A DNA stretch of 64,000 nucleotides, taken from IMG/VR virus record IMGVR_UViG_2788500220_000014, positions 37,405 through 101,404 of that record; one strand, 5' to 3'. Positions within the stretch are counted from its first letter, which is position 1; every line of letters begins with the position of its first letter. The notes under the pieces were generated by a model that worked only from the letters and a program-made list of their open reading frames with translations, was not told the DNA's origin and did not search any database. This stretch comes from a virus (taxonomy: Duplodnaviria; Caudoviricetes). Below are positions 1 through 64,000 of the stretch, piece by piece. The position numbers and the translations under genes were made by a program.

Positions 1-193
1 GACTTTCATTGATAATACTCCACTTTGTATAGTCAAGTCGAGTCACCCAACTCCGACCATCATCACTTAGAATCCTCAACCGAGGGGTCTTTTGATACTC
101 TCCTGTCTTAGGCGGCATCACTCCCAGTACTAGGGCAATGCAACCATGTGCCTTAATCAGGTCACCTTCTTTGACATGGTTACCAGGTTTCAT
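1..193 (-). CDS. small SH3/KOW-like phage protein (GDL family), runs off window edge
   Basis: Manual translation MKPGNHVKEGDLIKAHGCIALVLG...; frame open to position 1. Confidence 0.6.
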   Translation of the reverse strand, partial: MKPGNHVKEGDLIKAHGCIALVLGVMPPKTGEYQKTPRLRILSDDGRSWVTRLDYTKWSIINES

Positions 194-363
194 TGAATTG
201 GCTCCATCAATCGTTGCAGTACCCAATTAAGCCGGCCGTCTGACCACTTAACAAGGTAGGTTGGATCTGCAGACTCAATAGCTTGGTGGTAACCAATAAT
301 GATACCCAATAGCCCACCTTCAGAGAGTTTATGTCTTACCATGTCACCGATCTTCATAGTCAT
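190..363 (-). CDS. small SH3/KOW-like phage protein (MKIGDMV family), 57 aa, absent from ORF track
   Basis: Manual translation MTMKIGDMVRHKLSEGGLLGIIIG...YLVKWSDG; ATGA overlaps with both neighbours. Confidence 0.7.
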   Translation of the reverse strand: MTMKIGDMVRHKLSEGGLLGIIIGYHQAIESADPTYLVKWSDGRLNWVLQRLMEPIQ

Positions 364-605
364 CGCAACAACTCTCCATACGCTTCTTTTCCATACTCTT
401 CCCAGTCATCCAGGGACCACAGATCATCTCGATCTGTCCAGAAGGTATATGGATCCAGGGTCGGTCGACCGGTAAGTGATCGCTTACTAGCCATGACCTC
501 GAAATTCCCTTCTCTTCCACCTCTGCCAGTAGTAACCACAATCCCAGTTTGCAGGTCATTATGATAGTAGTCTTCGAAAATCACCACGTCACCAAGCTTA
601 AGCAT
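360..605 (-). CDS. small SH3/KOW-like phage protein
   Basis: MLKLGDVVIFEDY..TGIVV; paralog of 616-879. Confidence 0.7.
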   Translation of the reverse strand: MLKLGDVVIFEDYYHNDLQTGIVVTTGRGGREGNFEVMASKRSLTGRPTLDPYTFWTDRDDLWSLDDWEEYGKEAYGELLR

Positions 606-615
606 ATTCTTTTTC

Positions 616-879
616 CTATCGTCGCTCGATGCCAAACCACTCTGGGCGGCCACACTCATTCCACTCGGCAGTCGTCATCAGATCCTCACGCTCTCGCCAG
701 ATAATCATCTCCTCATAAATCCCATGTTCCGGGAGTGCGCATACCTTCACCAAGTAGTGGCCGGCTTCGTATCCGGTGATGACTCCTGCCATGATAGCGT
801 TTGCGGCGAAGTCTTCGTAGTGAACGACGTCGTTAATCTTAAGCACTATATCTATCTTTCTAAAGTAGCGAGGATCCAT
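616..879 (-). CDS. small SH3/KOW-like phage protein
   Basis: LKINDVVHYED..AGVITG; W-x-x-R-x-D-L shared with 360-605; directly behind promoter motif. Confidence 0.7.
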   Translation of the reverse strand: MDPRYFRKIDIVLKINDVVHYEDFAANAIMAGVITGYEAGHYLVKVCALPEHGIYEEMIIWREREDLMTTAEWNECGRPEWFGIERR

Positions 880-896
880 TCCCCACCAACATTTAG

Positions 897-925
897 ATTA
901 TACCATGAAGGAAGTAGAAATGCAC
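897..925 (-). promoter_or_regulatory. phage sigma70-like promoter GTGCAT-N17-TATAAT
   Basis: Motif recurs at 15079, 49993, 50462, 54368. Confidence 0.7.
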
Positions 926-994
926 GATAATAACTTTATTGTGAAATAAAAGTTTGTATTGTAGCCATACGTAATATTACAACCTGAGGTTAAT

Positions 995-1189
995 ATGTTA
1001 GATAGATATAGAGAGTGGATTTCTCATATGTCAGATGGTCAAGCTGACCTAATGGCATCTTTTGGTTACCTGGTGTGGTGTAGCTTACTAGTAACCGGAA
1101 TATTATCATACGGTGCTGGTGCTTTAATACCTATGGTTCTATCTTTTGGCCTGGCCGGTGTATTAACTGCATCCGTATACATTCATTAA
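995..1189 (+). CDS. small two-TM membrane protein
   Basis: 64-aa hydrophobic ORF with GAGGT RBS. Confidence 0.6.
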   Translation: MLDRYREWISHMSDGQADLMASFGYLVWCSLLVTGILSYGAGALIPMVLSFGLAGVLTASVYIH

Positions 1190-2004
1190 ATGCAATCCTC
1201 AACATATTCAGGCCAGTATTGAAGTACTTCTGCCTGTGAGAAAAATTCATTCTGAGAATCTGTCCAGTGCTCCGGAGCATCATTTCTTGATATATTTTCA
1301 GTCCCTGTACCAGACCTCTGATGCCATGTGTGACAAAAATACTCTTTGGCAGCGGTCATGGCAACCTTGTCCTCAATATATTTGCATTTGTATTCAAGTG
1401 CTGGATCACCAGAATCCCAAAATGGCCAGGCCTTAATAGAAACCCACAGGGGTACCAAGCCATTCGCCTCATTGTCAATTGATAATATTTCACCATTCTC
1501 ATCTATCCCAGTTATAAAGGGGTATGTGTGCTGACGTGGGGTACTGTAAAACATATCTTGGTCTGAACAGGCGTTTCTTAAGAATATATCCATTCTTGCA
1601 TCTTCAGTTGTTATCCAGAATGGATCCATATTGGAAAATGCGCCAGCTTCGATACCAGCAACTATTCCATGTATTAGAGATTCGAAGCTATAATCTAGAT
1701 AATACAAAGGTTGGCCAGAAGGTGCTATCTGCGCCTGACGTTCATCAGGAGCTCCGTCTCCAAAAAGCCTCGGCCTTAATATCCGGTTCGTTGCATGGTC
1801 GATATAGAACTGAATTGCCTTCTCAATTTCTTCAGAGAAGACAGGTATCTGGTCAACATCAATCTGTTCTCCTGGGTCAGGAGGTATAATATGTTGAGAT
1901 GGTTGATCATCAACTTCCTGAATGTCAGGTGTGTTCGTTGTTGGTAGTTCAGTTTCTTGAGAATTTGCTTCGTGGATGCTGGGTTGGTCTGGGTTATGAT
2001 AGTT
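1186..2004 (-). CDS. open frame continuing the 2005-2829 gene past its TGA (C-terminal segment; readthrough product or pseudogene part)
   Basis: Stop-free from 2004 to TAA at 1186, in frame with the upstream gene; first start codon only at 1707 (TTG). Confidence 0.55.
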   Translation of the reverse strand, partial: NYHNPDQPSIHEANSQETELPTTNTPDIQEVDDQPSQHIIPPDPGEQIDVDQIPVFSEEIEKAIQFYIDHATNRILRPRLFGDGAPDERQAQIAPSGQPLYYLDYSFESLIHGIVAGIEAGAFSNMDPFWITTEDARMDIFLRNACSDQDMFYSTPRQHTYPFITGIDENGEILSIDNEANGLVPLWVSIKAWPFWDSGDPALEYKCKYIEDKVAMTAAKEYFCHTWHQRSGTGTENISRNDAPEHWTDSQNEFFSQAEVLQYWPEYVEDCI

Positions 2005-2829
2005 TCAATTTTCAATAAACTCTATCAACAAATCAGAAATATCATAGGCAGTCTCAATCAACACTTCAATGCTAGTACGTTCTTCTTCTGTAACATCTTC
2101 TTTTAAAGTAACCGGGAGGGAATCTAATAGGTCTTTTGCTTCTTTAGGTGATAATCCGGTTATATCCCGCACCAACTTGATCATATCGACTTTCTCATTT
2201 AGGTCATAGCCATGAAGCCGAACAGTATAGCTAACATCGTCAGCCGGTGGGGTAATAGTTTCTTCATCTTCATGAGAATCCTGCGTCATGAGCTCTGCTA
2301 GACTTACTTTCATATTGTTCAACTCAACAGCAATATCTGCACATAACTTTTCATTTTTAGCAATTTCATTTTTGAGTGCGTCAGTTGTTTGTTGTTCACG
2401 TTTTTCAAGATTGTTCAGCGCGTCGCTGTTGCTCTTGGTCTTACCCCAATGTTTGTCAATAGCAGTACTTAAAGCCTCAATCTCGCCAACAAAATGTTCA
2501 CTGATTGCCTTATCACAGCGGTTTGCAATTTCTTCTATTACGTCAATTCGCTTTGAGATCTTATCTAAGTCTAGCTTTGAGTCTAATTTAGACATCTCGT
2601 CTATAACCCTGTGTATGTTATCCCATATCCTTATTTGATCCATTGCCATTGTTGAAATAGATGACATGTATGAGCTCAAGGTTTGTTCAATTTCTTCATC
2701 GCTAGCATCTGAGCTTGCTATTACCTTTAATAGCGCAGATTTTCTTTCTAATTCAATCTCTTTTTTTATCTCTTTTTTAAGATCTTCATTATTTTTCTCT
2801 ATTCCAAATAATCTTAATATCCAGCTCAT
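2005..2829 (-). CDS. coiled-coil protein with ribosomal protein bL12 (L7/L12) C-terminal-like domain
   Basis: YTVRL..EKVDMIKLVRDITGLSPKEAKDLLDSLPVTLKEDVTEEE matches bL12 CTD pattern; AAAGGA RBS before ATG 2829. Confidence 0.75.
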   Translation of the reverse strand: MSWILRLFGIEKNNEDLKKEIKKEIELERKSALLKVIASSDASDEEIEQTLSSYMSSISTMAMDQIRIWDNIHRVIDEMSKLDSKLDLDKISKRIDVIEEIANRCDKAISEHFVGEIEALSTAIDKHWGKTKSNSDALNNLEKREQQTTDALKNEIAKNEKLCADIAVELNNMKVSLAELMTQDSHEDEETITPPADDVSYTVRLHGYDLNEKVDMIKLVRDITGLSPKEAKDLLDSLPVTLKEDVTEEERTSIEVLIETAYDISDLLIEFIEN

Positions 2830-2974
2830 GTGCGTCCGTCCTTTGTGGCAAATATGTCTAAGTATAAATATTTCGAACATGTTCAAGCGCTTCTCAGAAT
2901 TTTGAGTTATTTTACTCGAGTCAATGTATCGCTTATAATGTTTATAACGCTTATTCGACAGGAGATTTAAATCA

Positions 2975-3406
2975 ATGAAAAATATAAGCTTACTTGTTTT
3001 TACTAGCCTTATGCTAACTGCTTGCCCGGGCCCGGGTCCACAGTATCATGCACCGGCTGAGAGTTGCGTTAAAGAGTACTCATACGCAATGCGAGCACTA
3101 GCTGCTGTCGACCGTGGGGTGGGCGAAGATAGTGTGGAAGCTAACGAGCATGCATGTGACGCGTCATGGGCGGCATTCGTAGATTCAAGCATGTTAGATT
3201 CCGATGCACTTCCAGATTGGTATAGGTGGCATAATGAGCTATGGTTCAGCGATGAGCTTAAGGATGCAATGCCACAATGTCGTGGGAATGACGGGACTAG
3301 TGAGTATCACGCATGGACACTTTTAAAAGACGATGAAGTTATGAGAGTGCGATGTACACTTAAGTGTGATGGTCATGACCCGGGCTCTTGTGAACAACCA
3401 GAATAG
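2975..3406 (+). CDS. putative lipoprotein
   Basis: Signal peptide with lipobox LTAC; AGGAG RBS. Confidence 0.7.
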   Translation: MKNISLLVFTSLMLTACPGPGPQYHAPAESCVKEYSYAMRALAAVDRGVGEDSVEANEHACDASWAAFVDSSMLDSDALPDWYRWHNELWFSDELKDAMPQCRGNDGTSEYHAWTLLKDDEVMRVRCTLKCDGHDPGSCEQPE

Positions 3407-3504
3407 CTTCTTTTTGAATTAATGTAAGGTTTAGTGCAATACCATTGTATATTTATTTGGTGTCAAGGGTGATAAATTATCCCTCTTAATCCTAAGGATA
3501 TACA

Positions 3505-3858
3505 ATGAAAAACTTTACTTTACTTTGTTCTCTGTTGTTTTTGGTGGGTTGTCCAACACCTACCCCTGAACCAGAGCCGGATCCGCCCGAGCCAGTTGTC
3601 GAAGTACAATGTCAAACAATTGAACGATGTCAATTATTAGTGCAAGCATGCTTAAATGAAATGTGCCCAAAGTATTTTGCACAAGGTAAGAGTGCTGCCG
3701 ATGCATTTCAATATTGCACTGTTGATATGACCGCAAGGCACCCTATTATGAGGCAGCATGATTGTGCACAGTGTATCGAAGAAGACCGTAGGATTAATCG
3801 TGGCCGAAATTTCGGGTCGATTATATCCAACGTCGATAGGTGCCAAACCGGTAATTAG
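3505..3858 (+). CDS. putative Cys-rich lipoprotein
   Basis: Lipobox LVGC, Pro-rich linker, Cys-rich. Confidence 0.7.
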   Translation: MKNFTLLCSLLFLVGCPTPTPEPEPDPPEPVVEVQCQTIERCQLLVQACLNEMCPKYFAQGKSAADAFQYCTVDMTARHPIMRQHDCAQCIEEDRRINRGRNFGSIISNVDRCQTGN

Positions 3859-3873
3859 CCGAAAGCTTATATT

Positions 3874-4344
3874 ATGATTAAAATAATTTCTGCCGCCTTC
3901 GGTATTGCTTTTGTACTGGCCGCCGCCTGCAGTCCGCAAGTTGAACCGAATACAGGGCATACGTCCCAAGTCCCGAGCCTTTCAGCTTGCCATATATTAT
4001 ATGACTCAGAAACACAAACATGGGTAAGGGCAATATTGCCTCAAAACAGTACACAGTTCGAATTATGCGATCCACTCATCGATGATTACAACGTTGAATA
4101 CGAAGCACAGTGCCAGCTAATCAATTACGGTACTGTTTTAGGCTATGAAACAGAGCCTCAAAGATTCGAGCTTCTAGAAGAATATTGTTTGGATGAGCCT
4201 ATCGACGGTCGATGTGATACCTTTAACTGCCAAGACGTACATAAGGCAATTAATCCGGACGCGGGTTGGGCATATCCCTCAGGTTGTGTTGCAATATTAA
4301 ATCGTAATGAAGGTACATGTACAGCAATGTGGAACGATCAGTAA
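3874..4344 (+). CDS. putative lipoprotein
   Basis: Lipobox LAAAC; several Cys. Confidence 0.7.
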   Translation: MIKIISAAFGIAFVLAAACSPQVEPNTGHTSQVPSLSACHILYDSETQTWVRAILPQNSTQFELCDPLIDDYNVEYEAQCQLINYGTVLGYETEPQRFELLEEYCLDEPIDGRCDTFNCQDVHKAINPDAGWAYPSGCVAILNRNEGTCTAMWNDQ

Positions 4345-5244
4345 TTAATCTTCATCATAATCGTCGATATCATCAAATACATAACTACAATTATCTTCAA
4401 AATAGTCAATAATCAAATCGAGTGGTTCTGTATATTCAACATCATCGATAACCCAAAAATCATCCAGACCATCGGCAATGATCTCTGTTAAAATATCTTC
4501 GGGGTTATCTGGGCACCAATCTTCACAAAAATCTTGAATACGTATTTTTAACACGTCAAGTCTTTCTGCATTCCAAAAATAAGAATCAATCGTATCAGGC
4601 GTCGATAAAAAGATATATTTCTTTACCTTATGCTCTACGTCATCGGTGTTCCAATATTCTAACTCAAAAACTATCTCAATATTCTCATCATTGTCTTCAG
4701 GTATTGGAAACCTAAATGGGTCAAGAAAAAGGGACTGCAATGATACTCCACTCGGAGCGCCGCACCATGACAAATCAACCGGTGCCTCGAGGCTGGGTGA
4801 AAATAAGATCCGATTAGTAGAATTTGGAGGCTGTGTGTATACAGTATACAGCAGATTATTGTACTTTGACTTAAGGCCGACGATATCAGGAAATTTAGAA
4901 TTATTTAAAAGCTCTATTACATTATCTGCAGATATTACGCCGCCGCGGCCGCATAATGCAATACCGTCATGATTATTTAATAAATCCCATTCATGGCCAT
5001 ATACCTCTTTTTCAATCATCATTAGGCGATCATCGATATCAGATATGTCATGAAGCCCTAGTTCATCAATATCATCATAAAGCTCTGATATCGCTGTAGC
5101 GGTTATATTTTGTTGATCTACATGACCTTGTTTTAAAAGCTTTAAATTTGATACTAGCTCTTTTTCTTTTTTCTTTTGGTCGTTAACGAATTGATCAAAC
5201 TCTTTTTTTGAAACGGTCCCAAATAGCCTTGCCCAGAAAGACAT
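4345..5244 (-). CDS. acidic hypothetical protein
   Basis: 299-aa ORF; N-terminus MSFWARLFG resembles MSWILRLFG of the 2829 gene. Confidence 0.75.
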   Translation of the reverse strand: MSFWARLFGTVSKKEFDQFVNDQKKKEKELVSNLKLLKQGHVDQQNITATAISELYDDIDELGLHDISDIDDRLMMIEKEVYGHEWDLLNNHDGIALCGRGGVISADNVIELLNNSKFPDIVGLKSKYNNLLYTVYTQPPNSTNRILFSPSLEAPVDLSWCGAPSGVSLQSLFLDPFRFPIPEDNDENIEIVFELEYWNTDDVEHKVKKYIFLSTPDTIDSYFWNAERLDVLKIRIQDFCEDWCPDNPEDILTEIIADGLDDFWVIDDVEYTEPLDLIIDYFEDNCSYVFDDIDDYDED

Positions 5245-5420
5245 AATATTATGCTCCTTAAGTTATTTTTTTTCAGAACTAAACCTAAACAGCGATATCG
5301 CATGTGCGATATGCCTATAAATATGGAGCTACTGTATGATATAATACCGTATATATAATTTCACATAATATATGTAGACAGTTTAGATAGTTAATAATAG
5401 AACCCTAAGCTGGAAAAACG

Positions 5421-5762
5421 TTGAGACTTGCAATAATACTTTTAGCATTCCTCGCGTGCGCACCTGAACAGCAGGAACTTTTTGACCGATCGGTATTTGA
5501 AGATACGTGGTGGGAAGTTAATACACTGGGATACAATGCATGTTTTCTTGTACATCAATCTGGGGAAATATTTATATTTGAGCCAGATTATGGAACATAT
5601 TTTGCAGGTTCATGGGAGTATGAAGATCCCGGAATGTATCACGTTGAATCCGACTCACTAAATAATGCAGAAGTACTAGAAATTAAAAAGAAGAAAGACT
5701 GTTGGAAAATTTCAGGATACTCTATTTTAAAAATAGAAGCATGCGCATGTACATTACTATAA
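5421..5762 (+). CDS. putative lipoprotein
   Basis: Lipobox FLAC. Confidence 0.6.
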   Translation: MRLAIILLAFLACAPEQQELFDRSVFEDTWWEVNTLGYNACFLVHQSGEIFIFEPDYGTYFAGSWEYEDPGMYHVESDSLNNAEVLEIKKKKDCWKISGYSILKIEACACTLL

Positions 5763-5787
5763 AAAAAGGAGGGCGTTAGCCCTCCTT
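5760..5787 (-). terminator. intrinsic terminator
   Basis: AAGGAGGGC/GCCCTCCTT stem, T-run on minus strand, between convergent genes. Confidence 0.8.
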
Positions 5788-5813
5788 CGTATATCGAAAA
5801 CTAGTTAATAGTT

Positions 5814-6041
5814 TTACTTCACTGTTGCATCTGCATCATCAACATTAGTATTCTTGACAGCCGGTGCAATTTCAAACCCTGTAGTTTCTTGAGTCACTGC
5901 AGGTTTCGAAGGTATGACAGCCGGAGCCTTTGTTGAAGTTACAACATCAGGTTCTGAATTAGATGATTGAAGATAAAACAATCCAACAACTAATCCTAAA
6001 ACTGTTACTGCTGCTACAACATATGTAGTATACTTTTTCAT
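5814..6041 (-). CDS. small single-TM membrane protein
   Basis: MKKYTTY + TM helix; AAGGAG RBS. Confidence 0.7.
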   Translation of the reverse strand: MKKYTTYVVAAVTVLGLVVGLFYLQSSNSEPDVVTSTKAPAVIPSKPAVTQETTGFEIAPAVKNTNVDDADATVK

Positions 6042-6063
6042 GATTAAATCACTCCTTGTTTCG

Positions 6064-6097
6064 AAAAAAAGAGAAGCCCAGCATTCCAAGGCTTCTC
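6064..6097 (-). terminator. intrinsic terminator closing the large RNA
   Basis: GAGAAGCC...GGCTTCTC stem followed by T7. Confidence 0.75.
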
Positions 6098-6725
6098 GTT
6101 CTCATGACCGTCAAGCCTTTTGAGCCTGTCCCCCTCTTGGGGTTAGACGTGAACACACCGGTAAGTAACACCGTTCACAAGATTTCTCCCTGTTCTTGGC
6201 TCGTAAAAACCACGGAACAGCACGTCCTACTGTCATCAACATTCTGCGCTCAGTTGGGTAAGCTGTACACTTCCCCCCGCATTTGCGCGCCATGCTTCCA
6301 ATCCTTGGGAGAATGTCCACATAACCCCTTTCGGGACGATAGGTTCGTTGCCGACTCTACCAGAGAGACTTCTGCCAATGACAGTTAAATTCTAGAGGTT
6401 ATTAAGCCTCCTTCCCAAGACTTTTCGACTCCTTTTGGGAGTGTCTTTGGTTTGCCCTTATCCCGTTTCCACGATGAATTTACAAGTCCATGGATATTTT
6501 CAGCAGTATTTCCCTAGCGGAATAGGGACTCATGCATCCAACTACTAAACGACTTCGGAAGTTCCACCTTCCTTAACTCGTTCCCTCTCTTGGTGGGGCG
6601 GCATGCCGCAAGAACAACACCTTCCCCATTCGAGGTTTTCTCTATCATCTACTTTCGTAATTGCCCAGGAGCCAGTAATTCCACCTGAGTTTTTGGACCC
6701 GAGAACATGGGTCACATAAGTTTTC
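6098..6725 (-). ncRNA. large (~630 nt) ornate structured ncRNA candidate, family unassigned (ROOL/GOLLD size class)
   Basis: No credible ORF; many nested helices, GAAA tetraloops, 5'/3' long-range pairing, upstream promoter-like site and downstream terminator. Confidence 0.7.
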
Positions 6726-6754
6726 AAAGAACCTTCGTTTATTAACGTATGTTA

Positions 6755-6783
6755 AATATAACGACCCTCTATAGAGTGTATAA
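6755..6783 (-). promoter_or_regulatory. putative promoter of the ncRNA
   Basis: TTATAC-N17-TATATT on minus strand. Confidence 0.4.
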
Positions 6784-6789
6784 AACTAT

Positions 6790-7386
6790 TTAATTTAATT
6801 TTGCACCTACCCATAACCCTAAAGATGCCTGGTAAAGATGCTTCTGGAGCAATTGTTTTGGTATCACCCATTTAAGGGGTAACTCTTCCTTGGGCCTATC
6901 AATTATAGTATTATTTCTATAATCGTGATATGCTGTCATCTGTTGTTGCTTTATCCACCTAATTGTAGATGCATCGCTCCATGACCCACGAGATATAACT
7001 TGCAACATGTTATTATAAAGTAGCATCTCTATAGTAAACTGATTATCACTTAGGGTAATCGTTGTTTCAAGTAAATAATGACCGTTGTCATACGTACATT
7101 GCTTAGCATTTAAAGTATAGTCACAGCCCTCCCATATATATGATATTGTATCTCGGTTATAAACGTTAATTGGATTAACACCTTTAGCCAGTCGACTGTG
7201 CATGCTAGCTAAGCCGAATACTGAATTAACGTCAATATCTACATCAGCATCTTGAGACATGTCAATAACCTTAATAGGTGCTACATAAACTTCTGAAGAG
7301 CGAACATCGCTAACAACAATTGACATATCAACATCTTCTGCATGTGAAGATAATAAAGAGAAAGAGAGAAAGATAAGCGCTTTCAT
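6790..7386 (-). CDS. secreted hypothetical protein
   Basis: Signal peptide ending SHA; 198 aa. Confidence 0.7.
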   Translation of the reverse strand: MKALIFLSFSLLSSHAEDVDMSIVVSDVRSSEVYVAPIKVIDMSQDADVDIDVNSVFGLASMHSRLAKGVNPINVYNRDTISYIWEGCDYTLNAKQCTYDNGHYLLETTITLSDNQFTIEMLLYNNMLQVISRGSWSDASTIRWIKQQQMTAYHDYRNNTIIDRPKEELPLKWVIPKQLLQKHLYQASLGLWVGAKLN

Positions 7387-7429
7387 AACTCACCTATAGA
7401 TTAGTAATTTATCGATCACCTATAAATAA

Positions 7430-8143
7430 TCAATCTTCTATTGCATGTATACCTTTATTTCTTTGATAAGCCTGGACAGTTGTAGGAAATAAGTCTGCCG
7501 CAATTTCTAGACATGCCATGGCGACCTGTTGGATCTCCCACTGTGCACCTTCATGTATGCGTAAATCGATGAACTTTAATAGATTACCAAGGTTCACAGT
7601 GCCATAATATTGGGTGTACATATTTTGTGGTAATATCCCGCGTGCTTGCTCACGGCAAACACCCGCCTCGATCATTCTGTTAAATAAGTCAAGAGACATC
7701 TGATGGTGCAATCCGACCATTTCATCACAATCACTACCGCAGGAAAGGATTGGATTAATTAGCCCTTCGGTATTGGATGCTTGCCGGTTTGACTTATGCT
7801 GCGTCCTGAACTCTTTCGGTTCATAAAACTGAATATCGAAATCGGTATATCTCCTACTAATCTCGTTATAGCTCCATGTTCGATGCCTATGATGCTGGCT
7901 ACGAATAAATAAAGGTACTACAAATCGAAATGTTATTGAGCAGTGTTCCAATGTACTAGTATGCTTGTGCCGAATTAAATAGCTTATCAGCTTAATATCT
8001 CGTTCATCCATATGCTTCTTTTGTTTTCCAAAAGAGACCCTAGCACTATTAACTACAGTAAGATCAGAACCCATATGTTGAACATATTCTACTGCTCCCA
8101 CTCCATCATTGTATAGCCCTATAGATTTTGTATATTTCATCAT
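7430..8143 (-). CDS. thyX: FAD-dependent thymidylate synthase
   Basis: ARVSF, HTSTLEH, QHHRHRTWSYNEISRRY ThyX motif, EQARGILP, AQWEI. Confidence 0.96.
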   Translation of the reverse strand: MMKYTKSIGLYNDGVGAVEYVQHMGSDLTVVNSARVSFGKQKKHMDERDIKLISYLIRHKHTSTLEHCSITFRFVVPLFIRSQHHRHRTWSYNEISRRYTDFDIQFYEPKEFRTQHKSNRQASNTEGLINPILSCGSDCDEMVGLHHQMSLDLFNRMIEAGVCREQARGILPQNMYTQYYGTVNLGNLLKFIDLRIHEGAQWEIQQVAMACLEIAADLFPTTVQAYQRNKGIHAIED

Positions 8144-8163
8144 GATATCCTATATTAAAGTCC

Positions 8164-8676
8164 CTAATCATTGCAATTATCTTTAATTGCCTTGTCAACC
8201 GGCTTAGTGTCTAACTCTCCCCATCTTTTAGATTGAATTTCTTGATATTTTTTTAAGCACCCATTACATAACGTCCGGATCCATCCTTTGGTATTTTGTT
8301 TTCCCGGGGCTCCACATTCTTCGCATGTATAGTCAGACATTGCTTCTGCCATGGCAATCATTCCGCTGGTCCTATCATCACCACCGTGATAATAAAATCG
8401 AAGTCCTCCATACTTTTCTTTAACCTGAACTGCTTCTACCTGAGGTATGGGCTCACGGTTGCATTTAAACTTCTGCTTTTGATCTTCATATTTTCCGGTA
8501 CAATTATTCCAATCAATATGTTGTTGGATATTCGTACAAAGGACATTTAAAATGTTATACCACCCATCACCTGTCTCGATGCCCCAACACATTGCTGTCT
8601 CTTGCATAGAAAGATCTTTTTGCCGAAATATCTTTGGATATTTTTCAAATAATTTATCTTGTAACTCTTGTTTCAT
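8164..8676 (-). CDS. conserved phage hypothetical protein with Zn-ribbon
   Basis: QVKEKYGGLRFY, CEECG..TLCNGC. Confidence 0.8.
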   Translation of the reverse strand: MKQELQDKLFEKYPKIFRQKDLSMQETAMCWGIETGDGWYNILNVLCTNIQQHIDWNNCTGKYEDQKQKFKCNREPIPQVEAVQVKEKYGGLRFYYHGGDDRTSGMIAMAEAMSDYTCEECGAPGKQNTKGWIRTLCNGCLKKYQEIQSKRWGELDTKPVDKAIKDNCND

Positions 8677-8911
8677 ATTTTTCCCTCACTAGTTTAAGTT
8701 TTGCTTGGGCCAATATGGCATAACGTGCAATAACCTCATGAGATTGAACCTCACCATAATAATTTCTAATATAGTTGCATAAAAACCCTATATCGACCTC
8801 ATACTCTTCAATTTGTTGCATGAATTGGTCGTTATGTGTATCCATGAAACTATCATAAATAATATCACATTTAGTCCTGTATTTTTGCGCTGCTTCTAAC
8901 GGAGTCTTCAT
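8654..8911 (-). CDS. hypothetical protein
   Basis: ORF in tightly packed operon; GAGGTG RBS. Confidence 0.6.
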   Translation of the reverse strand: MKTPLEAAQKYRTKCDIIYDSFMDTHNDQFMQQIEEYEVDIGFLCNYIRNYYGEVQSHEVIARYAILAQAKLKLVREKYETRVTR

Positions 8912-9125
8912 AAGCCACCTCTCTTTCACATTCCATCCAGGCATCATAAACATCCTCGAAATAATCAAGTTCTATAATCGAATGTATCGAAATAATACCA
9001 TTTGACCATGCAACTAAAAAAGTAGTATCACCTAAACTATTACCATCATCCCTAGATACAATTATCCCAGGAATAGAATGATCGTTAAATGAATATCCTC
9101 GGACCACCATGTCACCTGACTTCAT
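8871..9125 (-). CDS. small SH3/KOW-like protein
   Basis: MKSGDMVVR..PGIIV..FLVAWSNG; paralog of 9112-9348. Confidence 0.75.
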   Translation of the reverse strand: MKSGDMVVRGYSFNDHSIPGIIVSRDDGNSLGDTTFLVAWSNGIISIHSIIELDYFEDVYDAWMECEREVAYEDSVRSSAKIQD

Positions 9126-9348
9126 TTAAGTCCTCAAGCTGATAGGTTAATGCTTCTTCTAAATAGTCTAATTCTACATCCATTTCACGAGATGTGTTAC
9201 CATCAGACCATGCTACAATAAAATTATGATCCGTATGTGCTACAAAGTCATCTCCATCTGGGTGATGTACCAACTCTTCATCAACAATAATGCCAGGAAC
9301 AAATGCGCGCCATGCATATGCGCGTACTACCATATCACCTATTTTCAC
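9112..9348 (-). CDS. small SH3/KOW-like protein
   Basis: GTG start VKIGDMVVR..PGIIV..FIVAWSDG; AGGAG RBS. Confidence 0.75.
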   Translation of the reverse strand: MKIGDMVVRAYAWRAFVPGIIVDEELVHHPDGDDFVAHTDHNFIVAWSDGNTSREMDVELDYLEEALTYQLEDLNEVR

Positions 9349-9556
9349 AGACACACTCCTTAATGCCGATGACAATCGATTCTTCAATGCACTTAGGGCA
9401 CCTGATATATTCTACACCCTTATCTTTATCATTCATTTGCCAGTATAGTGCCCACTCTTCTCCGAATGTCCGAATGAAGCTCCACGGACCAACAAACCAA
9501 TCAATACAACACTCAGGGATACCAGAATGCCTTCCACACTTAACATGATAATTCAT
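9335..9556 (-). CDS. Cys-rich hypothetical phage protein
   Basis: GRHSGIPECCIDWF..YIRCPKC; ATGA overlap. Confidence 0.65.
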   Translation of the reverse strand: MNYHVKCGRHSGIPECCIDWFVGPWSFIRTFGEEWALYWQMNDKDKGVEYIRCPKCIEESIVIGIKECVCENR

Positions 9557-9762
9557 TTTAAAATAATCCGTAAGTCCCGCCGGCGGGCAACACAAAGATC
9601 ACCGACGGGGTCTAGGTATATAACTGCCGGCTCACGCTTATTCGGTTTGAAAGCCTCTTCTGTAATCATTATAACAATTCCCGTCTTTCCCCACTCCCCA
9701 TCTCGCACCATCGGATCGGTTGGGAGCCTATCCCTATACTTAACCAAATCACCTACCTTCAT
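9553..9762 (-). CDS. small SH3/KOW-like protein
   Basis: MKVGDLVKY..TGIVI. Confidence 0.75.
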   Translation of the reverse strand: MKVGDLVKYRDRLPTDPMVRDGEWGKTGIVIMITEEAFKPNKREPAVIYLDPVGDLCVARRRDLRIILK

Positions 9763-10012
9763 AAATTAATTGAACCTTTTTTTGTTTGGTAAGCTTCTTA
9801 AAATAACTCTCTGCCTTTTGGGCGCTAGATCGATCTTCACATTCTTCCCAATACACTAATGAGACCGGACGTCGGGAACGTGTATATTTTGCACCCCGGG
9901 AACCTTCATTATGTTCTAGAACCCTACGCGGTATATCTGTTGTAACACCGGTATATAACGTATTATCACTACACTCTACAATATAAACAAACCACTTTTT
10001 TTTAGTCATCAT
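9749..10012 (-). CDS. GIY-YIG nuclease (UPF0213/YhbQ-like)
   Basis: WFVYIVECSDNTLYTGVTTDIPRRVLEHN.G..GAKYTRSRRPV. Confidence 0.92.
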   Translation of the reverse strand: MMTKKKWFVYIVECSDNTLYTGVTTDIPRRVLEHNEGSRGAKYTRSRRPVSLVYWEECEDRSSAQKAESYFKKLTKQKKVQLIYEGR

Positions 10013-10190
10013 CAACCAGCTCAAGCTCATCCTTATACAGGTGCTCAAATTCGCCTGTTGGCCAAAATATTAATCCGGCTGGAGGTAACGTCAGATCATT
10101 TACCTCAACAACAATCCCGACAGTCCTACCAAGCACATCAGTATATTCTTGTATACTTTGATTGACCCTGACAAGATCTCCGACTTTCAT
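10002..10190 (-). CDS. small SH3/KOW-like protein
   Basis: MKVGDLVRV..GIVV..W..ELELV. Confidence 0.75.
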   Translation of the reverse strand: MKVGDLVRVNQSIQEYTDVLGRTVGIVVEVNDLTLPPAGLIFWPTGEFEHLYKDELELVDDD

Positions 10191-10387
10191 AGTTCGCATA
10201 TTAACTCAACATGATCTTTAAGAAATGAAAAAGTTTTTTTATGTTGGGACGGAAAAATAACCTTGATTGCGCCCTCAAATTCTTCGATTATTAAGCCCAA
10301 TTCGTCAACCGGTGCATTTCTTTGAGCTGCCCTACGTTTTGATGCAAAAGTAACCCACTTAAGTTTAACAAGATCTCCGACTTTCAT
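10187..10387 (-). CDS. small SH3/KOW-like protein
   Basis: MKVGDLVKL..GLII. Confidence 0.75.
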   Translation of the reverse strand: MKVGDLVKLKWVTFASKRRAAQRNAPVDELGLIIEEFEGAIKVIFPSQHKKTFSFLKDHVELICEL

Positions 10388-10719
10388 TAATGATTCCGTT
10401 TACCGTCAAATACACATACAAATGTTAAATCCTCACATGAACTATCATTAAATACCTTATGAAATGCGCCATCCGGAATTAAGACTACATCACCTGGTCG
10501 GACGGGAAAGGTCTCATCAGCCACCATCATCACTCCTCGACCATGGACAAATTGGTATACCTCTTCCTGGCCGGGATGCGTGTGGCCTGTTGTCTCCTTA
10601 TTTGGGTGCAAAATTGTCTTAGATACCACCAGGCCCTGCAGTGATGTATTATCAATCACAATATACGTGCCATTGTTCTTTACGATCTTACCGCTAATAT
10701 CGTCGGTATTAACTTTCAT
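10387..10719 (-). CDS. cupin domain protein
   Basis: GHTHPGQEEVY..G.G..PGDVVLIPDGAFHKVFN. Confidence 0.9.
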   Translation of the reverse strand: MKVNTDDISGKIVKNNGTYIVIDNTSLQGLVVSKTILHPNKETTGHTHPGQEEVYQFVHGRGVMMVADETFPVRPGDVVLIPDGAFHKVFNDSSCEDLTFVCVFDGKRNH

Positions 10720-10943
10720 TTCCTCTCCTTGAATGGTGCACAATTTACCTTAAGGGTATCATTATCTTTTATGAACTGAATCCTATCACCTTCTTTGATT
10801 GTACATGGAATCATAGAACGAGGGATATGCATATACTCTAGCTTATTATCAGACATCTCAAACTCAACCAATACAGCGTTTCCGTGAATTTGGTCAATTA
10901 CACCAAAGAAACAAAATGCCAATAGTAGACTAAGCGTTTTCAT
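10716..10943 (-). CDS. small exported beta-barrel protein (DUF3006-like)
   Basis: GVIDQIHG..VLVE..IP..IKEGD. Confidence 0.55.
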   Translation of the reverse strand: MKTLSLLLAFCFFGVIDQIHGNAVLVEFEMSDNKLEYMHIPRSMIPCTIKEGDRIQFIKDNDTLKVNCAPFKERK

Positions 10944-11209
10944 TGTTGTACCGACTCAACTGATGTGTGAAATCCCTCGATGTCCCAAACCTGATCAGCT
11001 GCCTCTAAGGCATCATCCATGGTATCGAACTTTAAGGCCTTATTATTACCCCACCCTTCGACTACTTCAACCTTACCTGGTGGCCAGGCACGATTCCAGT
11101 TAGGATCAATATCTGATACGAACTCATTAGTTCCGCCAATTCGAATTGTAAAAGGCCCTTTTTCACGATCATCTTCGAAAAATGTTACTCCGGGATGTAA
11201 ACTACTCAT
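10940..11209 (-). CDS. hypothetical protein
   Basis: 89-aa ORF with overlapping stop/start junctions. Confidence 0.7.
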   Translation of the reverse strand: MSSLHPGVTFFEDDREKGPFTIRIGGTNEFVSDIDPNWNRAWPPGKVEVVEGWGNNKALKFDTMDDALEAADQVWDIEGFHTSVESVQQ

Positions 11210-11378
11210 TAATTACCTCAAATTCAGATTTATCTAAAAACCATATACCATTCTCAAATGAAACAGCCCAAACAGATCCTTCTCCAGGATCTTCATATAA
11301 AAGTACTCCGCACCAGGTTAATTGTACATCAACCTTCTCTATTAAATTAGTTAATCTAACTAAATCGCCTGACTTCAT
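11202..11378 (-). CDS. small SH3/KOW-like protein, 58 aa, absent from ORF track
   Basis: Manual translation MKSGDLVRLTNLIEKVDVQLTWCGVLLY...EFEVINE. Confidence 0.7.
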   Translation of the reverse strand: MKSGDLVRLTNLIEKVDVQLTWCGVLLYEDPGEGSVWAVSFENGIWFLDKSEFEVINE

Positions 11379-11565
11379 TTACTAACCTCACACGTCTCTG
11401 GAGAATCCAGCCGATTCCTACATCCCATAATACCTCAACGATTAATTCATTTGATAAACCAGTATTTCGAGACCTATAAACATCGGTGTTTGTTATTATA
11501 CCTACAGTTCTTCCTTGTGACTCGTCCGGATGGTCATTATATTCAACCAGGTCACCAATCTTCAT
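11356..11565 (-). CDS. small SH3/KOW-like protein
   Basis: MKIGDLVEY..GIIT..VEVLW. Confidence 0.75.
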   Translation of the reverse strand: MKIGDLVEYNDHPDESQGRTVGIITNTDVYRSRNTGLSNELIVEVLWDVGIGWILQRRVRLVNEVRRFS

Positions 11566-11774
11566 TACACAGTCTCCATATCATCAACAGGAAATCTATA
11601 CGCTCCAGATTCCGAAATGCATTCAACAACTGGGTCAATTCTAAATTGATGTGTATGAGATATAACATCAGTTACAAGCATGATCTCATCGAATAGCCAG
11701 CAATCATATACAGCTTCATGAGGCTCTTCACCTCTAAGCTCCTTTCGAATTCGAACCAAGTCACCGACTCTCAT
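11565..11774 (-). CDS. small SH3/KOW-like protein
   Basis: MRVGDLVRI. Confidence 0.75.
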   Translation of the reverse strand: MRVGDLVRIRKELRGEEPHEAVYDCWLFDEIMLVTDVISHTHQFRIDPVVECISESGAYRFPVDDMETV

Positions 11775-11976
11775 GAATTTCCCTTAGTTGCCAATCATAA
11801 AAGTCCATCTCCTCGCCCGTGGAGGGGATTAATACGTTAACTACCAATGTGACGTCTTCCTCATCATTGTCGGCGCGCCAGGCAAGCTTAGAATTAAGAA
11901 CGATACCGAACCTACCACGGTTACATTCACCTGCTGCTGCATGATCTTCAATTTGCACTAACGCGCCAATGGTCAT
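11761..11976 (-). CDS. small SH3/KOW-like protein
   Basis: MTIGALVQI..GIVL. Confidence 0.7.
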   Translation of the reverse strand: MTIGALVQIEDHAAAGECNRGRFGIVLNSKLAWRADNDEEDVTLVVNVLIPSTGEEMDFYDWQLREIHESR

Positions 11977-11980
11977 ATTA

Positions 11981-12172
11981 TCATCCATTCTTTTGAAGTG
12001 GTACCACAGTATAATGTGCACATCGACGTAGCGCACCATGCAGAAGGACAATATAATCAATTGACATCATCGACCCACCCCGCCTAGATTGTTGATCAAT
12101 CTTTGTTATAATGCCGATCAACTCTTCAGGAGATTGTGGATCATCGACTTGTACCAGGTCACCGACGTTCAT
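11981..12172 (-). CDS. small SH3/KOW-like protein
   Basis: MNVGDLVQV..GIITKI. Confidence 0.75.
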   Translation of the reverse strand: MNVGDLVQVDDPQSPEELIGIITKIDQQSRRGGSMMSIDYIVLLHGALRRCAHYTVVPLQKNG

Positions 12173-12350
12173 TCATTTCTCCAACGCAATAATTGTAACC
12201 ATCTTCTGACATATCTCTAATCTCTTCCATACAATCCATAATAGAGTACATACGGTCGGTATTTGGGACTACCCATGCAAAATACCACATCATACATAGC
12301 ATCATAATTGCTGCAACAAAAATAATATTTGAGATAATTTCTTTACTCAT
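12159..12350 (-). CDS. small membrane protein
   Basis: Single TM helix then Cys pair. Confidence 0.65.
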   Translation of the reverse strand: MSKEIISNIIFVAAIMMLCMMWYFAWVVPNTDRMYSIMDCMEEIRDMSEDGYNYCVGEMNERR

Positions 12351-12525
12351 TAATCGACCCCACGTTACACTCACTAATTAATACTAAAGTTTTAAGATCA
12401 CACCATTTGTCACATTCGACCCAACCCTGAAATGCTACCCACGCGTACCCTTCATCTATAGATGTTATTAGACCGAGCCCTAAATGCTTATGAATAACAT
12501 GCTTTACCAGGTCGCCGGCTTTCAT
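12343..12525 (-). CDS. small SH3/KOW-like protein
   Basis: MKAGDLVKH..LGLGLIT. Confidence 0.75.
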   Translation of the reverse strand: MKAGDLVKHVIHKHLGLGLITSIDEGYAWVAFQGWVECDKWCDLKTLVLISECNVGSINE

Positions 12526-12986
12526 GAAGTACCCTGCACATCTTTAGGCATATGACGAAAAACAAAATATGGGTAATAGTCATCCATATTGTCAGTTCCA
12601 AACTCAAGCCAGATATGGCCATCATTTACATCAACTAACCGATACCCTTGGCATGCTTCTGAGCCCCAGCTATCTCCCCTTTTTTCTCCATCATACACTT
12701 CAATACGAACTTTACCAAGTGATGTACGAAAGAAAATAGAGTTTGACTGGCTGCCGTACTCAATCACTCCGAGATGTGATCGGTAACCATCATCCGGATC
12801 TTCAAGCACCTTGAAAATAATATCGTCAAGCTTAAACTCATGTGCAGCATCGTCAGCACCGAAGTATTCAAGTTCCATACCTTCAAGGGCTGAGAAATGC
12901 GCAAATACTTGCTTCCAATATGGGCGGTGGCGCTCATTCTCGTCCCAATCCTCATTGGCGCTATGTGAGAAATAATCTGGTATCAT
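12522..12986 (-). CDS. hypothetical phage protein
   Basis: EDPDDGYRS..FGTDNMDDYYP; ATGA overlaps. Confidence 0.8.
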   Translation of the reverse strand: MIPDYFSHSANEDWDENERHRPYWKQVFAHFSALEGMELEYFGADDAAHEFKLDDIIFKVLEDPDDGYRSHLGVIEYGSQSNSIFFRTSLGKVRIEVYDGEKRGDSWGSEACQGYRLVDVNDGHIWLEFGTDNMDDYYPYFVFRHMPKDVQGTS

Positions 12987-13231
12987 AGTCGGCTCATCCT
13001 AATTGCTTCTGAAATATTTCTTGTAAAGTCGCTGTTGAACTCGTCACACTCTGGGCGATCTGGGCGCCGGCCGTGGACCTTGAGTGCACTGGTTACCTCA
13101 TCATCCTTAATAGAAAAACTAATTGTCGTGCCATTTTCCCTAACATCGATCCATTGCTCATAACTAGCGCACTGTTCTTCCGGCAAGTATCCGTTTTTTA
13201 AAAGTTTATTTTGTAGAAGTTTAAGCTTCAT
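12983..13231 (-). CDS. hypothetical protein
   Basis: GAGGTG RBS; operon packing. Confidence 0.65.
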   Translation of the reverse strand: MKLKLLQNKLLKNGYLPEEQCASYEQWIDVRENGTTISFSIKDDEVTSALKVHGRRPDRPECDEFNSDFTRNISEAIRMSRL

Positions 13232-13436
13232 GAGCCACCTCAAATTTATCTGTAGCAAAGTCAGAAACCGTTGCCTTCCGACCATGGTATGGGATAGGCT
13301 GGACCCATTCTACACGAATGTGCTTAATACCATCCTTTGATATCGACGGACCGGCAATGATGATACCGAGCTGACCAAAAAACCATTTGGCGTATGTTCC
13401 ATTATCTGTAAACATTACTACATCACCGATCTTCAC
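13221..13436 (-). CDS. small SH3/KOW-like protein
   Basis: VKIGDVVMF..LGIII..RVEW. Confidence 0.75.
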   Translation of the reverse strand: MKIGDVVMFTDNGTYAKWFFGQLGIIIAGPSISKDGIKHIRVEWVQPIPYHGRKATVSDFATDKFEVAHEA

Positions 13437-13437
13437 T

Positions 13438-13731
13438 TTATTCCCCTACTAGTTCTTGTGCAATTTTTTCTGATAGCCATACATATGGATCACCATCCCT
13501 TGCTTTTTGTGTACCATATGGCATTTCGTCACGATAATATTCTAGAAATATTTCATAAGGTGATATGGGCCAGCCGGTAACTGGATCTTTACGAGAAGTA
13601 GTAGCAAACCCTACATCATCGCCGTCAAGGACGAATGCCAACGTTGCAGCAATTTCTTGTGCATTTAGGCCGATTCCGTATTCATGAACAAGGCCGGTCA
13701 AAAAATGACCTGTATCTAAAACTTTACTCAC
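13438..13731 (-). CDS. hypothetical phage protein
   Basis: EMPYGTQKARDGDPYVW motif. Confidence 0.75.
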   Translation of the reverse strand: MSKVLDTGHFLTGLVHEYGIGLNAQEIAATLAFVLDGDDVGFATTSRKDPVTGWPISPYEIFLEYYRDEMPYGTQKARDGDPYVWLSEKIAQELVGE

Positions 13732-13933
13732 TGATTACCTCAATCAAATCTTTTTGGATTGTACTAATTCGATCACCATTAGGTGCATTACGTTCGAACC
13801 ACATAACCTCCGCACAAGTATATGCAGAGCCTACCGACCCATTTGATGCCTTTCTTTTAAAGGTGCGCATTCCCATAAAGAGACCCATCTCTTCAGGGTA
13901 TTTTTTATTTTTTACCAAATCACCCGGCTTCAT
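13724..13933 (-). CDS. small SH3/KOW-like protein
   Basis: MKPGDLVKN..AEVMW..LIEVISE. Confidence 0.75.
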   Translation of the reverse strand: MKPGDLVKNKKYPEEMGLFMGMRTFKRKASNGSVGSAYTCAEVMWFERNAPNGDRISTIQKDLIEVISE

Positions 13934-14114
13934 TAATTGCCTCAACATCCTTTCGCATATTACGTCCAATAGCACCATCCAAAAAATTCCAGCTTACATA
14001 AACCCAATTTGTTTCAAGTTTAGTAATAATACCAACAGCGCTAGGGTCATGACCCTCTGTAAATCTTACCAAGTCTCCAACTTTCAAAAGAAGCCGTTTA
14101 CCATATGATTTCAT
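13920..14114 (-). CDS. small SH3/KOW-like protein
   Basis: LKVGDLVRF..GIITK..VYVSW. Confidence 0.75.
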   Translation of the reverse strand: MKSYGKRLLLKVGDLVRFTEGHDPSAVGIITKLETNWVYVSWNFLDGAIGRNMRKDVEAINEAG

Positions 14115-14347
14115 ACAATCACCTCAAAAGTACTTTGGCCATAATTGCCGCAGCGTACCGTTTCGCCATCGACGGAAAGCACAACGTCACAGTAACCAGA
14201 TAGAGGCGGATTATTAAGCCTATCCGGCCGGACATCAATTACCACCCCAACATGCCCAGGCTCGATGGGCTTCCACCCACGGCTCTCATTGACTACTGGG
14301 TTTGTGCGTACGTACATAACATTTCTTACCATGTCACCGATTTTCAT
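14111..14347 (-). CDS. small SH3/KOW-like protein
   Basis: MKIGDMVRN..GVVIDV; AGGAG RBS. Confidence 0.75.
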   Translation of the reverse strand: MKIGDMVRNVMYVRTNPVVNESRGWKPIEPGHVGVVIDVRPDRLNNPPLSGYCDVVLSVDGETVRCGNYGQSTFEVIV

Positions 14348-14537
14348 TTTTAATCTCCTTAAGGTCGCCAGTATCAGCGCCCATTGTTTCACCGTTATCG
14401 TAAAGCACCAACCATTCCCATTCAAGAATATCTCCTGCAGCAAGAGAGCTGGTGCCTTTACCCACTTCAATATTGGGACCGTCGATTACAATACCACTCC
14501 TACCGAGGGCATAATCAAAAATCAACTTACCAATCAT
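14334..14537 (-). CDS. small SH3-like protein
   Basis: MIGKLIFD..GIVI..WLVLYDNG. Confidence 0.65.
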   Translation of the reverse strand: MIGKLIFDYALGRSGIVIDGPNIEVGKGTSSLAAGDILEWEWLVLYDNGETMGADTGDLKEIKNENR

Positions 14538-14538
14538 C

Positions 14539-14778
14539 TTATCTCCAAAGAGTGACGAGAGTTCCAAACTCCCGATCGAAAGTATAAAGTAGGCCCTCAT
14601 AATCCGATAGCCTCATCTCGTCAAGAACACGTTCGGTATACATATCATCATATCCCAACTTCTTGCAGAGACTTGAGGCAAGGCCTAATAGATAATATGC
14701 ATTACCCTTTGGGCCGGTAAGATCAACTTCAATCGGCGTTGGGCCCCGCGGACGATCTCTCAAAGATTTGATAGCCAT
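14539..14778 (-). CDS. conserved phage hypothetical protein
   Basis: IEVDLTGPKGNAYYLLG..DYEGLL.TFDREFG. Confidence 0.8.
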   Translation of the reverse strand: MAIKSLRDRPRGPTPIEVDLTGPKGNAYYLLGLASSLCKKLGYDDMYTERVLDEMRLSDYEGLLYTFDREFGTLVTLWR

Positions 14779-15053
14779 TATACAACCTCCACATAATTTG
14801 TGGTCTGGTCAGACCAGGTAGGTGTTCCGTTAACTGGAGGGGTAACAATACGGCCAACCCGGCGATCTTCTTCCTTACCTCCAAAAACATCACGATCCAC
14901 AAGGATACGATATCGTTGGCATCCCTCGATGTGATCGAAACCAATAACCTCACCCTCAACGTAACATGCTCGTTCTCCAGAAAGGTCGCGACCATAACCA
15001 TCATCCTGAGCAAAGTCGAACGAACGAACTCGATTTCCAATTTGAATGTCCAT
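14778..15053 (-). CDS. small SH3-like phage protein, first gene after promoter
   Basis: MDIQIGNRVRSFDF..CYVEG.V; AAGGAGG RBS. Confidence 0.8.
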   Translation of the reverse strand: MDIQIGNRVRSFDFAQDDGYGRDLSGERACYVEGEVIGFDHIEGCQRYRILVDRDVFGGKEEDRRVGRIVTPPVNGTPTWSDQTTNYVEVV

Positions 15054-15078
15054 AATGTTTCCTCCTTGGTATGGTTAT

Positions 15079-15107
15079 ATTATACAACAGGAGGCACCAA
15101 ATTGCAC
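15079..15107 (-). promoter_or_regulatory. phage promoter GTGCAA-N17-TATAAT heading the small-gene array
   Basis: Conserved motif found five times in the window. Confidence 0.75.
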
Positions 15108-15248
15108 GAAAATGTCAGATTAAAAAGCCTATTGTTATTATATAGTTACGCCTAGGGTCCTCTAGAGACCATTTTATGACCTCCCAGGCACCTATTGGGG
15201 CTTATAAACAAACTAATATATGGTGTATAATTGCAAAAAGGAGTGTTT

Positions 15249-15569
15249 ATGGGACTAATTGATGTATTGGCGCAACTTATTCCGGGCCTTGGTACCAGAG
15301 AACGAGAAAGATCAAAATTAGCTAAAGAAAATTTAGCACTTTCAGAAAAACTACTGCATGCAGAACAAAAAAATGCCGCCATGCTTCAAAAGTTGTTTCA
15401 TGGTCGGCAAACACTAGAACAAGAAATTAATGATATGTATAGAATGTATGATGAAGGAGTACTTGATCGAATGCAGGATCCTGTAAAAGGCCTTGTCTGT
15501 CTATACACTCATATGGTTTGTTCACATCTTGGTTTCGAAAATCCGATACCTATTGAGTTTGATGCCTGA
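15249..15569 (+). CDS. hypothetical coiled-coil protein
   Basis: AAGGAG RBS; ~106 aa. Confidence 0.65.
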   Translation: MGLIDVLAQLIPGLGTRERERSKLAKENLALSEKLLHAEQKNAAMLQKLFHGRQTLEQEINDMYRMYDEGVLDRMQDPVKGLVCLYTHMVCSHLGFENPIPIEFDA

Positions 15570-15713
15570 TTCATTTAATAGCTTTGCACGGTATATTGAA
15601 AACTGTTGGTACGATTGGCCTCCCTGGACTAGTTCAAGCTCTTCATCGCTTAGTTCTGTTACATCTTTAAGATCTTCTTGTGCGGCCTGAGGCTTATTTG
15701 TTTTCATCTTCAT
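15522..15713 (-). CDS. double-glycine-leader peptide (bacteriocin/RiPP precursor-like)
   Basis: ELSDEELELVQGG followed by a 31-aa putative core. Confidence 0.55.
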   Translation of the reverse strand: MKMKTNKPQAAQEDLKDVTELSDEELELVQGGQSYQQFSIYRAKLLNESGIKLNRYRIFETKM

Positions 15714-15945
15714 CTTCTTTTTGAGACTTTTTGCTCCACTTATCTTTGGGCATTAATTTTTCAATTCTGAAGCTTAAAGCTTTCATACCATTAACAGTAG
15801 GCTGTCCAAGGTCATCTACACCTATTTCTTTAACTGTTGTTCTTTTATTTTTAAAACGACCGGTAAGAATAATGTCACCCTTTTCTAAATCTAGCTCTAA
15901 CATTTCCCTTATTATCATTCTTAATTGACGCTCAGTAGTCTTCAT
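15694..15945 (-). CDS. leader-tagged protein (MKTTERQLRMIIRE)
   Basis: Shared leader; KGDIILTGRFKNK..GQPTVNG. Confidence 0.8.
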   Translation of the reverse strand: MKTTERQLRMIIREMLELDLEKGDIILTGRFKNKRTTVKEIGVDDLGQPTVNGMKALSFRIEKLMPKDKWSKKSQKEDEDENK

Positions 15946-16468
15946 TGTGGTGCCTAATTGTAAGAGCATGTTCCAATGATTGCTCAAGTTCTTTAGTAAT
16001 CCCTGTCAGAGCGTTGTATATTGCACCTAGTACTTTAGGGTCGGGCTCACCATGTGGACCAGCATATCCGAGCTCTGCTACAAGGTCCATTATTTGTTGA
16101 TATGCATCCTCATACGTAGTCTGATCTGCACCATCGTAGCCATATGGCCCTTTTTTGAGCTCTTCTTTGATATTTTTAATACGCCTGGAATATTGCTTAA
16201 TTGCATTTTCAGCAGCATAAAGGTACGGGCGGCTATAGTCTTTAGCAGGCATGCCCTCTTTTTCCCTAATACTATCTATATCATTTCGAAGTGAAAGAAG
16301 ATCTTCTATAGAGACATTAATATCATCGCTAGCGCCCATGGGACTAAGAAGCTGACCGTTTATAAAAGACACCAGCCTATCTTCACGCGATTCAAGACTT
16401 TGAAGGCTTGGCATGCCCACCATCGATTCTCTAATAATTTTCCTAAGCTGTCGTTTTGTAATCTTCAT
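15932..16468 (-). CDS. leader-tagged protein (putative head internal protein)
   Basis: MKITKRQLRKIIRES. Confidence 0.8.
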   Translation of the reverse strand: MKITKRQLRKIIRESMVGMPSLQSLESREDRLVSFINGQLLSPMGASDDINVSIEDLLSLRNDIDSIREKEGMPAKDYSRPYLYAAENAIKQYSRRIKNIKEELKKGPYGYDGADQTTYEDAYQQIMDLVAELGYAGPHGEPDPKVLGAIYNALTGITKELEQSLEHALTIRHHNEDY

Positions 16469-16765
16469 TTACCTGCGGTTCCTTGTTGCCGGTGAAGTAT
16501 GATGTTCTTCAGGGGGAATGGTCTTAGACTGCCTAACTTCTCTAGCGACAACCTCTAGAGCATGTGCAATACTCTCAACATATATAGGATTAATCCATAC
16601 ATCTTCGCCGATCATATCCTGAGAAAATTCTTCCTCGATGTAGTTCCAAACTCCATTTTGTACGCCACGTGAGATGCCCTCTTCAACATCCGGGCTCATC
16701 TCAGAAAGAAGGCGCGCTTTCTCTTCTTTAATGATTCTTCTTAGTTGTCTCTTTGTGGTTCTCAT
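16469..16765 (-). CDS. leader-tagged protein
   Basis: MRTTKRQLRRIIKEEKARLLSE. Confidence 0.8.
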   Translation of the reverse strand: MRTTKRQLRRIIKEEKARLLSEMSPDVEEGISRGVQNGVWNYIEEEFSQDMIGEDVWINPIYVESIAHALEVVAREVRQSKTIPPEEHHTSPATRNRR

Positions 16766-16806
16766 AATGTTATTTCCTTAAGTCCCGGTGCATCCCAACT
16801 GGGTGG

Positions 16807-17601
16807 TTACCGGCCTGCTGCCCGGGTGAAAATCTTGATTATCTCTGATAGCGCATGCGCTTCTTCATCATTGGCCGGAGGTTCATAAAAATAATATTCT
16901 CCGATCCACCGAGTTCCGTGTGGGCCTGGAGAAGGGGAGACAGCTTCGGCCATGGCTAAAATAATCTTGAGTACCCCTACCTGGGTCGGCTCCGGCGGAT
17001 CCTCTGGTAAATCTTTACTGAAACTGCCACCATAACCTTCGGTGCTCATAGTATATTCAACGGCTTTAGAGATGTACCCTAGAATTCCACTGGCCCCATG
17101 TCGCTCTAAAACATCCTGGTATCGGTTATCCTGAGGGCCTTTGAATGCTTTATGAAGATGAAAATCGAATTGCCTTGCAGTTGCTAGATCTGTCTGATAT
17201 TGATCCACATCAGCCTTGCCGCGTCCAGAATCCCACCAGCTCCCCTTGAACCATGCAGGTGTAGATATACTCTTCCTACCCTTCTTCCTGCCCTTCTTCC
17301 TGCCCTTCTTCCGAGGAAGAGTGGCAGCCAAAGTATCTAACCAGCCTGGTTGATTATTGGATATCCAGTCTAATTGTTCATCCCAATCCAGGTCTTGTTC
17401 ATATCCCGGGATTTTTTCCCATAAACCTGCATTAACTAAGTCATCTGCCAAAGCATTAGCGCCGTCGGTCATTGAATGCATATCCGATATTTCATCATAC
17501 TTTGCATATAACCTATCATATGCTGGCCCGCCACCCTCTGAAATGACCCGGGCCACTTCTTCTTTAATGATTCTTCGCAGTTGGCACTTGGTAATTTTCA
17601 T
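16807..17601 (-). CDS. leader-tagged protein with RKKG repeats
   Basis: MKITKCQLRRIIKEE; (RKKG)3. Confidence 0.8.
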   Translation of the reverse strand: MKITKCQLRRIIKEEVARVISEGGGPAYDRLYAKYDEISDMHSMTDGANALADDLVNAGLWEKIPGYEQDLDWDEQLDWISNNQPGWLDTLAATLPRKKGRKKGRKKGRKSISTPAWFKGSWWDSGRGKADVDQYQTDLATARQFDFHLHKAFKGPQDNRYQDVLERHGASGILGYISKAVEYTMSTEGYGGSFSKDLPEDPPEPTQVGVLKIILAMAEAVSPSPGPHGTRWIGEYYFYEPPANDEEAHALSEIIKIFTRAAGR

Positions 17602-18002
17602 TATACTTTATCCCTTTTCGAAAGTACTGATACTCCAATTGCAGAATATATTTCCGGACCTACATGGTGATTAACTTGTTTAAGCTTTATACCCTGCCAA
17701 TTAATCGGGGGCTCCAAATAATCAGTCGGAGGAAGTGCTGCACCCTCCGCTTTTAAAGCTTTCCATGCTATGTCCCTATCAGACTTGTCATCAAAAATAA
17801 CCATGTTTCGAATAGAGAACATCGTTTGCCCGCCTTTGCCTCTTTCTGATCGTTGTCCGGATTTTGGAAGGTTATTTAGAGGCTGGCCACCAAAGCGGTC
17901 TGCTATAGCAACAGTTGCAGACCCTACATCCCATTGATTTTCTGAAAGCATTTCAAGTTCTTCTTTAATGATTCGCCTGAGTTGTCTTTGAGTAATTTTC
18001 AT
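17601..18002 (-). CDS. leader-tagged protein
   Basis: MKITQRQLRRIIKEE. Confidence 0.8.
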   Translation of the reverse strand: MKITQRQLRRIIKEELEMLSENQWDVGSATVAIADRFGGQPLNNLPKSGQRSERGKGGQTMFSIRNMVIFDDKSDRDIAWKALKAEGAALPPTDYLEPPINWQGIKLKQVNHHVGPEIYSAIGVSVLSKRDKV

Positions 18003-18985
18003 TTTAAAATCCCAGCCAACCTTTGCCATTTTTCGATAAGTAGATCATCCCTGGTTTTTCTTGACTCTGTTTTTGTTGCATTTCCAAGAGCATTTCCAAG
18101 AGCAGTAAGAAACTTAAGTGTGCGTTTCTCATCACCAAGAGATTGTAGATCAACTTGTCCTGCAGTGCCTAGTGATGCTGAAGGATCGTTCAACATCGTT
18201 GCTGCCCACCGATGATGGCCATCAAGGATCTCTCCGTTCGTACCTGCCCAAGCATCTAGATCACCCCCTGCAATTTGGTTTTTTGGGTTCATTGCCATCC
18301 CTAGGGCCTTGTATATAAGAATATTTGATTGGGTTGGTATAGCATCGCTTGCAGGAACTGATCCACCCTTAACAACCTTGATATCATCATCATCTTTATT
18401 CCCATCATTTTCTTCATGGCCGGATGTCATAAATTCTTTAGATTCAGCGTCATCCATACCTACAAATGTATTGGGCGCAGGAGGTACATTAAACTTTCCC
18501 CTCTTAAGATTTACTTTTCTTTCCTTAAGGGCCCTGATGTTTGATACATCATTCTTTTGGACGGCTTCATTGTGTGTGTCAATATTAAACTTGCCTCCAG
18601 GCGAAAGAGCATCAACTACTTGATCGACTGAACCTTTGGCATCTTCCGGGCCAGGAAGAAACGGCATGACAGACTTAGGTAATCCAGAAGTTGGTATTTT
18701 TGATGCCAACGTTTTGATTCTAGAAGCAACTTCCTCAGGTCCAATTTTTTCTACCCACTCCTTTGCCTGTGCACCGTTAGTAGCGAACCACTGGCCTTGA
18801 GTTGATTTAACAATTGGGGCATTATCATCTCCGGAAAGTAGCTGATTTACTATTTCGATTGGGTCAACATCTTTAACATTTGTTGACTTATCAACTGCGT
18901 CGCCCCGAGGAGCATCACCAATTTTACCGGTTGATTTCTCCTCTTCTTCAAATAAGATACTTACTAAGCTTGGAATTTTTTTCAT
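17999..18985 (-). CDS. ParB/Sulfiredoxin-like domain protein
   Basis: IPTQS..ILDGHHRWAA; ends IEKWQRLAGILK. Confidence 0.75.
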   Translation of the reverse strand: MKKIPSLVSILFEEEEKSTGKIGDAPRGDAVDKSTNVKDVDPIEIVNQLLSGDDNAPIVKSTQGQWFATNGAQAKEWVEKIGPEEVASRIKTLASKIPTSGLPKSVMPFLPGPEDAKGSVDQVVDALSPGGKFNIDTHNEAVQKNDVSNIRALKERKVNLKRGKFNVPPAPNTFVGMDDAESKEFMTSGHEENDGNKDDDDIKVVKGGSVPASDAIPTQSNILIYKALGMAMNPKNQIAGGDLDAWAGTNGEILDGHHRWAATMLNDPSASLGTAGQVDLQSLGDEKRTLKFLTALGNALGNATKTESRKTRDDLLIEKWQRLAGILK

Positions 18986-19455
18986 CCTGATGTCCTCATC
19001 GGTCCTTCAATTATTTCATTTAAAAATGCCACAAAATTCTTAGCACTTTTCTTATCGTGGATGCTAAGTGCTTTTTTATCATCGACATATATTTCCATGG
19101 TCAGACCATCCCATGTCCACGCAGCCTTAATATTACCAATCCCGATTATGTCCTCTTCCCTAACTGGATCCCGCGGGCCAGATTGTTCTTTTTTCTTTTT
19201 GCCCCAAAACTCAGATAATTTACGAATTTCTTCTTTAATAAGTGCAGAAGGATCATGACGGCGCATACCAGAATCCCACCTAACCGAAATTTGCCTGTCT
19301 CTTTTATTTGATTTTGCAACAACACGGCCAACACCAAGGTGCGCATCGTCCTTATGGCGAACGATATCACCTACCGTGATGTTAAACGTAGGCCTAGACT
19401 CTGAGAATAATTCTTCTCTAATAATCTTTCTTAGTTGATGCTTGGTAATTTTCAT
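18982..19455 (-). CDS. leader-tagged protein with SH3/KOW-like domain
   Basis: MKITKHQLRKIIREE + VGDIVRH..LGVGRVV..SVRW. Confidence 0.8.
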   Translation of the reverse strand: MKITKHQLRKIIREELFSESRPTFNITVGDIVRHKDDAHLGVGRVVAKSNKRDRQISVRWDSGMRRHDPSALIKEEIRKLSEFWGKKKKEQSGPRDPVREEDIIGIGNIKAAWTWDGLTMEIYVDDKKALSIHDKKSAKNFVAFLNEIIEGPMRTSG

Positions 19456-19456
19456 C

Positions 19457-19801
19457 TTACCATTCTCCGGTGTCATTGCCATCTTCATCTAGCATTACAG
19501 CATATTCTTCAAGCTCTTCATATGTTGTAGCCATAGTAGTAGAAAAACTATTCGGATATTCATCAGATGCAGCAGCTGACATTATATGGCCATACCAATA
19601 GCGGAACGCCCTGGCTTCAATCGACCTATCTGGTACTAGCTTGGTAATCTCGAGCGCTTCTTCTGTTAGTACTTGAATCTCTTGCATGATATCCTTAAAT
19701 CGATATAGATCATTCTCATCTAGGCCCTCAAATTGCTCTTTAAGAATACGAGATTTTTCCTCACGAATTATTCTTCTTAACTGTCGTTTTGTAATTTTCA
19801 T
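19457..19801 (-). CDS. leader-tagged protein
   Basis: MKITKRQLRRIIREE. Confidence 0.8.
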   Translation of the reverse strand: MKITKRQLRRIIREEKSRILKEQFEGLDENDLYRFKDIMQEIQVLTEEALEITKLVPDRSIEARAFRYWYGHIMSAAASDEYPNSFSTTMATTYEELEEYAVMLDEDGNDTGEW

Positions 19802-20103
19802 TATCGTAACCCAAACTCTATAAGCTCTTCAGCATCATCAATAATCGTGCCAAGATAATCTGACAACTCTGGGAACAGTTCATAAAGAGATTCTTCCACC
19901 TCTTCGCGATCGCCTCCACCCTTAAAGATATTAACAGCTGTATCCCTGGCTTCCATTTCTATGTCCATGATCTTGGGTTCCCAGCCACCCTCAGGTTCTC
20001 CATACATGGTACCATCATGTGGATTAGCCTCACGATCAATAAAGAAATCTTTCTCAATAGTTTCCTTGATGATTCTTCTTAGTTGCTTTTTTGTAATTTT
20101 CAT
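19801..20103 (-). CDS. leader-tagged protein
   Basis: MKITKKQLRRIIKET. Confidence 0.8.
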   Translation of the reverse strand: MKITKKQLRRIIKETIEKDFFIDREANPHDGTMYGEPEGGWEPKIMDIEMEARDTAVNIFKGGGDREEVEESLYELFPELSDYLGTIIDDAEELIEFGLR

Positions 20104-20104
20104 T

Positions 20105-20893
20105 TTAAAGTTCCCTGTATATATCTGCTAATGCTTGCTTCAAATACTTTCGGCCATTTTCCCCTAGCTCAGCAAATAATTGCGATAAAATCTCCTTTAC
20201 AGAATCCTTATTGTTCGCTGCGTCAATAGCAACTAGAAGAGGTTGTACGCCACTTTTATCTAGTGCAATGTCTGCTTTTTTTCCTGCAGCAGTCTTTGAT
20301 TCTGCACCGGCATCAGCAGAAGCTTCATCTTCAGGATTTTCTTTAAGAATTTCTTCTCTAATAATTTGCCGTAAGCGGCTTTTCGTTATATTCATTGCTT
20401 TATTCTCCCATTGTCTTTGTGCACTTTTTGTTTTTAGACGTTTACCCATTCCAGATCTCTGAGGTACTTTTTCATAGTCTAAATCTAATCCAGGTACCTG
20501 TAGGGCTGCTAGCTCCTGTCGCTCTTTTTCCCACTCTGCTTCACGCTCAGCATTAAATGCATCATCTTCTGCCATAGCTTCAGCTTCACGATCTAAGTCA
20601 TCAATCGCCGCTTGAACTTGTGCGACTGTCTCAAACCTTGCCCAACGTGGTCGGATACCATGAAGCGATTTGAATGCGTCTGAGTACGTCTGAGATAAGA
20701 TCTCAAAGGCTAACTCTTCTCCAGTTGTAATACCTCTCTCTTCCCAAAATGACTGATCTGTAACAAGGGTCATACCATATAATCCTGGGCCAGCTTGGGC
20801 ATTAATTTTCTCAGCTTCTTCCTGTGCAGTAGGTGCAAAGCCTGACATAGCTTCACGAATTATCTTCTCTAGTTTTTTGCGACTAATTCTCAT
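20105..20893 (-). CDS. leader-tagged protein with second internal leader
   Basis: MRISRKKLEKIIRE; YSDAFKSLHGIRPRW; internal MNITKSRLRQIIREEILKE. Confidence 0.8.
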   Translation of the reverse strand: MRISRKKLEKIIREAMSGFAPTAQEEAEKINAQAGPGLYGMTLVTDQSFWEERGITTGEELAFEILSQTYSDAFKSLHGIRPRWARFETVAQVQAAIDDLDREAEAMAEDDAFNAEREAEWEKERQELAALQVPGLDLDYEKVPQRSGMGKRLKTKSAQRQWENKAMNITKSRLRQIIREEILKENPEDEASADAGAESKTAAGKKADIALDKSGVQPLLVAIDAANNKDSVKEILSQLFAELGENGRKYLKQALADIYREL

Positions 20894-20902
20894 GTTATCA
20901 TC

Positions 20903-22279
20903 CTAATCATAATATGGCATCATCGGTGGACCCTGGGGCGGCCGGCGGCCCAAGGTTTTTCCTGCTCTTCTGTTCAGGAAGTCTAAAAATTTTGGAACAT
21001 CAATCTGATCTTTTGGAACAGCCACCTCACCAACACCATGTGATATACTATCTGGTGCGGAAAGCCTTATATACCTCTTATACTCTTTCCATCCTAGGGT
21101 CTTTAAATCCTCAGGGGTGACCGTGGATGTAAAATGGTTTGCCAATAGTTCTAGCCATTCTTTATCTGGGTCAGATGTTATAGCACTACTTTGTCGAGCT
21201 TTTTCTATTTTCCACGCTTCATTTTCTATTGCATCAGTGTCACGACGTGTCACACCATTGCTGTACAATAGATCTGCTAGTTCACTATCATCTAAAAATA
21301 CTGGTAAATCAGACCACCCAAATATTGGCAATAATATCTCTGCAGCCTCCTTATATTTTTTTGCTTTGGCAAGTGGAACTACGACAGCTGCAATTTCATC
21401 ATCACTATTCTTTGCAGTAAGGGTTTCATTAATGATCCCTGCTATCTTTAAAATCCTATTATATGAAGCGGCAATCGTTTCTTTAGCAGGATCTTCACCT
21501 GATATCCATTCTCCATATTTCTTAATATATTTTGAGACTCCGTTGCTAATTCCTGTGTATACTGTATCAGCAACAATATCCTTGAATATCTGTTTACTAG
21601 GCCGGCTATTACCATACCCAAAACTATAAGAGCTCTTATTTTCATCTGGCAACGAGCTATATAAATCCGCAACTTCCTTACTGTCAGCCCACTCGGTATA
21701 GCCTGATGCGATATCTGCTGAGGCATCTTGCCCGTATTGAAGCACATAATCTCCGGGGCTATCCCATTGTTGGTAGCTGCTTCCATCTTGCCACATCTTA
21801 GGATTATTATAGGCATCATGCATAGTATCCATGGCCCAATCTTCTCCGCCGGCTTCAGCATCATTCAATATTTTTTCTTTGAGAGCTTCATATTTTTCTT
21901 CAGCTTCTTCTTCCTGGCGCTTTTCTTCAGCTTCAGCTTCATCTTCCCTGGCAAAATGCGCATCCCAGTCGTAGTCGGGATCTGACTCATCTGTAATCGG
22001 GCCTTTTTCTTCAGGCTCTATATACCACTGACTGTCTGGGTACCACTCTTGCTCTTCCATGGATTCACCAGCTGGAATCATCATTTCAAATGATTCCGGA
22101 TCTTCAACATCTGTCTCTACCTGATCACCTGGTTCGAGCTCATCCAAGAACATCTCCATATCAGCAGTCGTTTGAAATTCTGGAACAGTATATCCTGCAT
22201 CATACTCTTTAAGAAGTCTTTTTGCACGGATCACTTCTTCCTTGATGATTCTTTTCAGTTGTCGTTTTGTGATTTTCAT
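20903..22279 (-). CDS. leader-tagged acidic protein
   Basis: MKITKRQLKRIIKEE; internal RILKIAGIINE. Confidence 0.8.
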   Translation of the reverse strand: MKITKRQLKRIIKEEVIRAKRLLKEYDAGYTVPEFQTTADMEMFLDELEPGDQVETDVEDPESFEMMIPAGESMEEQEWYPDSQWYIEPEEKGPITDESDPDYDWDAHFAREDEAEAEEKRQEEEAEEKYEALKEKILNDAEAGGEDWAMDTMHDAYNNPKMWQDGSSYQQWDSPGDYVLQYGQDASADIASGYTEWADSKEVADLYSSLPDENKSSYSFGYGNSRPSKQIFKDIVADTVYTGISNGVSKYIKKYGEWISGEDPAKETIAASYNRILKIAGIINETLTAKNSDDEIAAVVVPLAKAKKYKEAAEILLPIFGWSDLPVFLDDSELADLLYSNGVTRRDTDAIENEAWKIEKARQSSAITSDPDKEWLELLANHFTSTVTPEDLKTLGWKEYKRYIRLSAPDSISHGVGEVAVPKDQIDVPKFLDFLNRRAGKTLGRRPPQGPPMMPYYD

Positions 22280-22577
22280 TATATTCCTCTTCCGGTATGC
22301 TACTTTCGACGTCATCAGCCAAGCCACGGAGGTCGGCAGCTAACTCATGCCATTCCGACGGATTCGTTTGATCCATTGCTTGATTTATTATGTCAGCAAG
22401 GGTATGCCATAGTGGTTGATCATAAGAGCGGCCTTTAATCTTAACGCTTGAAAGGCTTCCTCGTTGAGCATCCATCTTTGCTGCTGCGATCCCCATATCA
22501 GCAGGAGTCATTTCATTTATTAGCTTAGAATGTTCTTCTTTAATGATTCTTTTTAATTGTCGTTTTGTGATTTTCAT
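22209..22577 (-). CDS. leader-tagged protein
   Basis: MKITKRQLKRIIKEE; 3' end overlaps next gene by ~70 nt. Confidence 0.75.
   Translation of the reverse strand: MKITKRQLKRIIKEEHSKLINEMTPADMGIAAAKMDAQRGSLSSVKIKGRSYDQPLWHTLADIINQAMDQTNPSEWHELAADLRGLADDVESSIPEEEYNENHKTTTEKNHQGRSDPCKKTS
22235..22280. repeat. 46-nt perfect repeat of leader-coding DNA (second copy 24009-24054)
   Basis: TTCTTCCTTGATGATTCTTTTCAGTTGTCGTTTTGTGATTTTCATT at both sites. Confidence 0.85.
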
Positions 22578-23332
22578 TAGTCTAACCTTACGTCAATAAT
22601 ATCTGGCACCATACGCTTAAGTTCTCGTAAACCAGCTGGATACATACTTCCAGGCATCTCAACTACTATGTCGATTGCCGTACCGTTATCACCTAGTTCC
22701 ATTACAACACCTGACATTTCGTCACCAGGTTGTATTCCGCCATATTCATCTTCATAATCTTCCCATGCATCGAAGCCCATATAGAATGTACCACTGCTTG
22801 GGCTGTAGCCAAGATAAGACTCCTGCCCTTCGCTATATCCGGATCGTTGAAGATACTGCCAGGCCTCACCAACACCGGGGCCCTCATAAAATACCTGATA
22901 TACGTTTACTCCATCAACCATTACACCTTCAGGCCAGGCGGCACTAACTTGTTCTTCGGTAACATCTGGATCCGTAAGTTCGGCCGTGATACCACTCATA
23001 TTACTTTCAGAAAGCCCTTCTTCTGATTCTGCAGCTGCCTTAAGGGCAGCTTTAGCTCTTGCGCGCCGGGTTTCAGAAGCTTTTCGGGCCCGATAATCCG
23101 CGGGGGACTCATCACCATACGGATTTTCTCGGCCGTAATAGTCAGCCTGTCTCTCGTTCCGGGTCCGTTGCGCTTTACGTGCACGATAGTCTGCTGGAGA
23201 CTCGTCACCATATTCGTTGTCAGGGCCATGGAGTCGATCGTTTAATCTTCTTTGAGCCTCAGGTGAACGTTCAACAAGTCTTGAGATCTCTTCTTTGATT
23301 ATTCTTCTTAGTTGTTTTTGTGTAATTTTCAT
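22577..23332 (-). CDS. leader-tagged protein with duplicated YGDESPADYRARKA
   Basis: MKITQKQLRRIIKEE. Confidence 0.8.
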   Translation of the reverse strand: MKITQKQLRRIIKEEISRLVERSPEAQRRLNDRLHGPDNEYGDESPADYRARKAQRTRNERQADYYGRENPYGDESPADYRARKASETRRARAKAALKAAAESEEGLSESNMSGITAELTDPDVTEEQVSAAWPEGVMVDGVNVYQVFYEGPGVGEAWQYLQRSGYSEGQESYLGYSPSSGTFYMGFDAWEDYEDEYGGIQPGDEMSGVVMELGDNGTAIDIVVEMPGSMYPAGLRELKRMVPDIIDVRLD

Positions 23333-23775
23333 TCTTTCTGCATCCACTCGTCCCCCCAATCGAGGTCGTCCATCCATGAGTCATCGCCGGCGTCTTCGTC
23401 GTCTTCGTCGTCATCAAAGGTCCCAAGAGCCAATAGGCTATCCCTTAGGTCAGCTGGAGCAGACCCATCATCTATAGCCCAATTAATCTCATCCTCTACA
23501 TCGGTGGGATCAGGGCTGCCATCATCAGTCATTTGATCAATACGTTGAGATAGAGGGTGATCTGGGCCCAATACATCCCTTATGTCTTCCCACATATAGT
23601 CAACAGTGTCAGTCCGGCTCTCATACTGTTCCCAATGTGCATCGGCAGCCAGAAAATAAGGGTGCCTCTTCGGCTTCTTCTTCTTTTTGTTTTTCTTTTT
23701 CTTTTTCTCAATTAGAATATTTCTAGAAATTTCTTCCTTGATGATTCTTTTGAGTTGGCTCTTTGTGATTTTCAT
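23329..23775 (-). CDS. leader-tagged protein with poly-Lys tract and acidic tail
   Basis: MKITKSQLKRIIKEE. Confidence 0.8.
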   Translation of the reverse strand: MKITKSQLKRIIKEEISRNILIEKKKKKNKKKKKPKRHPYFLAADAHWEQYESRTDTVDYMWEDIRDVLGPDHPLSQRIDQMTDDGSPDPTDVEDEINWAIDDGSAPADLRDSLLALGTFDDDEDDEDAGDDSWMDDLDWGDEWMQKE

Positions 23776-24053
23776 AGTCTTATCCCCAGGTTCCGAGCGA
23801 TTCTTTCAAGCATTCCCTCAAGTTCCTCCGAAGCATCCATTAAATCATAGTCATCGGTACCATATGCTTCTTGCAGTTTATCAGCAAACTCAAACATTGC
23901 ATTTAAAAAGCCCTTTGTCCCATCATGTAATCTCCAGTAATCCTCACCTGATACTGCCATGGACTCATTTTGAAGTGAGGCTCTCTCTTTTTTACGGTCG
24001 CTTGATATTTCTTCCTTGATGATTCTTTTCAGTTGTCGTTTTGTGATTTTCAT
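23772..24053 (-). CDS. leader-tagged protein
   Basis: MKITKRQLKRIIKEE. Confidence 0.8.
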   Translation of the reverse strand: MKITKRQLKRIIKEEISSDRKKERASLQNESMAVSGEDYWRLHDGTKGFLNAMFEFADKLQEAYGTDDYDLMDASEELEGMLERIARNLGIRL

Positions 24054-24054
24054 T

Positions 24055-24291
24055 TTAAAATCCTCCTGCCCTAATTGTATCTGCTATATCGCGATCTGGT
24101 ATGCCCATTGCTCGACAGCGCTCAATGCATGCTGTGAGATCGTCTAACGCCTCGAGTTGATCTAGGCTTCGATTTACATATAACTCTTCATCGACGTCAT
24201 TGTATTGTTCACCATAACGAGGGGCCTCTTTTAGCAATTTAAGCTTCTCTTCCTTAATGATCCGTTTAAGCTGTCTCTTGGTTATTCTCAT
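24055..24291 (-). CDS. leader-tagged protein
   Basis: MRITKRQLKRIIKEE from ATG 24291. Confidence 0.8.
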   Translation of the reverse strand: MRITKRQLKRIIKEEKLKLLKEAPRYGEQYNDVDEELYVNRSLDQLEALDDLTACIERCRAMGIPDRDIADTIRAGGF

Positions 24292-24292
24292 T

Positions 24293-24394
24293 CTAACATT
24301 GCCCTTTACAGCTAGTGCAACCGCAACAACCGCAACAGCAACAACAATGACTGTCATTAAATAAATTTGCTAATCTGTGTAATACCTTTTTCAT
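24293..24394 (-). CDS. 33-aa Cys-rich peptide (metallothionein- or RiPP-precursor-like), absent from ORF track
   Basis: MKKVLHRLANLFNDSHCCCCCGCCGCTSCKGQC; AAGGAG RBS; fills the gap between two array genes. Confidence 0.7.
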   Translation of the reverse strand: MKKVLHRLANLFNDSHCCCCCGCCGCTSCKGQC

Positions 24395-24430
24395 TTTTAA
24401 TCTCCTTTTATTGTTGATTGGTAACCTTCA

Positions 24431-24808
24431 TTATACCGGGGTTCCTTCAATTAACCATGTAAATAGATGCCATGGCTCACTTTCATTCCAGTATTCAGAA
24501 TATCGATCAGCCCAATCTTCAAAAGCATCAGTAAAATCTTTATTAAGCGCTGCCTTATCTGGTGCGATTGTGCCAGATTCCAGGCCTGATATTACGTCGG
24601 TAAATTGGGATAGATCTCTCTTCATATCATCATACCATGTGGTTGACTTATCTTGTGGATTGATCTGTTCAAACCCATACATCTGATTAACAGTTTCGTG
24701 CCAGGTATCAGGCTCGCGAGGGCCCTGATATGGGTCGTCGACACTATCAAACCACGGGTCAAGTTCTTCTTTGATGATCTGCTTAAGCCGGCTTTTTGTA
24801 ATCTTCAC
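24431..24808 (-). CDS. leader-tagged protein
   Basis: GTG start VKITKSRLKQIIKEE. Confidence 0.8.
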   Translation of the reverse strand: MKITKSRLKQIIKEELDPWFDSVDDPYQGPREPDTWHETVNQMYGFEQINPQDKSTTWYDDMKRDLSQFTDVISGLESGTIAPDKAALNKDFTDAFEDWADRYSEYWNESEPWHLFTWLIEGTPV

Positions 24809-24809
24809 T

Positions 24810-25166
24810 TTAATATCCCTCCGGGCGGGCCCATGCAATTATTTCGTCATCCGACATATCTTGTGCCATTACACTCGATGCCTTTGCTGCGGCTACAAAT
24901 TTCCTTGAGTCTCTTTTTGCAAGAGAACCTGGTGAGATCGAAATATCCATCTCAGCAAAGTCTCTAAACCCTAATTCATATGCCATATGATCCAGGTCAA
25001 GTATTCCGATATCCAATGCCTCAGAAAACTCGTACCAATTGGAATCCTTTGGGGGATAGCCATTCACCGGTGATGGTGGGCCGTGCGTACCAGTTCGATA
25101 CTCATTAACAATATGGGATACTTCTTCCTTGATGATCCGCTTAAGCTGTCTTTTGGTTATTCTCAT
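24810..25166 (-). CDS. leader-tagged protein
   Basis: MRITKRQLKRIIKEE. Confidence 0.8.
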   Translation of the reverse strand: MRITKRQLKRIIKEEVSHIVNEYRTGTHGPPSPVNGYPPKDSNWYEFSEALDIGILDLDHMAYELGFRDFAEMDISISPGSLAKRDSRKFVAAAKASSVMAQDMSDDEIIAWARPEGY

Positions 25167-25167
25167 T

Positions 25168-25587
25168 TTACCATGCTCCTGGTGTACCTTGAGGAAAACT
25201 GTATGCCTTACCATACTCATCTTGTTCATCGAGGATCATAATAATATCCTCAAATGATCGGAGACCAGGAAGAGTATGATCGTATGCAGGTAAATTAAAC
25301 AGATTATGGCTTCGGGCCCAGCGTACAAACTCTGACATATCTGTAGGTTGTGGACTTAATTCATATTCAGGTGTACCATAATTCGGATGTAAAGAAATTG
25401 TATAATCATCAACCACCTTGCCGGTGTCATCATATACGGTTACAGATGCCGCATCTTCACTCATGCCTCGATAGTTGAGGATGTCATATTCACTGTGCGC
25501 GCCGGCTGGAATGTTTGACGATTCGTGAAGGAGGCGGGATACTTCTTCTTTAATGAGCCGCTTAAGCTGTCTTTTGGTTATTCTCAC
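25168..25587 (-). CDS. leader-tagged protein
   Basis: MRITKRQLKRLIKEE. Confidence 0.8.
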   Translation of the reverse strand: MRITKRQLKRLIKEEVSRLLHESSNIPAGAHSEYDILNYRGMSEDAASVTVYDDTGKVVDDYTISLHPNYGTPEYELSPQPTDMSEFVRWARSHNLFNLPAYDHTLPGLRSFEDIIMILDEQDEYGKAYSFPQGTPGAW

Positions 25588-25598
25588 CGTGTTGTCTC

Positions 25599-25922
25599 CT
25601 ATCGATACATATCGGGGTTTGATAATACGTCTTCTAACTCAGCAATCTTATCATCGATTGACATCATACCAAACTCAGAATCATTGACTGTAGTAGCACC
25701 CATTGCTCTTTCTGCTTCAAGCGCCTCGATTTGATCTGCCTCGAATCCCGGGGCAGAAAGTATCTTTCGGTCACCTATGATTACACCATCAAATGCTGTA
25801 CCTGAACTATAAGTTACATTAACGACATTCTCACGCAGCTTACGCCGGACCTTGGCCTCAGCAATCAGCTTAGCCTTCTCTTCTTTGATTATTCGTTTAA
25901 GCTGTCTCTTGGTTATTCTCAT
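25599..25922 (-). CDS. leader-tagged protein
   Basis: MRITKRQLKRIIKEEKAKLIAE. Confidence 0.8.
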   Translation of the reverse strand: MRITKRQLKRIIKEEKAKLIAEAKVRRKLRENVVNVTYSSGTAFDGVIIGDRKILSAPGFEADQIEALEAERAMGATTVNDSEFGMMSIDDKIAELEDVLSNPDMYR

Positions 25923-25939
25923 CGTGTTGTCTCCTATGA

Positions 25940-26365
25940 CTATTGTATTCTATATACCGCATCTAAAGTTGAGTTGTCAACGTCAACCCAGTCACCACCA
26001 TCCCACATCATATATGCATCTGGGCCGGCGCTATATGGCGAGTTCATATCATCCCACCAGTGAACCAGCGTGCCATTAACAATAAAGAATTCAGATTCTG
26101 ATAATAGTTGATTCTGCGTTGGAACTTCAGTTTCGAAGTCCCCAGGGGAATGATCTGCACCTAATAGCCAATTCAAAAGATTTTTCTCTAACATCATCAT
26201 GGCATCTGGGAACATAGATCTAGCATCTTCTAACGTTACCTGTCTATTGCCCGGGGCATTCTCACATAATTTACGCCTGACCAATCGTCGGACCTTGGTC
26301 TCAGCAACCAGCTTGGCTTTTTCTTCTTTGATGATCCGCTTAAGCTGTCTCTTGGTTATTCTCAC
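25940..26365 (-). CDS. leader-tagged protein
   Basis: MRITKRQLKRIIKEEKAKLVAE. Confidence 0.8.
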   Translation of the reverse strand: MRITKRQLKRIIKEEKAKLVAETKVRRLVRRKLCENAPGNRQVTLEDARSMFPDAMMMLEKNLLNWLLGADHSPGDFETEVPTQNQLLSESEFFIVNGTLVHWWDDMNSPYSAGPDAYMMWDGGDWVDVDNSTLDAVYRIQ

Positions 26366-26508
26366 CGTGTTGTCTCCTATGACTAATCATATAATAGAGA
26401 CTCTCACGACACCAGCTTATGTGCGATAAATTTTTGGATTGTGTGAGTCTCATTTTATTTTCTCCTCGTGGGCACAGACTTTACAATATCCCACGCTTTT
26501 CACTAAGT

Positions 26509-27303
26509 TTAAAATTCTAATTCAGAGGCCATTTGCTCTTCAGTTCCGATCAGGCCATTTGCTTCTAAGTTTGATATCAAATAAGCTAATGCTTCAGGTT
26601 CAAGCCGAACACCAAAGCTCGTATGCCATGAATCAGAAACATAATCCGGATCAATCCACCCAATGCCCATATGAATATCTTCAGCAAACTGATTATAATC
26701 ATCTTGGCTTATAGATAATTGATACCGATTATACTGTTCAAGTTCTTCTTTAATTAAATCTCTAAGTTGTTCTCTAGAAAACTTCATATCCTTGCTACCT
26801 TCTCCAAGTTCTGTTGGGCTTAGGTCCTGACTGTCGATCAACATGTCATCAATTGTGGCTAGGATCGCATCATAAGTTTGGCGTCGGACATCATCTCGCA
26901 TGTTTGTATCACCGAACCGACGGCCCAAGTATGGAACTTGTTCCCAAATCCATGCATTTGATTTCTGGATTCCCTGGCCACCAGGGCCGAAGAAAATATA
27001 TCCCATTGATTGATCTTCAAGCCCGACCTTACCAGGTTGATCAACAACTAGCCATTTTTGCTTAGAACCCTGTTCATCAATAAATTCAATTGATATTCCG
27101 GAATATCCTGAATCAAACATTTGCACATTTACATTAAAAAGGCCGGCGTCTTCAAACACTGTATCAATTTCATCTGCAAAGCTGACAAGGTGTGGATACT
27201 TTTCTTCATACTTGTCCATTCCCCAACCACGGCTCTTTGAAACAGGCATCTCATTAAGTGCTGTTTCCTTTATAAACTTACGCAACTGGTTAATTGAACT
27301 CAT
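26509..27303 (-). CDS. leader-tagged protein with internal leader
   Basis: MSSINQLRKFIKETALNE; internal MKFSREQLRDLIKEELE. Confidence 0.8.
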   Translation of the reverse strand: MSSINQLRKFIKETALNEMPVSKSRGWGMDKYEEKYPHLVSFADEIDTVFEDAGLFNVNVQMFDSGYSGISIEFIDEQGSKQKWLVVDQPGKVGLEDQSMGYIFFGPGGQGIQKSNAWIWEQVPYLGRRFGDTNMRDDVRRQTYDAILATIDDMLIDSQDLSPTELGEGSKDMKFSREQLRDLIKEELEQYNRYQLSISQDDYNQFAEDIHMGIGWIDPDYVSDSWHTSFGVRLEPEALAYLISNLEANGLIGTEEQMASELEF

Positions 27304-27412
27304 GTACATACCCTCTTTACCTTATTAAGTATCATGTCCGATAGTAAATATACAGCCATAATCACTCGTTGGATACTAGTTTATCCACTTAAAGTGAATA
27401 ACCAAGAATTAA

Positions 27413-27769
27413 TTATATCAGGGGCACCTCAAAGTTGTTAATTTCATCTAAAGACTCTAAAATTACAATCTTAATCGGGTTTTTTTCTTGCACATCTTTC
27501 ATTTTATGGCGCGCAGCGTCAGTCCAATATCCCTTTACTTCAATATAGACACCATAATCAGGTAAATAGAAGTCAGGAATGTACTTTCTCTTTCTTCCTC
27601 TGATTGTGTGATATAGGAAATGCATACTTTCATCCCTAACCCACTTTACTCCAAGCTCATCTAATCTTTTTGCGAAGGCTGTTTCCCATGAGCTATCCAT
27701 TGATACTTCAAGCCCATCAACGGTTGTGTATATTGATTGTTTGCTCCATAGCTTTTTTTTCTTACTCAT
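27413..27769 (-). CDS. PD-(D/E)xK endonuclease (phage endonuclease I-like)
   Basis: SSWE..YIPDFYL..IEVKGYW. Confidence 0.85.
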   Translation of the reverse strand: MSKKKKLWSKQSIYTTVDGLEVSMDSSWETAFAKRLDELGVKWVRDESMHFLYHTIRGRKRKYIPDFYLPDYGVYIEVKGYWTDAARHKMKDVQEKNPIKIVILESLDEINNFEVPLI

Positions 27770-27845
27770 TATACCCTCAAATTGTACCATATAATTATCA
27801 GCAAGTGCATGAATGCAATATAAGCACTTTATTGGATAAAATAAA

Positions 27846-27992
27846 ATGGATCAATTATTAATGGTATGGGTATGGCTAGATATCATAGCAGATATTATCA
27901 TTATAAGCTATGCCAGCTGGTATGCATATAGAAAATTATCGGCTTGGGGGAAAAAATTTAGCCAACATATCCGCCAAGGTCTTCGAAGCTAG
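27846..27992 (+). CDS. small membrane peptide
   Basis: Manual 48-aa ORF with one TM helix. Confidence 0.4.
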   Translation: MDQLLMVWVWLDIIADIIIISYASWYAYRKLSAWGKKFSQHIRQGLRS

Positions 27993-28261
27993 TAGTACGG
28001 ATTGATTCCTTGAGAATGATCTGTTGCATCTTCAACAGACTCGAGGCCTGGAAATTCCGTTGTCAAGGCATGCGTAATCATTAGCTTAAGCGTAATAGTT
28101 GAACTAGCACAGCCTTGACAGCCTCCCCCCATGGTAACGTATAGTATCCCTGACTCTTCATCATAACTATGGATATTCAAAAATCCTCCATGTGATGCCA
28201 GGCCTGGGTTAATATCTTCTTCGATATATTTTTCTATTTGTTCTTTACTTGGGCGATTCAT
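27989..28261 (-). CDS. NifU/NfuA C-terminal domain Fe-S carrier
   Basis: INPGLASHGG..GGGCQGC..DATDH..G.NPYY. Confidence 0.92.
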   Translation of the reverse strand: MNRPSKEQIEKYIEEDINPGLASHGGFLNIHSYDEESGILYVTMGGGCQGCASSTITLKLMITHALTTEFPGLESVEDATDHSQGINPYY

Positions 28262-28613
28262 CTTTTATCCTTCCTGGATCAAATGATATTGATTCGCCAC
28301 ACCCGCAAGACTTCGATGCATAGGGAGTATTAAATGTAAAACCTGAGGATAGAATCGTTTCCTCATATCCTATTTCAGTACCATTTAAAAATATGAACGA
28401 TTTTCGGTCGCAGTATATCTTAAGGCTGCCATGATCAAAGATCCGATATATATCTTCATTTTCAGGTGGTGATATAAAATCTAGCTCATACTTAAAACCC
28501 GAGCACCCCCCTCCACGAAGGCCTACTTGTAAAACATAGTCATCAGGCTTGTTCATTTTCTTCTTAAGCTCTAGAGCCTTTGCTAAAGCTACTTCTGTTA
28601 TTTTAAGATCCAT
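28245..28613 (-). CDS. iscA: A-type Fe-S cluster assembly protein (IscA/HesB family)
   Basis: GGGCSGFKY..SCGCGES. Confidence 0.92.
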   Translation of the reverse strand: MDLKITEVALAKALELKKKMNKPDDYVLQVGLRGGGCSGFKYELDFISPPENEDIYRIFDHGSLKIYCDRKSFIFLNGTEIGYEETILSSGFTFNTPYASKSCGCGESISFDPGRIKDESPK

Positions 28614-28692
28614 ATTCTAATCATACCTTTGTTATTAAAAGTGTATTAAGTCTATAAATATGTCGAAACTATAATACCTAATCAAAGGTAAC

Positions 28693-29940
28693 ATGTCGAC
28701 AATCATAATAATTTTATGTCTCCCTCTCTTATTTTTCTTGTGGTGTGGAATTCATGAGACAGCACACATTATAGCAGCAAGATCATATACAAAATTATCA
28801 AATGTTAAGTTCAAACTATATCCTCATAAAAATAAATCCCTAGGATTTGTGTGGGCTTCAGTATCATGGAAACCAGAAAAAAGATTGTCTGATTCAGAAT
28901 TTGCATGGGTATCAATAGCACCAAGATTCCCTGATATCCTGGCTGTAATCCTTTTTCCGCTGTGGGCATTAATGCCAAATGGCACAGCCATGCTTATATG
29001 GGGTGCAATATGGGGTGCAGGCCTGATTGATCTATTTGTAGGGTCACTTGGAATTAGTAAAACATCGGACTTGAGGAGAGCTGCAAAAGGGTGGGAATGC
29101 AACCCTTGGATACTTCGAATAAATGGAATGATGCTGATATTAGTTAGCGCAGTTACGGGTGTATTATTGTTTTTATATGCAGCACCCGTCAATGAAGCAG
29201 GCAACACACATGACATTGATGCAGAAACTATACAACATGCATCTAGCTCAACATGTGACCCAAGCGTACACCAGTTTCCGAATGAGGGTTTAACGGAGTG
29301 TAAGTCATCACCGGTATGCCCTGCAGGAATGGCACAAGTTGATAACTTTTGCATGGATAGATTCGAAGCATCGTTGATTAATATTGAAACAGGCTCATCA
29401 TGGTCACCATACCATCATCCACCAAAGAATATACGTATCCAGGCCGTGTCATTATTGGGTGCAGTACCCCAGGGGTATATCGACGGCCTGTCTGCTTCGC
29501 GTGCGTGCACGGCTAATAATAAAAGGTTATGTACGTCCAAGGAGTGGCTACGAGCATGCCGCGGCAAGAATATGCATATATACCCATATGGGAATAAAAG
29601 GTTACCAGGAACATGCAATGATGCAAGGACAATACATCCTGCAATAGAACTATTTGGCAGGCATAAAAACGTTTTTCAGAAAATCCAGAATCCATGTATC
29701 AATCAATTATTAGACAGTGTTAGCCTCACGGGGGGGCATCCAGAATGTGTTACAGGTGAATCTATATATGATATGATGGGGAACCTTCATGAATGGATTG
29801 CCGATGATACAGGGACGTTTAGGGGAGGTTACTATGTTGATACATACCGCAACGGGCCAGGTTGTCTATATAGAACAACTGCACACTCTATACACCACTG
29901 GGATTACTCAACCGGATTTAGGTGTTGTAAATCATTATGA
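28693..29940 (+). CDS. membrane zincin-like domain fused to FGE-sulfatase (SUMF1) domain
   Basis: N-terminal HETAH + TM helices; C-terminal CP.GM, FCMDRFE, KRLCT..EW..AC, YDMMGNLHEW, GFRCC. Confidence 0.85.
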   Translation: MSTIIIILCLPLLFFLWCGIHETAHIIAARSYTKLSNVKFKLYPHKNKSLGFVWASVSWKPEKRLSDSEFAWVSIAPRFPDILAVILFPLWALMPNGTAMLIWGAIWGAGLIDLFVGSLGISKTSDLRRAAKGWECNPWILRINGMMLILVSAVTGVLLFLYAAPVNEAGNTHDIDAETIQHASSSTCDPSVHQFPNEGLTECKSSPVCPAGMAQVDNFCMDRFEASLINIETGSSWSPYHHPPKNIRIQAVSLLGAVPQGYIDGLSASRACTANNKRLCTSKEWLRACRGKNMHIYPYGNKRLPGTCNDARTIHPAIELFGRHKNVFQKIQNPCINQLLDSVSLTGGHPECVTGESIYDMMGNLHEWIADDTGTFRGGYYVDTYRNGPGCLYRTTAHSIHHWDYSTGFRCCKSL

Positions 29941-30021
29941 TATTGATGTACAATAAAATAAATATTGCTTTTGAAAACTAGTGTTTAATTTGCATATTTA
30001 TTAATCGGAGGATCTATAGTC

Positions 30022-30375
30022 ATGGCAAAAAAGAAATCGCAGAAAAAAAGTCCTACCCCCGAACAAGAGAATGTGGTTAGCCGTAGCACAAAAAAACACA
30101 AAGAATATTGCACTATCGCTAAGCGGGCCCAAGAACAGAACTTGCCAGATGTTATAGCAAAACATGGCAATCATGATTGTACATGTAGATGGGATATTGC
30201 AGCGGAGACAGTAGATGAATTAATGGGTTGGGTAACTGACTTATGTGACGAAAATAATAAGTTAAAAGAGTCGTTGCAAAGAGCTATATCAAGGATCGGA
30301 AAGGGTAACGAAGAAATGAAAGAAATGATTTCAAAAGTATGCCCAGATGTTAACTCAGAACCTGAAAAAGATTAG
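30022..30375 (+). CDS. hypothetical protein
   Basis: GGAGGA RBS; 117 aa. Confidence 0.7.
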   Translation: MAKKKSQKKSPTPEQENVVSRSTKKHKEYCTIAKRAQEQNLPDVIAKHGNHDCTCRWDIAAETVDELMGWVTDLCDENNKLKESLQRAISRIGKGNEEMKEMISKVCPDVNSEPEKD

Positions 30376-30644
30376 ACTAATTTTTGAATTAATTCTAGGT
30401 CACTTGGATCTTCCTCTGATATCCCTCCCTTGTCATTGTTCCACCTAAGGTCGAACCACCTTACAGAAATTATAGTCATTTCTGCAGCAAGATTTGGGTC
30501 GCCGCCTAATAATATAACTGATGTTTCGATTACTAACCCGTATGGCCTGACACCAGCAGGGACTACCCATCGGACCCCAATACTTTTTCTACTTATGTCG
30601 CCCCGATATCTAACCAGGTCTCCTGGCTCAAAATGACGTGCCAT
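30372..30644 (-). CDS. small SH3/KOW-like protein
   Basis: FEPGDLVRY..GLVI..VRW..DLELI. Confidence 0.7.
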   Translation of the reverse strand: MARHFEPGDLVRYRGDISRKSIGVRWVVPAGVRPYGLVIETSVILLGGDPNLAAEMTIISVRWFDLRWNNDKGGISEEDPSDLELIQKLV

Positions 30645-30652
30645 GTAAGTAA

Positions 30653-30856
30653 TTATTTCTTAGGCTTTTGATTTATAGCGTATTCAGAAGAATATGGGTC
30701 TTTACCCATATTCTCTAGCATTTTTCGTATTCTTTCAACCCAGGCCAGGCCGGCTGGACAATCACAATATTCTGAAATAACCCTAGCATGGCGGTATGTT
30801 TGATACCGACCAAAGTCGTTGCAGCGATTACAGGGTGATTTTTTGCTATTACCCAT
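30653..30856 (-). CDS. small Zn-finger protein
   Basis: CNRCNDFG..CDCPAG. Confidence 0.65.
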   Translation of the reverse strand: MGNSKKSPCNRCNDFGRYQTYRHARVISEYCDCPAGLAWVERIRKMLENMGKDPYSSEYAINQKPKK

Positions 30857-30944
30857 TAAAACCTAGCTAGTTCATGTCCTACATCTTTAAGTATTTTACC
30901 ACGGATCCAAATATCTAGATACTTAGTAATAAAGTGGAGAAGTT

Positions 30945-31073
30945 ATGTACAAAAGACTTAAAGACTACATGGAATGGCGGGGGATTACACTCAAAGATAT
31001 TGTTGCCATGACAATTTGCCTTGGTATGTTATTAAGCACTGTCATTTTTGGTGTTATTGTATTGATAGCCTAA
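30945..31073 (+). CDS. small membrane peptide
   Basis: Manual 42-aa ORF, GGAG RBS, C-terminal TM helix. Confidence 0.45.
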   Translation: MYKRLKDYMEWRGITLKDIVAMTICLGMLLSTVIFGVIVLIA

Positions 31074-31128
31074 TATATTAAGCACATGGAAGCAATATTT
31101 AGTATTGAACCCGAGGGGACTATAAATA

Positions 31129-33465
31129 ATGAGCCATAGAACACCACCAAATGCCGATGTCGTAGCGTTTGACTCAGCAACCGAGGAAGATCCCACACCT
31201 GGCATTGGAGCCGGCACAATTGTCCAGGAAGACTTTGTAGGTGGGGTAGATAATGACGGAGTACCCCAAGTCGATTTCAAATCGATTTTGAAACACTGGA
31301 TGGAGCTAACACCTCAAAACAGGGGTAAGTCAATCAAACAACGGTTGGCTGGAGACAACGATCGTTGGGAAAAATTTAAGTGCCTTGTTAACTGGGCTGA
31401 TGAAAGTCACCCAAGAAAAAGTTACCTGACAGGAAATGGCTACTGGCACGCGACGGAGATGATGCAGGGTTGTCCGCCGGCGAACAGTAAAGGTGCATAT
31501 AAAGAAGATGGTGTATATTCCCAAGCTTTGGCCGATACGGTTGACAACCCGGATGAGCCCGAAGACACAAGGGTCTCAATCCCGTTAGGGCTATCATATG
31601 TCCCAGATGATCACCTTGGAGAATGCATCGATCTGCTAGCAGACAGTTCAATTATATGCAATGGCATACCCGGGTGTGTGGATATAGCTGCATGCAATTT
31701 TAAGCCAACGGCAACAGAAAATGATCCTGAGGATCCATGTATAATCCAGCCATCTTGGTTACCAGTGGAAGTAACTGATTTGTGCGAAGACGGTAACAAA
31801 TGTAGGGGTGTAAGGGTATCAGTCGTCTGTGACATGTGGTCAGACGGGGGTGATTTTGAAGAAGGCAACCCAGGTTATGAATGGGAATGGCAGACTGCGG
31901 AAGGCCTCAAAAAATATACATTTGCTGTGCAAAGTACCCATGGTATTAGTAAGATTCGCCTAGACTTCTGGGGTGGATGTATGCTTTCAGAACAAGCCAT
32001 GGCTGGTGGTACACCGATGCCCCACCATTGTGACACTGATGAGGATTGGGTCGGCACCGGTGGGTGTTCAGGAGATGAATGGGGATATAACTGTGGTGAG
32101 GGTAGTGAATCTTCCGGAAATGCATGCTTTAGAAGGGATCTATATTCAACTAACAACTGGACTGTTGAAAGATCTAGTGATGGCGGAGTCACAGCTACGA
32201 CTGTACAAACGGACGGCAGCTGTGATTCATCCAGGGTGGTGTGTGGTACATCATTCGCATCCGATGGTGCATGGCTTGACACTGACTGTGATGGTGATCC
32301 AAACTACCTGTTGCCAGGCTGCCCGGGGATCCCCCATATAGAAATAACTTCCCCAAATGCATCTAGTAATATTCCTGCTAGCGGTGATGGCGATCCGGTT
32401 AAGTTTATAACGATCTGGTTTAGGTCATCATACTTTACAACAGATCATCAATGGTTAACCCACATTAAGGTAACGGCCGAGGACATCGATGGAGTCGAGT
32501 ATCTGGAAGATGATGAATATTATTACCCGGAATATAGCGGAAATTTCCCCAATCAATTACCTGCCAGCGAGTTTGACTCTGAAGGGAACTTAATAGATGA
32601 CACCCCTTATTATGACGGGGGACCATGCGTTGGCTATGCCTTAGGTACTGATTGTTGCGAAGCACCAGAAGGATATCCATGGATACTACCTGGGCTGGGT
32701 GACGGAATATCATGCCCCGGGTATGGTGATACATTTCCTGGTTTAGATATTGGGGTAATTGACTCGAGTAAGTGGGATGATGATAGGTTTATCCACGGAG
32801 TTGATTTATTAGATGACACTATTGCCGAAGATGTGACGATCGAAGCCAACGACGATTTACTTACATGGATCGAAACCCTGACAACATGGGACGTGAACCA
32901 GGATGGTGTTATAGACAAGAATGAGTGTGTCATTGAGGGTACAATCATATTAACCCAACGTGGTGATGTCGCTGTTGAGGATCTTAAAGAAGATGACTTA
33001 TTATATGCACCTAACTTTACAGACGGATCATATGGGTATTTTAAGCTCAAACATAAAAAAGCATCAACCGCCCAAAGAATAGTTCAAATTGTAACAACAG
33101 GTGGTGCTGAATTATTTTGCAGTGTTTCTCACAATATATATCATGACTCTGCCCCAGAAAATAAAATGCCCGTTTCTAAGCTTAGGCCAGGCGCGCCGAT
33201 CTATATCTTAAGCGATGAACATATACTACATAAAGACTCAGTTGCAAAAATACGGCTTATTCATTCACCAGGTGTTACTGTATATGACCTAGATGTTGAA
33301 GAGCCTATCGATATATATTTTAGCAATGCTATATTATCACATAATAAGACTGTCGACCCTGGCCATGAAGGTGGACCTGAATTGCCTGGTGGTGAAGATG
33401 GACCGGCTGCAGGGGGTGCAGGGGTGGATGTGGTAGTCGGCACAGGCTCTGAAGATGGCGACTAA
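31129..33465 (+). CDS. large Cys/Asp-rich protein with C-terminal Hint (bacterial intein-like) domain
   Basis: Hint 32926-33345: CVIEGT..SHN..VYDLDVE..YFSNAILSHN; EF-hand-like DVNQDGVIDKNE; GC.D..ACN motif. Confidence 0.85.
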   Translation: MSHRTPPNADVVAFDSATEEDPTPGIGAGTIVQEDFVGGVDNDGVPQVDFKSILKHWMELTPQNRGKSIKQRLAGDNDRWEKFKCLVNWADESHPRKSYLTGNGYWHATEMMQGCPPANSKGAYKEDGVYSQALADTVDNPDEPEDTRVSIPLGLSYVPDDHLGECIDLLADSSIICNGIPGCVDIAACNFKPTATENDPEDPCIIQPSWLPVEVTDLCEDGNKCRGVRVSVVCDMWSDGGDFEEGNPGYEWEWQTAEGLKKYTFAVQSTHGISKIRLDFWGGCMLSEQAMAGGTPMPHHCDTDEDWVGTGGCSGDEWGYNCGEGSESSGNACFRRDLYSTNNWTVERSSDGGVTATTVQTDGSCDSSRVVCGTSFASDGAWLDTDCDGDPNYLLPGCPGIPHIEITSPNASSNIPASGDGDPVKFITIWFRSSYFTTDHQWLTHIKVTAEDIDGVEYLEDDEYYYPEYSGNFPNQLPASEFDSEGNLIDDTPYYDGGPCVGYALGTDCCEAPEGYPWILPGLGDGISCPGYGDTFPGLDIGVIDSSKWDDDRFIHGVDLLDDTIAEDVTIEANDDLLTWIETLTTWDVNQDGVIDKNECVIEGTIILTQRGDVAVEDLKEDDLLYAPNFTDGSYGYFKLKHKKASTAQRIVQIVTTGGAELFCSVSHNIYHDSAPENKMPVSKLRPGAPIYILSDEHILHKDSVAKIRLIHSPGVTVYDLDVEEPIDIYFSNAILSHNKTVDPGHEGGPELPGGEDGPAAGGAGVDVVVGTGSEDGD

Positions 33466-33697
33466 AATCGGAATTATTTAAAATATTTTCGAAAATTACC
33501 AGCTAAACTTACTATGTATTAATAGGGCGCCATGGCGCGCCTCAACGATTAGGTTACGGTTATGTATCTGTTGATTAGGTTCATTGATATAGCGGGTCAT
33601 CGCAAGGGGTTACGTTAGTTAAATTATCTTGGTTAATTAAGTGTACATAGTTGTAGCATATCTTTATTTTTTATTATGAATTATATGTGAGACAACA

Positions 33698-34327
33698 ATG
33701 TCAGACTGGGCGACAGTTTTAAATGTTTGGAGCAATATCACGATTATTATTGCCAGCCTATTGTGTATAGGTTACGTTGCCAAAAAAAATCCAATAGATA
33801 AATTATCAATGTTCTTTGCCGGGCTTACCGGACTCATTGGCATAGGAAGTACAATATATCATGTGTATGGTACTACCTGGGCCCAGCTTACAGATATCGT
33901 ACCGGTCTGGACATTTATGGTAACTTACACCGGAGCAGCCATGTATTATATGTTAGGCTGGTCAAAACGGATGACAACGTTATGTATGATTTTATTCATG
34001 ACGTCATTAGCAGCCACCGGTGTATTTCATATTGAAGCGCCGGCGGTGCCCTGGATCCCCGGGGCGGTGATGCTCTGGATATTCTATATCGTCCTATCTA
34101 GAAAAGGTGCTGCAGTAGCATACGGTATGAGGAATGCGGCGGCATGTTTCACCGTAGCGATACCGGTTAAGACTTTAGACCCATATGCATGCATGCATGC
34201 TGTCATCGGTACACATTGGGTATGGCATATAATCATTGCAGTTATGTTAACTTACCTGGTAACTAGTATGCATGATTATAGAACTAAAGACACCCCTTCC
34301 GATAAGCTCGATCATATAAACGAGTAA
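33698..34327 (+). CDS. ceramidase-like (CREST superfamily) membrane hydrolase
   Basis: Multi-TM; N..SN, GSTIYH, D, THWVWH. Confidence 0.8.
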   Translation: MSDWATVLNVWSNITIIIASLLCIGYVAKKNPIDKLSMFFAGLTGLIGIGSTIYHVYGTTWAQLTDIVPVWTFMVTYTGAAMYYMLGWSKRMTTLCMILFMTSLAATGVFHIEAPAVPWIPGAVMLWIFYIVLSRKGAAVAYGMRNAAACFTVAIPVKTLDPYACMHAVIGTHWVWHIIIAVMLTYLVTSMHDYRTKDTPSDKLDHINE

Positions 34328-34598
34328 CATGGTTTCTCAATTCATCTTCAGTGCTTAGCCATTGCAGGCGATAATTGTGAAATTGATCACGCGTAATTAT
34401 ACCTGATTCAAATTCCAAAATCTTGTCAGTGATATCTGCCCGGGCGGTATCACGATCTTTTTGAATGTCCATTATTCGTTCTAAAAGTGGAAGACATCTT
34501 TCTTCTAGGGATTTCTTTGTTGTCGTAGGATAATCCCATTTAATGGCACAACCGGTTATACCTAATGAGAATAATAATAGCGTAGTATATTTTTTCAT
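34284..34598 (-). CDS. putative lipoprotein
   Basis: Lipobox ITGC. Confidence 0.65.
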   Translation of the reverse strand: MKKYTTLLLFSLGITGCAIKWDYPTTTKKSLEERCLPLLERIMDIQKDRDTARADITDKILEFESGIITRDQFHNYRLQWLSTEDELRNHVTRLYDRAYRKGCL

Positions 34599-34753
34599 TT
34601 ATTTTCGCGTTCCTTAAGGATGGCACGACATAACCAGACAATTATTGCATTTCGATCGTCAAATATATTGAGCATATCGCTTGAGGCCTTGCGCAGCAGA
34701 TCACGTATTTCCTCATTACTAAGGTTTTTTTCTGGAATAGGTCGACCGGACAT
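34595..34753 (-). CDS. small hypothetical protein
   Basis: Manual 52-aa ORF, GGAGG RBS, ATGA overlap. Confidence 0.5.
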   Translation of the reverse strand: MSGRPIPEKNLSNEEIRDLLRKASSDMLNIFDDRNAIIVWLCRAILKERENK

Positions 34754-34830
34754 GGAAGCCTCCGTATTTAATTCTAATTAGTACGTACCGATAGTTAACC
34801 ATCTATCATGAGAAGAATACACTAGTTATA

Positions 34831-35331
34831 ATGTTAGGAATGGCTCTTCTTATAACCAGCTTGCTTACTGAGCCTGGGTTTCATGATCGATACATCGTCG
34901 AAGGATGGAAAAACGGAAAGAAGTTCGACCTTATGGTCACCCGTGTTCCTCTACGTGATCGATCAAATAGACCAGTATTACTCCGGACCGATGCAGCAGA
35001 GGGCTTCATGAATATGATGACCGAAGCTGCAAAGGTTGGATTTTTTCTGGACATTAATTATGCATATAGGTCCCACAAGGCACAAAGGGCCCTCTGGAGG
35101 TCGTACCAAAATAGGGGTATAACCAACCGCGCTGCCCGGCCGGGGTGGTCTACACACCAATCTGGCCTTTCTGTGGATATATCTGGGTGCTATCGAGACA
35201 TTAATAACAAGAGATACAAAACAACCACATTTTGGTGGCTTAAAGCAAATGGACCTAAGTTCGGATTTTATAATGATGTACCATCCGAACCATGGCATTG
35301 GACATTTTTTCCAAATAAAATCAAAAAATAA
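34831..35331 (+). CDS. M15B D-Ala-D-Ala carboxypeptidase (VanY-like)
   Basis: AYRS..Q, AARPGWSTHQSGLSVD, EPWHW. Confidence 0.9.
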   Translation: MLGMALLITSLLTEPGFHDRYIVEGWKNGKKFDLMVTRVPLRDRSNRPVLLRTDAAEGFMNMMTEAAKVGFFLDINYAYRSHKAQRALWRSYQNRGITNRAARPGWSTHQSGLSVDISGCYRDINNKRYKTTTFWWLKANGPKFGFYNDVPSEPWHWTFFPNKIKK

Positions 35332-35360
35332 ATTCGGCCGCCTATGAAAGAAGATAACAT

Positions 35361-35903
35361 GTGTGTTATGCCACAAAAATCCTTACCCTCCCCAATATTC
35401 GACAATGCACTGACTACACATGCGGTGCTGCCGCCTTGCTGTCAGTGTTACAATACTACCGGATATATGATGAGGGAGAATTAACACTTGCCCATGAGCT
35501 AAATACATCAACCGATCACGGAACCGACCCTGAAGATATTGTAAGGGTCGCATCAAATTATGGAATTGATGCGGTCATAAAGCGACTAACATTAGAAAAA
35601 ATATCAGAGTATATTCTGCAAGATATACCGGTTATTGTAACATATCAAGCTTGGTCAATTGATGAAAATGATTGGGCTGATGTATGGGAAGATGGGCATT
35701 ATTCAATTATCATTGGCATTGATGATTATAACGTGTATCTTGAAGATCCATCACTGTCACAAGAGATTGGGTATATACCCAGAGAGGAATTCCTAGAAAG
35801 ATGGCATGATGTTGATAGACATGGAAACAAACTATTAAATACAGGGATTATATGTCATCATCCTGTAGCCCAGCAAGCATTGTACTTTCGAAAAGTTGAT
35901 TAG
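35361..35903 (+). CDS. stand-alone C39-family cysteine peptidase
   Basis: Q..DYTCGAAAL..GHYSIIIG.D..EDP. Confidence 0.85.
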   Translation: MCYATKILTLPNIRQCTDYTCGAAALLSVLQYYRIYDEGELTLAHELNTSTDHGTDPEDIVRVASNYGIDAVIKRLTLEKISEYILQDIPVIVTYQAWSIDENDWADVWEDGHYSIIIGIDDYNVYLEDPSLSQEIGYIPREEFLERWHDVDRHGNKLLNTGIICHHPVAQQALYFRKVD

Positions 35904-36246
35904 CTAGTACCAGATTTCTCTTAAATACCTGCCTAATAGCACCATCGATTAACACTTCGTATATATCATATGCTTCAAAATGATCTGAGTCTCTAATTTG
36001 ATAGGGCCGACCAACATATGAAAGTATCGTTGCTAGCTGGTTGTGACGTACCTTGGTTGTTTTTCCCTTAAAGTCATTGCAACTTGGAAATGAATTAAGA
36101 TCGACATATTCATATACTATGCCAGTATCATGATCATATTTTTGTGCATAAGAAGATAAAGTTGTAAATCCGTCATCGGTACATCTCTTTTCCCTAATCG
36201 CTATTTTTACCAGTGTCCCGGTTTTGAGCCTATTAGATTTTGGCAT
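35848..36246 (-). CDS. hypothetical protein (SH3-like)
   Basis: LKTGTLVKI..YEVLIDG. Confidence 0.65.
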   Translation of the reverse strand: MPKSNRLKTGTLVKIAIREKRCTDDGFTTLSSYAQKYDHDTGIVYEYVDLNSFPSCNDFKGKTTKVRHNQLATILSYVGRPYQIRDSDHFEAYDIYEVLIDGAIRQVFKRNLVLANQLFESTMLAGLQDDDI

Positions 36247-36358
36247 AAATTTAAATATGCCATTAAATAATTGTTACAATGTTTAGTTATTATTAACCAA
36301 TACGAAACACAATCATATACTATATTAATTAACCTCTTAGAGAAAGGGCTACCGAAAC

Positions 36359-36877
36359 ATGTTACTTAACATTGTAGCATTTTGCGTGTTTTATGCACTG
36401 TCAGCATTAGCATACTATTTTAACCATAGATACATTTATCATACCAAGCCCCGGGGCCCTAGGGCCATTCAGGCACTATGGAAAATATGGGCAAAATTCC
36501 ATATGGATCACCATAGACATTGGAAGCAAGATGATCCTGAAACTAAAACGTACGTAAAGGTACCAATCGTCGGAAAGTTGGCAGGATTAATAATCATCTG
36601 TAGTCTGTGCCTGTTAATCAATCCAGGCGCCGGGTTAGGGGTTGGTGGATTTTTTATCGTTTATGGAATTAGACATGGCACAATTCATGGATTTAAAGTT
36701 GCTAATATATTTAAACCCGTTAACAAAGATACCCATATTTATAAGCACCATATGTCACACCATATGCCTGGTGGGTTGAATGTTAACCACTCTGGTGTTC
36801 ATCCTTTTATAGATCGCTTGTTTGGGACGTACCATGATCCGGATGACATTCTACGCCGATCATCGTCGGATCACTAA
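36359..36877 (+). CDS. fatty acid hydroxylase / sterol desaturase family protein
   Basis: His boxes HRYIYH, HMDHH, HGTIH, HMSHH; DRLFGT. Confidence 0.85.
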   Translation: MLLNIVAFCVFYALSALAYYFNHRYIYHTKPRGPRAIQALWKIWAKFHMDHHRHWKQDDPETKTYVKVPIVGKLAGLIIICSLCLLINPGAGLGVGGFFIVYGIRHGTIHGFKVANIFKPVNKDTHIYKHHMSHHMPGGLNVNHSGVHPFIDRLFGTYHDPDDILRRSSSDH

Positions 36878-37412
36878 TTTCAATAATCGGCCAAAAAGAA
36901 ATATCAAAAACCCTAGCAGTTACAGTGTAATCATATGGTGTATTTGTGTATCTGCAGTAAGCATTCTGAATTGATATATACCCTTCCGATATTTCAAAAT
37001 AACCGCTAGTACCCTCCGCCAATATAACTTCCTCACAATAACTTGAATTGGTGATACAGTCATCCTCTGTATCATATATTTCAATCGAGTTATTATCAAA
37101 CCCGACCCACTCACTCTTATCTGATGTAAATTCAATTCGTAAGAAGGTCGGATCATATGCAAATAAATCAGGTAGCCGAAGGCCTATCTGAAAAAATGAT
37201 TGCTGACTGTCAGCCGTTGTTGTAATAGTCGGTTCAATTTCGATAAATTGACCGTTTGCACTTAAGTTACCTAAACTTAGATTGGGCTCAACTAGCTCAT
37301 GCATTACATCGGGAGGCCCGCCATCTTCTGAACATATTATATCAAATGTATGTGTATCCTGTGCTCCGCACCCAAAACAACATAATGTTATTAATGCTAC
37401 TAAAGTTCTCAT
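36807..37412 (-). CDS. putative lipoprotein
   Basis: Signal peptide with CFGC. Confidence 0.65.
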   Translation of the reverse strand: MRTLVALITLCCFGCGAQDTHTFDIICSEDGGPPDVMHELVEPNLSLGNLSANGQFIEIEPTITTTADSQQSFFQIGLRLPDLFAYDPTFLRIEFTSDKSEWVGFDNNSIEIYDTEDDCITNSSYCEEVILAEGTSGYFEISEGYISIQNAYCRYTNTPYDYTVTARVFDISFWPIIEISDPTMIGVECHPDHGTSQTSDL

Positions 37413-37660
37413 ATTATACCCTTTATTAATATCCCTGCGACGAATCCGACGAATAAACATGCACCTATGCCTAAACCGACCCAAAAATTTGATGGCCGAG
37501 TAGGGTTACGCAAATTAATATCTTCAGAACTTTGTCTTAATAGTAGTTCTAAAAAATCGCTAAATGCTATATCAAGCTCAACCCTAACTTCTTCACGTAC
37601 ACAATGCCTTAACCATTCTTCATTTTTTTGAATGTCATTATCAGGTACTTTATACGTCAT
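37409..37660 (-). CDS. C-terminally anchored membrane protein
   Basis: TM helix at C-terminus. Confidence 0.65.
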   Translation of the reverse strand: MTYKVPDNDIQKNEEWLRHCVREEVRVELDIAFSDFLELLLRQSSEDINLRNPTRPSNFWVGLGIGACLFVGFVAGILIKGII

Positions 37661-37734
37661 TAAAATCTTACCTTACAACGTTTAGAATTGCCTAAAAAAT
37701 TGTACAGTAAGATCTTAAGATTTACAACATCTTA

Positions 37735-38061
37735 TTACGGTGGATTAGCTCTTGATGCGTCTGATCGATCGAAAAATTCTAATAATTCGATTAGGGTAAA
37801 TCCTGCATCCTGGAAACATGATGGGACTAATTCGGTGAAGCTTTTTTGAGGCTTGATACGTACCATTAACCTTAAAAGTTTTTTTCCTCCAGAGGTTCGA
37901 TCTATTGTCCATATAGGATAATACTCTACATTCTTAATATCATCTGCGTTAAGGCCCTGGTCATTCAAACAGTCTCTTAAAACTAATGCAAGACACTGGT
38001 TAACTACCAATTTTAAAAGATCTTCGTCTAGACTAACAGGTTGATGCATGCTTACTCTCAA
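37735..38061 (-). CDS. hypothetical protein
   Basis: 108-aa ORF. Confidence 0.55.
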   Translation of the reverse strand: MRVSMHQPVSLDEDLLKLVVNQCLALVLRDCLNDQGLNADDIKNVEYYPIWTIDRTSGGKKLLRLMVRIKPQKSFTELVPSCFQDAGFTLIELLEFFDRSDASRANPP

Positions 38062-38174
38062 AAAGTACTTAATACTATTATAATTACGCTCTTTAAGAGT
38101 TTAGTTCCTACACCAAATACACAACTACTAGTACAATATTTACAGACAGCTTATGGGGGGACAGGACACTAAAT

Positions 38175-38387
38175 ATGACAGAAAAAAAATTAAGTAATCA
38201 TGATTATATTTTTACACTATTAACAGCAGTAGTCAAAAAAAATGGAGGAGAATTACGAATTTCTGAAGATGAACTTTGTAAAGTCTCAAAATTAGACCTA
38301 GTTAAATTATTATGGGACCCGGAAAAGTCAGAAGTCGTCTTACGTGTTGACGCCATGATAGCTCCGGATACAAAGTATAAAAACTAG
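38175..38387 (+). CDS. hypothetical protein
   Basis: 70-aa ORF with RBS. Confidence 0.65.
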   Translation: MTEKKLSNHDYIFTLLTAVVKKNGGELRISEDELCKVSKLDLVKLLWDPEKSEVVLRVDAMIAPDTKYKN

Positions 38388-38401
38388 GAGGTATGCTACC
38401 A

Positions 38402-38566
38402 ATGGCTAAGCGAACAAAATTTTCACAGCGAAAACATGAAAGACGGAAAAAGAAAACTAGGCAAGGAGCTGGAAAGTTTACTAAGTGGGGCCATAAGGGT
38501 GGTGGGCCATCCGGTAGTACTGCATCAAAAAAATATCGAAAAAAATATAGGGGCCAAGGACGCTAA
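38402..38566 (+). CDS. small basic phage protein ending KKYRGQGR, absent from ORF track
   Basis: MAKRTKFSQRKHERRKKKTRQGAGK...KKYRKKYRGQGR; AGGAGG RBS. Confidence 0.8.
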   Translation: MAKRTKFSQRKHERRKKKTRQGAGKFTKWGHKGGGPSGSTASKKYRKKYRGQGR

Positions 38567-40119
38567 ATCCGGCCGGAAGCGTTCCACCCGGGAGGATATT
38601 CTTCAGCATCCCATGCCGCAGACCACCATCCTAATATGACGTCGGCTTCTATCATGCTAACTCCGTCTACTGTATGATCCCACCCTTCACTCATTGTTCT
38701 TGAGTTAGGTAAATCTTTTAACACAGTAAGACCGACGTCTTCAATCAGGTATTGTTTCGCAACCTGGTGTTCCGTAGCAGTAAGCCTACCCTTTGCGCCG
38801 CGCGCGATGTCGGCATATTGATCATAGATTGTGTCGATATTTCCACAATCATACAACGTCTGAAATATGCTTGCTAATCGATTGACAATATTTCTTTTTA
38901 TCCATGAAGGCTTATCTTCCCACGGGCCAGTAAAGTGCGCATTCTTCCACTTATAGTTTCCTTTATGAGAATAAACTGTCTGAGTTAAATAAGGTGAAAT
39001 AATAAAGTGAGGTGTAATGCCGCTAGGTCCCGTTATAAACTGTTGAGGTTCCGTTAGCCCATATGGTACTGTTAGATAGAGGCCACCATCATAGAGTTCT
39101 GTTTCGTATTGTTTTTGCGTAGGCCTATCCCAGTACTTAGCTGATGCCTCTGGGTTCCAATGAACAGCAAAATTCTCTGGCTTTAGTGTCACCTTCTCTG
39201 GCTTCATAAGCCCCGGGATGCTACAACTTGCAGCAACACCTTTTAGCACAGTAAATTCAGGATCATGATAAGATATTGCTGCAATCGGGGGATGTACACC
39301 TTCGTGAATGTCCCCATTAGGTGTTATATGAGGACCGAGCTGATCTACTAGCACCCCTTCTCTTGTATTCCAAATATTTAACGGCATTTTATTCCATACA
39401 TCAGTTGTAAGCAATGAAACTGGACATAGAAATGATTCCGATGAATTCATATCAAGATACTTTGGAAAAACACTAGCCGTTTTTTCGAAACACACAGAAT
39501 TATTATTTACACCCGTACAGAATATCGTTTTGAGGACCATCATTATTGTTCCAGGATCAGACCAGGGTGGTGAAAACGGGCTCGTTTTCTTACTTGAAGG
39601 TGCCAACAAGAGACATACCCATGCAACTATGTCCCTTATCCTACCCTTATCAGACCATGGTACCTGACATAATTCCCAATATCGCGGAAGCCAGACATCA
39701 AAAAGCCATGCTCGTTGACGGCGTTGTTTCGACCGAACCCAAGGCCAGCGGCTTAAAGGAGATGACAGTTCTAAACTTAATGCAGATAAGAACTCTTTTC
39801 CTGGTCGGCCTATAAATAGGCCACATGCGTATGCAATTGCATTAATACTACCTGCAGAACAACCGGCTATACTTATCACCCGGGGAGGGTACTCATCACC
39901 CTCTGCTGGGCATGACATTATTCTTGCTATACTGCCCGCAATCTCTGGCCAGCGAGACCCGCCGCCAGAAGCACAAACCATCACTGGACGGCGTTTTAAT
40001 ACTACGACGCACTTCTCACATTTACAGACCGGATCGTACTCGCACATATATGACGCGCCACCAGGCAGGAACTCCATTACTTCGCTGGGTATCTCTACCT
40101 TACCTTTTATATTATCCAT
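38563..40119 (-). CDS. patatin-like phospholipase
   Basis: SGGGSR, GCSAG, ASCSIPG, YDGG. Confidence 0.85.
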   Translation of the reverse strand: MDNIKGKVEIPSEVMEFLPGGASYMCEYDPVCKCEKCVVVLKRRPVMVCASGGGSRWPEIAGSIARIMSCPAEGDEYPPRVISIAGCSAGSINAIAYACGLFIGRPGKEFLSALSLELSSPLSRWPWVRSKQRRQRAWLFDVWLPRYWELCQVPWSDKGRIRDIVAWVCLLLAPSSKKTSPFSPPWSDPGTIMMVLKTIFCTGVNNNSVCFEKTASVFPKYLDMNSSESFLCPVSLLTTDVWNKMPLNIWNTREGVLVDQLGPHITPNGDIHEGVHPPIAAISYHDPEFTVLKGVAASCSIPGLMKPEKVTLKPENFAVHWNPEASAKYWDRPTQKQYETELYDGGLYLTVPYGLTEPQQFITGPSGITPHFIISPYLTQTVYSHKGNYKWKNAHFTGPWEDKPSWIKRNIVNRLASIFQTLYDCGNIDTIYDQYADIARGAKGRLTATEHQVAKQYLIEDVGLTVLKDLPNSRTMSEGWDHTVDGVSMIEADVILGWWSAAWDAEEYPPGWNASGRI

Positions 40120-40187
40120 ATCATTTCTCCAATATTTTAAATATGGTTACCGACGAAATTGATGCATAATATAAATGAAGTTATTGT

Positions 40188-40709
40188 CTATCTATCGTTA
40201 GTACCTCTAGTATGTGCACGTTCAATCGTAGTCATTTCGGCCCGAAGGCTATCTGCTAATCTTAAAATCCTTCTAGCATATCTTACCCCGGAAGGAATAG
40301 GATTACGGCCTTTGCACCTAAACCCAGCATAATAACCACATAGGCCTATGCGTTCCGAACCCCTACCATATACCTGCCACCAATATCTAAATGTCTTTGC
40401 ACCGGCATTGATATTGACGGTAGGATCATATAGTTGTTCACATGTCAGTCTCGGAACGCCAGTTTGCCTAGAGCCTGTATATTTCGGCATAATTTGCATC
40501 AATCCGCATGCAGGAGCATTACTTCTTGCGCGGGGATTAAAACGACTTTCATAATGAATAATGGCAACTATAAGTTCTGGCCGGATACCATTCTCTTGAG
40601 CTGCGGATACAATCGTATCAGTTTGTTGGCATGCATATTGACCTCGTTGTGGAGTATCGCCAACATTTAATGATAATAAGGCTAAGCATAATAATTCTGC
40701 AAGTGTCAC
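40188..40709 (-). CDS. lytic transglycosylase (SLT domain)
   Basis: IHYESRFNP.A.S..GLMQIMP..L.DP..NI. Confidence 0.9.
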   Translation of the reverse strand: MTLAELLCLALLSLNVGDTPQRGQYACQQTDTIVSAAQENGIRPELIVAIIHYESRFNPRARSNAPACGLMQIMPKYTGSRQTGVPRLTCEQLYDPTVNINAGAKTFRYWWQVYGRGSERIGLCGYYAGFRCKGRNPIPSGVRYARRILRLADSLRAEMTTIERAHTRGTNDR

Positions 40710-40769
40710 TAAAACTCACTCTCCCTTCTTAGTCACGTGGAGCTCAGTTGATACCTTAAATATATTAAC

Positions 40770-41069
40770 CTAACTTTTATCGAAATTATTTTTTGAAGAA
40801 GCAGACTTTTTCTTTTGGGGCTTCTTCTTTTTACCTTTTTTCTCTTTTTGTTTTTCAATAACGTCCGGATGAATTCGCGTCTTGATGACAAATCCGGCAG
40901 GATCATTCATGCGCTTAATCTTAAATTGAGAATCCTTTGAGTCAGGAGAAGATGCTAGCTCTTCTTTTGCCTTACTAGCAGCAGAATATTCCTGATATCG
41001 GCCTATAATTTTCCAGGGTGTACCCTGCTTTTGACCATCTTGCTTTTTCGAATCATGGGTATTTTTCAT
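40770..41069 (-). CDS. basic hypothetical protein
   Basis: 99 aa, ATGA overlap with dNK. Confidence 0.65.
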   Translation of the reverse strand: MKNTHDSKKQDGQKQGTPWKIIGRYQEYSAASKAKEELASSPDSKDSQFKIKRMNDPAGFVIKTRIHPDVIEKQKEKKGKKKKPQKKKSASSKNNFDKS

Positions 41070-41770
41070 ACTGTTCTCCTGTGTAGATCTAAAAACATAT
41101 CAGCAGGCTGATACGTCGTAATATTATTCGCAACTTCGCCTACAATGCCTGCCCGGGCGAGTGGTGTACTTCGATCTTCATCCCAAGGTATGCTAATAAT
41201 TTGTACACCCTGTTGGCGTAATGTATCAACCATATGATTTTCTTCTCTTTGAAGTGAATATAGATAGCTTAAATCAATAGCTGACTCACATTTACGGCCA
41301 AGGCGCTCTTCCATTCTACGCTGAATCCTATCAGAAGAGACTTCCGGAGACACTAGTAGGTGTACACAAACATTCGGCAATAAGACGCTGGCGGTCATCG
41401 CATGATAAATGCTTTGGTATGTTTGGAACTCACGCATAGTCATTGCGCCGGTTTTAACTTGTAAGCGGGCAAAAGCAGTATCACCGAAATATGATCGATC
41501 AAGTACTGCATTATGTTTAAGAGTCATAGCATGCCATTGAGCGTGTAAATGCATTTTAAATCTTTCTTGAAGTAAATGCGTTTGCATAGTAAATGCCCAG
41601 CGCTCTTGATTATCATAAAAATCAGATAAGTAGGGGTTCCCATTATCCTTCTCGTCAGGTTCCCTAAGATACAAGGTATTATCACCCAGTGCCTCGGCTA
41701 GCTCTTTAGAAAATGAACTTTTACCTGCACCGATAATTCCTTCAACTACTACTACTTTCCCTCGCTTCAT
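41066..41770 (-). CDS. deoxynucleoside kinase
   Basis: VEGIIGAGKSS, REP, DRS..D..F, R..E. Confidence 0.92.
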   Translation of the reverse strand: MKRGKVVVVEGIIGAGKSSFSKELAEALGDNTLYLREPDEKDNGNPYLSDFYDNQERWAFTMQTHLLQERFKMHLHAQWHAMTLKHNAVLDRSYFGDTAFARLQVKTGAMTMREFQTYQSIYHAMTASVLLPNVCVHLLVSPEVSSDRIQRRMEERLGRKCESAIDLSYLYSLQREENHMVDTLRQQGVQIISIPWDEDRSTPLARAGIVGEVANNITTYQPADMFLDLHRRTV

Positions 41771-41848
41771 TTTATTACTACCTCTTTATTGATTATATGA
41801 ATTATATGTAACCCATATGAAATGTTCATGACCCATATATGATCCATA

Positions 41849-42772
41849 TTAAGGGGGAAATGGCGATCCAGGATATAACAGGCAATTGTCCCCAATCCGC
41901 TTATGAGTCCAGGTTCTATTATCTAAAACCATATATCTTAGTGTTTCGGGTATTTGGCCTCGCCTATCACGATAAAACCTACGCATTGACTCATGTGTAG
42001 TTGTGCCGCGGCGGACCAGGACTGCTACGCGTGTTGATGGGTATCTACTATGATAATTGTCATGAAAAGATCTGTACCAGCTTCCATATGTAGAATCTGA
42101 AAATATAATGTTGCCCGGGCGGAGCTGTTCTAATGCATCTGAACGGGACATTGATAAAATGCCAGAACCCCCCGCAGAATGGCCAAAAAGATAAACATTT
42201 TCCCCAGAAATATCAAATATTGTCACACCTAAAAACTGTAACATGGAAATCATTGAATTTTCCCACCTTTGAAATTCTCCAGGTTGTCTAAAGGGCCCTG
42301 TACCGTTTCTAGAAGTCCTTGTTGACGTCCAGTGAGACCATGGTTGTTCAACGAGGATAAAAACAGGATTTAAGCCACGCCTGTATAGTTCCGGAACATG
42401 TCTTAAAATTCGATTCTCAAACTTATTAAATCCATTGTGGCCGTGGAGCCATATAAAAATATCTGCTTGTTTAGTCCGGTCAAATTGTGCTGGTACAAAA
42501 ATGATAGTGTCACGATTACCATTCATATGTCTTGAATCTGTTGTATATGGCCCTATCCATGTCCTTCCATATACGGCCGTAGAGTTTTGATGGCGTGTCC
42601 AAAGATCTACCGTCGATTGATTTGCTCCAGGAGCAATAGTAATAACGTTTTTTGATATACACTCTTCGTCAGTATTACCACACACAGACTGAGCATAAGT
42701 AATGTTTGGCGCTATTAAAGCCAGGATAAAAATTGTGACACACCTTGACAGGTGTATGGTACATGTATACAC
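41849..42772 (-). CDS. secreted alpha/beta hydrolase-fold protein
   Basis: WLHG, GHSAGG nucleophile elbow, DS.Y, H. Confidence 0.75.
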   Translation of the reverse strand: MYTCTIHLSRCVTIFILALIAPNITYAQSVCGNTDEECISKNVITIAPGANQSTVDLWTRHQNSTAVYGRTWIGPYTTDSRHMNGNRDTIIFVPAQFDRTKQADIFIWLHGHNGFNKFENRILRHVPELYRRGLNPVFILVEQPWSHWTSTRTSRNGTGPFRQPGEFQRWENSMISMLQFLGVTIFDISGENVYLFGHSAGGSGILSMSRSDALEQLRPGNIIFSDSTYGSWYRSFHDNYHSRYPSTRVAVLVRRGTTTHESMRRFYRDRRGQIPETLRYMVLDNRTWTHKRIGDNCLLYPGSPFPP

Positions 42773-42810
42773 TTTTAATCTCCAATATTGTTGTTAGGTT
42801 AATTCTCTAA

Positions 42811-42999
42811 TCAGTCTTCTTCGAATTTATTATTAATATCAAATTTCCGGCCGGACATGGCGGCTAGGCGCTTTTGTCTTTCATACTCTTCTTTTGCTAA
42901 TTTAAACTCAATCTGCTTAGCAACAGCATTCATGCTGTTTATGTATATGAGGATAGCAATAACAAACCCAATTAAAAAAAATAAAACCTGATTATCCAC
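42811..42999 (-). CDS. small membrane protein
   Basis: N-terminal TM helix. Confidence 0.55.
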   Translation of the reverse strand: MDNQVLFFLIGFVIAILIYINSMNAVAKQIEFKLAKEEYERQKRLAAMSGRKFDINNKFEED

Positions 43000-43003
43000 T
43001 TAA

Positions 43004-43366
43004 CTAGTCACCCCTTATAAGCCTATGAGAATCGCTATCAAAGTGTTGAGTTGAAAATTCGAATACCTCTGAATCTTCAAAGGCAATAATTTGATGTCTA
43101 AGGCCTGTATATACATGGAAGCTGTCACCTGGTTTAAGAATTACCTGATCCGCCTTAGATATATCATCCCCCTCAGAGTAATAAACGATTACAGAACCTG
43201 ATTGTAGATAAAATACTTCATCCTTTATTTTGTGATAATGCCAGGAACAACGTTTCCCCTTTTCTAAAAATAAAAGTTTACCACAATATTCTGGCTTATT
43301 AACGATCCATTTTTCATGACCCCACCCCTTACTAACATATGTAATATCATTTAGTTTACTAGTCAT
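43004..43366 (-). CDS. cupin (sugar isomerase-like)
   Basis: KGWGHE, CSWHYHKIKDEVFY, EFST. Confidence 0.88.
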   Translation of the reverse strand: MTSKLNDITYVSKGWGHEKWIVNKPEYCGKLLFLEKGKRCSWHYHKIKDEVFYLQSGSVIVYYSEGDDISKADQVILKPGDSFHVYTGLRHQIIAFEDSEVFEFSTQHFDSDSHRLIRGD

Positions 43367-43426
43367 TAATGCACCCTATATATTTAAATTGTAATAAGGT
43401 ATTTAGCCTGGGTAAATTTAGAAGTT

Positions 43427-43708
43427 ATGATATTCGGAAAAATTAGGGAAATTCTTACACATTATGAAACCAGGCGGTTTATTGTAGTCGCTACAAAGCT
43501 TAGCTTATTTGTTGCATGTATCGGTTATTTTCTCCCATATATCTGGCATCAAATGTTGCCTCCGCAAATTAAGCTAGGGGGATCTTATCTAGAGTTTGTT
43601 TGTGCAACAATTCTTAGTTATTTTTTAATTGCATCCTGGATAAAAAGAAAGTCTGTTTATATGCAAATAGACGATGATTGGTATGTAGAGGAAGACTATA
43701 AAAAGTGA
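43427..43708 (+). CDS. membrane protein
   Basis: Two TM helices. Confidence 0.55.
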   Translation: MIFGKIREILTHYETRRFIVVATKLSLFVACIGYFLPYIWHQMLPPQIKLGGSYLEFVCATILSYFLIASWIKRKSVYMQIDDDWYVEEDYKK

Positions 43709-43968
43709 ACTGGTTCTTATACATAGCTAAGGAAGGATTTTTTATGCCCGGTGAAAATACACAAAGGTTTATTAAGCCAGGATTTGGTGTTGGCAAGTGT
43801 GAATTAAGACCGGGAATTCTTGATGCGCCACATGGAACAATGCTTGTAGTTCCAGGAGACTATATATTCTCGAAGATTAAATGGAGAGGCAGAAATAGCG
43901 ACGTCACAACCTGGCCGAACTGTGTTGCTGACTCTGTTCGAAAGTTAATACTGGCATACTACTATTAG
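43705..43968 (+). CDS. hypothetical protein
   Basis: GTGA overlap with upstream gene. Confidence 0.5.
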   Translation: MNWFLYIAKEGFFMPGENTQRFIKPGFGVGKCELRPGILDAPHGTMLVVPGDYIFSKIKWRGRNSDVTTWPNCVADSVRKLILAYYY

Positions 43969-44492
43969 TCTTTCTTTTTCTTTGCTAACATATTAAACTT
44001 GTCCGGGTAGATTATTTCAGCCTCAACAATCTTGGTTGGTGGTTTCTCCTTCGACTCTATAACTGTAACACCAGGCAACCGTTGCTTCGGGCTCCATGCC
44101 GGTGGTGGTTTATAGGTCTCAAACCCAAGTTCCTCTCTCTTCTTTCTCATTATTTCTAATAATTTATCTGTCTCAACTTTTTTGTCAATATGCTTAAGAA
44201 TAGTTGTTATAGCATCTTTATCATATGCTAATAACTTTCCCCCATTTCGAATATCTGGCCTGGTACAAAATCCAACATCACCAGGCTCTGTGTAATATAC
44301 AATACTCATCCCCTTTCCTGGCCCAGCTGGAAATGAAATGCCGGAAGGGAGTGTCTTTATAATTGTAACAGGCCCAACACCGGTCAAATACCATCTCTGG
44401 CCAGGCAAAATAGGGGTAGAGTCAGCTAGCAATATTATGGACATGATCCACATAAATAAGAAAAATAACACTATCGAGCTAAATATCAACAT
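43965..44492 (-). CDS. membrane-anchored hypothetical protein
   Basis: N-terminal TM helix. Confidence 0.7.
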   Translation of the reverse strand: MLIFSSIVLFFLFMWIMSIILLADSTPILPGQRWYLTGVGPVTIIKTLPSGISFPAGPGKGMSIVYYTEPGDVGFCTRPDIRNGGKLLAYDKDAITTILKHIDKKVETDKLLEIMRKKREELGFETYKPPPAWSPKQRLPGVTVIESKEKPPTKIVEAEIIYPDKFNMLAKKKKD

Positions 44493-44608
44493 TACTTTAA
44501 ACTATTTATAAATTGAGCAAACTACACTTATTGTAAATTACTATAATTTAAAGGTAAATATTTACAATTATTAGTAAAAGGAAGACACTTAAATTAGATA
44601 GACTGTTT

Positions 44609-44965
44609 ATGAAGAATACTTTCAAAGATTTAACGATACGGTTCATTGATGATCGATCATTAAAACTAGCTATTTGTATTATCTTTCTATTTAATATATT
44701 CGATGCATTCCTAACATTAGCGTGGGTTGAAACTGGATTAGCTCATGAAACTAATCCCATCATGGCCTATGTTCTAGAAATTGGCCCGAATGTTTTTCTG
44801 ACAATAAAAATATCAATAGTTACATTAGGGCTTATAATCCTCTGGTTTACAAAACAATATGCTTGGGTCAGACCAATTACCCTTGGGCTGCTTGCATTAT
44901 ATTCATATATTGTAGGAATTCATTTACACTTTATACAGTATCTCAAATTATTGCATATAGTTTAG
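44609..44965 (+). CDS. DUF5658-like membrane protein
   Basis: NIFDAFLT..G.A.E.NPIM..F..K. Confidence 0.75.
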   Translation: MKNTFKDLTIRFIDDRSLKLAICIIFLFNIFDAFLTLAWVETGLAHETNPIMAYVLEIGPNVFLTIKISIVTLGLIILWFTKQYAWVRPITLGLLALYSYIVGIHLHFIQYLKLLHIV

Positions 44966-45201
44966 GGATTCCCTTTCTTCTCTAAAAGTATTAATGCATC
45001 CCGAGGGTACCAGAATGATTTTTTATCTAGGAATGTATTGTTATCCGTTGACCAGAAAACGTTGACGTATGGAATTCCGTCATCATCTTCATACGATTCC
45101 AGGACCACACCGACACCTTCATGACATAATGGTAGGCCCCACTTTGATTGGGCAGCGGCTGATGTTTTTACAAGGTCGCCGTCTTCAATACAGTTGTCCA
45201 T
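44962..45201 (-). CDS. small SH3/KOW-like protein
   Basis: IEDGDLVKT..GVVL..VNVFW. Confidence 0.65.
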   Translation of the reverse strand: MDNCIEDGDLVKTSAAAQSKWGLPLCHEGVGVVLESYEDDDGIPYVNVFWSTDNNTFLDKKSFWYPRDALILLEKKGNP

Positions 45202-45214
45202 AATATCTCTCTTT

Positions 45215-46276
45215 CTAATTTGAGCCTTGCTCAAACTTTCTTAATAGTTCTCTTTGCTCTGATGTTATCTTTTTTGGAATTTGAATTTCAATGTGTACAT
45301 AATGATCTCCGTACATAGAGCCCCTAAGGTTCTTAATCCCCTTGCCATGAATTCGCAAAGTTGTATTAGGTTGAGTTCCGAACGGTACCTTTATTTTTTC
45401 ATTTCCCTGAACTGTTTCAACATCCAAAACTCCACCCAAGCATGCAGTAACAAAAGATATTCTAGATGTTGTATGAATATCGGTACCCCTTCTTTCAAAT
45501 TTCCTAGATGGGTTAATTTGAATAGACGCCATTAAATCGCCAGGGGGGCCGCCCAATGAACCAGCATTTCCTTTTCCTGCAACTCGTAAACGATTTCCTA
45601 CGTTGATGCCAGGGGGAATGTTGATAGCAATGCTATCAGTAACATCGATGCTACCAACGCCGCGGCACATACTACAGGGGGTTGTCGGTATAGAGCCCGA
45701 CCCCCTGCATTTTGGACATGCAGACTGTACTACCATAGGGCCTTGTTGAAAACTAGAATATCCTGTACCACGACACATATCACATACGGTACGTGATGTA
45801 TTAGGCTCCTGACCTAAACCAGTGCATCCAGTACATGTGTCTTTTCTGGTAAGATTTATTGACTTTTGGCAACCCTTAACTGCCTCTAAAAAATCGATTG
45901 TTAAACTAATATTGATATCCGGGCCACGTTGGGGCCCCTGGGGACGTGTCTGGTGGTGGCCGCGGCGACCAAAAAATTCACCAAATATATCCTCAAATCC
46001 CCGGAATGGATCTGAGTGTTGTGATGATCTTCTATATTGATTATCAAATGGATTAGGCCCGGAATGACCAAAAGCATCATAGTCTTTGCGCTTCTGCTCG
46101 TCAGATAATGTTTGATATGCCTCGGAAACTTCCTTAAATTTGTCTTCGGCCGTTTTATCACCAGGATTCTTATCAGGATGATACTCTAAAGCTGCCTTCC
46201 GATAGGCTTTTTTAATCTCTTTGCTATTAGCAGTACGAGCTATACCAAGCACCTCATAATAATCGCGCTTGGCCAC
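45215..46276 (-). CDS. dnaJ: molecular chaperone DnaJ (full class A architecture)
   Basis: [12 protein letters not shown], four CxxCxGxG repeats, C-terminal domain. Confidence 0.96.
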
Positions 46277-46315
46277 GGGTTCGCTCCAGTTTATCCCTAC
46301 AACTATAAAACATAA

Positions 46316-46504
46316 TTATTCTTTCGCCCATTCTTTTATGTGGGCGGGCTTCTCTATAGATTCCAGTCTGAAATTTGAATATTCTGGATGCACACCAGAA
46401 ATAATATCTATAATCTTAGATTTTTTATACGGCGGGGCCTGTAATATAAAACTTACATCAACATCTTTATCAGCATTAAAAACTGTCATGTTCCAAAATT
46501 TCAT
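46316..46504 (-). CDS. hypothetical protein
   Basis: 62-aa ORF in operon. Confidence 0.5.
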   Translation of the reverse strand: MKFWNMTVFNADKDVDVSFILQAPPYKKSKIIDIISGVHPEYSNFRLESIEKPAHIKEWAKE

Positions 46505-46520
46505 ATCATTTTGCCATAAA

Positions 46521-46880
46521 CTATTTTATCTCTATATTAGCATTTAAATTAAGTGCTAGTGTAATTATATCCTCAACGTCACCTGTTCTATCTTCAGATG
46601 GATAGGCATATATTATATCAGAATTTTGTACGATTTTTCTATTTCGGGCTTGTTGAGACCTTAAGTACTCTCTAGGGCTAGCATCCTCAGGGGGTTTATA
46701 TGGAAGAAAAGCCATTGTCGGGCGTGAGAATTCCTCAGCTGCTTCTGCAATCCAAGAATCAAACCCTTTTTTCTCCCCACCTGTAACTATAATAGTACCC
46801 TCAGGAAGTGAGCTAATGAGCTTTTTTATATTCTCTTTTTCTTTTTTTCTTTCTAAACTTCCAATTATCCCAACGTTCAT
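46521..46880 (-). CDS. SLOG/DprA-like (YspA-type) protein
   Basis: VGIIGS..IVTGG..G.D..ARN..IVQNSD. Confidence 0.75.
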   Translation of the reverse strand: MNVGIIGSLERKKEKENIKKLISSLPEGTIIVTGGEKKGFDSWIAEAAEEFSRPTMAFLPYKPPEDASPREYLRSQQARNRKIVQNSDIIYAYPSEDRTGDVEDIITLALNLNANIEIK

Positions 46881-47224
46881 GCATCGCCCTTTTGATTCAT
46901 CATCATCTGTAAATTTGCTAACTGTAAATTAATACTATCGTTGATTGCAGAAGTTAACTCTTTATTCTTGCTAGTATCTGATGCCTTCATTTCATCTAGC
47001 ATAAACCATAGCGATGAAACCTCGTCTTGCAAATCTTCAATCAAGGGGTTCAAATCATCAAAAATCTTTTTAGATATATGCCTCGATAATGTTGAACGCG
47101 CGGACGCTGATTGTAAGTTTAATTGTGCATTGGCATACTCTAATAGTGATGACTCAATTGATGACTCAATTATATCTAACCTTGCCTGCCTCTCAGCTTC
47201 AAGTTTTTTTTCATTTTCCGACAT
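46877..47224 (-). CDS. coiled-coil hypothetical protein
   Basis: 115 aa. Confidence 0.7.
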   Translation of the reverse strand: MSENEKKLEAERQARLDIIESSIESSLLEYANAQLNLQSASARSTLSRHISKKIFDDLNPLIEDLQDEVSSLWFMLDEMKASDTSKNKELTSAINDSINLQLANLQMMMNQKGDA

Positions 47225-47723
47225 TTTCTTCCCTTAGGGCTGTTTCAATGCCACCAGCCCATTCAATATAACCCATTAAACACTCTGTCATAACTTTATC
47301 ATACTTCTGATCTCGTACAAATAAATCTAAACGATTGGCTAAACGGCGCCCTCTTTTCCAAGCATCAATTTCTTCTGCTATTAATGAAACACGATACGCG
47401 CGCGATCTGGTACATCTTCCATCACCAGATGCTGCATACATTGGGTGCTCTTTTGCAAATTGCTTCCAACCGTTCCGAATTAAAATATGGCCACATTCAT
47501 GTAGCATTGTATAAAATCTTGTCTCTGCATGACTTCTAGAGCAGATCTGTACTTCTAATAGTTCAAAATCAACCTGATCCTCAACATCAGGATCATATCT
47601 AACTGTGTATCCTTTCTCAAGAAGCCAATTAGTAATCTTCTTAATTTGAAAAGCCCAGAAGGACTTAGATAATTCTTGTCCTTCTGGGCTCAAAATAATT
47701 TTGGGATCTGGCATAATTTCCAC
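47211..47723 (-). CDS. HExxH metallopeptidase-like protein
   Basis: LHECGH..EEIDAW. Confidence 0.75.
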   Translation of the reverse strand: MEIMPDPKIILSPEGQELSKSFWAFQIKKITNWLLEKGYTVRYDPDVEDQVDFELLEVQICSRSHAETRFYTMLHECGHILIRNGWKQFAKEHPMYAASGDGRCTRSRAYRVSLIAEEIDAWKRGRRLANRLDLFVRDQKYDKVMTECLMGYIEWAGGIETALREENVGK

Positions 47724-47789
47724 CTATTAATACTATTATACCAGCATAAACCAGTATTTATATTCAACAGATCTAAATAGGTCAAGAAA

Positions 47790-47993
47790 CTAAGATTTAG
47801 TCAATTGATTATCATTTACTTTATTTTTCCACCACTTTTCGAAAAAATAGTGTAATACCGTCATGACGATAGAGAATATTACGGTTAGTTCAATCGACTG
47901 CCTTATCTCACCTAGATATGCATACGTGATGATGGTACCAACAATCAGCGATATTACACGCCAGGTAATGACCTTTGATACATCACCCTTCAT
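47790..47993 (-). CDS. DUF2061-like small membrane protein
   Basis: KVITWRVIS..YFFEKWW. Confidence 0.75.
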   Translation of the reverse strand: MKGDVSKVITWRVISLIVGTIITYAYLGEIRQSIELTVIFSIVMTVLHYFFEKWWKNKVNDNQLTKS

Positions 47994-48217
47994 CTACAAT
48001 CTGCTGCATTATAATATTTGTACGATTTTCCCCTGCGGACGACTGTATAAGGCACCTGGGCAAAGTCTTCGATAATTAACTTTATCATACTCTCATCTAT
48101 ACCTGTCTCATATGATAACTTGTCTAAAGACTTAAACTTCATATAACTTAATGCAGAATTAATCGTATGCCATTGATCTTCAGTCCATGGCACTTTCTTT
48201 TTCTTAGGCATCCTCAC
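47990..48217 (-). CDS. hypothetical protein
   Basis: Operon packing. Confidence 0.55.
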   Translation of the reverse strand: MRMPKKKKVPWTEDQWHTINSALSYMKFKSLDKLSYETGIDESMIKLIIEDFAQVPYTVVRRGKSYKYYNAADCR

Positions 48218-48887
48218 TCCTTACGAACTGACCATCGAACCCACAACAATGATACCTTGTCCCTAAAATATCCCATGTCTTCTTAACATGATGATGACCA
48301 AAATACCAAACAGGGGGCTTATGACTACACACCCTCAATGCATTATCTAGATTACGTGGGGTAGGGCTGTCAGCCCTAGCATACTTCTCCATTGGGACCC
48401 GAAGAGGGGCATCATGAGTAACTACGACATCGGGCTTCTCTAACTCCAGTCTCTCGGCAAACAGCGAAAACTCCTGATAGCTTGGTGTTTCATTTCTCCA
48501 CCAACTCTTCCCCTCGGTACGATGATACCGATCGATCGATTCCGCACCACCAAGAAACAAATGCTTCTTTCCCTCCAGGGTAAGTACAACCCCCCGCTGG
48601 GCCCAGAAACACCCAGGTGCCAGCTCTACCAAGTCCGGATTTCCCTGCTTCTTTGCAAGCTCGGTCCACTTATCCCAATTATCATGATTGCCACCACATG
48701 TAATCCACATAGGTGCATCCTTTGGGCGTTTTGAAAAGTATTTATGGATCTTACATGGATCACCACCCCAACGGGCACCAAAATCACCAACCTGAACCAC
48801 GTGTGATGCGTCATCCTTAATTGCAATTGCGTCTACAGTTGCGACATCTTGTGCAACACCGTGGATATCTCCAACATAATAAATCAT
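48204..48887 (-). CDS. calcineurin-like metallophosphoesterase
   Basis: GDIHG, VGDFG, GNHD, THDAP, FGHHH. Confidence 0.92.
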   Translation of the reverse strand: MIYYVGDIHGVAQDVATVDAIAIKDDASHVVQVGDFGARWGGDPCKIHKYFSKRPKDAPMWITCGGNHDNWDKWTELAKKQGNPDLVELAPGCFWAQRGVVLTLEGKKHLFLGGAESIDRYHRTEGKSWWRNETPSYQEFSLFAERLELEKPDVVVTHDAPLRVPMEKYARADSPTPRNLDNALRVCSHKPPVWYFGHHHVKKTWDILGTRYHCCGFDGQFVRSEDA

Positions 48888-49081
48888 TCTTTCTTTCCGT
48901 CGTTAACTATTCTTAAGTCCCTCACCTTTTCAGATGCGTTTCCGTCGCCAGACCAAAGAACATGAGCCCACTTAGCCTGTGAGCCTAATGTAAAAATATC
49001 TAATATAATCCCTGTAGAGTTTTCATCCAACCCAGGATATTTTAGCTTAACTAGATCTCCTATTTTAGCATTATCCTGCAT
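48884..49081 (-). CDS. small SH3/KOW-like protein
   Basis: KIGDLVKL..GIIL..HVLWS. Confidence 0.7.
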   Translation of the reverse strand: MQDNAKIGDLVKLKYPGLDENSTGIILDIFTLGSQAKWAHVLWSGDGNASEKVRDLRIVNDGKKE

Positions 49082-49268
49082 CGCGTAAATAGCACTCCCA
49101 CTCTTTTGTTGTCGTACCATCAGCCCAAAGAACCTCATATGAAGCCTGCATCTTGTTCGTATGAGGGCGATGATTCTCATTTCGAATAAGAATTAATCCA
49201 GGCTCGGAGCGAGTCGTTGAATCAAATACTTTAGGAGTGCTAAATAAAACTAAATCACCCACTTTCAT
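49071..49268 (-). CDS. small SH3/KOW-like protein
   Basis: MKVGDLVLF..YEVLWADG. Confidence 0.75.
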   Translation of the reverse strand: MKVGDLVLFSTPKVFDSTTRSEPGLILIRNENHRPHTNKMQASYEVLWADGTTTKEWECYLRDAG

Positions 49269-49627
49269 CGCGTATGTACCTGTATATTTCCGGTTTCATA
49301 ATCAATTAGATACCGATAGTGCGTAGTACCATAATGATCATCAAACCAATTAGACTCATCAATTACATAGGGTTCATTATCATCTAGGAACTCTGTAGAG
49401 GGTGGAGTAGGTTCTGACGGGATCTTGTCATTCCACCTCGGACAGTGAAAGCTTCTAATTCCGCCCGTTGCTTGGGCCCTCAAAATCAAAAGAGACAAAC
49501 ATGTCGTCGTATACTTGTCTAAATAGTCTTCAATTCTACCTGATATCGTTGAGCCATCATAATGCACATAGCATCCATTAACCCTGCCATCTGGAAACTT
49601 AATCCCTATTACTGCATGAGTACTCAT
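49265..49627 (-). CDS. conserved phage hypothetical protein
   Basis: MST.A.IG..YVHYDG. Confidence 0.75.
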   Translation of the reverse strand: MSTHAVIGIKFPDGRVNGCYVHYDGSTISGRIEDYLDKYTTTCLSLLILRAQATGGIRSFHCPRWNDKIPSEPTPPSTEFLDDNEPYVIDESNWFDDHYGTTHYRYLIDYETGNIQVHTR

Positions 49628-49956
49628 TAAATCACCCCAAGCCGTTCCAGTTCAGCCTTGACAGCTTCACCAGCTTCGAATGTCATAGCCAGGTTTGGGT
49701 TGTCAGAGCATATTGCACGCGTTACCCAAAGTTCCAGAAGTGTACACCATGCAGAAGGTACCTGCTCCATGGGCATAAACTGATCTAGATATGCATGGCC
49801 CAGGCCTTGGGGCATATTTGTATGTGGGTTATTCAAGTAGCAGATGTCGACATGTCGATCATTATCATACACTTTAGTAATAAGCACTGGGCCGGAAAAC
49901 ATTACTGCAGTACCTGAATAGCGACACTTATCAAAAACAATATCACCGACTTTCAC
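49627..49956 (-). CDS. small SH3/KOW-like protein
   Basis: VKVGDIVF; first gene after promoter. Confidence 0.7.
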   Translation of the reverse strand: MKVGDIVFDKCRYSGTAVMFSGPVLITKVYDNDRHVDICYLNNPHTNMPQGLGHAYLDQFMPMEQVPSAWCTLLELWVTRAICSDNPNLAMTFEAGEAVKAELERLGVI

Positions 49957-49992
49957 TGATCACCTCTTGCTATTTTCCTCATCAACATGTAT

Positions 49993-50021
49993 ATTATACC
50001 CTGTGTAGAGAAAATTTGCAC
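49993..50021 (-). promoter_or_regulatory. phage promoter GTGCAA-N17-TATAAT
   Basis: Conserved motif. Confidence 0.75.
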
Positions 50022-50036
50022 GAAAATGTTTAATAA

Positions 50037-50444
50037 TTAGTCAGAAATGCCAAGCCAACCAGTTGGAACATGGATACACTCACAATCCTCATGAAGCCGA
50101 ATAAGCTCTTCTTCATCATCATCATGATGCCTTAAAGACCCAAGCCGCTTAATTGTATCTGCTTTCCATTCACCGTTTGTAAAATGGATACCCGAAATCT
50201 GGCCAAAGATACCTTCACTTCTTAGAAAATCAGAAACGCGAGGGGCATCATGGTGCCCTACTTTTTCGAACTTTTCATGACGTGAAGTAACAATATGTAC
50301 TTCATTCCCCATATCTAGGTGAGCCTTAAGACATTGAACCATCACAAGATTTGGGCCCATATGAACAAAATCTTCATTCTCTTCATCCCATCTTGAGACA
50401 GTAAGTGTTTGATCAAAGTCAAATGTAACTAGCATAATATCCAT
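50037..50444 (-). CDS. HAD-superfamily phosphatase-like protein
   Basis: FDFDQTL, IVTSR, K, HDDD. Confidence 0.85.
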   Translation of the reverse strand: MDIMLVTFDFDQTLTVSRWDEENEDFVHMGPNLVMVQCLKAHLDMGNEVHIVTSRHEKFEKVGHHDAPRVSDFLRSEGIFGQISGIHFTNGEWKADTIKRLGSLRHHDDDEEELIRLHEDCECIHVPTGWLGISD

Positions 50445-50461
50445 ACCTTTCTTATAAATCT

Positions 50462-50490
50462 ATTATACCAGGTAATATTCGAATTTACAC
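50462..50490 (-). promoter_or_regulatory. phage promoter GTGTAA-N17-TATAAT
   Basis: Conserved motif. Confidence 0.75.
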
Positions 50491-50700
50491 GAAAGGTAAT
50501 TTATGATTAATTTGATAATTAACCTTATTTTTTAATTGGTTGTATGCATTGAGCGATCAAACACCTAAAATATCATGGAAAAGAATTGGTAGATTTAGCA
50601 AATGGGCACTAATATTATTCATATTATTTGAAATATCTCAAATGATTATTGGTGCATATATTGGTATTAAAATTGCCTTAAGCGCTAGCGGAATCACATT

Positions 50701-51315
50701 TTAAGATTTCTTAAAATCCCCCATTAGACGATCATCTTTCTTAAGTTCTTTACCTAAATTCCCAAGATCATTTTGAACTTTTGAATACGCAAATGAAGGA
50801 CGTGCAAGAGAATCACTGTATGGATCGAAGTGCAGTTCTGGGGCATCGTCATCGACAAACCAAAGTTTTCCTGCATCTGGACTATACCTTGTCGTTATTT
50901 CTTCGCCTGCCTCTATTTCTCGCTTTGTTCGAAAAATTAACGCATTATACCCAGATCTTTTATCTGCCTCCTTAGATCTACCAGGAAGTTCATTTTCTGA
51001 AATGATGTCCCAAAAAGCATTTGGTTCATGTCGGTGATTGTATATGCCAGACCACCCTAGAGGAAATGCAATCAGGCCGGGCCCGAAACCAAACACATAA
51101 TCCATAAAAATATGGCGTGTGCCGGCTGCGCAACAAAATTCATTCAATGTATGAAGTGTATCAACATGGGCAATTACAACCGGTGCAGATTCAATAACCT
51201 CATGTTTCGGAATTTTTTCAGTAGCGAATACACCAATTCCATGAATATCTGAGTCACGAATTTCAAGTTTATGACTAATAAACCATTTTTTGACTTCTTC
51301 TTTTTCGCGAAACAT
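50701..51315 (-). CDS. SET-domain protein-lysine methyltransferase
   Basis: S.IHGIGVFA, YNH..PN, I.AGEEIT..Y. Confidence 0.9.
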   Translation of the reverse strand: MFREKEEVKKWFISHKLEIRDSDIHGIGVFATEKIPKHEVIESAPVVIAHVDTLHTLNEFCCAAGTRHIFMDYVFGFGPGLIAFPLGWSGIYNHRHEPNAFWDIISENELPGRSKEADKRSGYNALIFRTKREIEAGEEITTRYSPDAGKLWFVDDDAPELHFDPYSDSLARPSFAYSKVQNDLGNLGKELKKDDRLMGDFKKS

Positions 51316-51319
51316 TAGG

Positions 51320-51517
51320 TTACTCCAACCGCATCAGATCTTCAGCTCGGTATACCTCGCTAAGACCGGTCTCATCTAACTTTATAGTTGCCAAAAACCT
51401 ACGATCCGTAGTACCTCCCGCGAACCACGTATTAACAGGCTCCTGCTTTAAGTCAATAACAACACCAGTCTTAGTCATGCTTCTAAAGGGTGCAACCTTA
51501 TCACCAATTTTAATCAT
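51320..51517 (-). CDS. small SH3/KOW-like protein
   Basis: MIKIGDKV..GVVID. Confidence 0.7.
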   Translation of the reverse strand: MIKIGDKVAPFRSMTKTGVVIDLKQEPVNTWFAGGTTDRRFLATIKLDETGLSEVYRAEDLMRLE

Positions 51518-51566
51518 ATTTAGCTCCAGCTTTTATTAATATTAATAAGCCTTGCCGATATTGTAT

Positions 51567-52394
51567 TCAGCCCTTAGTATTAATATCATCAATATTTCCT
51601 AAAAATACCAATAATGCTGCATGTGATATAGATAATGATATTACCGGAAGACGACTATGTACAGCCTGAACTACGCCGACAACTTGGCCCCTAGAATTAA
51701 CAATCGGTGAACCTGAAGATCCTGGAGCTGCGAATAAAGTATACATACCTAATGCGCTTTGATTTCTTGGTGTGCCACTAAAGTACCCAGAAAATAATGG
51801 TAATGTCCCTGGGAATCCGCGTTCAGAACTTACACTCAATGGATTCCCAGCATACCATACCATATCACCCCATGTGGGGGCACTGGAAGAAATACTCAAA
51901 ACAGGAGTACCCCTTGGTACATTAACGGGTAAGAAACAAACATCATTGCCAATATTGCATTTAGGTGATCCAGCTAATTCAAGCGGAGGATGATTTAATC
52001 TTATAAGGTCAAAGGATGTTGCTGTAGCAACTACACCCTCTAGTTGATCCGGGTCATGAAAATCGCGAGGATCCAATATTATTCCATGAGCTGCTGTTAA
52101 GACGCCAGTATTTCCTTGAGGGGTTCGTATAAGAGTACCAGATAATGATACTGAGCCTACCATTTGAGGCATACATGTTCGAAGGTTTTGTGGATCCGTA
52201 CAATTTGATAATTTTATCATCATCATTGTTGTGCGGATTCTTACGAACGAATTTTGAATATTTTCAGTTGATGTAGATGAAAGCCAAGTAGGGCCAGAGT
52301 GCCGAGGTTGAGATGAACGGTGGCCAAGGGTTGCACAAGAACTAATTAATGTTATTGCAACTAGGGCTAAAACTATCTTTATAAACTGTTTCAC
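51567..52394 (-). CDS. trypsin-like serine protease lipoprotein
   Basis: Lipobox ISSC; LTAAH, D, PGSSGSP. Confidence 0.88.
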   Translation of the reverse strand: MKQFIKIVLALVAITLISSCATLGHRSSQPRHSGPTWLSSTSTENIQNSFVRIRTTMMMIKLSNCTDPQNLRTCMPQMVGSVSLSGTLIRTPQGNTGVLTAAHGIILDPRDFHDPDQLEGVVATATSFDLIRLNHPPLELAGSPKCNIGNDVCFLPVNVPRGTPVLSISSSAPTWGDMVWYAGNPLSVSSERGFPGTLPLFSGYFSGTPRNQSALGMYTLFAAPGSSGSPIVNSRGQVVGVVQAVHSRLPVISLSISHAALLVFLGNIDDINTKG

Positions 52395-52483
52395 ATACGG
52401 ATTCCGCGTAAAGAAATAGAATCGATCAAATGACTCCTAAATTTAATTATTAGTTTAGATAATTTTTACAGTAAAAAAAAGGC

Positions 52484-54364
52484 CTATATGCCCTTAAGAG
52501 CTAATTCTTTAATCGTATTAACGGATTTTCCGGTTTCATGAAGAATACCCAGGCCTCCTGCAGCATTCCATGTGCTAATCGTACTAGCTTTATCATCAAT
52601 TAAAATATTTGAAATACCAGCCGTAACAGCATACTCGGATTTCATTTTTGCAGAACGAACTATTACCTCTGAAGGAACTGGGCTTAGCCACTTGGTAGTC
52701 CACTGCTTTTTCCCATCTGCAGCCGTTGGAGCATCAATTCCATTACGCATATTGATAGGTGCAGTAAGTAACTTAACATCAAATCCAGAATTATTAATAT
52801 ATGACCATAATGCTCCGATACCGTCGTCTAAGGGTAGAAGACTAGCAAAAAAAGCTCCAGGTGCAAAACTAATTGCCGCATACATCAATGTACGTACAAA
52901 GGGTAAGTTAAGATCTTTCTTTGTTCGAGGGCGCCAACGGGGTCCTGAAGTATCATTTATATTTCTTATCGCCCTTCGCATAGACTTAGAATTCTGAACC
53001 CAGTCGGCACCTACAGTACCATCTAAAATCTTGCTGCAAAGCTCAATAGCACCGGTTTCAAAATCAACCAACACACCATCCATATCACAATATATTGTTG
53101 ACTTGGGTGTTATATCAGGTTCCCTATTATTATTTTGCTGTTGTTCATGCTCAAGTTCTTCGTTTAAAATAGACCTGATTAGGGCACGAACTTCTCCTAC
53201 TAATGTGCTATATGCTTCAGCCTCTGCATCATTCATTGCCTTACCTATGGCCGGCCCCTTTATCCCCTGGGCCATAAGATCCTTAGGATTAACTGCTGGT
53301 GGTGCATCGGCAAACTTTAGAAAAGCCTGGATGATGGATTCCGAAGGTGCACCCATAACCCTTGAGTACTCCTTAACCGTCGTCAACTGAATATCGAATC
53401 GGTTGTAATCTTTCTTAAGGGACGGTGCTGACTCCTTTGATATAGTTCCAAACCCGAGTAAGAACCGAATTGCTTTTTGTTCATCATTCGAGTATGTCAT
53501 ATTCTTAAGAACTGTGGAAACGGCGTCCTTAGAATTGTAGCTAAGGATTGCTGCAATTTGTGCTATAGGGTCGCTCGTTGAAGCCGGCATAATTTTTATA
53601 TCTAATCCAGGAAAAATCTGTCTAAATAAGCCTAACTCTTTTGTTAAATGCAGAAAGTGATTTACATCCTTGGCGGATGATATCCCCTTTATAAACTCAT
53701 CCCTAATTCTTTCAGGTGAAACTTCACTCAATGTATTGTCATTAAGAATGGCCTGCTTAGTCTCTGGATCTAAATCGGATCCCATTCTGCCGGCGAATCT
53801 TACGGCACGCAGAATTCTTAGGGGATCCTCATCGAATCTCTCGGCCGGATCGCCAACTGCCTTAATGACCCCATTTTCAATATCGCTTATGCCACCGACA
53901 TAGTCAACCACCTCACGTGTATCCATATCATAGAAGAGTGCATTGATCGTAAGGTCTCTTCGATTGACATCATCCTCGATTGTCGTAAACTTCACAGAGT
54001 CCGGACGTCGGCCCTTGCCAATATCTTCTCTAAATGTTGCTATCTCATATTCGCCACCCGCGCGCGTCTTCACCCTTACAACACCAAATGATTCACCAGT
54101 TAAATCAAGTCGCAACTGGCCTTGGCTCTGTAGTATCTGGATAACCTTATCAGGGACGGCATCGGTTGCCAGGTCATAGTCCTTCGGTGTCTTACCAAGC
54201 AGCACATCACGTACGGCACCACCAACAACATATAATTGTTTTCCGGCACCCTTCATTCGTTTATGAATATCCTGCAAGTCAGCAGGTATTGGCAGATCCA
54301 TGGATTGTCTCACCGGTTCCTCCAGCGTCATTGCTTCTCTTATGTAAGCATATAATATATTCAT
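52484..54364 (-). CDS. cca: CCA tRNA nucleotidyltransferase fused to 5'(3')-nucleotidase-like HAD domain
   Basis: VGGAVRD..KDYDLAT, RRDLTINA, EDPLRILRAVRF, ERI; C-terminal YCDMDGVL..LIDD. Confidence 0.9.
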   Translation of the reverse strand: MNILYAYIREAMTLEEPVRQSMDLPIPADLQDIHKRMKGAGKQLYVVGGAVRDVLLGKTPKDYDLATDAVPDKVIQILQSQGQLRLDLTGESFGVVRVKTRAGGEYEIATFREDIGKGRRPDSVKFTTIEDDVNRRDLTINALFYDMDTREVVDYVGGISDIENGVIKAVGDPAERFDEDPLRILRAVRFAGRMGSDLDPETKQAILNDNTLSEVSPERIRDEFIKGISSAKDVNHFLHLTKELGLFRQIFPGLDIKIMPASTSDPIAQIAAILSYNSKDAVSTVLKNMTYSNDEQKAIRFLLGFGTISKESAPSLKKDYNRFDIQLTTVKEYSRVMGAPSESIIQAFLKFADAPPAVNPKDLMAQGIKGPAIGKAMNDAEAEAYSTLVGEVRALIRSILNEELEHEQQQNNNREPDITPKSTIYCDMDGVLVDFETGAIELCSKILDGTVGADWVQNSKSMRRAIRNINDTSGPRWRPRTKKDLNLPFVRTLMYAAISFAPGAFFASLLPLDDGIGALWSYINNSGFDVKLLTAPINMRNGIDAPTAADGKKQWTTKWLSPVPSEVIVRSAKMKSEYAVTAGISNILIDDKASTISTWNAAGGLGILHETGKSVNTIKELALKGI

Positions 54365-54367
54365 TGT

Positions 54368-54397
54368 ATTATACTCCTGAGAACTGAAGATTTACAC
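54368..54397 (-). promoter_or_regulatory. phage promoter GTGTAA-N18-TATAAT abutting cca start
   Basis: Conserved motif. Confidence 0.55.
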
Positions 54398-54399
54398 GA

Positions 54400-54645
54400 T
54401 TAAATCCAGATTTTAATACAGCCATAATTTAAAAGGCTTTCAGATCTATTTACATCATATTGATCTAGTATCGATAAAACAATTTTCTTCATTTTATCTG
54501 AATTACCGGTGATGATATAAGCTTCCTCTAATTTACTCCAATGATCTGATAGAAAGTTGTGGCACTTTGCCTCTACATCCTCATGATTTGTACCATGAAG
54601 ATCAAGGGAAGGGGCGGGACGCTTCTTTTTATTTTTTCTTGCCAT
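54400..54645 (-). CDS. Smr/MutS2 C-terminal domain protein
   Basis: LDLHG..IITGNS..N.G. Confidence 0.88.
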   Translation of the reverse strand: MARKNKKKRPAPSLDLHGTNHEDVEAKCHNFLSDHWSKLEEAYIITGNSDKMKKIVLSILDQYDVNRSESLLNYGCIKIWI

Positions 54646-54976
54646 AAACTTTAGCTAAGCCCTCTTCTAGAAGCCAGTTGTTAATCGAAAGCTCTTCTTC
54701 ATTTTCATTAATGAATATCTCACCAAGCCAGCGGCCATACTTCCCACGCTTGTCTTTTGTAGTTTTTACCTTAACCCATTTATTTCCTATTTTTGCGCGA
54801 AGGGCATCCCTAGACTTAAGACCCTCTGGCCGCTCGGGACCTCGGACCTCTGGAGTATTAATGCCCAAAAGCCGAATCTTCTGTCCTCCTAAAGTTATTC
54901 CAAACCCTAGATCAAAATCGACAGTAATGGTATCACCATCATAAACTTTGCGAACAAATGCTCTATATTCATACAT
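54629..54976 (-). CDS. thermonuclease (SNase-like)
   Basis: VYDGDT, IRLLGINTPE, GKYGRWLG. Confidence 0.92.
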   Translation of the reverse strand: MYEYRAFVRKVYDGDTITVDFDLGFGITLGGQKIRLLGINTPEVRGPERPEGLKSRDALRAKIGNKWVKVKTTKDKRGKYGRWLGEIFINENEEELSINNWLLEEGLAKVYGKKK

Positions 54977-55054
54977 GATAATATTTTCCTATAGTAAAAA
55001 CTGTTTGTGATAATCTTTCATGAAGACTGGAGGCGGGCCAACTCCTGACCCGTA

Positions 55055-56209
55055 TCATTGTGCCATTCCTAATATAAGCAGCAATAATAAGGGCATGCCT
55101 ATTACAACAGCTAATAATACCCAAACCCACAATTTAACTTTCTGTTCAGGTGCCTGTTCAATCTTTTTAGGAGGCTTAGGATCTGGGTTATCTATCAGTC
55201 CCCACACTTCTATCATGTGACCATTCCTTGGGCCTGTAGGCGGACATGAATTTGAGCGCATGCGCCAAAAATCATTATAGCTCATTAATAAATACCCGGG
55301 AGGTAAATCCGGATCATTGGATGGAAGAAGCCCCCAGCTGTTTTGTATTATGAATCCTTTCTTATTCCATCCGATGATTGTCATAGCATGGCCGCCTTGC
55401 CATACACCTTCGCCTTGTTGGGCCCAAAAGTTTGAAGATGGATTGATTGCCCATACACCCCTATCCACTTCAACATTTGCATAAACAGAGACACCGAGGA
55501 GAAGCGGGCCAATTTTCATAAGTGCATGTTTAATACGCTGACATGCATCCCACCCCTTAGAGTCTAAAATTCGTTTAGGCAAATCAAATTGTACATACAC
55601 TTGATTGTTGGTTTCATTATAGAACTTTGTACGAAAATCTTTTGTTAGCTCTTGCCAGCCATCAGGCCATGCTTCTAGGGGGACAAATGGATCTTGCCAA
55701 CCATCGCTCATATCCTTGTCCGTCCAGTCTTTGTTGTATTCAAATATTCCAGGCGTTTCTGATCTACTTTTAATGACTTCCCATACATCCTCTGGACAAG
55801 GCATACCATACTTTATTGCAATCGATGCCGCCGTACGACCAGACATACCGGCGCTACACAACCACCTCTTAACACCTGCAATCGATTCGGTCATATATTT
55901 CTCTTGACCAGCTGGCCCACGTAGCAAATAATGTGAGACGGGAGAATACTTTACATATTTTCCTGTATCTCGCTCTTGTTGGATTTCCCTAACCTTCGTT
56001 ACAGCATGAGATGCACAGGAACCCCATTTTAGCTGATCTAAGACATCGTCATCAATCGATGAAGCAAAATACTCAATTGGAAACTCTTGATCGTCAATTA
56101 TTGCATAATCGGTATAAGAATAATCCCTAGTATCTTCAGAACTTGGCACAGTTCCTAAAAATACCTGTTGCCCTGTAGTAAGAATTGATGTTTTTGCCTT
56201 TTGGGTCAT
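55055..56209 (-). CDS. C1 papain-family cysteine protease with C-terminal TM anchor
   Basis: DQ..GSC, GGHAM, QNSWG. Confidence 0.9.
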   Translation of the reverse strand: MTQKAKTSILTTGQQVFLGTVPSSEDTRDYSYTDYAIIDDQEFPIEYFASSIDDDVLDQLKWGSCASHAVTKVREIQQERDTGKYVKYSPVSHYLLRGPAGQEKYMTESIAGVKRWLCSAGMSGRTAASIAIKYGMPCPEDVWEVIKSRSETPGIFEYNKDWTDKDMSDGWQDPFVPLEAWPDGWQELTKDFRTKFYNETNNQVYVQFDLPKRILDSKGWDACQRIKHALMKIGPLLLGVSVYANVEVDRGVWAINPSSNFWAQQGEGVWQGGHAMTIIGWNKKGFIIQNSWGLLPSNDPDLPPGYLLMSYNDFWRMRSNSCPPTGPRNGHMIEVWGLIDNPDPKPPKKIEQAPEQKVKLWVWVLLAVVIGMPLLLLLILGMAQ

Positions 56210-57072
56210 CTCTTTTTTCTCCGTTTTTGACGAGCAAGTACTTTACCTTGCTCCTTACTTATATCAACACCCATTCCCTTTCGGATTGTTTGCACAACTT
56301 CTTTATACATTTCCATCATCATCTTAACATCAGCTAACGCATTATGCCAATCATCAATATTGATGCCGTAAGCCTTTGATACTACACCCATTGATACAGA
56401 GTGATATCCCCAATTACCTTTCTTTATATACAGCTTATCAAGCAACTCCTGGGCCTCTGAGTCCCCTTCTCCTGCTCTCGTTTGGGTCTTTAATAGGGGA
56501 ACAAGGTAGTATTGCATGAGTTGCATGGTGTCTAGGACAGGATACTTCGGTAAGCTACCCTTTGATCTTACGTTTAGAAACTTTAAATCAAATGAAGCAT
56601 TCTGGGCGATGAATAATGGGTTTGGAAACCCGGCAGCCCATTCGAAAAAGTTGCCTAAGACTTCTTGCTCATCGCCGTATGTTCGGCCTTTTTCTCCATA
56701 TCGGGTCATAGCCAAGACTGCCTGAGGGTCTTTTAGCGGGCGCCGTGATTGTGAATTTTTCTTTTCCCACTCTTTTCGCTCTTCTGATTCTGGGTCATTC
56801 ATCAAGCGATCAGTTTCATCAGTGAACTTTATCTTCTCATTAAATTGGTCAAGCATTGTAGCATCCGACTGCCATGCATTTGGATCTACTGCAATTGCCC
56901 CTATCTCTGTTAACTGTGCAGAATTAGGGTGCATTCCTGTCGTCTCAGTATCAAAGAAGATCCATGTATTGTCAGCATATCCGTCGAGCAAATCTAGCAC
57001 ACCCTTAACTGTGCGGCCGGATAACTTATTCTCCACCAGCAATTCTCTTATGTACTCACGAAGTAGATTCAT
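56206..57072 (-). CDS. leader-tagged DEDDh 3'-5' exonuclease
   Basis: MNLLREYIRELLVE; DTETTG, NASFD, DT, HNALAD. Confidence 0.9.
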   Translation of the reverse strand: MNLLREYIRELLVENKLSGRTVKGVLDLLDGYADNTWIFFDTETTGMHPNSAQLTEIGAIAVDPNAWQSDATMLDQFNEKIKFTDETDRLMNDPESEERKEWEKKNSQSRRPLKDPQAVLAMTRYGEKGRTYGDEQEVLGNFFEWAAGFPNPLFIAQNASFDLKFLNVRSKGSLPKYPVLDTMQLMQYYLVPLLKTQTRAGEGDSEAQELLDKLYIKKGNWGYHSVSMGVVSKAYGINIDDWHNALADVKMMMEMYKEVVQTIRKGMGVDISKEQGKVLARQKRRKKR

Positions 57073-57743
57073 TCTGACAGGTCCTTTATCATCCAATCGA
57101 TTGCCGTATTTAGTGTGTACGTAGTCGCCTGGAGCTGTTCATTTCCATAAGCATTTTTATGACGTTTGATTGTCTTTGTATCATCCCAATCCTCAACGCT
57201 CTCCAATAATGCCTCTGCAAGATAAATTATGGAAAGATATGCTAGCTTTCCTACTTCAAAAACAGAGTCTGGAAATTCCTGCTCGCTGGCCTTGACGCTT
57301 TCAAGCCTTGATAACTTTTCAGTTGCATTAGCAATTAACTTAGGAGAAACATCACGGATATCCTGTACAGCTCTCTCAGCTGTTTCTCTCATTCTATCTT
57401 GATACTCTTCCTTATATTGAGTTACATCATTGAGCTGCATAACATACACGTCTTTTGAGTACTCAGAAACAACATCCATCATGATGCCTATTTCTTCGTT
57501 AAGGTGTTCTTCTTCAACTCGGGCCATTGCATGCCACTCTGTCTTACCGTCATACCCAACCCTCTTTCCTAAAGATCCTAAAATACAATGTGCAGCCTCC
57601 GCATACCTTGCAGCTCCTACGTTATACTCCATTATACTATTATATCCACCAGACGATGGAATTCCCCCATAGTTATGCCCCCTAATTGGGCACATATTTT
57701 CATTAATAAGCAAGGTGCGTATATATGTACGTAATAAACTCAT
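57069..57743 (-). CDS. leader-tagged hypothetical protein
   Basis: MSLLRTYIRTLLINE. Confidence 0.8.
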   Translation of the reverse strand: MSLLRTYIRTLLINENMCPIRGHNYGGIPSSGGYNSIMEYNVGAARYAEAAHCILGSLGKRVGYDGKTEWHAMARVEEEHLNEEIGIMMDVVSEYSKDVYVMQLNDVTQYKEEYQDRMRETAERAVQDIRDVSPKLIANATEKLSRLESVKASEQEFPDSVFEVGKLAYLSIIYLAEALLESVEDWDDTKTIKRHKNAYGNEQLQATTYTLNTAIDWMIKDLSE

Positions 57744-58267
57744 TAGAAATTCACCGCCCCTATAACATCAACATCTGGATACTGTTTTTCCATTTTGTCT
57801 TTGAGGTGACCTATCTCCTGTCGCATCATCTTACCAAAATGAATTAACATACCTGGCTTTGCATACCTTTTAAAGAACTCATCCATTAGTTGGCTAGCCA
57901 CCTTCTGGCCACCTTTGTCACCGCGGGTCTTCATATAATCGATATACCAGCCGTTGTCACCGTATTTATGAAAATCCAGAAATCCTATGACGCAAACGTC
58001 TGAAACACCGGGGACCATTTGGCCCTTGCGAGGCTTCTTTAACCTTCTGCCTGATCGGCCATAATGATCCCACTCTTGATATTCATTAAAATATGCATCA
58101 CGCATTGGCTTACCGGTCGGTGACATATTGGGTTCCTTTACTGAAGTATCGCAAAGTGCTAATCTTTTTACATTCCTTGCTCTGGCATATGTAAGAGGAG
58201 AGTCAAGCTCTCTAAACTCAATACCCTCTGCCAAAACTTCTCTTATGTATTTCTTTAATAAAATCAC
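57743..58267 (-). CDS. leader-tagged GNAT-like protein
   Basis: ILLKKYIREVLAE; IGFL..YIDYM..GQKVASQLM. Confidence 0.65.
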   Translation of the reverse strand: MILLKKYIREVLAEGIEFRELDSPLTYARARNVKRLALCDTSVKEPNMSPTGKPMRDAYFNEYQEWDHYGRSGRRLKKPRKGQMVPGVSDVCVIGFLDFHKYGDNGWYIDYMKTRGDKGGQKVASQLMDEFFKRYAKPGMLIHFGKMMRQEIGHLKDKMEKQYPDVDVIGAVNF

Positions 58268-58279
58268 TTTATAGATCCC

Positions 58280-59143
58280 TTAATATGCCATGTAGGTTTC
58301 CCAAAAGCCCTCACCATGTTTATCTTCCCACTCAGCATACTCACCTCTAGAATTATTACCATCTGGGAAAATAAATCTAGAGCCATCCTTCATAATAATT
58401 TCCCAATTAATCCCATTAAATGGTTCATCATGATCTGAATAAGTAGATATTGATTTTAAATGAGATTTCCCAATATCTCTATCGTACATAATCCCCAAAA
58501 TTGTATAAATATCTTGCATAGTCTTACGAGAAGGAGACGATCCAGCAGCATTAGGCATCGGGCCTGTTGTCGTAACAGTTACTGCAGTTACCCACTTTCC
58601 GCGGTCACGGTTCATATTTTTAAACCTTTTTAATTCTACCTTTGTACCAGCAGGAAGATTGTCAATTTTCTTTGCGAATCTGTCACCGGACTTTTTCCAC
58701 TTATCAAAAATTAACTCATCTGCATAAGAATGAAGACCAGAACGATTTCCGAGGCCTGGCCAGATATTTTTTCCAGCGACTGTTACCCGGTTTCCTTCTT
58801 CTGCCCAGTTTAGTATTTCTTGTGTTGGATCACCTGATCCTATTTGATCACCATACGATTCTCGGATGCGGGCTGCGCCACTTAAATAGTACCAGTCAAC
58901 GGCCGCGTTGACATCCTCATCTGTAAACTCACCTGGATATGCAGCCTTAGCATCATCAACCGCTATAGCATTAGAGTCACTCCATGTAGAATACCCAAGA
59001 TCAAACCCCATTTCTTGAATCATATCTAAAACTTCTTGAAAGCGGCGCGCGCGGTGTTGATCTATATTCAGTGATGGATCAGGGCCTTCTGTAATAGATT
59101 TCCGAATTAACTTTCGTAATCGTGATTTGGTTATTTTTATCAT
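58280..59143 (-). CDS. leader-tagged hypothetical protein
   Basis: MIKITKSRLRKLIRKSITE. Confidence 0.8.
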   Translation of the reverse strand: MIKITKSRLRKLIRKSITEGPDPSLNIDQHRARRFQEVLDMIQEMGFDLGYSTWSDSNAIAVDDAKAAYPGEFTDEDVNAAVDWYYLSGAARIRESYGDQIGSGDPTQEILNWAEEGNRVTVAGKNIWPGLGNRSGLHSYADELIFDKWKKSGDRFAKKIDNLPAGTKVELKRFKNMNRDRGKWVTAVTVTTTGPMPNAAGSSPSRKTMQDIYTILGIMYDRDIGKSHLKSISTYSDHDEPFNGINWEIIMKDGSRFIFPDGNNSRGEYAEWEDKHGEGFWETYMAY

Positions 59144-59161
59144 ACTAAAACTCTCCTAACA

Positions 59162-59620
59162 TCATCTAGGTACCTCTTCTATTCTACCACATATAACTAT
59201 GGGGGGTATAGGCTCAAAATCCCCTAAGCCAAAATCATTCGACATCTCTGGTCGACCGGCAGTCTGGGGATTCGTTGCAATGGTTATATGAGGATAAGAT
59301 ATACCAAGTGTATATAAAGGCAGATCACCAAGCTCAACTAGCCCAGTAATAACCTGATCATTCTTTGCGATTCCAACTATAGTTACACACTCTTCTGAGC
59401 CAATCCACCTAGATGGTAATCTATGCTTTGATTGTTGTCCGGATGCAGGTGATATTATAGTCATATGATGTGAGTGCAATTTCCATTTCTCAGGAGATAG
59501 TTTGGATAGTTCTTGATGAGATGTGCCATCTAAAACGAGTGCTGTATACTCTATGCTTTTATCAGGTGTTAAGTACATCTCAGATAACAGTTCCTTTATG
59601 TATACGCGTAGTAAATTCAT
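59162..59620 (-). CDS. leader-tagged 2H phosphoesterase
   Basis: MNLLRVYIKELLSE; HHMTI and PHITI; P..SN. Confidence 0.8.
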   Translation of the reverse strand: MNLLRVYIKELLSEMYLTPDKSIEYTALVLDGTSHQELSKLSPEKWKLHSHHMTIISPASGQQSKHRLPSRWIGSEECVTIVGIAKNDQVITGLVELGDLPLYTLGISYPHITIATNPQTAGRPEMSNDFGLGDFEPIPPIVICGRIEEVPR

Positions 59621-59826
59621 TATTCTTTTCTCCTATGTGAATAATCATTCCAGCCTTGGATCTTTTTACACATAGAATCTAGATTGAAGCTCTCCGGGGG
59701 GCTCCAGAATGGAAGTATTCCATGAAGGATAAGAAATATGCTACTCAACCCTAAATGAATTGCAACCTTACCGGCAAAGATTAGGTGGCTTATATACGTC
59801 TCGTTATTTTCCCTAAGGTGCTTCAT
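59620..59826 (-). CDS. DUF6356-like small membrane protein
   Basis: HL.EN.ETY..H..FA..HG..PF. Confidence 0.7.
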   Translation of the reverse strand: MKHLRENNETYISHLIFAGKVAIHLGLSSIFLILHGILPFWSPPESFNLDSMCKKIQGWNDYSHRRKE

Positions 59827-61889
59827 TTTCCGTCCACCATATTGACTATCTCTTTGATTGTGGCAGTATATACATCAATTCCCTCATCAGACATCTCTTG
59901 AATAAACTGCCTAAACTCTTCTTCACTAGGGTGATTCGGCATACCCCTACGTTGGTAATACTTTTTCCAGATATATACATTCTTGACCTGAATCTTATCC
60001 ATGACTATTTCGTCATACATTTTTAGTCGATGATAACTATCACTTGGCAGCTTGACTGAATCAACCACTGCCTCCCTAAGTGTGCCAGCATACTTCATCA
60101 TAACTTTCTCTGCTGAGTCTAAATAGTGCTTAATCATCGAGTTGAGCTGAACTTTATCACGCCGGCGGGCAACTTCACGCCATGTATCTAGCCCAGTACC
60201 TGCTTCAGGTTCATTTTTTTCTAGCCACCCGTTTATCGATGACAACAAGTCTTTTTTCATGGGATCAGTAATACTGGGATCCTTAACTAATCTCACAATA
60301 TATTCCATTGTAATATTTCTTCTGCCACCCTTCTCTGGAAGGGTGAACATGTCTTCCATACCTGATGCTATTTGTTGTCCCTCTACCTCTATGACAACTC
60401 CGCCCCTGGCAGTAATGCCCCCTTTTATAAAGTCAGCATTAGCTCCCCTAGTAAACACAGATGCTTGTTTGGAGGTACCCCTAATATCCAATAAACCGTA
60501 TGCCCCATTTAAGTTAGTAATGTGATAACCTTTCACCTCTTGTTTAAGACTCCCAAATATTCTGGTCATCATTTGTGAGCCGAGAGGAAGGAACATATCA
60601 TCTTCATCTCGAAATTGAATCATTGTTGAGTAACTTTCCTGATTTATAATCTTTTGCTTTTTTCCATACTTCTCAGTCAAAATCCTTTCGGTGTAAAGGC
60701 CATCTCCCTCATAAATAAATTCATTACGCTGATTAAATGCCAGCCCCTGAGCATCTCCTAAAATTTCGACCTCGGCCATACATTCGTTACGTGCTCCACC
60801 CATGATATCTGAGCCGGACCATGAAGGGAGAATATCTGATAGTTCTGGTACCCAAAACCCATAGTCCTCTAGATCATCAAATAGTAATTCACTAACCCCT
60901 ATCTTTTCAACATCTTCTTCATCTAAGTCCCGAATATCTTGAACATTATTATCAATCATATATTCAACAATCTTTACAACTGACGTTCTATCAAAACAAA
61001 CGTTCGAATCCATTACATCACGAAAAAAACCATACCCCTTATCAAAGAAAGTTGCACCTGACATGAGATCATCAAACAGCTCTTCGTCATAATCTAACTT
61101 TTCAAAATAGTAATGACGTAAGTCATCTTCAGAGACCATTCCTAAAGTATCGGCACCATTATATAAAAATAAAACCTTATTATACTCGTTGGCCGCATGA
61201 AGAAGGTCACCTATGTCGAATGAGAATCCGCTCTCGTATTCAGGTTGAACATCAACCACCACCACACTTCCGCTTGATGCTTGCTCCAACAAGGTGTGTG
61301 TGTACAATTCCATAAGGCCTAAAGATTTAAGAAAATTCTCTTGATTGTCTTTGTCAGATTGCTCCATACCCTCTTTATCAAGCAGCATATTTCTTCTGTT
61401 GGCAGTCTCCCAGCTATACTCATTAGACTCTTTCATCCATGCATCGCGATCCTGCATCATCGCATAGAGATCATCGTCCCATGGGCCTTCTCCACCTTTC
61501 ATGGCACAATTGAGTATAGCTTCTTCAGCAGTAAATTCTTTGTATACCTCAGGTTGGTACATGTCGTAATAGGCCTCTTTGTCAACTCCATTCGGTTTAG
61601 TTACCTTGGTCTGATCATCAAAAACCAGATCGCCCATCTCGACCCAACCGTGGACAACTGGCTTTGGAGGACTCTTCCATTTGTTTGTTACTGTACCATG
61701 AACAACCTTAAACTTGCTCTTGTCATTTAAGTCCGGATGCTTCTTTGCCGATCGGCCTGGCCTTCCCTTGGTATAGTATTTCTCAAACCATTCCTCGGCT
61801 TTCTGGTATGCAAAGGGAAAGCACATGCCTGTGGCAAGGACGTTTTGCTCTTTAAGGAGTTCCCTTATGTACTCACGGAGAAGTTTCAT
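59823..61889 (-). CDS. leader-tagged multi-domain protein (Cys-His-Asp hydrolase-like + isochorismatase-like + possible ART-like)
   Basis: MKLLREYIRELLKE; GMCF/HGWVE/FD; VVDVQP..GG..EC; YHIT..S..DEIV. Confidence 0.7.
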   Translation of the reverse strand: MKLLREYIRELLKEQNVLATGMCFPFAYQKAEEWFEKYYTKGRPGRSAKKHPDLNDKSKFKVVHGTVTNKWKSPPKPVVHGWVEMGDLVFDDQTKVTKPNGVDKEAYYDMYQPEVYKEFTAEEAILNCAMKGGEGPWDDDLYAMMQDRDAWMKESNEYSWETANRRNMLLDKEGMEQSDKDNQENFLKSLGLMELYTHTLLEQASSGSVVVVDVQPEYESGFSFDIGDLLHAANEYNKVLFLYNGADTLGMVSEDDLRHYYFEKLDYDEELFDDLMSGATFFDKGYGFFRDVMDSNVCFDRTSVVKIVEYMIDNNVQDIRDLDEEDVEKIGVSELLFDDLEDYGFWVPELSDILPSWSGSDIMGGARNECMAEVEILGDAQGLAFNQRNEFIYEGDGLYTERILTEKYGKKQKIINQESYSTMIQFRDEDDMFLPLGSQMMTRIFGSLKQEVKGYHITNLNGAYGLLDIRGTSKQASVFTRGANADFIKGGITARGGVVIEVEGQQIASGMEDMFTLPEKGGRRNITMEYIVRLVKDPSITDPMKKDLLSSINGWLEKNEPEAGTGLDTWREVARRRDKVQLNSMIKHYLDSAEKVMMKYAGTLREAVVDSVKLPSDSYHRLKMYDEIVMDKIQVKNVYIWKKYYQRRGMPNHPSEEEFRQFIQEMSDEGIDVYTATIKEIVNMVDGK

Positions 61890-62652
61890 CTTTTAACTCC
61901 TGGAATAAGCTGTAGAACCGCTTAACGTATCTTTTCTTTGTTTTCTCCGAAACTTTGCTCAAACGAAGTGGCTCGTAATTGAGATCAAATAGGTATTTTT
62001 GAAAATCCCTAAAGTCATCATTCTCTATAGCCGACCGCAATTTATCTCCTGTGTGACCTTTATCATCTCTGATAGCTTTTCGTGTAGAAGATATGATGGG
62101 AATAAGGCGAGCTTGTACTTCTTCTGTAGAGTCCTCATAAGCCTGTTTAGAAATATCAAACTGATCATCTCCACCAGCAGCCCTATATTTTTTGTCACCC
62201 GAGCGTGTCTTATTGATCTGATGAGTGAGTTCATGTTCTAAAATTGAAATGACTTGGGGGTCATTCGCAAAATAGCTTAACGCATTACCGGATTTTTGTA
62301 CCTTCTCAAAGACCGGTGGCGTAGGAAATATCTGCAACTCATTATCCGGAGTTATTTCTGCTCTCTTTTTGAGATAGCGAGAATTCGGATCCTTATTGGG
62401 ATTGATGATTGTGACAAAGAGTTCTTCGAACCCGTCAATCAAATCGGTACCTTCCTCAGGTAGCGGCATCTCTTTCATCTCATAGACTTTATAAACCATA
62501 CCGGAACCATCAACACCAAATTCTGGTCCTACATCAGCAAAATTTGAGCCAGATCTCATGCTAGAAATAATGGTGTCAATAAGATCAACATATTGCGAAT
62601 CCGATTTTCTTTCGGTCAACAGCTCTCTTATATACTCGCGTAGTAGTTTCAT
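61873..62652 (-). CDS. leader-tagged HExxH zincin-like protein
   Basis: MKLLREYIRELLTE; LEHELTH..EEVQAR. Confidence 0.75.
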   Translation of the reverse strand: MKLLREYIRELLTERKSDSQYVDLIDTIISSMRSGSNFADVGPEFGVDGSGMVYKVYEMKEMPLPEEGTDLIDGFEELFVTIINPNKDPNSRYLKKRAEITPDNELQIFPTPPVFEKVQKSGNALSYFANDPQVISILEHELTHQINKTRSGDKKYRAAGGDDQFDISKQAYEDSTEEVQARLIPIISSTRKAIRDDKGHTGDKLRSAIENDDFRDFQKYLFDLNYEPLRLSKVSEKTKKRYVKRFYSLFQELKDETSP

Positions 62653-63323
62653 AGTTTCACCAACCTGCCTGCAGAACTAAGCGCATCTAAAGTTGGTGAT
62701 CCAGTCGACTTATACAACTTTGATAGAGGGCTCTGTAATAAAATATCTTTACCATAAGGATCCCAAGGAGTCTCTTCATTCTCTTCATCCCAAAAATAAC
62801 CATCTTGATGCTCGTACGATAACCACTGCGGGCAATCGTCCCCCTTTGTCTCTGGTGTGAGACGACCAGATAAATCGTCTAACTGAATAGTGATTACATC
62901 TGGACGACGAGTGGCATAATAGTTCCAAATAGAATATGCATCGCTAGAAATGTTTCTTCTATCTGGTAGTAAACCGCTTCCTTCAGCAGTTGCAGTTTCC
63001 ATTGCAATATCATAAAGCATAGGACCAAATCCTTTAGCTTCATCATCAACATGAGCCCAACTAATCTCATATCCCCCTAGACAATCAGCTTCATCTGATT
63101 TAACTGCAGAAAGGATACCGATAGATGCCCTATTCATAATAGATGTCATGCCTAGATTTTTAGAAGAATTATTTTTCCAGTAGTCTACCTCTTTAGGATC
63201 CGCAATCCAGATCTCTATATCTCCATCATCTCTACTTAAATACACCTTCATATTACCGAGAGACTCGGGGCCCTTTGCAGCTTCCCTAATTAGCTCTTTT
63301 ATGTACTCACGTAGGAGGGTCAT
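62649..63323 (-). CDS. leader-tagged GNAT-like protein
   Basis: MTLLREYIKELIRE; KGFGPMLYDIAME..DR..S.DA..W. Confidence 0.7.
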   Translation of the reverse strand: MTLLREYIKELIREAAKGPESLGNMKVYLSRDDGDIEIWIADPKEVDYWKNNSSKNLGMTSIMNRASIGILSAVKSDEADCLGGYEISWAHVDDEAKGFGPMLYDIAMETATAEGSGLLPDRRNISSDAYSIWNYYATRRPDVITIQLDDLSGRLTPETKGDDCPQWLSYEHQDGYFWDEENEETPWDPYGKDILLQSPLSKLYKSTGSPTLDALSSAGRLVKL

Positions 63324-64000
63324 TCTCCGCTCCATATCTCGTTTTGTGATCTGTCGAAGATAGGTACGCCTATTTCACGAGCTAGCTTAATTATCTTTCC
63401 AACTCTGCCAGGTGGATCTTCATCAAGATCGCGACCCTTATTTAGTCTCTTTAATATTTGTATGACTTCATAGTCTGGAATGAGGCCTAAGGGTTTCCAA
63501 TTATCAACCAGCGCTTCACCACCATGAGACACTGAGTCCCACATCGATTGATCTAATACGTACGGAATATTACGAGCCATCTTTTCAGCAAACTCATTAC
63601 CACGTGTAAGTTGCCCATAACGACTATAGTCCTTCGACACAGTCGGTCGCTTATTTCTTCCGGAAGACTTATCTCTATGTGTGACCTCTTCTTCAGAACC
63701 CTCTTTCCCAAGGCCATAATCATCATAGTGGCCGGTATAGAGATTATCCATATCATTACCTGCTAGTGTGATTCTTCCTTTTACCCATAGACCAGTATTG
63801 CTTCCACTTATTGCAAAGTCTTCACCAGGTAAACTCATAAGTGTAGATAGCTCATCTTTGCCCTTACCTATCAAATCTTCTAAGGCATATACATCGCCCC
63901 AATGTACTGTGTTTAGGGTTGATAGCCATTTGTGATCTGCATTTTTTGCAAAGGCACGCTTAATTGCTCTACCCCCGCCTTTTCCAGGATCACCACCAAA
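63320..64000 (-). CDS. hypothetical protein, 5' end beyond window (possible ART-like fold)
   Basis: Frame open to 64000; TVHW..ELST..GL.VKG..D.LYT..EALVDN. Confidence 0.7.
   Translation of the reverse strand, partial: FGGDPGKGGGRAIKRAFAKNADHKWLSTLNTVHWGDVYALEDLIGKGKDELSTLMSLPGEDFAISGSNTGLWVKGRITLAGNDMDNLYTGHYDDYGLGKEGSEEEVTHRDKSSGRNKRPTVSKDYSRYGQLTRGNEFAEKMARNIPYVLDQSMWDSVSHGGEALVDNWKPLGLIPDYEVIQILKRLNKGRDLDEDPPGRVGKIIKLAREIGVPIFDRSQNEIWSGE

Follow-up and report, generated by a model that had tools for sequence, protein, structure and literature searches.

Unrelated enzymes of an uncultured T4-like jumbo phage share an interchangeable N-terminal leader resembling the T4 capsid-targeting sequence

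Why should enzymes that have little else in common begin with the same fourteen residues? The question is raised by a gene array at one end of the 64,000-nucleotide stretch of DNA analysed here (the window), which lies on a contig (C25) of an uncultured T4-like jumbo phage of approximately 290 kb. The first-pass annotation had described a leader of the form MxLLREYIRELLxE on selected enzymes at positions 52484-64000, and it is indeed present there: eight complete minus-strand genes within 52484-63323 start with M-x-L-L-R-E-Y-I-R-E-L-L-x-E or a variant of it (class A), and each tagged start is preceded, at a distance of 8-14 nt, by a GGAG-like ribosome-binding site.

All genes of the array are on the minus strand. 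At the contig end is a 5'-truncated gene (63320..64000) whose product can be aligned with proteins of L011, L012 and L020 that carry class A, at 52-69% identity from approximately their residue 39, and whose family bears the class A leader in related phages. The tagged array extends past the window end. Downstream of this gene, the complete class A genes encode a GNAT-like-fold protein (62649..63323, start 63323, MTLLREYIKELIRE), a protein with an HExxH motif (61873..62652, start 62652, MKLLREYIRELLTE), a 688-aa fusion protein (59823..61889, start 61889, MKLLREYIRELLKE) and a 2H phosphoesterase of the tRNA-ligase cyclic-phosphodiesterase type (59162..59620, start 59620, MNLLRVYIKELLSE, leader nt 59579-59620). 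They are followed by a 174-aa protein with a GTG start codon and a possibly GNAT-like C-terminal half (57743..58267, start 58267, VILLKKYIREVLAE), a protein with no assigned function whose variant leader, MSLLRTYIRTLLINE, is without Glu6 and Glu10 (57069..57743, start 57743, leader nt 57699-57743), a DEDDh 3'-5' exonuclease (56206..57072, start 57072, MNLLREYIRELLVE, leader nt 57031-57072) and a nucleotidyltransferase with a degenerate leader and a fused C-terminal HAD 5'-3' deoxyribonucleotidase-like domain (52484..54364, start 54364, MNILYAYIREAMTLEE, leader nt 54317-54364). A longer, TTG-started reading frame from 57096 is unnecessary for the exonuclease. The nucleotidyltransferase gene is the last of the array, and an intrinsic-terminator-like hairpin with a T-run is found directly past it (52478..52495, minus strand).

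Amid the class A genes lies one for a 287-aa protein (58280..59143, leader nt 59087-59143) that is assigned, by its leader MIKITKSRLRKLIRKSITE of the MKITK..LR..I type, to a variant of a second class (class B); its homologues in L022 and L010 bear the canonical class B leader. An array of approximately 21 class B genes (MKITKRQLRRIIKEE; 15694..26400, minus strand) lies outside 52484-64000 and is part of the same system. The suggestion that the two classes share an LRxxIRE helix core is confirmed, L-R-x-x-I-[RK]-E being common to both. Several genes within the array are untagged, namely a Smr-like gene with the N-terminus MARKNKKK (54400..54645; Pfam Smr 24.8 bits, just under the cut-off of 25.7), an SNase-family nuclease (54629..54976; Pfam SNase 5.2e-11), a weakly papain-like protein with a hydrophobic C-terminal segment (55055..56209; Pfam Peptidase_C1 E 0.0037, below cut-off) and a 68-aa hydrophobic ORF (59620..59826). 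The first three had been described as lacking the tag and their sequences agree, although the name C1 protease is weaker than had been stated.

A strict regular expression applied to the six-frame translation of the window gave seven matches, all at the N-termini listed above and none elsewhere, and approximately 330 kb of unrelated viral loci, used as a control, gave no N-terminal leader match. Genome-wide, real tags were confined to the phage contigs C25, C16 and C13. The tagged proteins number approximately 35 (at least 34) per genome and are mutually unrelated, with RNA-end-processing enzymes among them. No cultured phage in GenBank bears these leaders, and no cultured relative or proteome with these tags was found.

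As to what the leaders precede, the product of 52484..54364 is predicted to be a class II nucleotidyltransferase of the CCA-adding or poly(A) polymerase type, either specificity being compatible with the matches. Pfam PolyA_pol, the head domain with its GG-x-VRD and DxD region, is matched at residues 44-167 (5.8e-36; 124 bits vs a cut-off of 23), together with PolyA_pol_RNAbd, PHROG 2244 and PHROG 2643; PDB PAP and CCA enzymes are matched at E 1e-37 and score equally, and the HAD domain takes the place of the C-terminal body and tail. The exonuclease matches Pfam RNase_T at residues 38-254 (8.4e-10; 39.9 bits vs a cut-off of 24), and its translation contains the Exo I-III motifs, H-x4-D included, as FFDTETTG (DTETTG), NASFD (FD) and HNALAD. 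In the 2H family the motifs HHMT and HxTIA (HITIA) are invariant in 25 homologues, and PF08302 (tRNA_lig_CPD) is matched by 18 of the 25 members; the window's copy, taken singly, does not reach E 0.01.

The two GNAT-like proteins of the first-pass annotation are only weakly supported. For the 174-aa protein the matches are to Pfam Acetyltransf_CG (E 0.0033, below cut-off) and to the PDB profile 1z4e (E 0.26), and its low-confidence model (pLDDT 66) has mixed fold matches; for 62649..63323 the AF2 model (pLDDT 82.7) has GNATs as all of its top fold matches, with a Foldseek E of approximately 1e-2 and a VIA Z of only 6-7.5 over 100-125 residues. The HExxH protein, a possible zinc metalloprotease by its HELTH motif only, has no match in Pfam or PHROG, and the Atlas yielded only viral hypothetical clusters for it, with a weak SprT-like lead. 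The product of 57069..57743, recognised by its leader, has no Pfam or PHROG match, and an Atlas search gave no usable match. The 688-aa product, which had been called a multidomain protein, is tagged as claimed and is a fusion: it joins two cargo modules that occur singly elsewhere. Residues 1-154 and residues 192-413 both have counterparts among the separately encoded, tagged proteins of related phages, at 88% identity to a 155-aa protein (L026) and 67-71% to 339-383-aa proteins (L023, L027). The alignment extends through the relatives' leaders, and a decayed internal leader, LMELYTHTLLEQ, is found at nt 61281-61316. The cargo encoded at 52484-64000 may represent an RNA/tRNA-end toolkit, as it includes the class II nucleotidyltransferase, the RNase T-like exonuclease and the cyclic phosphodiesterase of tRNA-ligase type.

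Is the leader part of these folds? The comparison with homologues that the first-pass annotation had proposed places it outside them, since the homology of the nucleotidyltransferase to solved CCA/PAP enzymes in the PDB begins past the leader, at residue 32-33 (residue 11 of 1miv). Leaderless nucleotidyltransferases start 10-20 residues nearer the catalytic GG-x-VRD motif, leaderless 2H homologues begin at the conserved core YTALVLD, and in the AF2 model of 62649..63323 the leader helix (residues 3-13, pLDDT approximately 49) stands apart from the fold. These observations bear out the claim that the leader is a genuine add-on and no part of the enzyme folds. Glu14, which lay outside the search pattern that gathered the class A proteins, is present in 80 of 94 distinct proteins of this class, and conservation collapses beyond it; in class B the Glu of I-[KR]-E is retained in 35 of 36 proteins, and every leader class terminates in [L/I]-x-E. 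Class A carries three in-register protease-type sites, at positions 4, 8 and 12.

It might be argued that what is conserved is an RNA or DNA element in the 5' coding stretch (a translational operator, a recombination site or an assembly repeat) to which the peptide is incidental, and contigs C16 and C25 do diverge exactly at a leader. However, the class A copies vary in their Leu, Arg, Glu and Tyr codons, with synonymous differences throughout and unrelated DNA upstream, and the peptide is kept even between phages with capsid proteins no more than 67-69% identical. The leader is conserved as a peptide and not as DNA, and we regard a nucleic-acid element as scarcely credible.

The leader is also modular and interchangeable among payloads. 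The 130 tagged proteins fall into 62 payload clusters, and sister phages have a third leader, MKLLLENWRKYLxE (class C). Metagenomic homologues of the 2H phosphoesterase, the DEDDh exonuclease (120 homologues) and the nucleotidyltransferase carry class A, B or C leaders, and clearly leaderless members are present in the 2H and nucleotidyltransferase families. Once made internal through gene fusion, the leader decays.

The same phages possess T4-type head machinery. Contig C13 of the same assembly, which is linked to C25 solely through homology to single complete relatives and without assembly overlap, encodes a gp21-type S77 prohead protease whose His, Ser and Asp motifs align with those of T4 gp21 (32% identity), together with a gp23-like capsid protein in which L59-R60-E61, followed by A62, aligns with the T4 gp23 cleavage site, L63-T64-E65 followed by A66. 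In IMG/VR, five of five tag-bearing contigs of 254-293 kb encode both proteins, and the S77 protease is found in four of five class C contigs. A conserved head-module protein adjoining the protease starts MAKITKRMLKGIVKE or MAKLSRSQLKSIVKE, close to class B. The T4 late-promoter motif TATAAATA showed no enrichment, and the search for another late motif likewise found none. The payloads are for the most part acidic (pI 4-5.6). We counted both results against a T4-type reading.

We consider it probable that the MxLLREYIRELLxE leaders are T4-type capsid-targeting propeptides. The tagged proteins are probably packed and injected with the DNA, because a tag resembling the T4 capsid-targeting sequence (CTS) ends in a head protease site. 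The leader would form a short amphipathic helix with L3/L4, Y7/I8 and L11/L12 on one face and E6, E10 and E14 on another, and during head assembly would dock the fused protein onto the scaffolding core. The gp21-like S77 prohead protease would then cut after the Glu of [L/I]-x-E at the leader end, the main site probably being L12-x-E14 and the alternative I8-x-E10, and the mature enzyme would remain in the capsid and exit with the DNA at infection. Class B (MKITKRQLRRIIKE followed by E) and class C would be interchangeable versions of the class A device. Docking, cleavage, virion retention and injection are all steps that we infer from T4.

Alternatively, the leader might target the prohead core with payloads that are expendable filler, degraded by the protease and expelled like T4 gp22, gp67 and gp68 and never delivered to the next host. 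Many payloads, chiefly of class B, are small and acidic, with several additional [LI]-x-E sites (up to 5 in every 100 residues), as might be expected of filler, and so might the likeness of class B to the N-terminus of the head-module protein; yet those of class A are folded enzymes whose catalytic motifs are intact and in which internal [LI]-x-E sites are few, and catalytic residues conserved across hundreds of metagenomic homologues would be pointless in filler, which makes this unlikely in our estimation. Nor do we think it likely that the leader is an assembly or localisation helix independent of the capsid, acting at a phage hub, a replication or translation factory or a membrane site. 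The predicted amphipathic helix would suit such a role, and the association with the capsid is itself an extrapolation, but the leader is without a signal-peptide-type hydrophobic core, and it would be left unexplained why [LI]-x-E is invariant at the leader end, why the leader occurs strictly together with S77 protease phages and why it resembles both the T4 CTS and the head-module protein.

The three in-register protease-type motifs might instead mark a degradation or timing tag, by which a phage or host protease removes the enzymes at a set stage. We find this highly improbable, given that T4-family prohead proteases act within proheads (PMC5694885) and that the loss of 14 residues would leave an enzyme undestroyed; decay of the leader when it is no longer N-terminal fits docking better than mere cleavage.

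If the leaders act as in T4, a plain sequence motif picks out the packaged and injected proteins of abundant uncultured jumbo phages, a set for which mass spectrometry of phages in culture is normally needed. It would follow that the T4 capsid-targeting principle scales to approximately one tenth of a genome's genes, enzymes and multi-enzyme fusions included, and pre-packaged RNA-end processing would be suggested as an early-infection strategy. More tentatively, and with considerable doubt, we speculate that a marine/aquatic T4-like jumbo clade has drawn interchangeable A, B and C "address labels" from its own scaffold or core N-termini, loading 20-35 proteins per virion. The classes may route cargo by place or copy number, and class A may represent a pre-packaged kit for tRNA/RNA-end repair and remodelling (nucleotidyltransferase, RNase T-like exonuclease, cyclic phosphodiesterase, HD/NUDIX/HAD hydrolases and GNAT), possibly directed, during the first seconds after infection begins, against abortive-infection defences that cleave tRNA or RNA. 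Were the leaders such labels, the sequence itself would tell which proteins an uncultured phage injects. The leaders and their cognate protease are in addition candidate parts for loading foreign proteins into heads beyond E. coli/T4.

[quoted passage not shown] In both cases an N-terminal sequence of 10-19 residues, here a presumed propeptide, is placed on otherwise unrelated proteins and ends in [L/I]-x-E, the gp21 (S77) prohead protease site, and head genes of gp21, gp23 and gp20 type are present in this phage. Class A is in register with the T4 CTS, MKTYQEFIAE, with M1, K2, E6, I8 and E10 identical and position 7 aromatic, a similarity too short for statistics and noticed post hoc. Genetics of the T4 CTS assigned targeting to residues 4 and 7 and processing to 8 and 10 (PMC9026906); positions 4 and 7 are likewise hydrophobic or aromatic in class A (L and Y, vs Y and F in T4). 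The idea of the CTS as a means by which T4-like phages can load diverse proteins has already been published (PMC9026906). Unlike in T4, which has a handful of tagged genes, there are at least 34 per genome here, and two leader classes are co-resident, with a third in sister phages, and are swapped on the same payloads. Class A has 14 residues and three in-register sites, and the cargo is mostly acidic and includes enzymes and multi-enzyme fusions, whereas T4 carries DNA-binding inhibitors that are small and basic. The phages studied here are uncultured and of jumbo size, their capsid protein is approximately 34% identical to gp23, only over the aligned C-terminal 242 residues, and their tags are known from sequence alone, in contrast to the experimentally defined CTS.

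Giant phages related to phiKZ and SPN3US are also jumbo phages and fill their heads with dozens of proteins, the ejection proteins bearing long propeptides (PMC5694885, PMC10052503). A gp21-related protease removes these after the Glu of a short motif, and the N-termini of paralogues are identical; unlike the leaders described here, however, the propeptides are mostly longer than 100 residues, have the motif A/S/G-x-E and provide no short tag transferable across unrelated payloads. The hypervariable internal-protein loci of T-even phages (Repoila et al. 1994), as presented in a later review (PMC9026906), are likewise variable gene arrays with a conserved CTS-like start, there read as arms-race cargo. 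Whereas those loci, as so presented, hold small basic payloads in close T4 relatives, the arrays described here hold enzymes, several leader classes and fusions in distant marine/aquatic relatives. T4 also repairs tRNA, employing Pnkp and Rnl1 against the PrrC anticodon nuclease, with enzymes that are synthesised once infection has begun and are not known to be packaged. Of the enzymes encoded in the window, the cyclic phosphodiesterase and the CCA-type nucleotidyltransferase are of tRNA-repair type and may similarly serve phage RNA-end healing.

We note that every gene from 52484 to the end of the window lies on the minus strand and that, by N-terminal translation, eight complete genes there open with variants of M-x-L-L-R-E-Y-I-R-E-L-L-x-E (class A leader; starts at 54364, 57072, 57743, 58267, 59620, 61889, 62652 and 63323), while the gene at 58280-59143 (minus strand) translates from MIKITKSRLRKLIRKSITE. 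A GGAG-like ribosome-binding site lies 8-14 nt 5' of each tagged start. The strict leader pattern gave 7 matches in the six-frame translation of the window, all of them N-termini of these genes; across the whole 4.9-Mb assembly true tags were confined to C25, the contig that holds the window, and to contigs C16 and C13, and no N-terminal leader match was found in thirty unrelated viral loci (~330 kb). A pattern scan placed the class B leader, MKITKRQLRRIIKEE, at the start of about 21 genes between 15.7 and 26.4 kb of the window. Elsewhere, the family of the truncated gene at 63320-64000 carries the class A tag. Outside the window, the replication region of C13 encodes an 81-aa acidic tagged protein starting MSNLLRNYIRSLLE (C13:17027-17272), and upstream of the window a RelA/SpoT-type HD hydrolase (C25:13082-13600) has a non-ATG start leading into ..VLREYIKEVCG, which resembles relatives with an HD-fused tagged nucleotidyltransferase. 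The Smr, SNase and papain-like neighbours (genes at 54400-56209) are without the tag, just as the first-pass annotation had claimed.

The payloads, all on the minus strand, are diverse. Pfam and PHROG matches identify the product of 52484-54364 as a class II nucleotidyltransferase, for which CCA and poly(A) specificity are both possible, joined to a HAD deoxyribonucleotidase-like domain. Translation motifs and Pfam identify a DEDDh exonuclease at 56206-57072, and invariant motifs and family matches a 2H phosphoesterase of the tRNA-ligase CPD type at 59162-59620. Two GNAT-like proteins had been proposed at first pass: the product of 62649-63323 has moderate support for a GNAT-like fold from fold searches, and the 174-aa product of 57743-58267 is only weakly GNAT-like, by weak Pfam, PDB-profile and fold matches. 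The HExxH motif protein (61873-62652) is without a family in Pfam and Atlas searches, and the Atlas search found no function for it or for the 224-aa protein (57069-57743); the latter and the product of 58280-59143 are predicted proteins without a Pfam or PHROG match. Searched as profiles against PDB sequences, the 2H and 174-aa families gave no significant match, nor did tblastn of the 688-aa protein (59823-61889) match GenBank phages. Just downstream of the array, 50701-51315 and 51567-52394 encode a protein with a SET domain, untagged, and a trypsin-like protease whose signal is of the lipoprotein type; a SET domain is joined to the tagged nucleotidyltransferase in one metagenomic relative.

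The proposal made at first pass that the leader is an add-on to these enzymes was borne out by alignment. Homology of the nucleotidyltransferase to CCA-adding enzymes and poly(A) polymerases of solved structure begins at residue 32-33, equivalent to residue 11 of 1miv, and in a set of 120 homologues the catalytic GG-x-VRD motif lies 44-50 residues from the start when a leader is present, as compared to 26-36 without one. The same core is found behind class A, class B (e.g., MKITRRQLRKIIRE...) or class C (MKLIFENWRRF...) leaders. Likewise, the 2H phosphoesterase family includes class A members, one class B and many class C, and several leaderless relatives that begin at the conserved core YTALVLD; the exonuclease family carries A, B and C leaders, its few leaderless entries lying on short contigs where they may be truncated gene calls. 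A HAD payload has a class A leader in one phage and a class C leader in another. AlphaFold models the leader of 62649-63323 as a helix (pLDDT ~49) detached from the confident domain that follows it.

Fusion adds to this modularity. In relatives the nucleotidyltransferase, behind one leader, is fused to HD, NUDIX, DUF192, SET or PAP2 domains, and in others to the first module of the 688-aa protein. That protein is itself two fused modules, each of which occurs alone with its own leader in related phages, and its second, internal leader has decayed to LMELYTHTLLEQ. Leader-like segments also lie 250-500 residues inside long ORFs of related viral loci (L018:7846, L020:10779, L021:6633 / L036:7166, L027:3332), each preceded by [ILVM]-[NQ]-E-[SD], also a protease-type site; judged by sequence, these ORFs may represent cargo genes that were fused and whose product is processed as a polyprotein.

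The class A consensus, drawn from 94 distinct proteins, is M-[NK]-L-L-R-E-Y-I-R-E-L-L-x-E, with [LI]-x-E recurring in register three times, at residues 4, 8 and 12. Glu14, although left out of the class A search pattern, is present in 80 of the 94, and conservation drops sharply directly after it; the Glu of I-[KR]-E is kept in 35 of 36 class B proteins. As remarked at first pass, L-R-x-x-I-[RK]-E is a core common to both classes. The class C leader, MKLL[LF]ENWRKY[LV]xE, heads arrays of unrelated genes on other T4-like viral contigs (L105, L110-L114; IMG/VR, 69-162 kb, plus one 8-kb fragment); it too ends in L-x-E and precedes the same 2H, exonuclease, nucleotidyltransferase and HAD payloads. 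Of five class C contigs, four encode an S77 protease.

The assembly is a bacterial bin with GC of about 0.38 plus extra contigs of GC 0.40-0.41. One of these, C13 (109 kb), carries a T4-like structural block, in which putative portal, terminase, sheath and baseplate genes were identified by reading of the ORF list; the nearest GenBank relatives of its capsid protein, 37-42% identical, are those of an uncultured 484-kb phage, Microcystis phage Mel-JY01, Flavobacterium phage immuto and Rhodothermus phage RM378. Searching with a degenerate DNA pattern of the class A leader brought up 28 stretches on some 20 IMG/VR contigs, the longest 293 kb, and on these contigs tagged genes of both classes stand in arrays of 2-10. 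Five of these contigs (254-293 kb) each encode an S77 protease and a capsid protein 67-69% identical to that of C13. One of the five has terminal repeats and was judged complete; this single genome holds homologues of 55 of the 84 C13 genes, 35 of the 180 C25 genes and also C16 and C6 genes, and of at most two genes of any remaining bin contig. C6 overlaps the start of C25, no C13-C25 overlap was found at contig ends, and C16 is 99.9% identical to window 32825-63324 before running on into four more tagged genes. Shared relatives, head genes and contig links therefore place the window in the genome of an uncultured T4-like jumbo phage of roughly 290 kb, in which at least 34 genes are tagged.

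Several further features of these contigs were observed. C16 and C25, 99.9% identical over 30.5 kb, split exactly at the leader codons of gene 62649-63323 (window 63324, C25:100728; C16:30500), beyond which the tagged gene of C25 is a different one. The split reflects either recombination at leaders, with strain-level turnover of cassettes, or a fork of the assembly where the leader is repeated. Two capsid-protein paralogues of ~630 aa, with the same N-terminal sequence, stand in tandem in the complete 293-kb relative (G001:176269-180150); C13 shows one. At C25:8084-12562, outside the window, adjacent proteins whose N-terminal sequences liken them to PrkA kinase, SpoVR and YeaH/DUF444 would form an unusual trio for a phage. 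Ten contigs (C1, C4, C7, C15, C21-C24, C29 and C33, with C7 and C15 sharing identical sequence) have GC of 0.43-0.46, as compared to 0.37-0.39 for the main bin and 0.40-0.41 for the phage, and may represent another organism or element in the bin. Class A leaders also occur on contigs of three public MAGs labelled Methylococcaceae, Peribacter and Flavobacteriales (L047, L048 and L049; L048 is NHDW01000006.1, 306 kb), probably mis-binned phage contigs of the same clade.

We consider it likely, by analogy with T4, that the leader is a capsid-targeting propeptide. The S77 protease would cut it off, and the enzymes would then remain in the head, ready for injection; docking, cleavage and delivery are what we infer for the tagged proteins. 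Counting against a capsid-targeting propeptide, the payloads are acidic and a late-promoter signal was not found: the motif TATAAATA was matched 11 times where 7.5 matches were expected, and at no site upstream of the arrays, inspection of structural-gene intergenic regions and of a few candidate k-mers revealed no common motif, and a sigma-70 scan matched at chance level.

Other explanations were weighed. Paralogy as the cause of the shared N-termini was rejected because the payloads of 130 tagged proteins form 62 unrelated clusters with different Pfam folds; A and B leaders are mixed in one cluster. An element acting at the RNA level is scarcely credible: the Leu, Arg, Glu and Tyr codons vary freely among copies and the DNA upstream of leaders is unrelated, and selection is therefore on the peptide. 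Among peptide-level alternatives, a degradation tag is very improbable, and a localisation helix unrelated to the capsid is unlikely. That the payloads, recognisable enzymes among them, are expendable filler of the core is likewise doubtful.

The principle of capsid targeting is established, as are the variable loci of T-even phages for internal proteins bearing such sequences (PMC9026906). What is new here is the scale of the tagging, the several exchangeable leader classes, the cargo of enzymes and fusions, and the presence of the system in an uncultured jumbo-phage clade. With tblastn at E<=10, 22-25-residue leaders of the three classes A, B and C matched none of 50,697 GenBank phage records, a search of low power with such short queries; leader strings retrieved no paper from literature full text, and searches of the related literature turned up no description of these leaders.

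Profile matches on C13 identify a Peptidase_S77 (gp21) protease at 94 bits and a gp23-type capsid protein at 211 bits, these being the only head-module proteins named by a PHROG scan. In six clade members the first or second gene downstream of the protease is a conserved one for a ~140-aa protein that begins MAK[LIMV][ST][RK]..LK.[ILV]VKEC, and in one member MAKITKRMLKGIVKE, 9/14 identical to class B. A putative scaffold (C13:47708-49555), so labelled from its position and a T4 gp22-like N-terminal motif, begins ..LY[HN]EAIAEAKQL, resembling both T4 gp22 (MLKEQLIAEAQKI) and class A. Looser pattern scans found class B-like leader arrays adjoining head genes in the huge phage LR756508 and a single class B-like start in Flavobacterium phage immuto. 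In the former (LR756508.1, the 484-kb uncultured phage; L045, 160-163 kb) six consecutive small genes with class B-like starts lie just upstream of the head genes, and in the same phage (L039:14784-19474) four ~250-aa paralogues starting M[RK]LK..L[LK]E lie downstream of the capsid gene.

In T4, propeptides of 10-19 residues dock proteins onto the scaffolding core (PMC5694885, PMC9026906), and the prohead protease gp21 cuts them after Glu, e.g., at ITE-6 and LTE-619 of Alt (PMC5694885). The T4 targeting sequence is MKTYQEFIAE, in which genetics assigned residues 4 and 7 to targeting and 8 and 10 to processing (PMC9026906). Aligned from Met1, class A is identical to it at M1, K2, E6, I8 and E10, and differs at position 4 (L as compared to Y) and position 7 (Y as compared to F). 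The S77 protease (C13:52398-53021) shares 32% identity with T4 gp21 across 181 residues, its His, Ser and Asp motifs lining up with those of gp21, and the phage capsid sequence L59-R60-E61|A62 aligns with the gp23 site L63-T64-E65|A66, at which the 65-residue propeptide of T4 gp23 ends (PMC5694885).

Follow-up and report, generated by a model that had tools for sequence, protein, structure and literature searches.

Genes of the tagged array

The window analysed here, the whole stretch of 64 kb, is DNA of an uncultured jumbo (giant) T4-like phage that was co-binned with a bacterium (bin of 4.9 Mb). For positions 52484-59620, a preliminary description had claimed a leader-tagged CCA-adding enzyme with a fused HAD phosphatase, a DEDDh exonuclease and a 2H phosphoesterase within 7 kb. 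All the named genes are found there, all on the minus strand, and these identities hold by Pfam, PHROG and PDB matches, motifs and fold.

The CCA-HAD fusion protein (52484-54364, 626 aa; PF01743, 5.8e-36, and PF12627, 9.4e-09) begins with the leader MNILYAYIREAMTLEE (aa 1-16, 54317..54364), which contains IRE and LEE cut-type motifs; untagged homologs begin directly after the leader position, at PVR... The leader is followed by a class II CCA-type tRNA nucleotidyltransferase module (53150..54316), with a GGAVRD..DYD head, the EDDVNRRD motif, an RNA-binding neck, a body/tail and, at its end, a leader-like helix, VRALIRSILNEE (aa 391-403, nt 53156-53194), such as many standalone CCA homologs also have at their C-terminus. 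CCA and poly(A) enzymes of the PDB, including 6ibp and 3aqm, match this module at ~1e-37, NF008137 matches its head domain, and the CCA model NF009814 aligns over 12-384 of its 396 positions with a score below cut-off; CCA-adding and poly(A) polymerase activity cannot be told apart from the sequence. The HAD module (52487..53095; DMDGV, LLTAP and LIDDK; phrog_2643, 1.4e-18) is NT5C-like, with weak matches to NT5C itself (Pfam E 0.14; PDB 4mum E 0.017) and none to PF10307 (HAD_SAK_1). Its closest relatives are the 5'(3')-deoxyribonucleotidases, dNMP nucleotidases that act on free nucleotides, which speaks against the RNA-end phosphatase previously proposed.

The leader-tagged DEDDh 3'-5' exonuclease (56206..57072; PF00929, 9.4e-10) has two helical insertions and a length of 288 aa if translation begins at the ATG; the TTG listed as its start, at 57096, is upstream of the leader. 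Its DxE, D and H-x4-D motifs are invariant in 30 homologs, and homologs bear any of three leader classes. By profile it is a DnaQ/PolC/RNase T-like enzyme, for which PolC and DnaQ rank above RNase T, which weighs against the earlier idea of an RNase T-like tRNA trimmer.

The leader-tagged 2H phosphoesterase (59162..59620, 152 aa) carries two HxT motifs, HHMT and HITIA, invariant in 26 homologs. A Foldseek search of the PDB with its AF2 model (pLDDT 86.6) gave the CNPase catalytic domain and the fungal Trl1 kinase-CPD as top matches. Its sole Pfam match is PF08302, a model for which two out of four phage fusions of a kinase with 2H score above cut-off, and its best viral matches are giant-virus RNA-ligase proteins, ranked ahead of Acb1. 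An Acb1-type identity was considered and rejected, as the Acb1 Pfam model gives no match and the Trl1-CPD/CNPase type fits better. Sequence and model thus support a cyclic phosphodiesterase of the RNA-end type, in line with the initial proposal that the protein acts on RNA ends rather than on cyclic oligonucleotide signals.

The remaining genes of the stretch encode an untagged Smr-like protein (54400..54645, 81 aa; PF01713, E 2.4e-05, just under cut-off), an untagged staphylococcal-nuclease-like endonuclease (54629..54976, 115 aa; PF00565, 5.2e-11; phrog_452, 6.6e-29), an untagged papain-like peptidase with a C-terminal hydrophobic anchor (55055..56209, 384 aa; phrog_16701, 1.5e-11; PF00112 weak), and three tagged proteins. 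These are the acidic protein p224 (57069..57743, 224 aa), recognised by its leader and without a match in family searches, a GNAT-like acetyltransferase (57743..58267, 174 aa; Atlas 0.96 to viral GNAT clusters; PF14542 weak), and p287 (58280..59143, 287 aa), whose sequence starts with a leader of another class (MIKITKSRLRKLIRK). With a GNAT, a nuclease, a peptidase, an Smr-like protein and two unknowns beside the repair enzymes, the 7-kb stretch is not a dedicated operon.

A terminator-like hairpin followed by a T-run (52478..52495, minus strand) at the end of the CCA-HAD gene likely marks the 3' end of the array's transcription unit, in a consensus scan that called 23 such sites where ~10 were expected. 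The untagged HAD and metallophosphoesterase noted nearby in the preliminary description do exist, both on the minus strand, but belong to another unit beyond this hairpin. The former (50037..50444, 135 aa) is a small PNK-phosphatase-like protein with FDFDQTLT (DxDxT), matching phrog_415 'polynucleotide kinase' (4.7e-06) and PF08645 (E 0.18), and its homolog in P0311 is fused in front of a member of the exonuclease family; the latter is calcineurin-like (48204..48887, 227 aa; PF00149, 3.3e-10; phrog_1649, 6e-32).

Linkage of the enzymes in other phages

The preliminary description had joined all these enzymes into a pathway that restores tRNA 3' ends. For CCA, 2H and HAD such a link receives support from other phages, where they are repeatedly neighbours or fused, CCA and 2H also outside tagged arrays. 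A CCA enzyme lies within 10 kb of the 2H gene in 31 of 58 dereplicated viral 2H lineages, and the two share one ORF in nine of the 58, including the leaderless phages L026, L034, L048 and L076; conversely, 2H is present in 9 of the best 120 CCA homologs. All three domains occur in a single chain in P0077, four further homologs (P0067, P0069, P0070 and P0071) have the CCA-HAD architecture, and in L003-L005 and L013 a tagged HAD encoded on its own lies directly next to the 2H gene, the one of L003 being a homolog of the HAD module with its own leader. Relatives of the 2H protein are fused to CCA enzymes or AAA_33 kinases, and distant relatives combine CCA with two 2H domains inside proteins of 1,258-2,021 aa. 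Further fusion partners of CCA are HD, HAD_SAK_1 and Nudix, which would be alternative end-healing domains, and also SET, PAP2 and GNAT, the last placed behind CCA in 4 of the best 120 CCA homologs. The exonuclease, which the pathway had included, is only loosely linked to this set: elsewhere it is hardly ever near CCA or 2H (1 of 50 loci in either direction, and none of 80), and its family is fused to other 2H and HAD domains as well as to unrelated enzymes such as a YkuD transpeptidase. Promiscuous fusions of this kind in tagged arrays may arise because the partners are all cargo, and not because they act in one pathway.

It is conceivable, though we hold it to be unlikely, that the array encodes a mixed anti-defence cargo whose enzymes act independently after injection. 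In such a cargo the 2H protein would break down immune signals made of 2'-5' or cyclic nucleotides, the exonuclease would destroy linear oligonucleotides or the DNA of the host or of competitors, the NT5C-like HAD would shift nucleotide pools, and the CCA enzyme alone would touch tRNA. The heterogeneity of the array (GNAT, SNase, peptidase, unknowns), fusions such as exonuclease-YkuD, the LigT/Acb1-like 2H domains fused to exonuclease relatives, the kinship of the HAD with dNMP nucleotidases and the proposed assignment of ligase-free 2H domains of injected polyvalent proteins to nucleotide signals (Iyer et al. 2017, PMC5512222) would agree with this, but the 2H protein of this array fits Trl1-CPD/CNPase better than Acb1, and 2H is tied to CCA and to polynucleotide-kinase-like P-loop domains far above chance, also outside tagged arrays.

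The tRNA genes of the phage bear on the same question. A search for tRNA arrays and RNA ligase, suggested at the outset, found six tRNA genes, and no Rnl1, Rnl2 or RtcB in the phage contigs; Rnl2 and RtcB were likewise not found in four related jumbo-phage records, nor was an RlaP partner found. Since all six tRNA genes already encode CCA, repair of ends fits better than maturation.

Leader peptide and proposed head loading

The leader M-x-LLREYIRELL-x-E opens the CCA-HAD, exonuclease and 2H proteins. Nine genes of the window bear a leader, eight of this class and one (58280-59143) with an MKITK-type variant, and the array continues on contig C16 with further leader-bearing genes. The phage also has an HD gene with a clear leader (C25:13082) and, adjacent to it, a Nudix gene with a weaker leader-like start (C25:12618). 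The strict leader pattern has no match in the non-phage contigs of the 4.9 Mb bin, and a looser one adds two ORFs of 51-53 aa (C17 and C20), neither leader-like in appearance. The leader is identical to the T4 capsid-targeting sequence MKTYQEFIAE (PMC8442874) at 5 of 10 positions, plus F/Y, in the same register. Most tagged proteins have [LI]xE at residues 8-10 and/or 12-14, six of the nine at both sites, while the motif sits later in p224 (residues 13-15) and p287 (residues 17-19); it is absent from all three untagged neighbours. In both predicted models, of 2H and of the exonuclease, the leader is a detached, low-confidence helix. A gp21-type head protease is encoded on C13.

These features also weigh on the proposal, which we regard as rather improbable, that the RNA-repair set is not injected but acts in the cytoplasm after ordinary expression, the leader being a helix for oligomerisation or localisation, or else a side product of cassette recombination. 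No enrichment of a T4-type late promoter motif was found, some orthologs are leaderless, and the leader-like C-terminal helix of many standalone CCA homologs could be a recombination scar; against this, the peptide is kept across many synonymous codon changes, its register and terminal cut motif are those of T4, the small head-module proteins adjoining the protease themselves start leader-like, and three leader classes are interchanged among orthologs. A putative head-loading tag of the T4 style on a CCA enzyme, two phosphate-removing enzymes and an exonuclease makes injection with the phage DNA probable.

By this analogy, part of a ligase-free repair set for tRNA 3' ends probably enters the cell with the phage DNA, and the 7-kb stretch is best explained as the 3' part of a head-cargo gene array; for the joint reading, a repair set within a mixed head cargo that is injected with the DNA, we see about an even chance. 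We found no published description of tagged phage CCA/RNA-repair sets. The amphipathic leader, of ~14 residues, would dock the cargo onto the prohead core, the gp21-type protease would remove it after I-x-E or L-x-E, and the trimmed mature enzymes would reside in the head and enter the cell together with the DNA. As for substrates and order of steps, we infer that 2H would first act on ends cut by metal-independent RNases, opening their 2',3'-cyclic phosphate to a 2'-phosphate and a 3'-OH, that the CCA-fused HAD would then take off the remaining terminal phosphate, and that the CCA-type nucleotidyltransferase would finally restore the tRNA 3' end. Cleavage at the leader-like junction may also divide the CCA-HAD fusion. 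Some toxins are known to extend the 3' ends of tRNAs (PMC10435456, PMC11162799), and there is a weak suggestion that the exonuclease might first trim damaged or wrongly extended ends, for example those made by MenT/AbiEii-type toxins. That the nucleotidyltransferase is instead a poly(A)-polymerase-like host-takeover effector, tailing host RNAs for decay or blocking tRNAs with the help of the exonuclease, is very improbable: over head and neck, E. coli poly(A) polymerase matches just as well among PDB and NCBIfam entries, but the CCA model aligns full-length, including body/tail, and the pcnB model only along its first half, the enzymes it is partnered with are end-healing ones, and the phage relies on host translation and has its own tRNAs.

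Comparison with known systems

T4 Pnkp-Rnl1, made after infection, counters the anticodon nuclease PrrC, its ligase sealing breaks in the anticodon loop. The set proposed here would likewise be a phage answer to tRNA damage using a HAD phosphatase, but without a ligase found, and its logic would be the rebuilding of 3' ends. The E. coli CCA enzyme, reported by Yakunin and colleagues in 2004, is said to unite the CCA head with an HD domain that has 2',3'-cyclic phosphodiesterase, 2'-nucleotidase and phosphatase activities, so that one protein both adds CCA and clears blocking phosphates from the 3' terminus. Fusions of HD with CCA are also frequent among phage CCA homologs, whereas here healing would fall to a separate 2H and a fused HAD. 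The best structural match of 2H is to the kinase-CPD healing module of fungal/plant Trl1 and to CNPase, and phage relatives keep the kinase-CPD order, but the protein described here has neither ligase domain nor kinase and is much smaller (152 aa).

Burroughs and Aravind reportedly described, in 2016, phage RNA-repair components and 'Swiss-army-knife' proteins. Some CCA homologs resemble the latter in carrying PF10307 (HAD_SAK_1), whereas the HAD of this array is NT5C-like, and RNA ligase and RlaP partners were not found. For jumbo phages, 2H, HAD, HD, calcineurin-like and CCA enzymes have already been proposed as RNA-repair components, and the available part of that paper gives the same roles as here, 2H opening cyclic ends, HAD, HD and calcineurin-like enzymes removing phosphates and CCA enzymes restoring ends; it makes no mention of a leader of the head-targeting type (Iyer et al. 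2021, PMC7824862).

In that leader the array resembles T4 IPI-III and Alt: in both, cargo proteins unrelated to one another bear an N-terminal tag of ~10-14 residues in the same register (M-K-x-x-x-E-aromatic-I-x-E), and the phage has a protease of the gp21 family. The cargo differs, consisting here of acidic-to-neutral RNA-end enzymes and in T4 of small basic inhibitors or an ADP-ribosyltransferase, and this phage has several leader classes and apparent polyprotein fusions. The injected polyvalent proteins, whose description does not mention any CCA-adding enzyme (Iyer et al. 2017, PMC5512222), are likewise cargo with many domains, for which packaging and processing are predicted, whereas the modules of this array are mostly separate genes, each with its own leader.

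A T4-like phage with a leader-tagged gene array

The window corresponds to bases 37405-101404 of contig C25, in a metagenomic bin of 4.9 Mb and 33 contigs that contains a phage and a co-binned bacterium, and C25 belongs to the phage. Contig C16 repeats C25:70229-100728 at 99.9% identity and diverges beyond, carrying on the same gene array, the start of C25 is overlapped by C6, and C13 carries a gp21-type prohead protease (PF03420, 94 bits) within a portal-protease-core-scaffold-capsid module of the same bin. Taken together, the head module, the repeat with its continuation and the overlap identify C25, C16, C6 and C13 as parts of an uncultured phage that is T4-like and larger than 230 kb. When positions 52484-59620 were searched at the nucleotide level, none of 50,697 phage records matched. 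The divergence of C16 (30500 onward) from the window (63324-64000) resembles a strain or assembly branch within the tagged array; past the branch, C16 has at least four further tagged genes and then six tRNA genes (Met-CAU, Lys, Arg, Asn, Pro, Gly), with a PP-loop (TilS/QueC-like) gene lying between the tRNA genes.

The minus-strand genes from the CCA-HAD gene to the 2H gene are tightly packed. The leader M-x-LLREYIRELL-x-E opens a CCA-type nucleotidyltransferase with a C-terminal HAD domain (626 aa; 52484-54364), a DEDDh exonuclease (288 aa; 56206-57072), a 224-aa protein without family, a GNAT-like protein (174 aa; 57743-58267) and a 2H phosphoesterase (152 aa; 59162-59620). A 287-aa protein without family opens with the second leader type seen in this phage (MKITK..LRKLIRK), and an Smr-like protein (81 aa), an SNase (115 aa) and a papain-like peptidase (384 aa) are untagged. 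Annotation attempts, including Atlas, gave no function for the 224-aa and 287-aa proteins. Three more genes, up to 63.3 kb, also open with M-x-LLREYIRELL-x-E.

The tagged 688-aa protein (59823-61889) is built of modules: elsewhere (phages with P0086, P0087, P0116 and P0098) residues 1-155 and residues 215-406 are found, separately from each other, fused ahead of CCA enzymes, and a short acidic linker piece (~137-203) is seen again at CCA junctions. The array has two tagged GNAT-like proteins, the one of 174 aa at 57743-58267 (Atlas score 0.96) and another of 228 aa at 62649-63335, which has the KGFGPMLYDIAME motif and a weak Atlas lead to GNAT; they occur as C-terminal partners in 4 and 9, respectively, of the 120 best CCA homologs, and the giant CCA protein of one viral locus (L076) also contains a GNAT. 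The tagged 259-aa protein (61873-62652) has an HExxH motif (ILEHELTHQ), making it a candidate zinc metallopeptidase cargo.

A terminator-like hairpin coincides with the stop of the CCA-HAD gene. The genes downstream of it, for a trypsin-like peptidase, a SET protein, a small HAD and a metallophosphoesterase, are untagged and probably form another transcription unit. Their products are possible cytoplasmic helpers at most. The peptidase (51567-52394) has a lipoprotein-type signal; the SET protein is encoded at 50701-51315, and a further phage (P0129) has a SET domain in one chain with a CCA-HD protein. The window also encodes an untagged full-length DnaJ (45215-46276) and a patatin-like phospholipase (38563-40119). 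The T4 late promoter TATAAATA was not enriched, with none upstream of the tagged genes, and a sigma-70 scan gave matches at chance level.

In T4, the gp21 protease cuts after L/I-x-E. The T4 capsid-targeting sequence is MKTYQEFIAE (PMC8442874), and internal proteins are cut once, directly after it (PMC8442874; PMC9958956). Our leader start, MKLLREYIRE, shares five identities with it (M1, K2, E6, I8, E10), and its position 7 is Y in place of F. I-(R/K)-E at positions 8-10 and/or L-x-E at 12-14 occurs in most tagged proteins, with both present in six of nine, and the 224-aa and 287-aa proteins have one later [LI]xE each; no [LI]xE was found within the first 25 residues of the three untagged neighbours. 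In a regular-expression scan of all bin contigs, where a leader match needed a closely preceding start codon and an ORF continuing after it, the matches were confined to C25, C16 and C13. A looser pattern added two ORFs of 51-53 aa on C17 and C20; since these are unlike the leader, the remaining ~4.6 Mb of bin contigs hold no convincing copy. Among the exonuclease, 688-aa and 259-aa genes, identical leader peptides are encoded with seven to eight synonymous differences per ten codons, and thus selection acts on the peptide. In the AlphaFold models of the 2H protein and the exonuclease, the leader is a separate low-confidence helix before a well-predicted domain. Orthologs from other metagenomic phages carry the same leader, one of the MKITxxQLRxIIKEE or MKLLxENWRxY type, or none, which indicates a modular tag not tied to any particular cargo. 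We infer that the tagged proteins would be packaged, cut and ejected. On some exonuclease and CCA homologs (P0191, P0197, P0114, P0116, P0126) the leader is preceded by a conserved module of ~35 residues (M-R/K-K-E/x-P-Q-I-F..PV....L..LE), which also opens two small C16 genes (C16:34979-35332 and C16:40858-41415).

Identity of the encoded enzymes

The preliminary description had named the enzymes correctly. The head of the CCA enzyme contains VVGGAVRD...DYDLAT, with the GGxVRD motif and the DxD metal carboxylates, and matches PF01743 (5.8e-36) over positions 1-125 of 126. The enzyme also has the nucleotide-selecting motif D (EDxxRRD; EDDVNRRD), where IEDDVNRRDLTINAL aligns with the same motif in 3aqm, and an RNA-binding neck (PF12627, 9.4e-09). 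The CCA model NF009814 aligned over the full length (198.5 bits) and the pcnB poly(A) polymerase model TIGR01942 over the first half only, head and neck (197.2 bits), both below cut-off. The sequence predicts a class II CCA-type nucleotidyltransferase of the Pol-beta superfamily, which may add CCA, poly(A), A only or CC only.

The fused HAD has motif I (DMDGV), motif II (LLTAP) and the acidic pair of motif IV (LIDDK), aligned to the mitochondrial deoxyribonucleotidase 4mum, and is closest to the 5'(3')-deoxyribonucleotidases. It scores 12.4 bits with the NT5C family PF06941, under the Pfam gathering cut-off of 24.8, and 1.4e-18 with phrog_2643, which bears the name of that family. No match at E<=10 was obtained with HAD_SAK_1 (PF10307), the Swiss-army-knife RNA-repair HAD, which is present on other CCA fusions (P0076, P0079, P0080, P0154, P0184).

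In the 2H protein, both Hx(T/S) motifs, H51/H52-M-T54 (HHMT) and H111-I-T113 (HITIA), are invariant in the homolog alignment. Its model (pLDDT 86.6) matched CNPase in Foldseek with probability 1.00 and TMq 0.64, the best solved neighbours being the CNPase catalytic domain and the kinase-CPD part of the fungal tRNA ligase Trl1. The sole Pfam match, to the tRNA ligase CPD family PF08302, reaches 15.7 bits against a cut-off of 23. We considered an Acb1-type enzyme and rejected it as first choice: the Acb1 family PF23474 gave no Pfam match at E<=10, and among viral models the Acb1 folds (TMq 0.42-0.51, rmsd 7-9 Å) rank below RNA-ligase-type proteins of giant viruses.

The exonuclease carries FFDTETTG (Exo I), NASFD (Exo II) and HNALAD (Exo III), with D41, E43, D162, H243 and D248 invariant in 30 sequences, and by these motifs is a bona fide DEDDh enzyme. 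Members of its family are up to 95% identical and nearly all tagged. A profile search ranked RNase T next behind PolC and DnaQ domains, which came out on top, and Foldseek placed a DnaQ domain level with RNase T, followed by DinG, PolC, TREX1 and ExoI.

Linkage of CCA, 2H and HAD modules across phages

We fetched 80 viral loci around 2H homologs, representing 58 lineages at 90% identity. A CCA-family enzyme was found within 10 kb of the 2H domain in 31 lineages, the two being in the same reading frame in 9 of the 58 and directly adjacent in several more. These cases include leaderless phages, in which CCA and 2H lie within proteins of 529-1,873 aa. In other lineages the 2H domain stands behind an AAA_33 P-loop kinase, which is the domain order of the Trl1 healing half, and PF08302 was above its cut-off in two of four kinase-2H fusions tested (23.8 and 25.8 bits).

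From the side of the CCA enzyme, the best 120 of 4,282 matches were surveyed, almost all of which have the leader and about half of which have extra modules. A 2H module of the present type is fused in nine and a HAD module of the present type in five, with CCA, 2H and HAD together in the single chain of P0077; an HD domain is fused in seven and HAD_SAK_1 in five. Further partners among these 120 are Nudix, DUF192, SET and PAP2 domains, together with modules homologous to the 688-, 228-, 174- and 184-aa array proteins. In our phage, an HD gene (C25:13082) has a clear leader and the adjoining Nudix gene (C25:12618) a weaker leader-like start. They belong to a second cluster outside the window (C25:12618-14300) of HD, Nudix and HAD genes, whose members are partners elsewhere, HD and Nudix with CCA and HAD with the exonuclease (P0364).

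A leader-like helix (..ELRMYIRELL) closes the standalone CCA homologs, VRALIRSILNEE is the sequence of the CCA-HAD junction, and the standalone HAD of one locus (L003) has its own leader. This suggests that leader sequences mark the module borders and that stop loss between neighbouring cargo genes is the probable source of fusions, with junctions of the CCA-HAD type likely remaining as protease sites. The terminal helix may be a C-terminal tag, a cut site or a recombination scar in leader DNA. Most standalone CCA enzymes of the clade (P0078, P0143 and P0167 among them) end in this way (..LVRIYINMLLRS), including some without an N-terminal leader, and in the window a leader-like helix lies at the end of the CCA module (53156-53194). 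Distant phages (loci L029, L030, L035, L048, L054 and L076) have proteins of 1,460-2,021 aa with an embedded CCA domain, which open with a conserved G-S-G-x-G-R-I-V-Y stretch, itself perhaps a kinase-like N-terminal module; that of L048 has two different 2H domains, and that of L076 a GNAT and an NleE-like domain.

Fusions also unite unrelated functions, such as the exonuclease with a YkuD transpeptidase and CCA with SET or PAP2, and fusion in tagged arrays is for this reason weak evidence of a shared pathway; we down-weighted it as proof accordingly. The case for a CCA-2H link is carried chiefly by how often the two occur together and by the phages without a leader, and the CPD-type 2H and the CCA enzyme are predicted to be functional partners across many phages.

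The gene neighbourhood led us to reject the exonuclease as a conserved partner of either enzyme. In 50 loci around its homologs, CCA and 2H were each found once, and the exonuclease was absent from all 80 2H loci. The links that remain are of second order. In three lineages its family is fused to a 2H of LigT/Acb1 type, in P0311 to a PNK-like homolog of the window's untagged small HAD and in P0364 to another HAD; a fusion to a Pol-beta NTase also occurs, and two lineages have it next to the NT5C-like HAD. Because a 3'-5' exonuclease requires a free 3'-OH, partners that unblock 3' ends make sense. The 2H partner points to ribo-substrates, and the fusions fit tRNA-end trimming and the breakdown of nucleotide signals alike. 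MenT/AbiEii-type toxins add nucleotides (PMC10435456, PMC11162799), and one might guess that the exonuclease removes them. Of the repair kit in the preliminary description, a core of CCA, 2H and HAD has reasonable support, unlike the exonuclease and the untagged neighbours.

A possible ligase-free repair of tRNA 3' ends

The tRNA scan of the 64-kb window found no tRNA gene. A search of the remaining genome for tRNA genes and an RNA ligase, suggested earlier, bore out the first part with the six on C16; no Rnl1, Rnl2 or RtcB was found in the phage contigs, the sole PF09414 match being on the bacterial contig C14. All six tRNA genes already encode CCA, so the CCA enzyme is not needed to finish them. 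Four related jumbo-phage records, three of them at least 96% complete, also had no Rnl2 or RtcB. We considered an RNA ligase hidden within the array, which searches with Pfam, PHROG and NCBIfam profiles and the missing KxDG motif speak against, leaving it putative for the unannotated proteins only. Since neither a ligase nor KxDG was found, the chemistry fits the rebuilding of 3' ends and not the sealing of breaks.

We tentatively propose, as a possible and by our own estimate rather unlikely model, that the capsids of giant marine T4-like phages bring along a pathway for the repair of tRNA 3' ends without a ligase, with leader-bounded cassettes as its modules. Besides the CCA enzyme, its members would be a cyclic phosphodiesterase, a phosphatase and an exonuclease for trimming, and together they would pre-empt toxins of abortive infection whose target, by cutting or extension, is the acceptor end. 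The cassettes would fuse into polyproteins, which the head protease would separate again. If true, this would mean that in some hosts the attack on tRNA 3' ends comes too early, or is too constitutive, for the phage to wait until its own genes are expressed, and the leaders would offer protein delivery a natural collection of head-loading tags that can replace one another.

The known RNA-repair enzymes of phages, such as T4 Pnkp/Rnl1, are made after infection, and the known head-packaged cargo comprises inhibitors, an ADP-ribosyltransferase and RNA polymerases. A CCA enzyme together with 2H, HAD, HD or calcineurin-like enzymes was already proposed as phage RNA-repair machinery (PMC7824862), and injected polyvalent proteins (PMC5512222) and head-packaged cargo with a capsid-targeting sequence (PMC9958956) were already described. 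The literature searched, with Burroughs & Aravind 2016 outside it, contained no paper placing CCA or RNA-end healing enzymes in the virion. The heal-and-seal repair of T4 Pnkp/Rnl1 has an RNA ligase, in contrast to the present phage, whose contigs gave no Rnl1, Rnl2 or RtcB match. The likeness to the capsid-targeted internal proteins of T4, as read from the genes, lies in the N-terminal tag, the (L/I)xE sites and the gp21-family protease.
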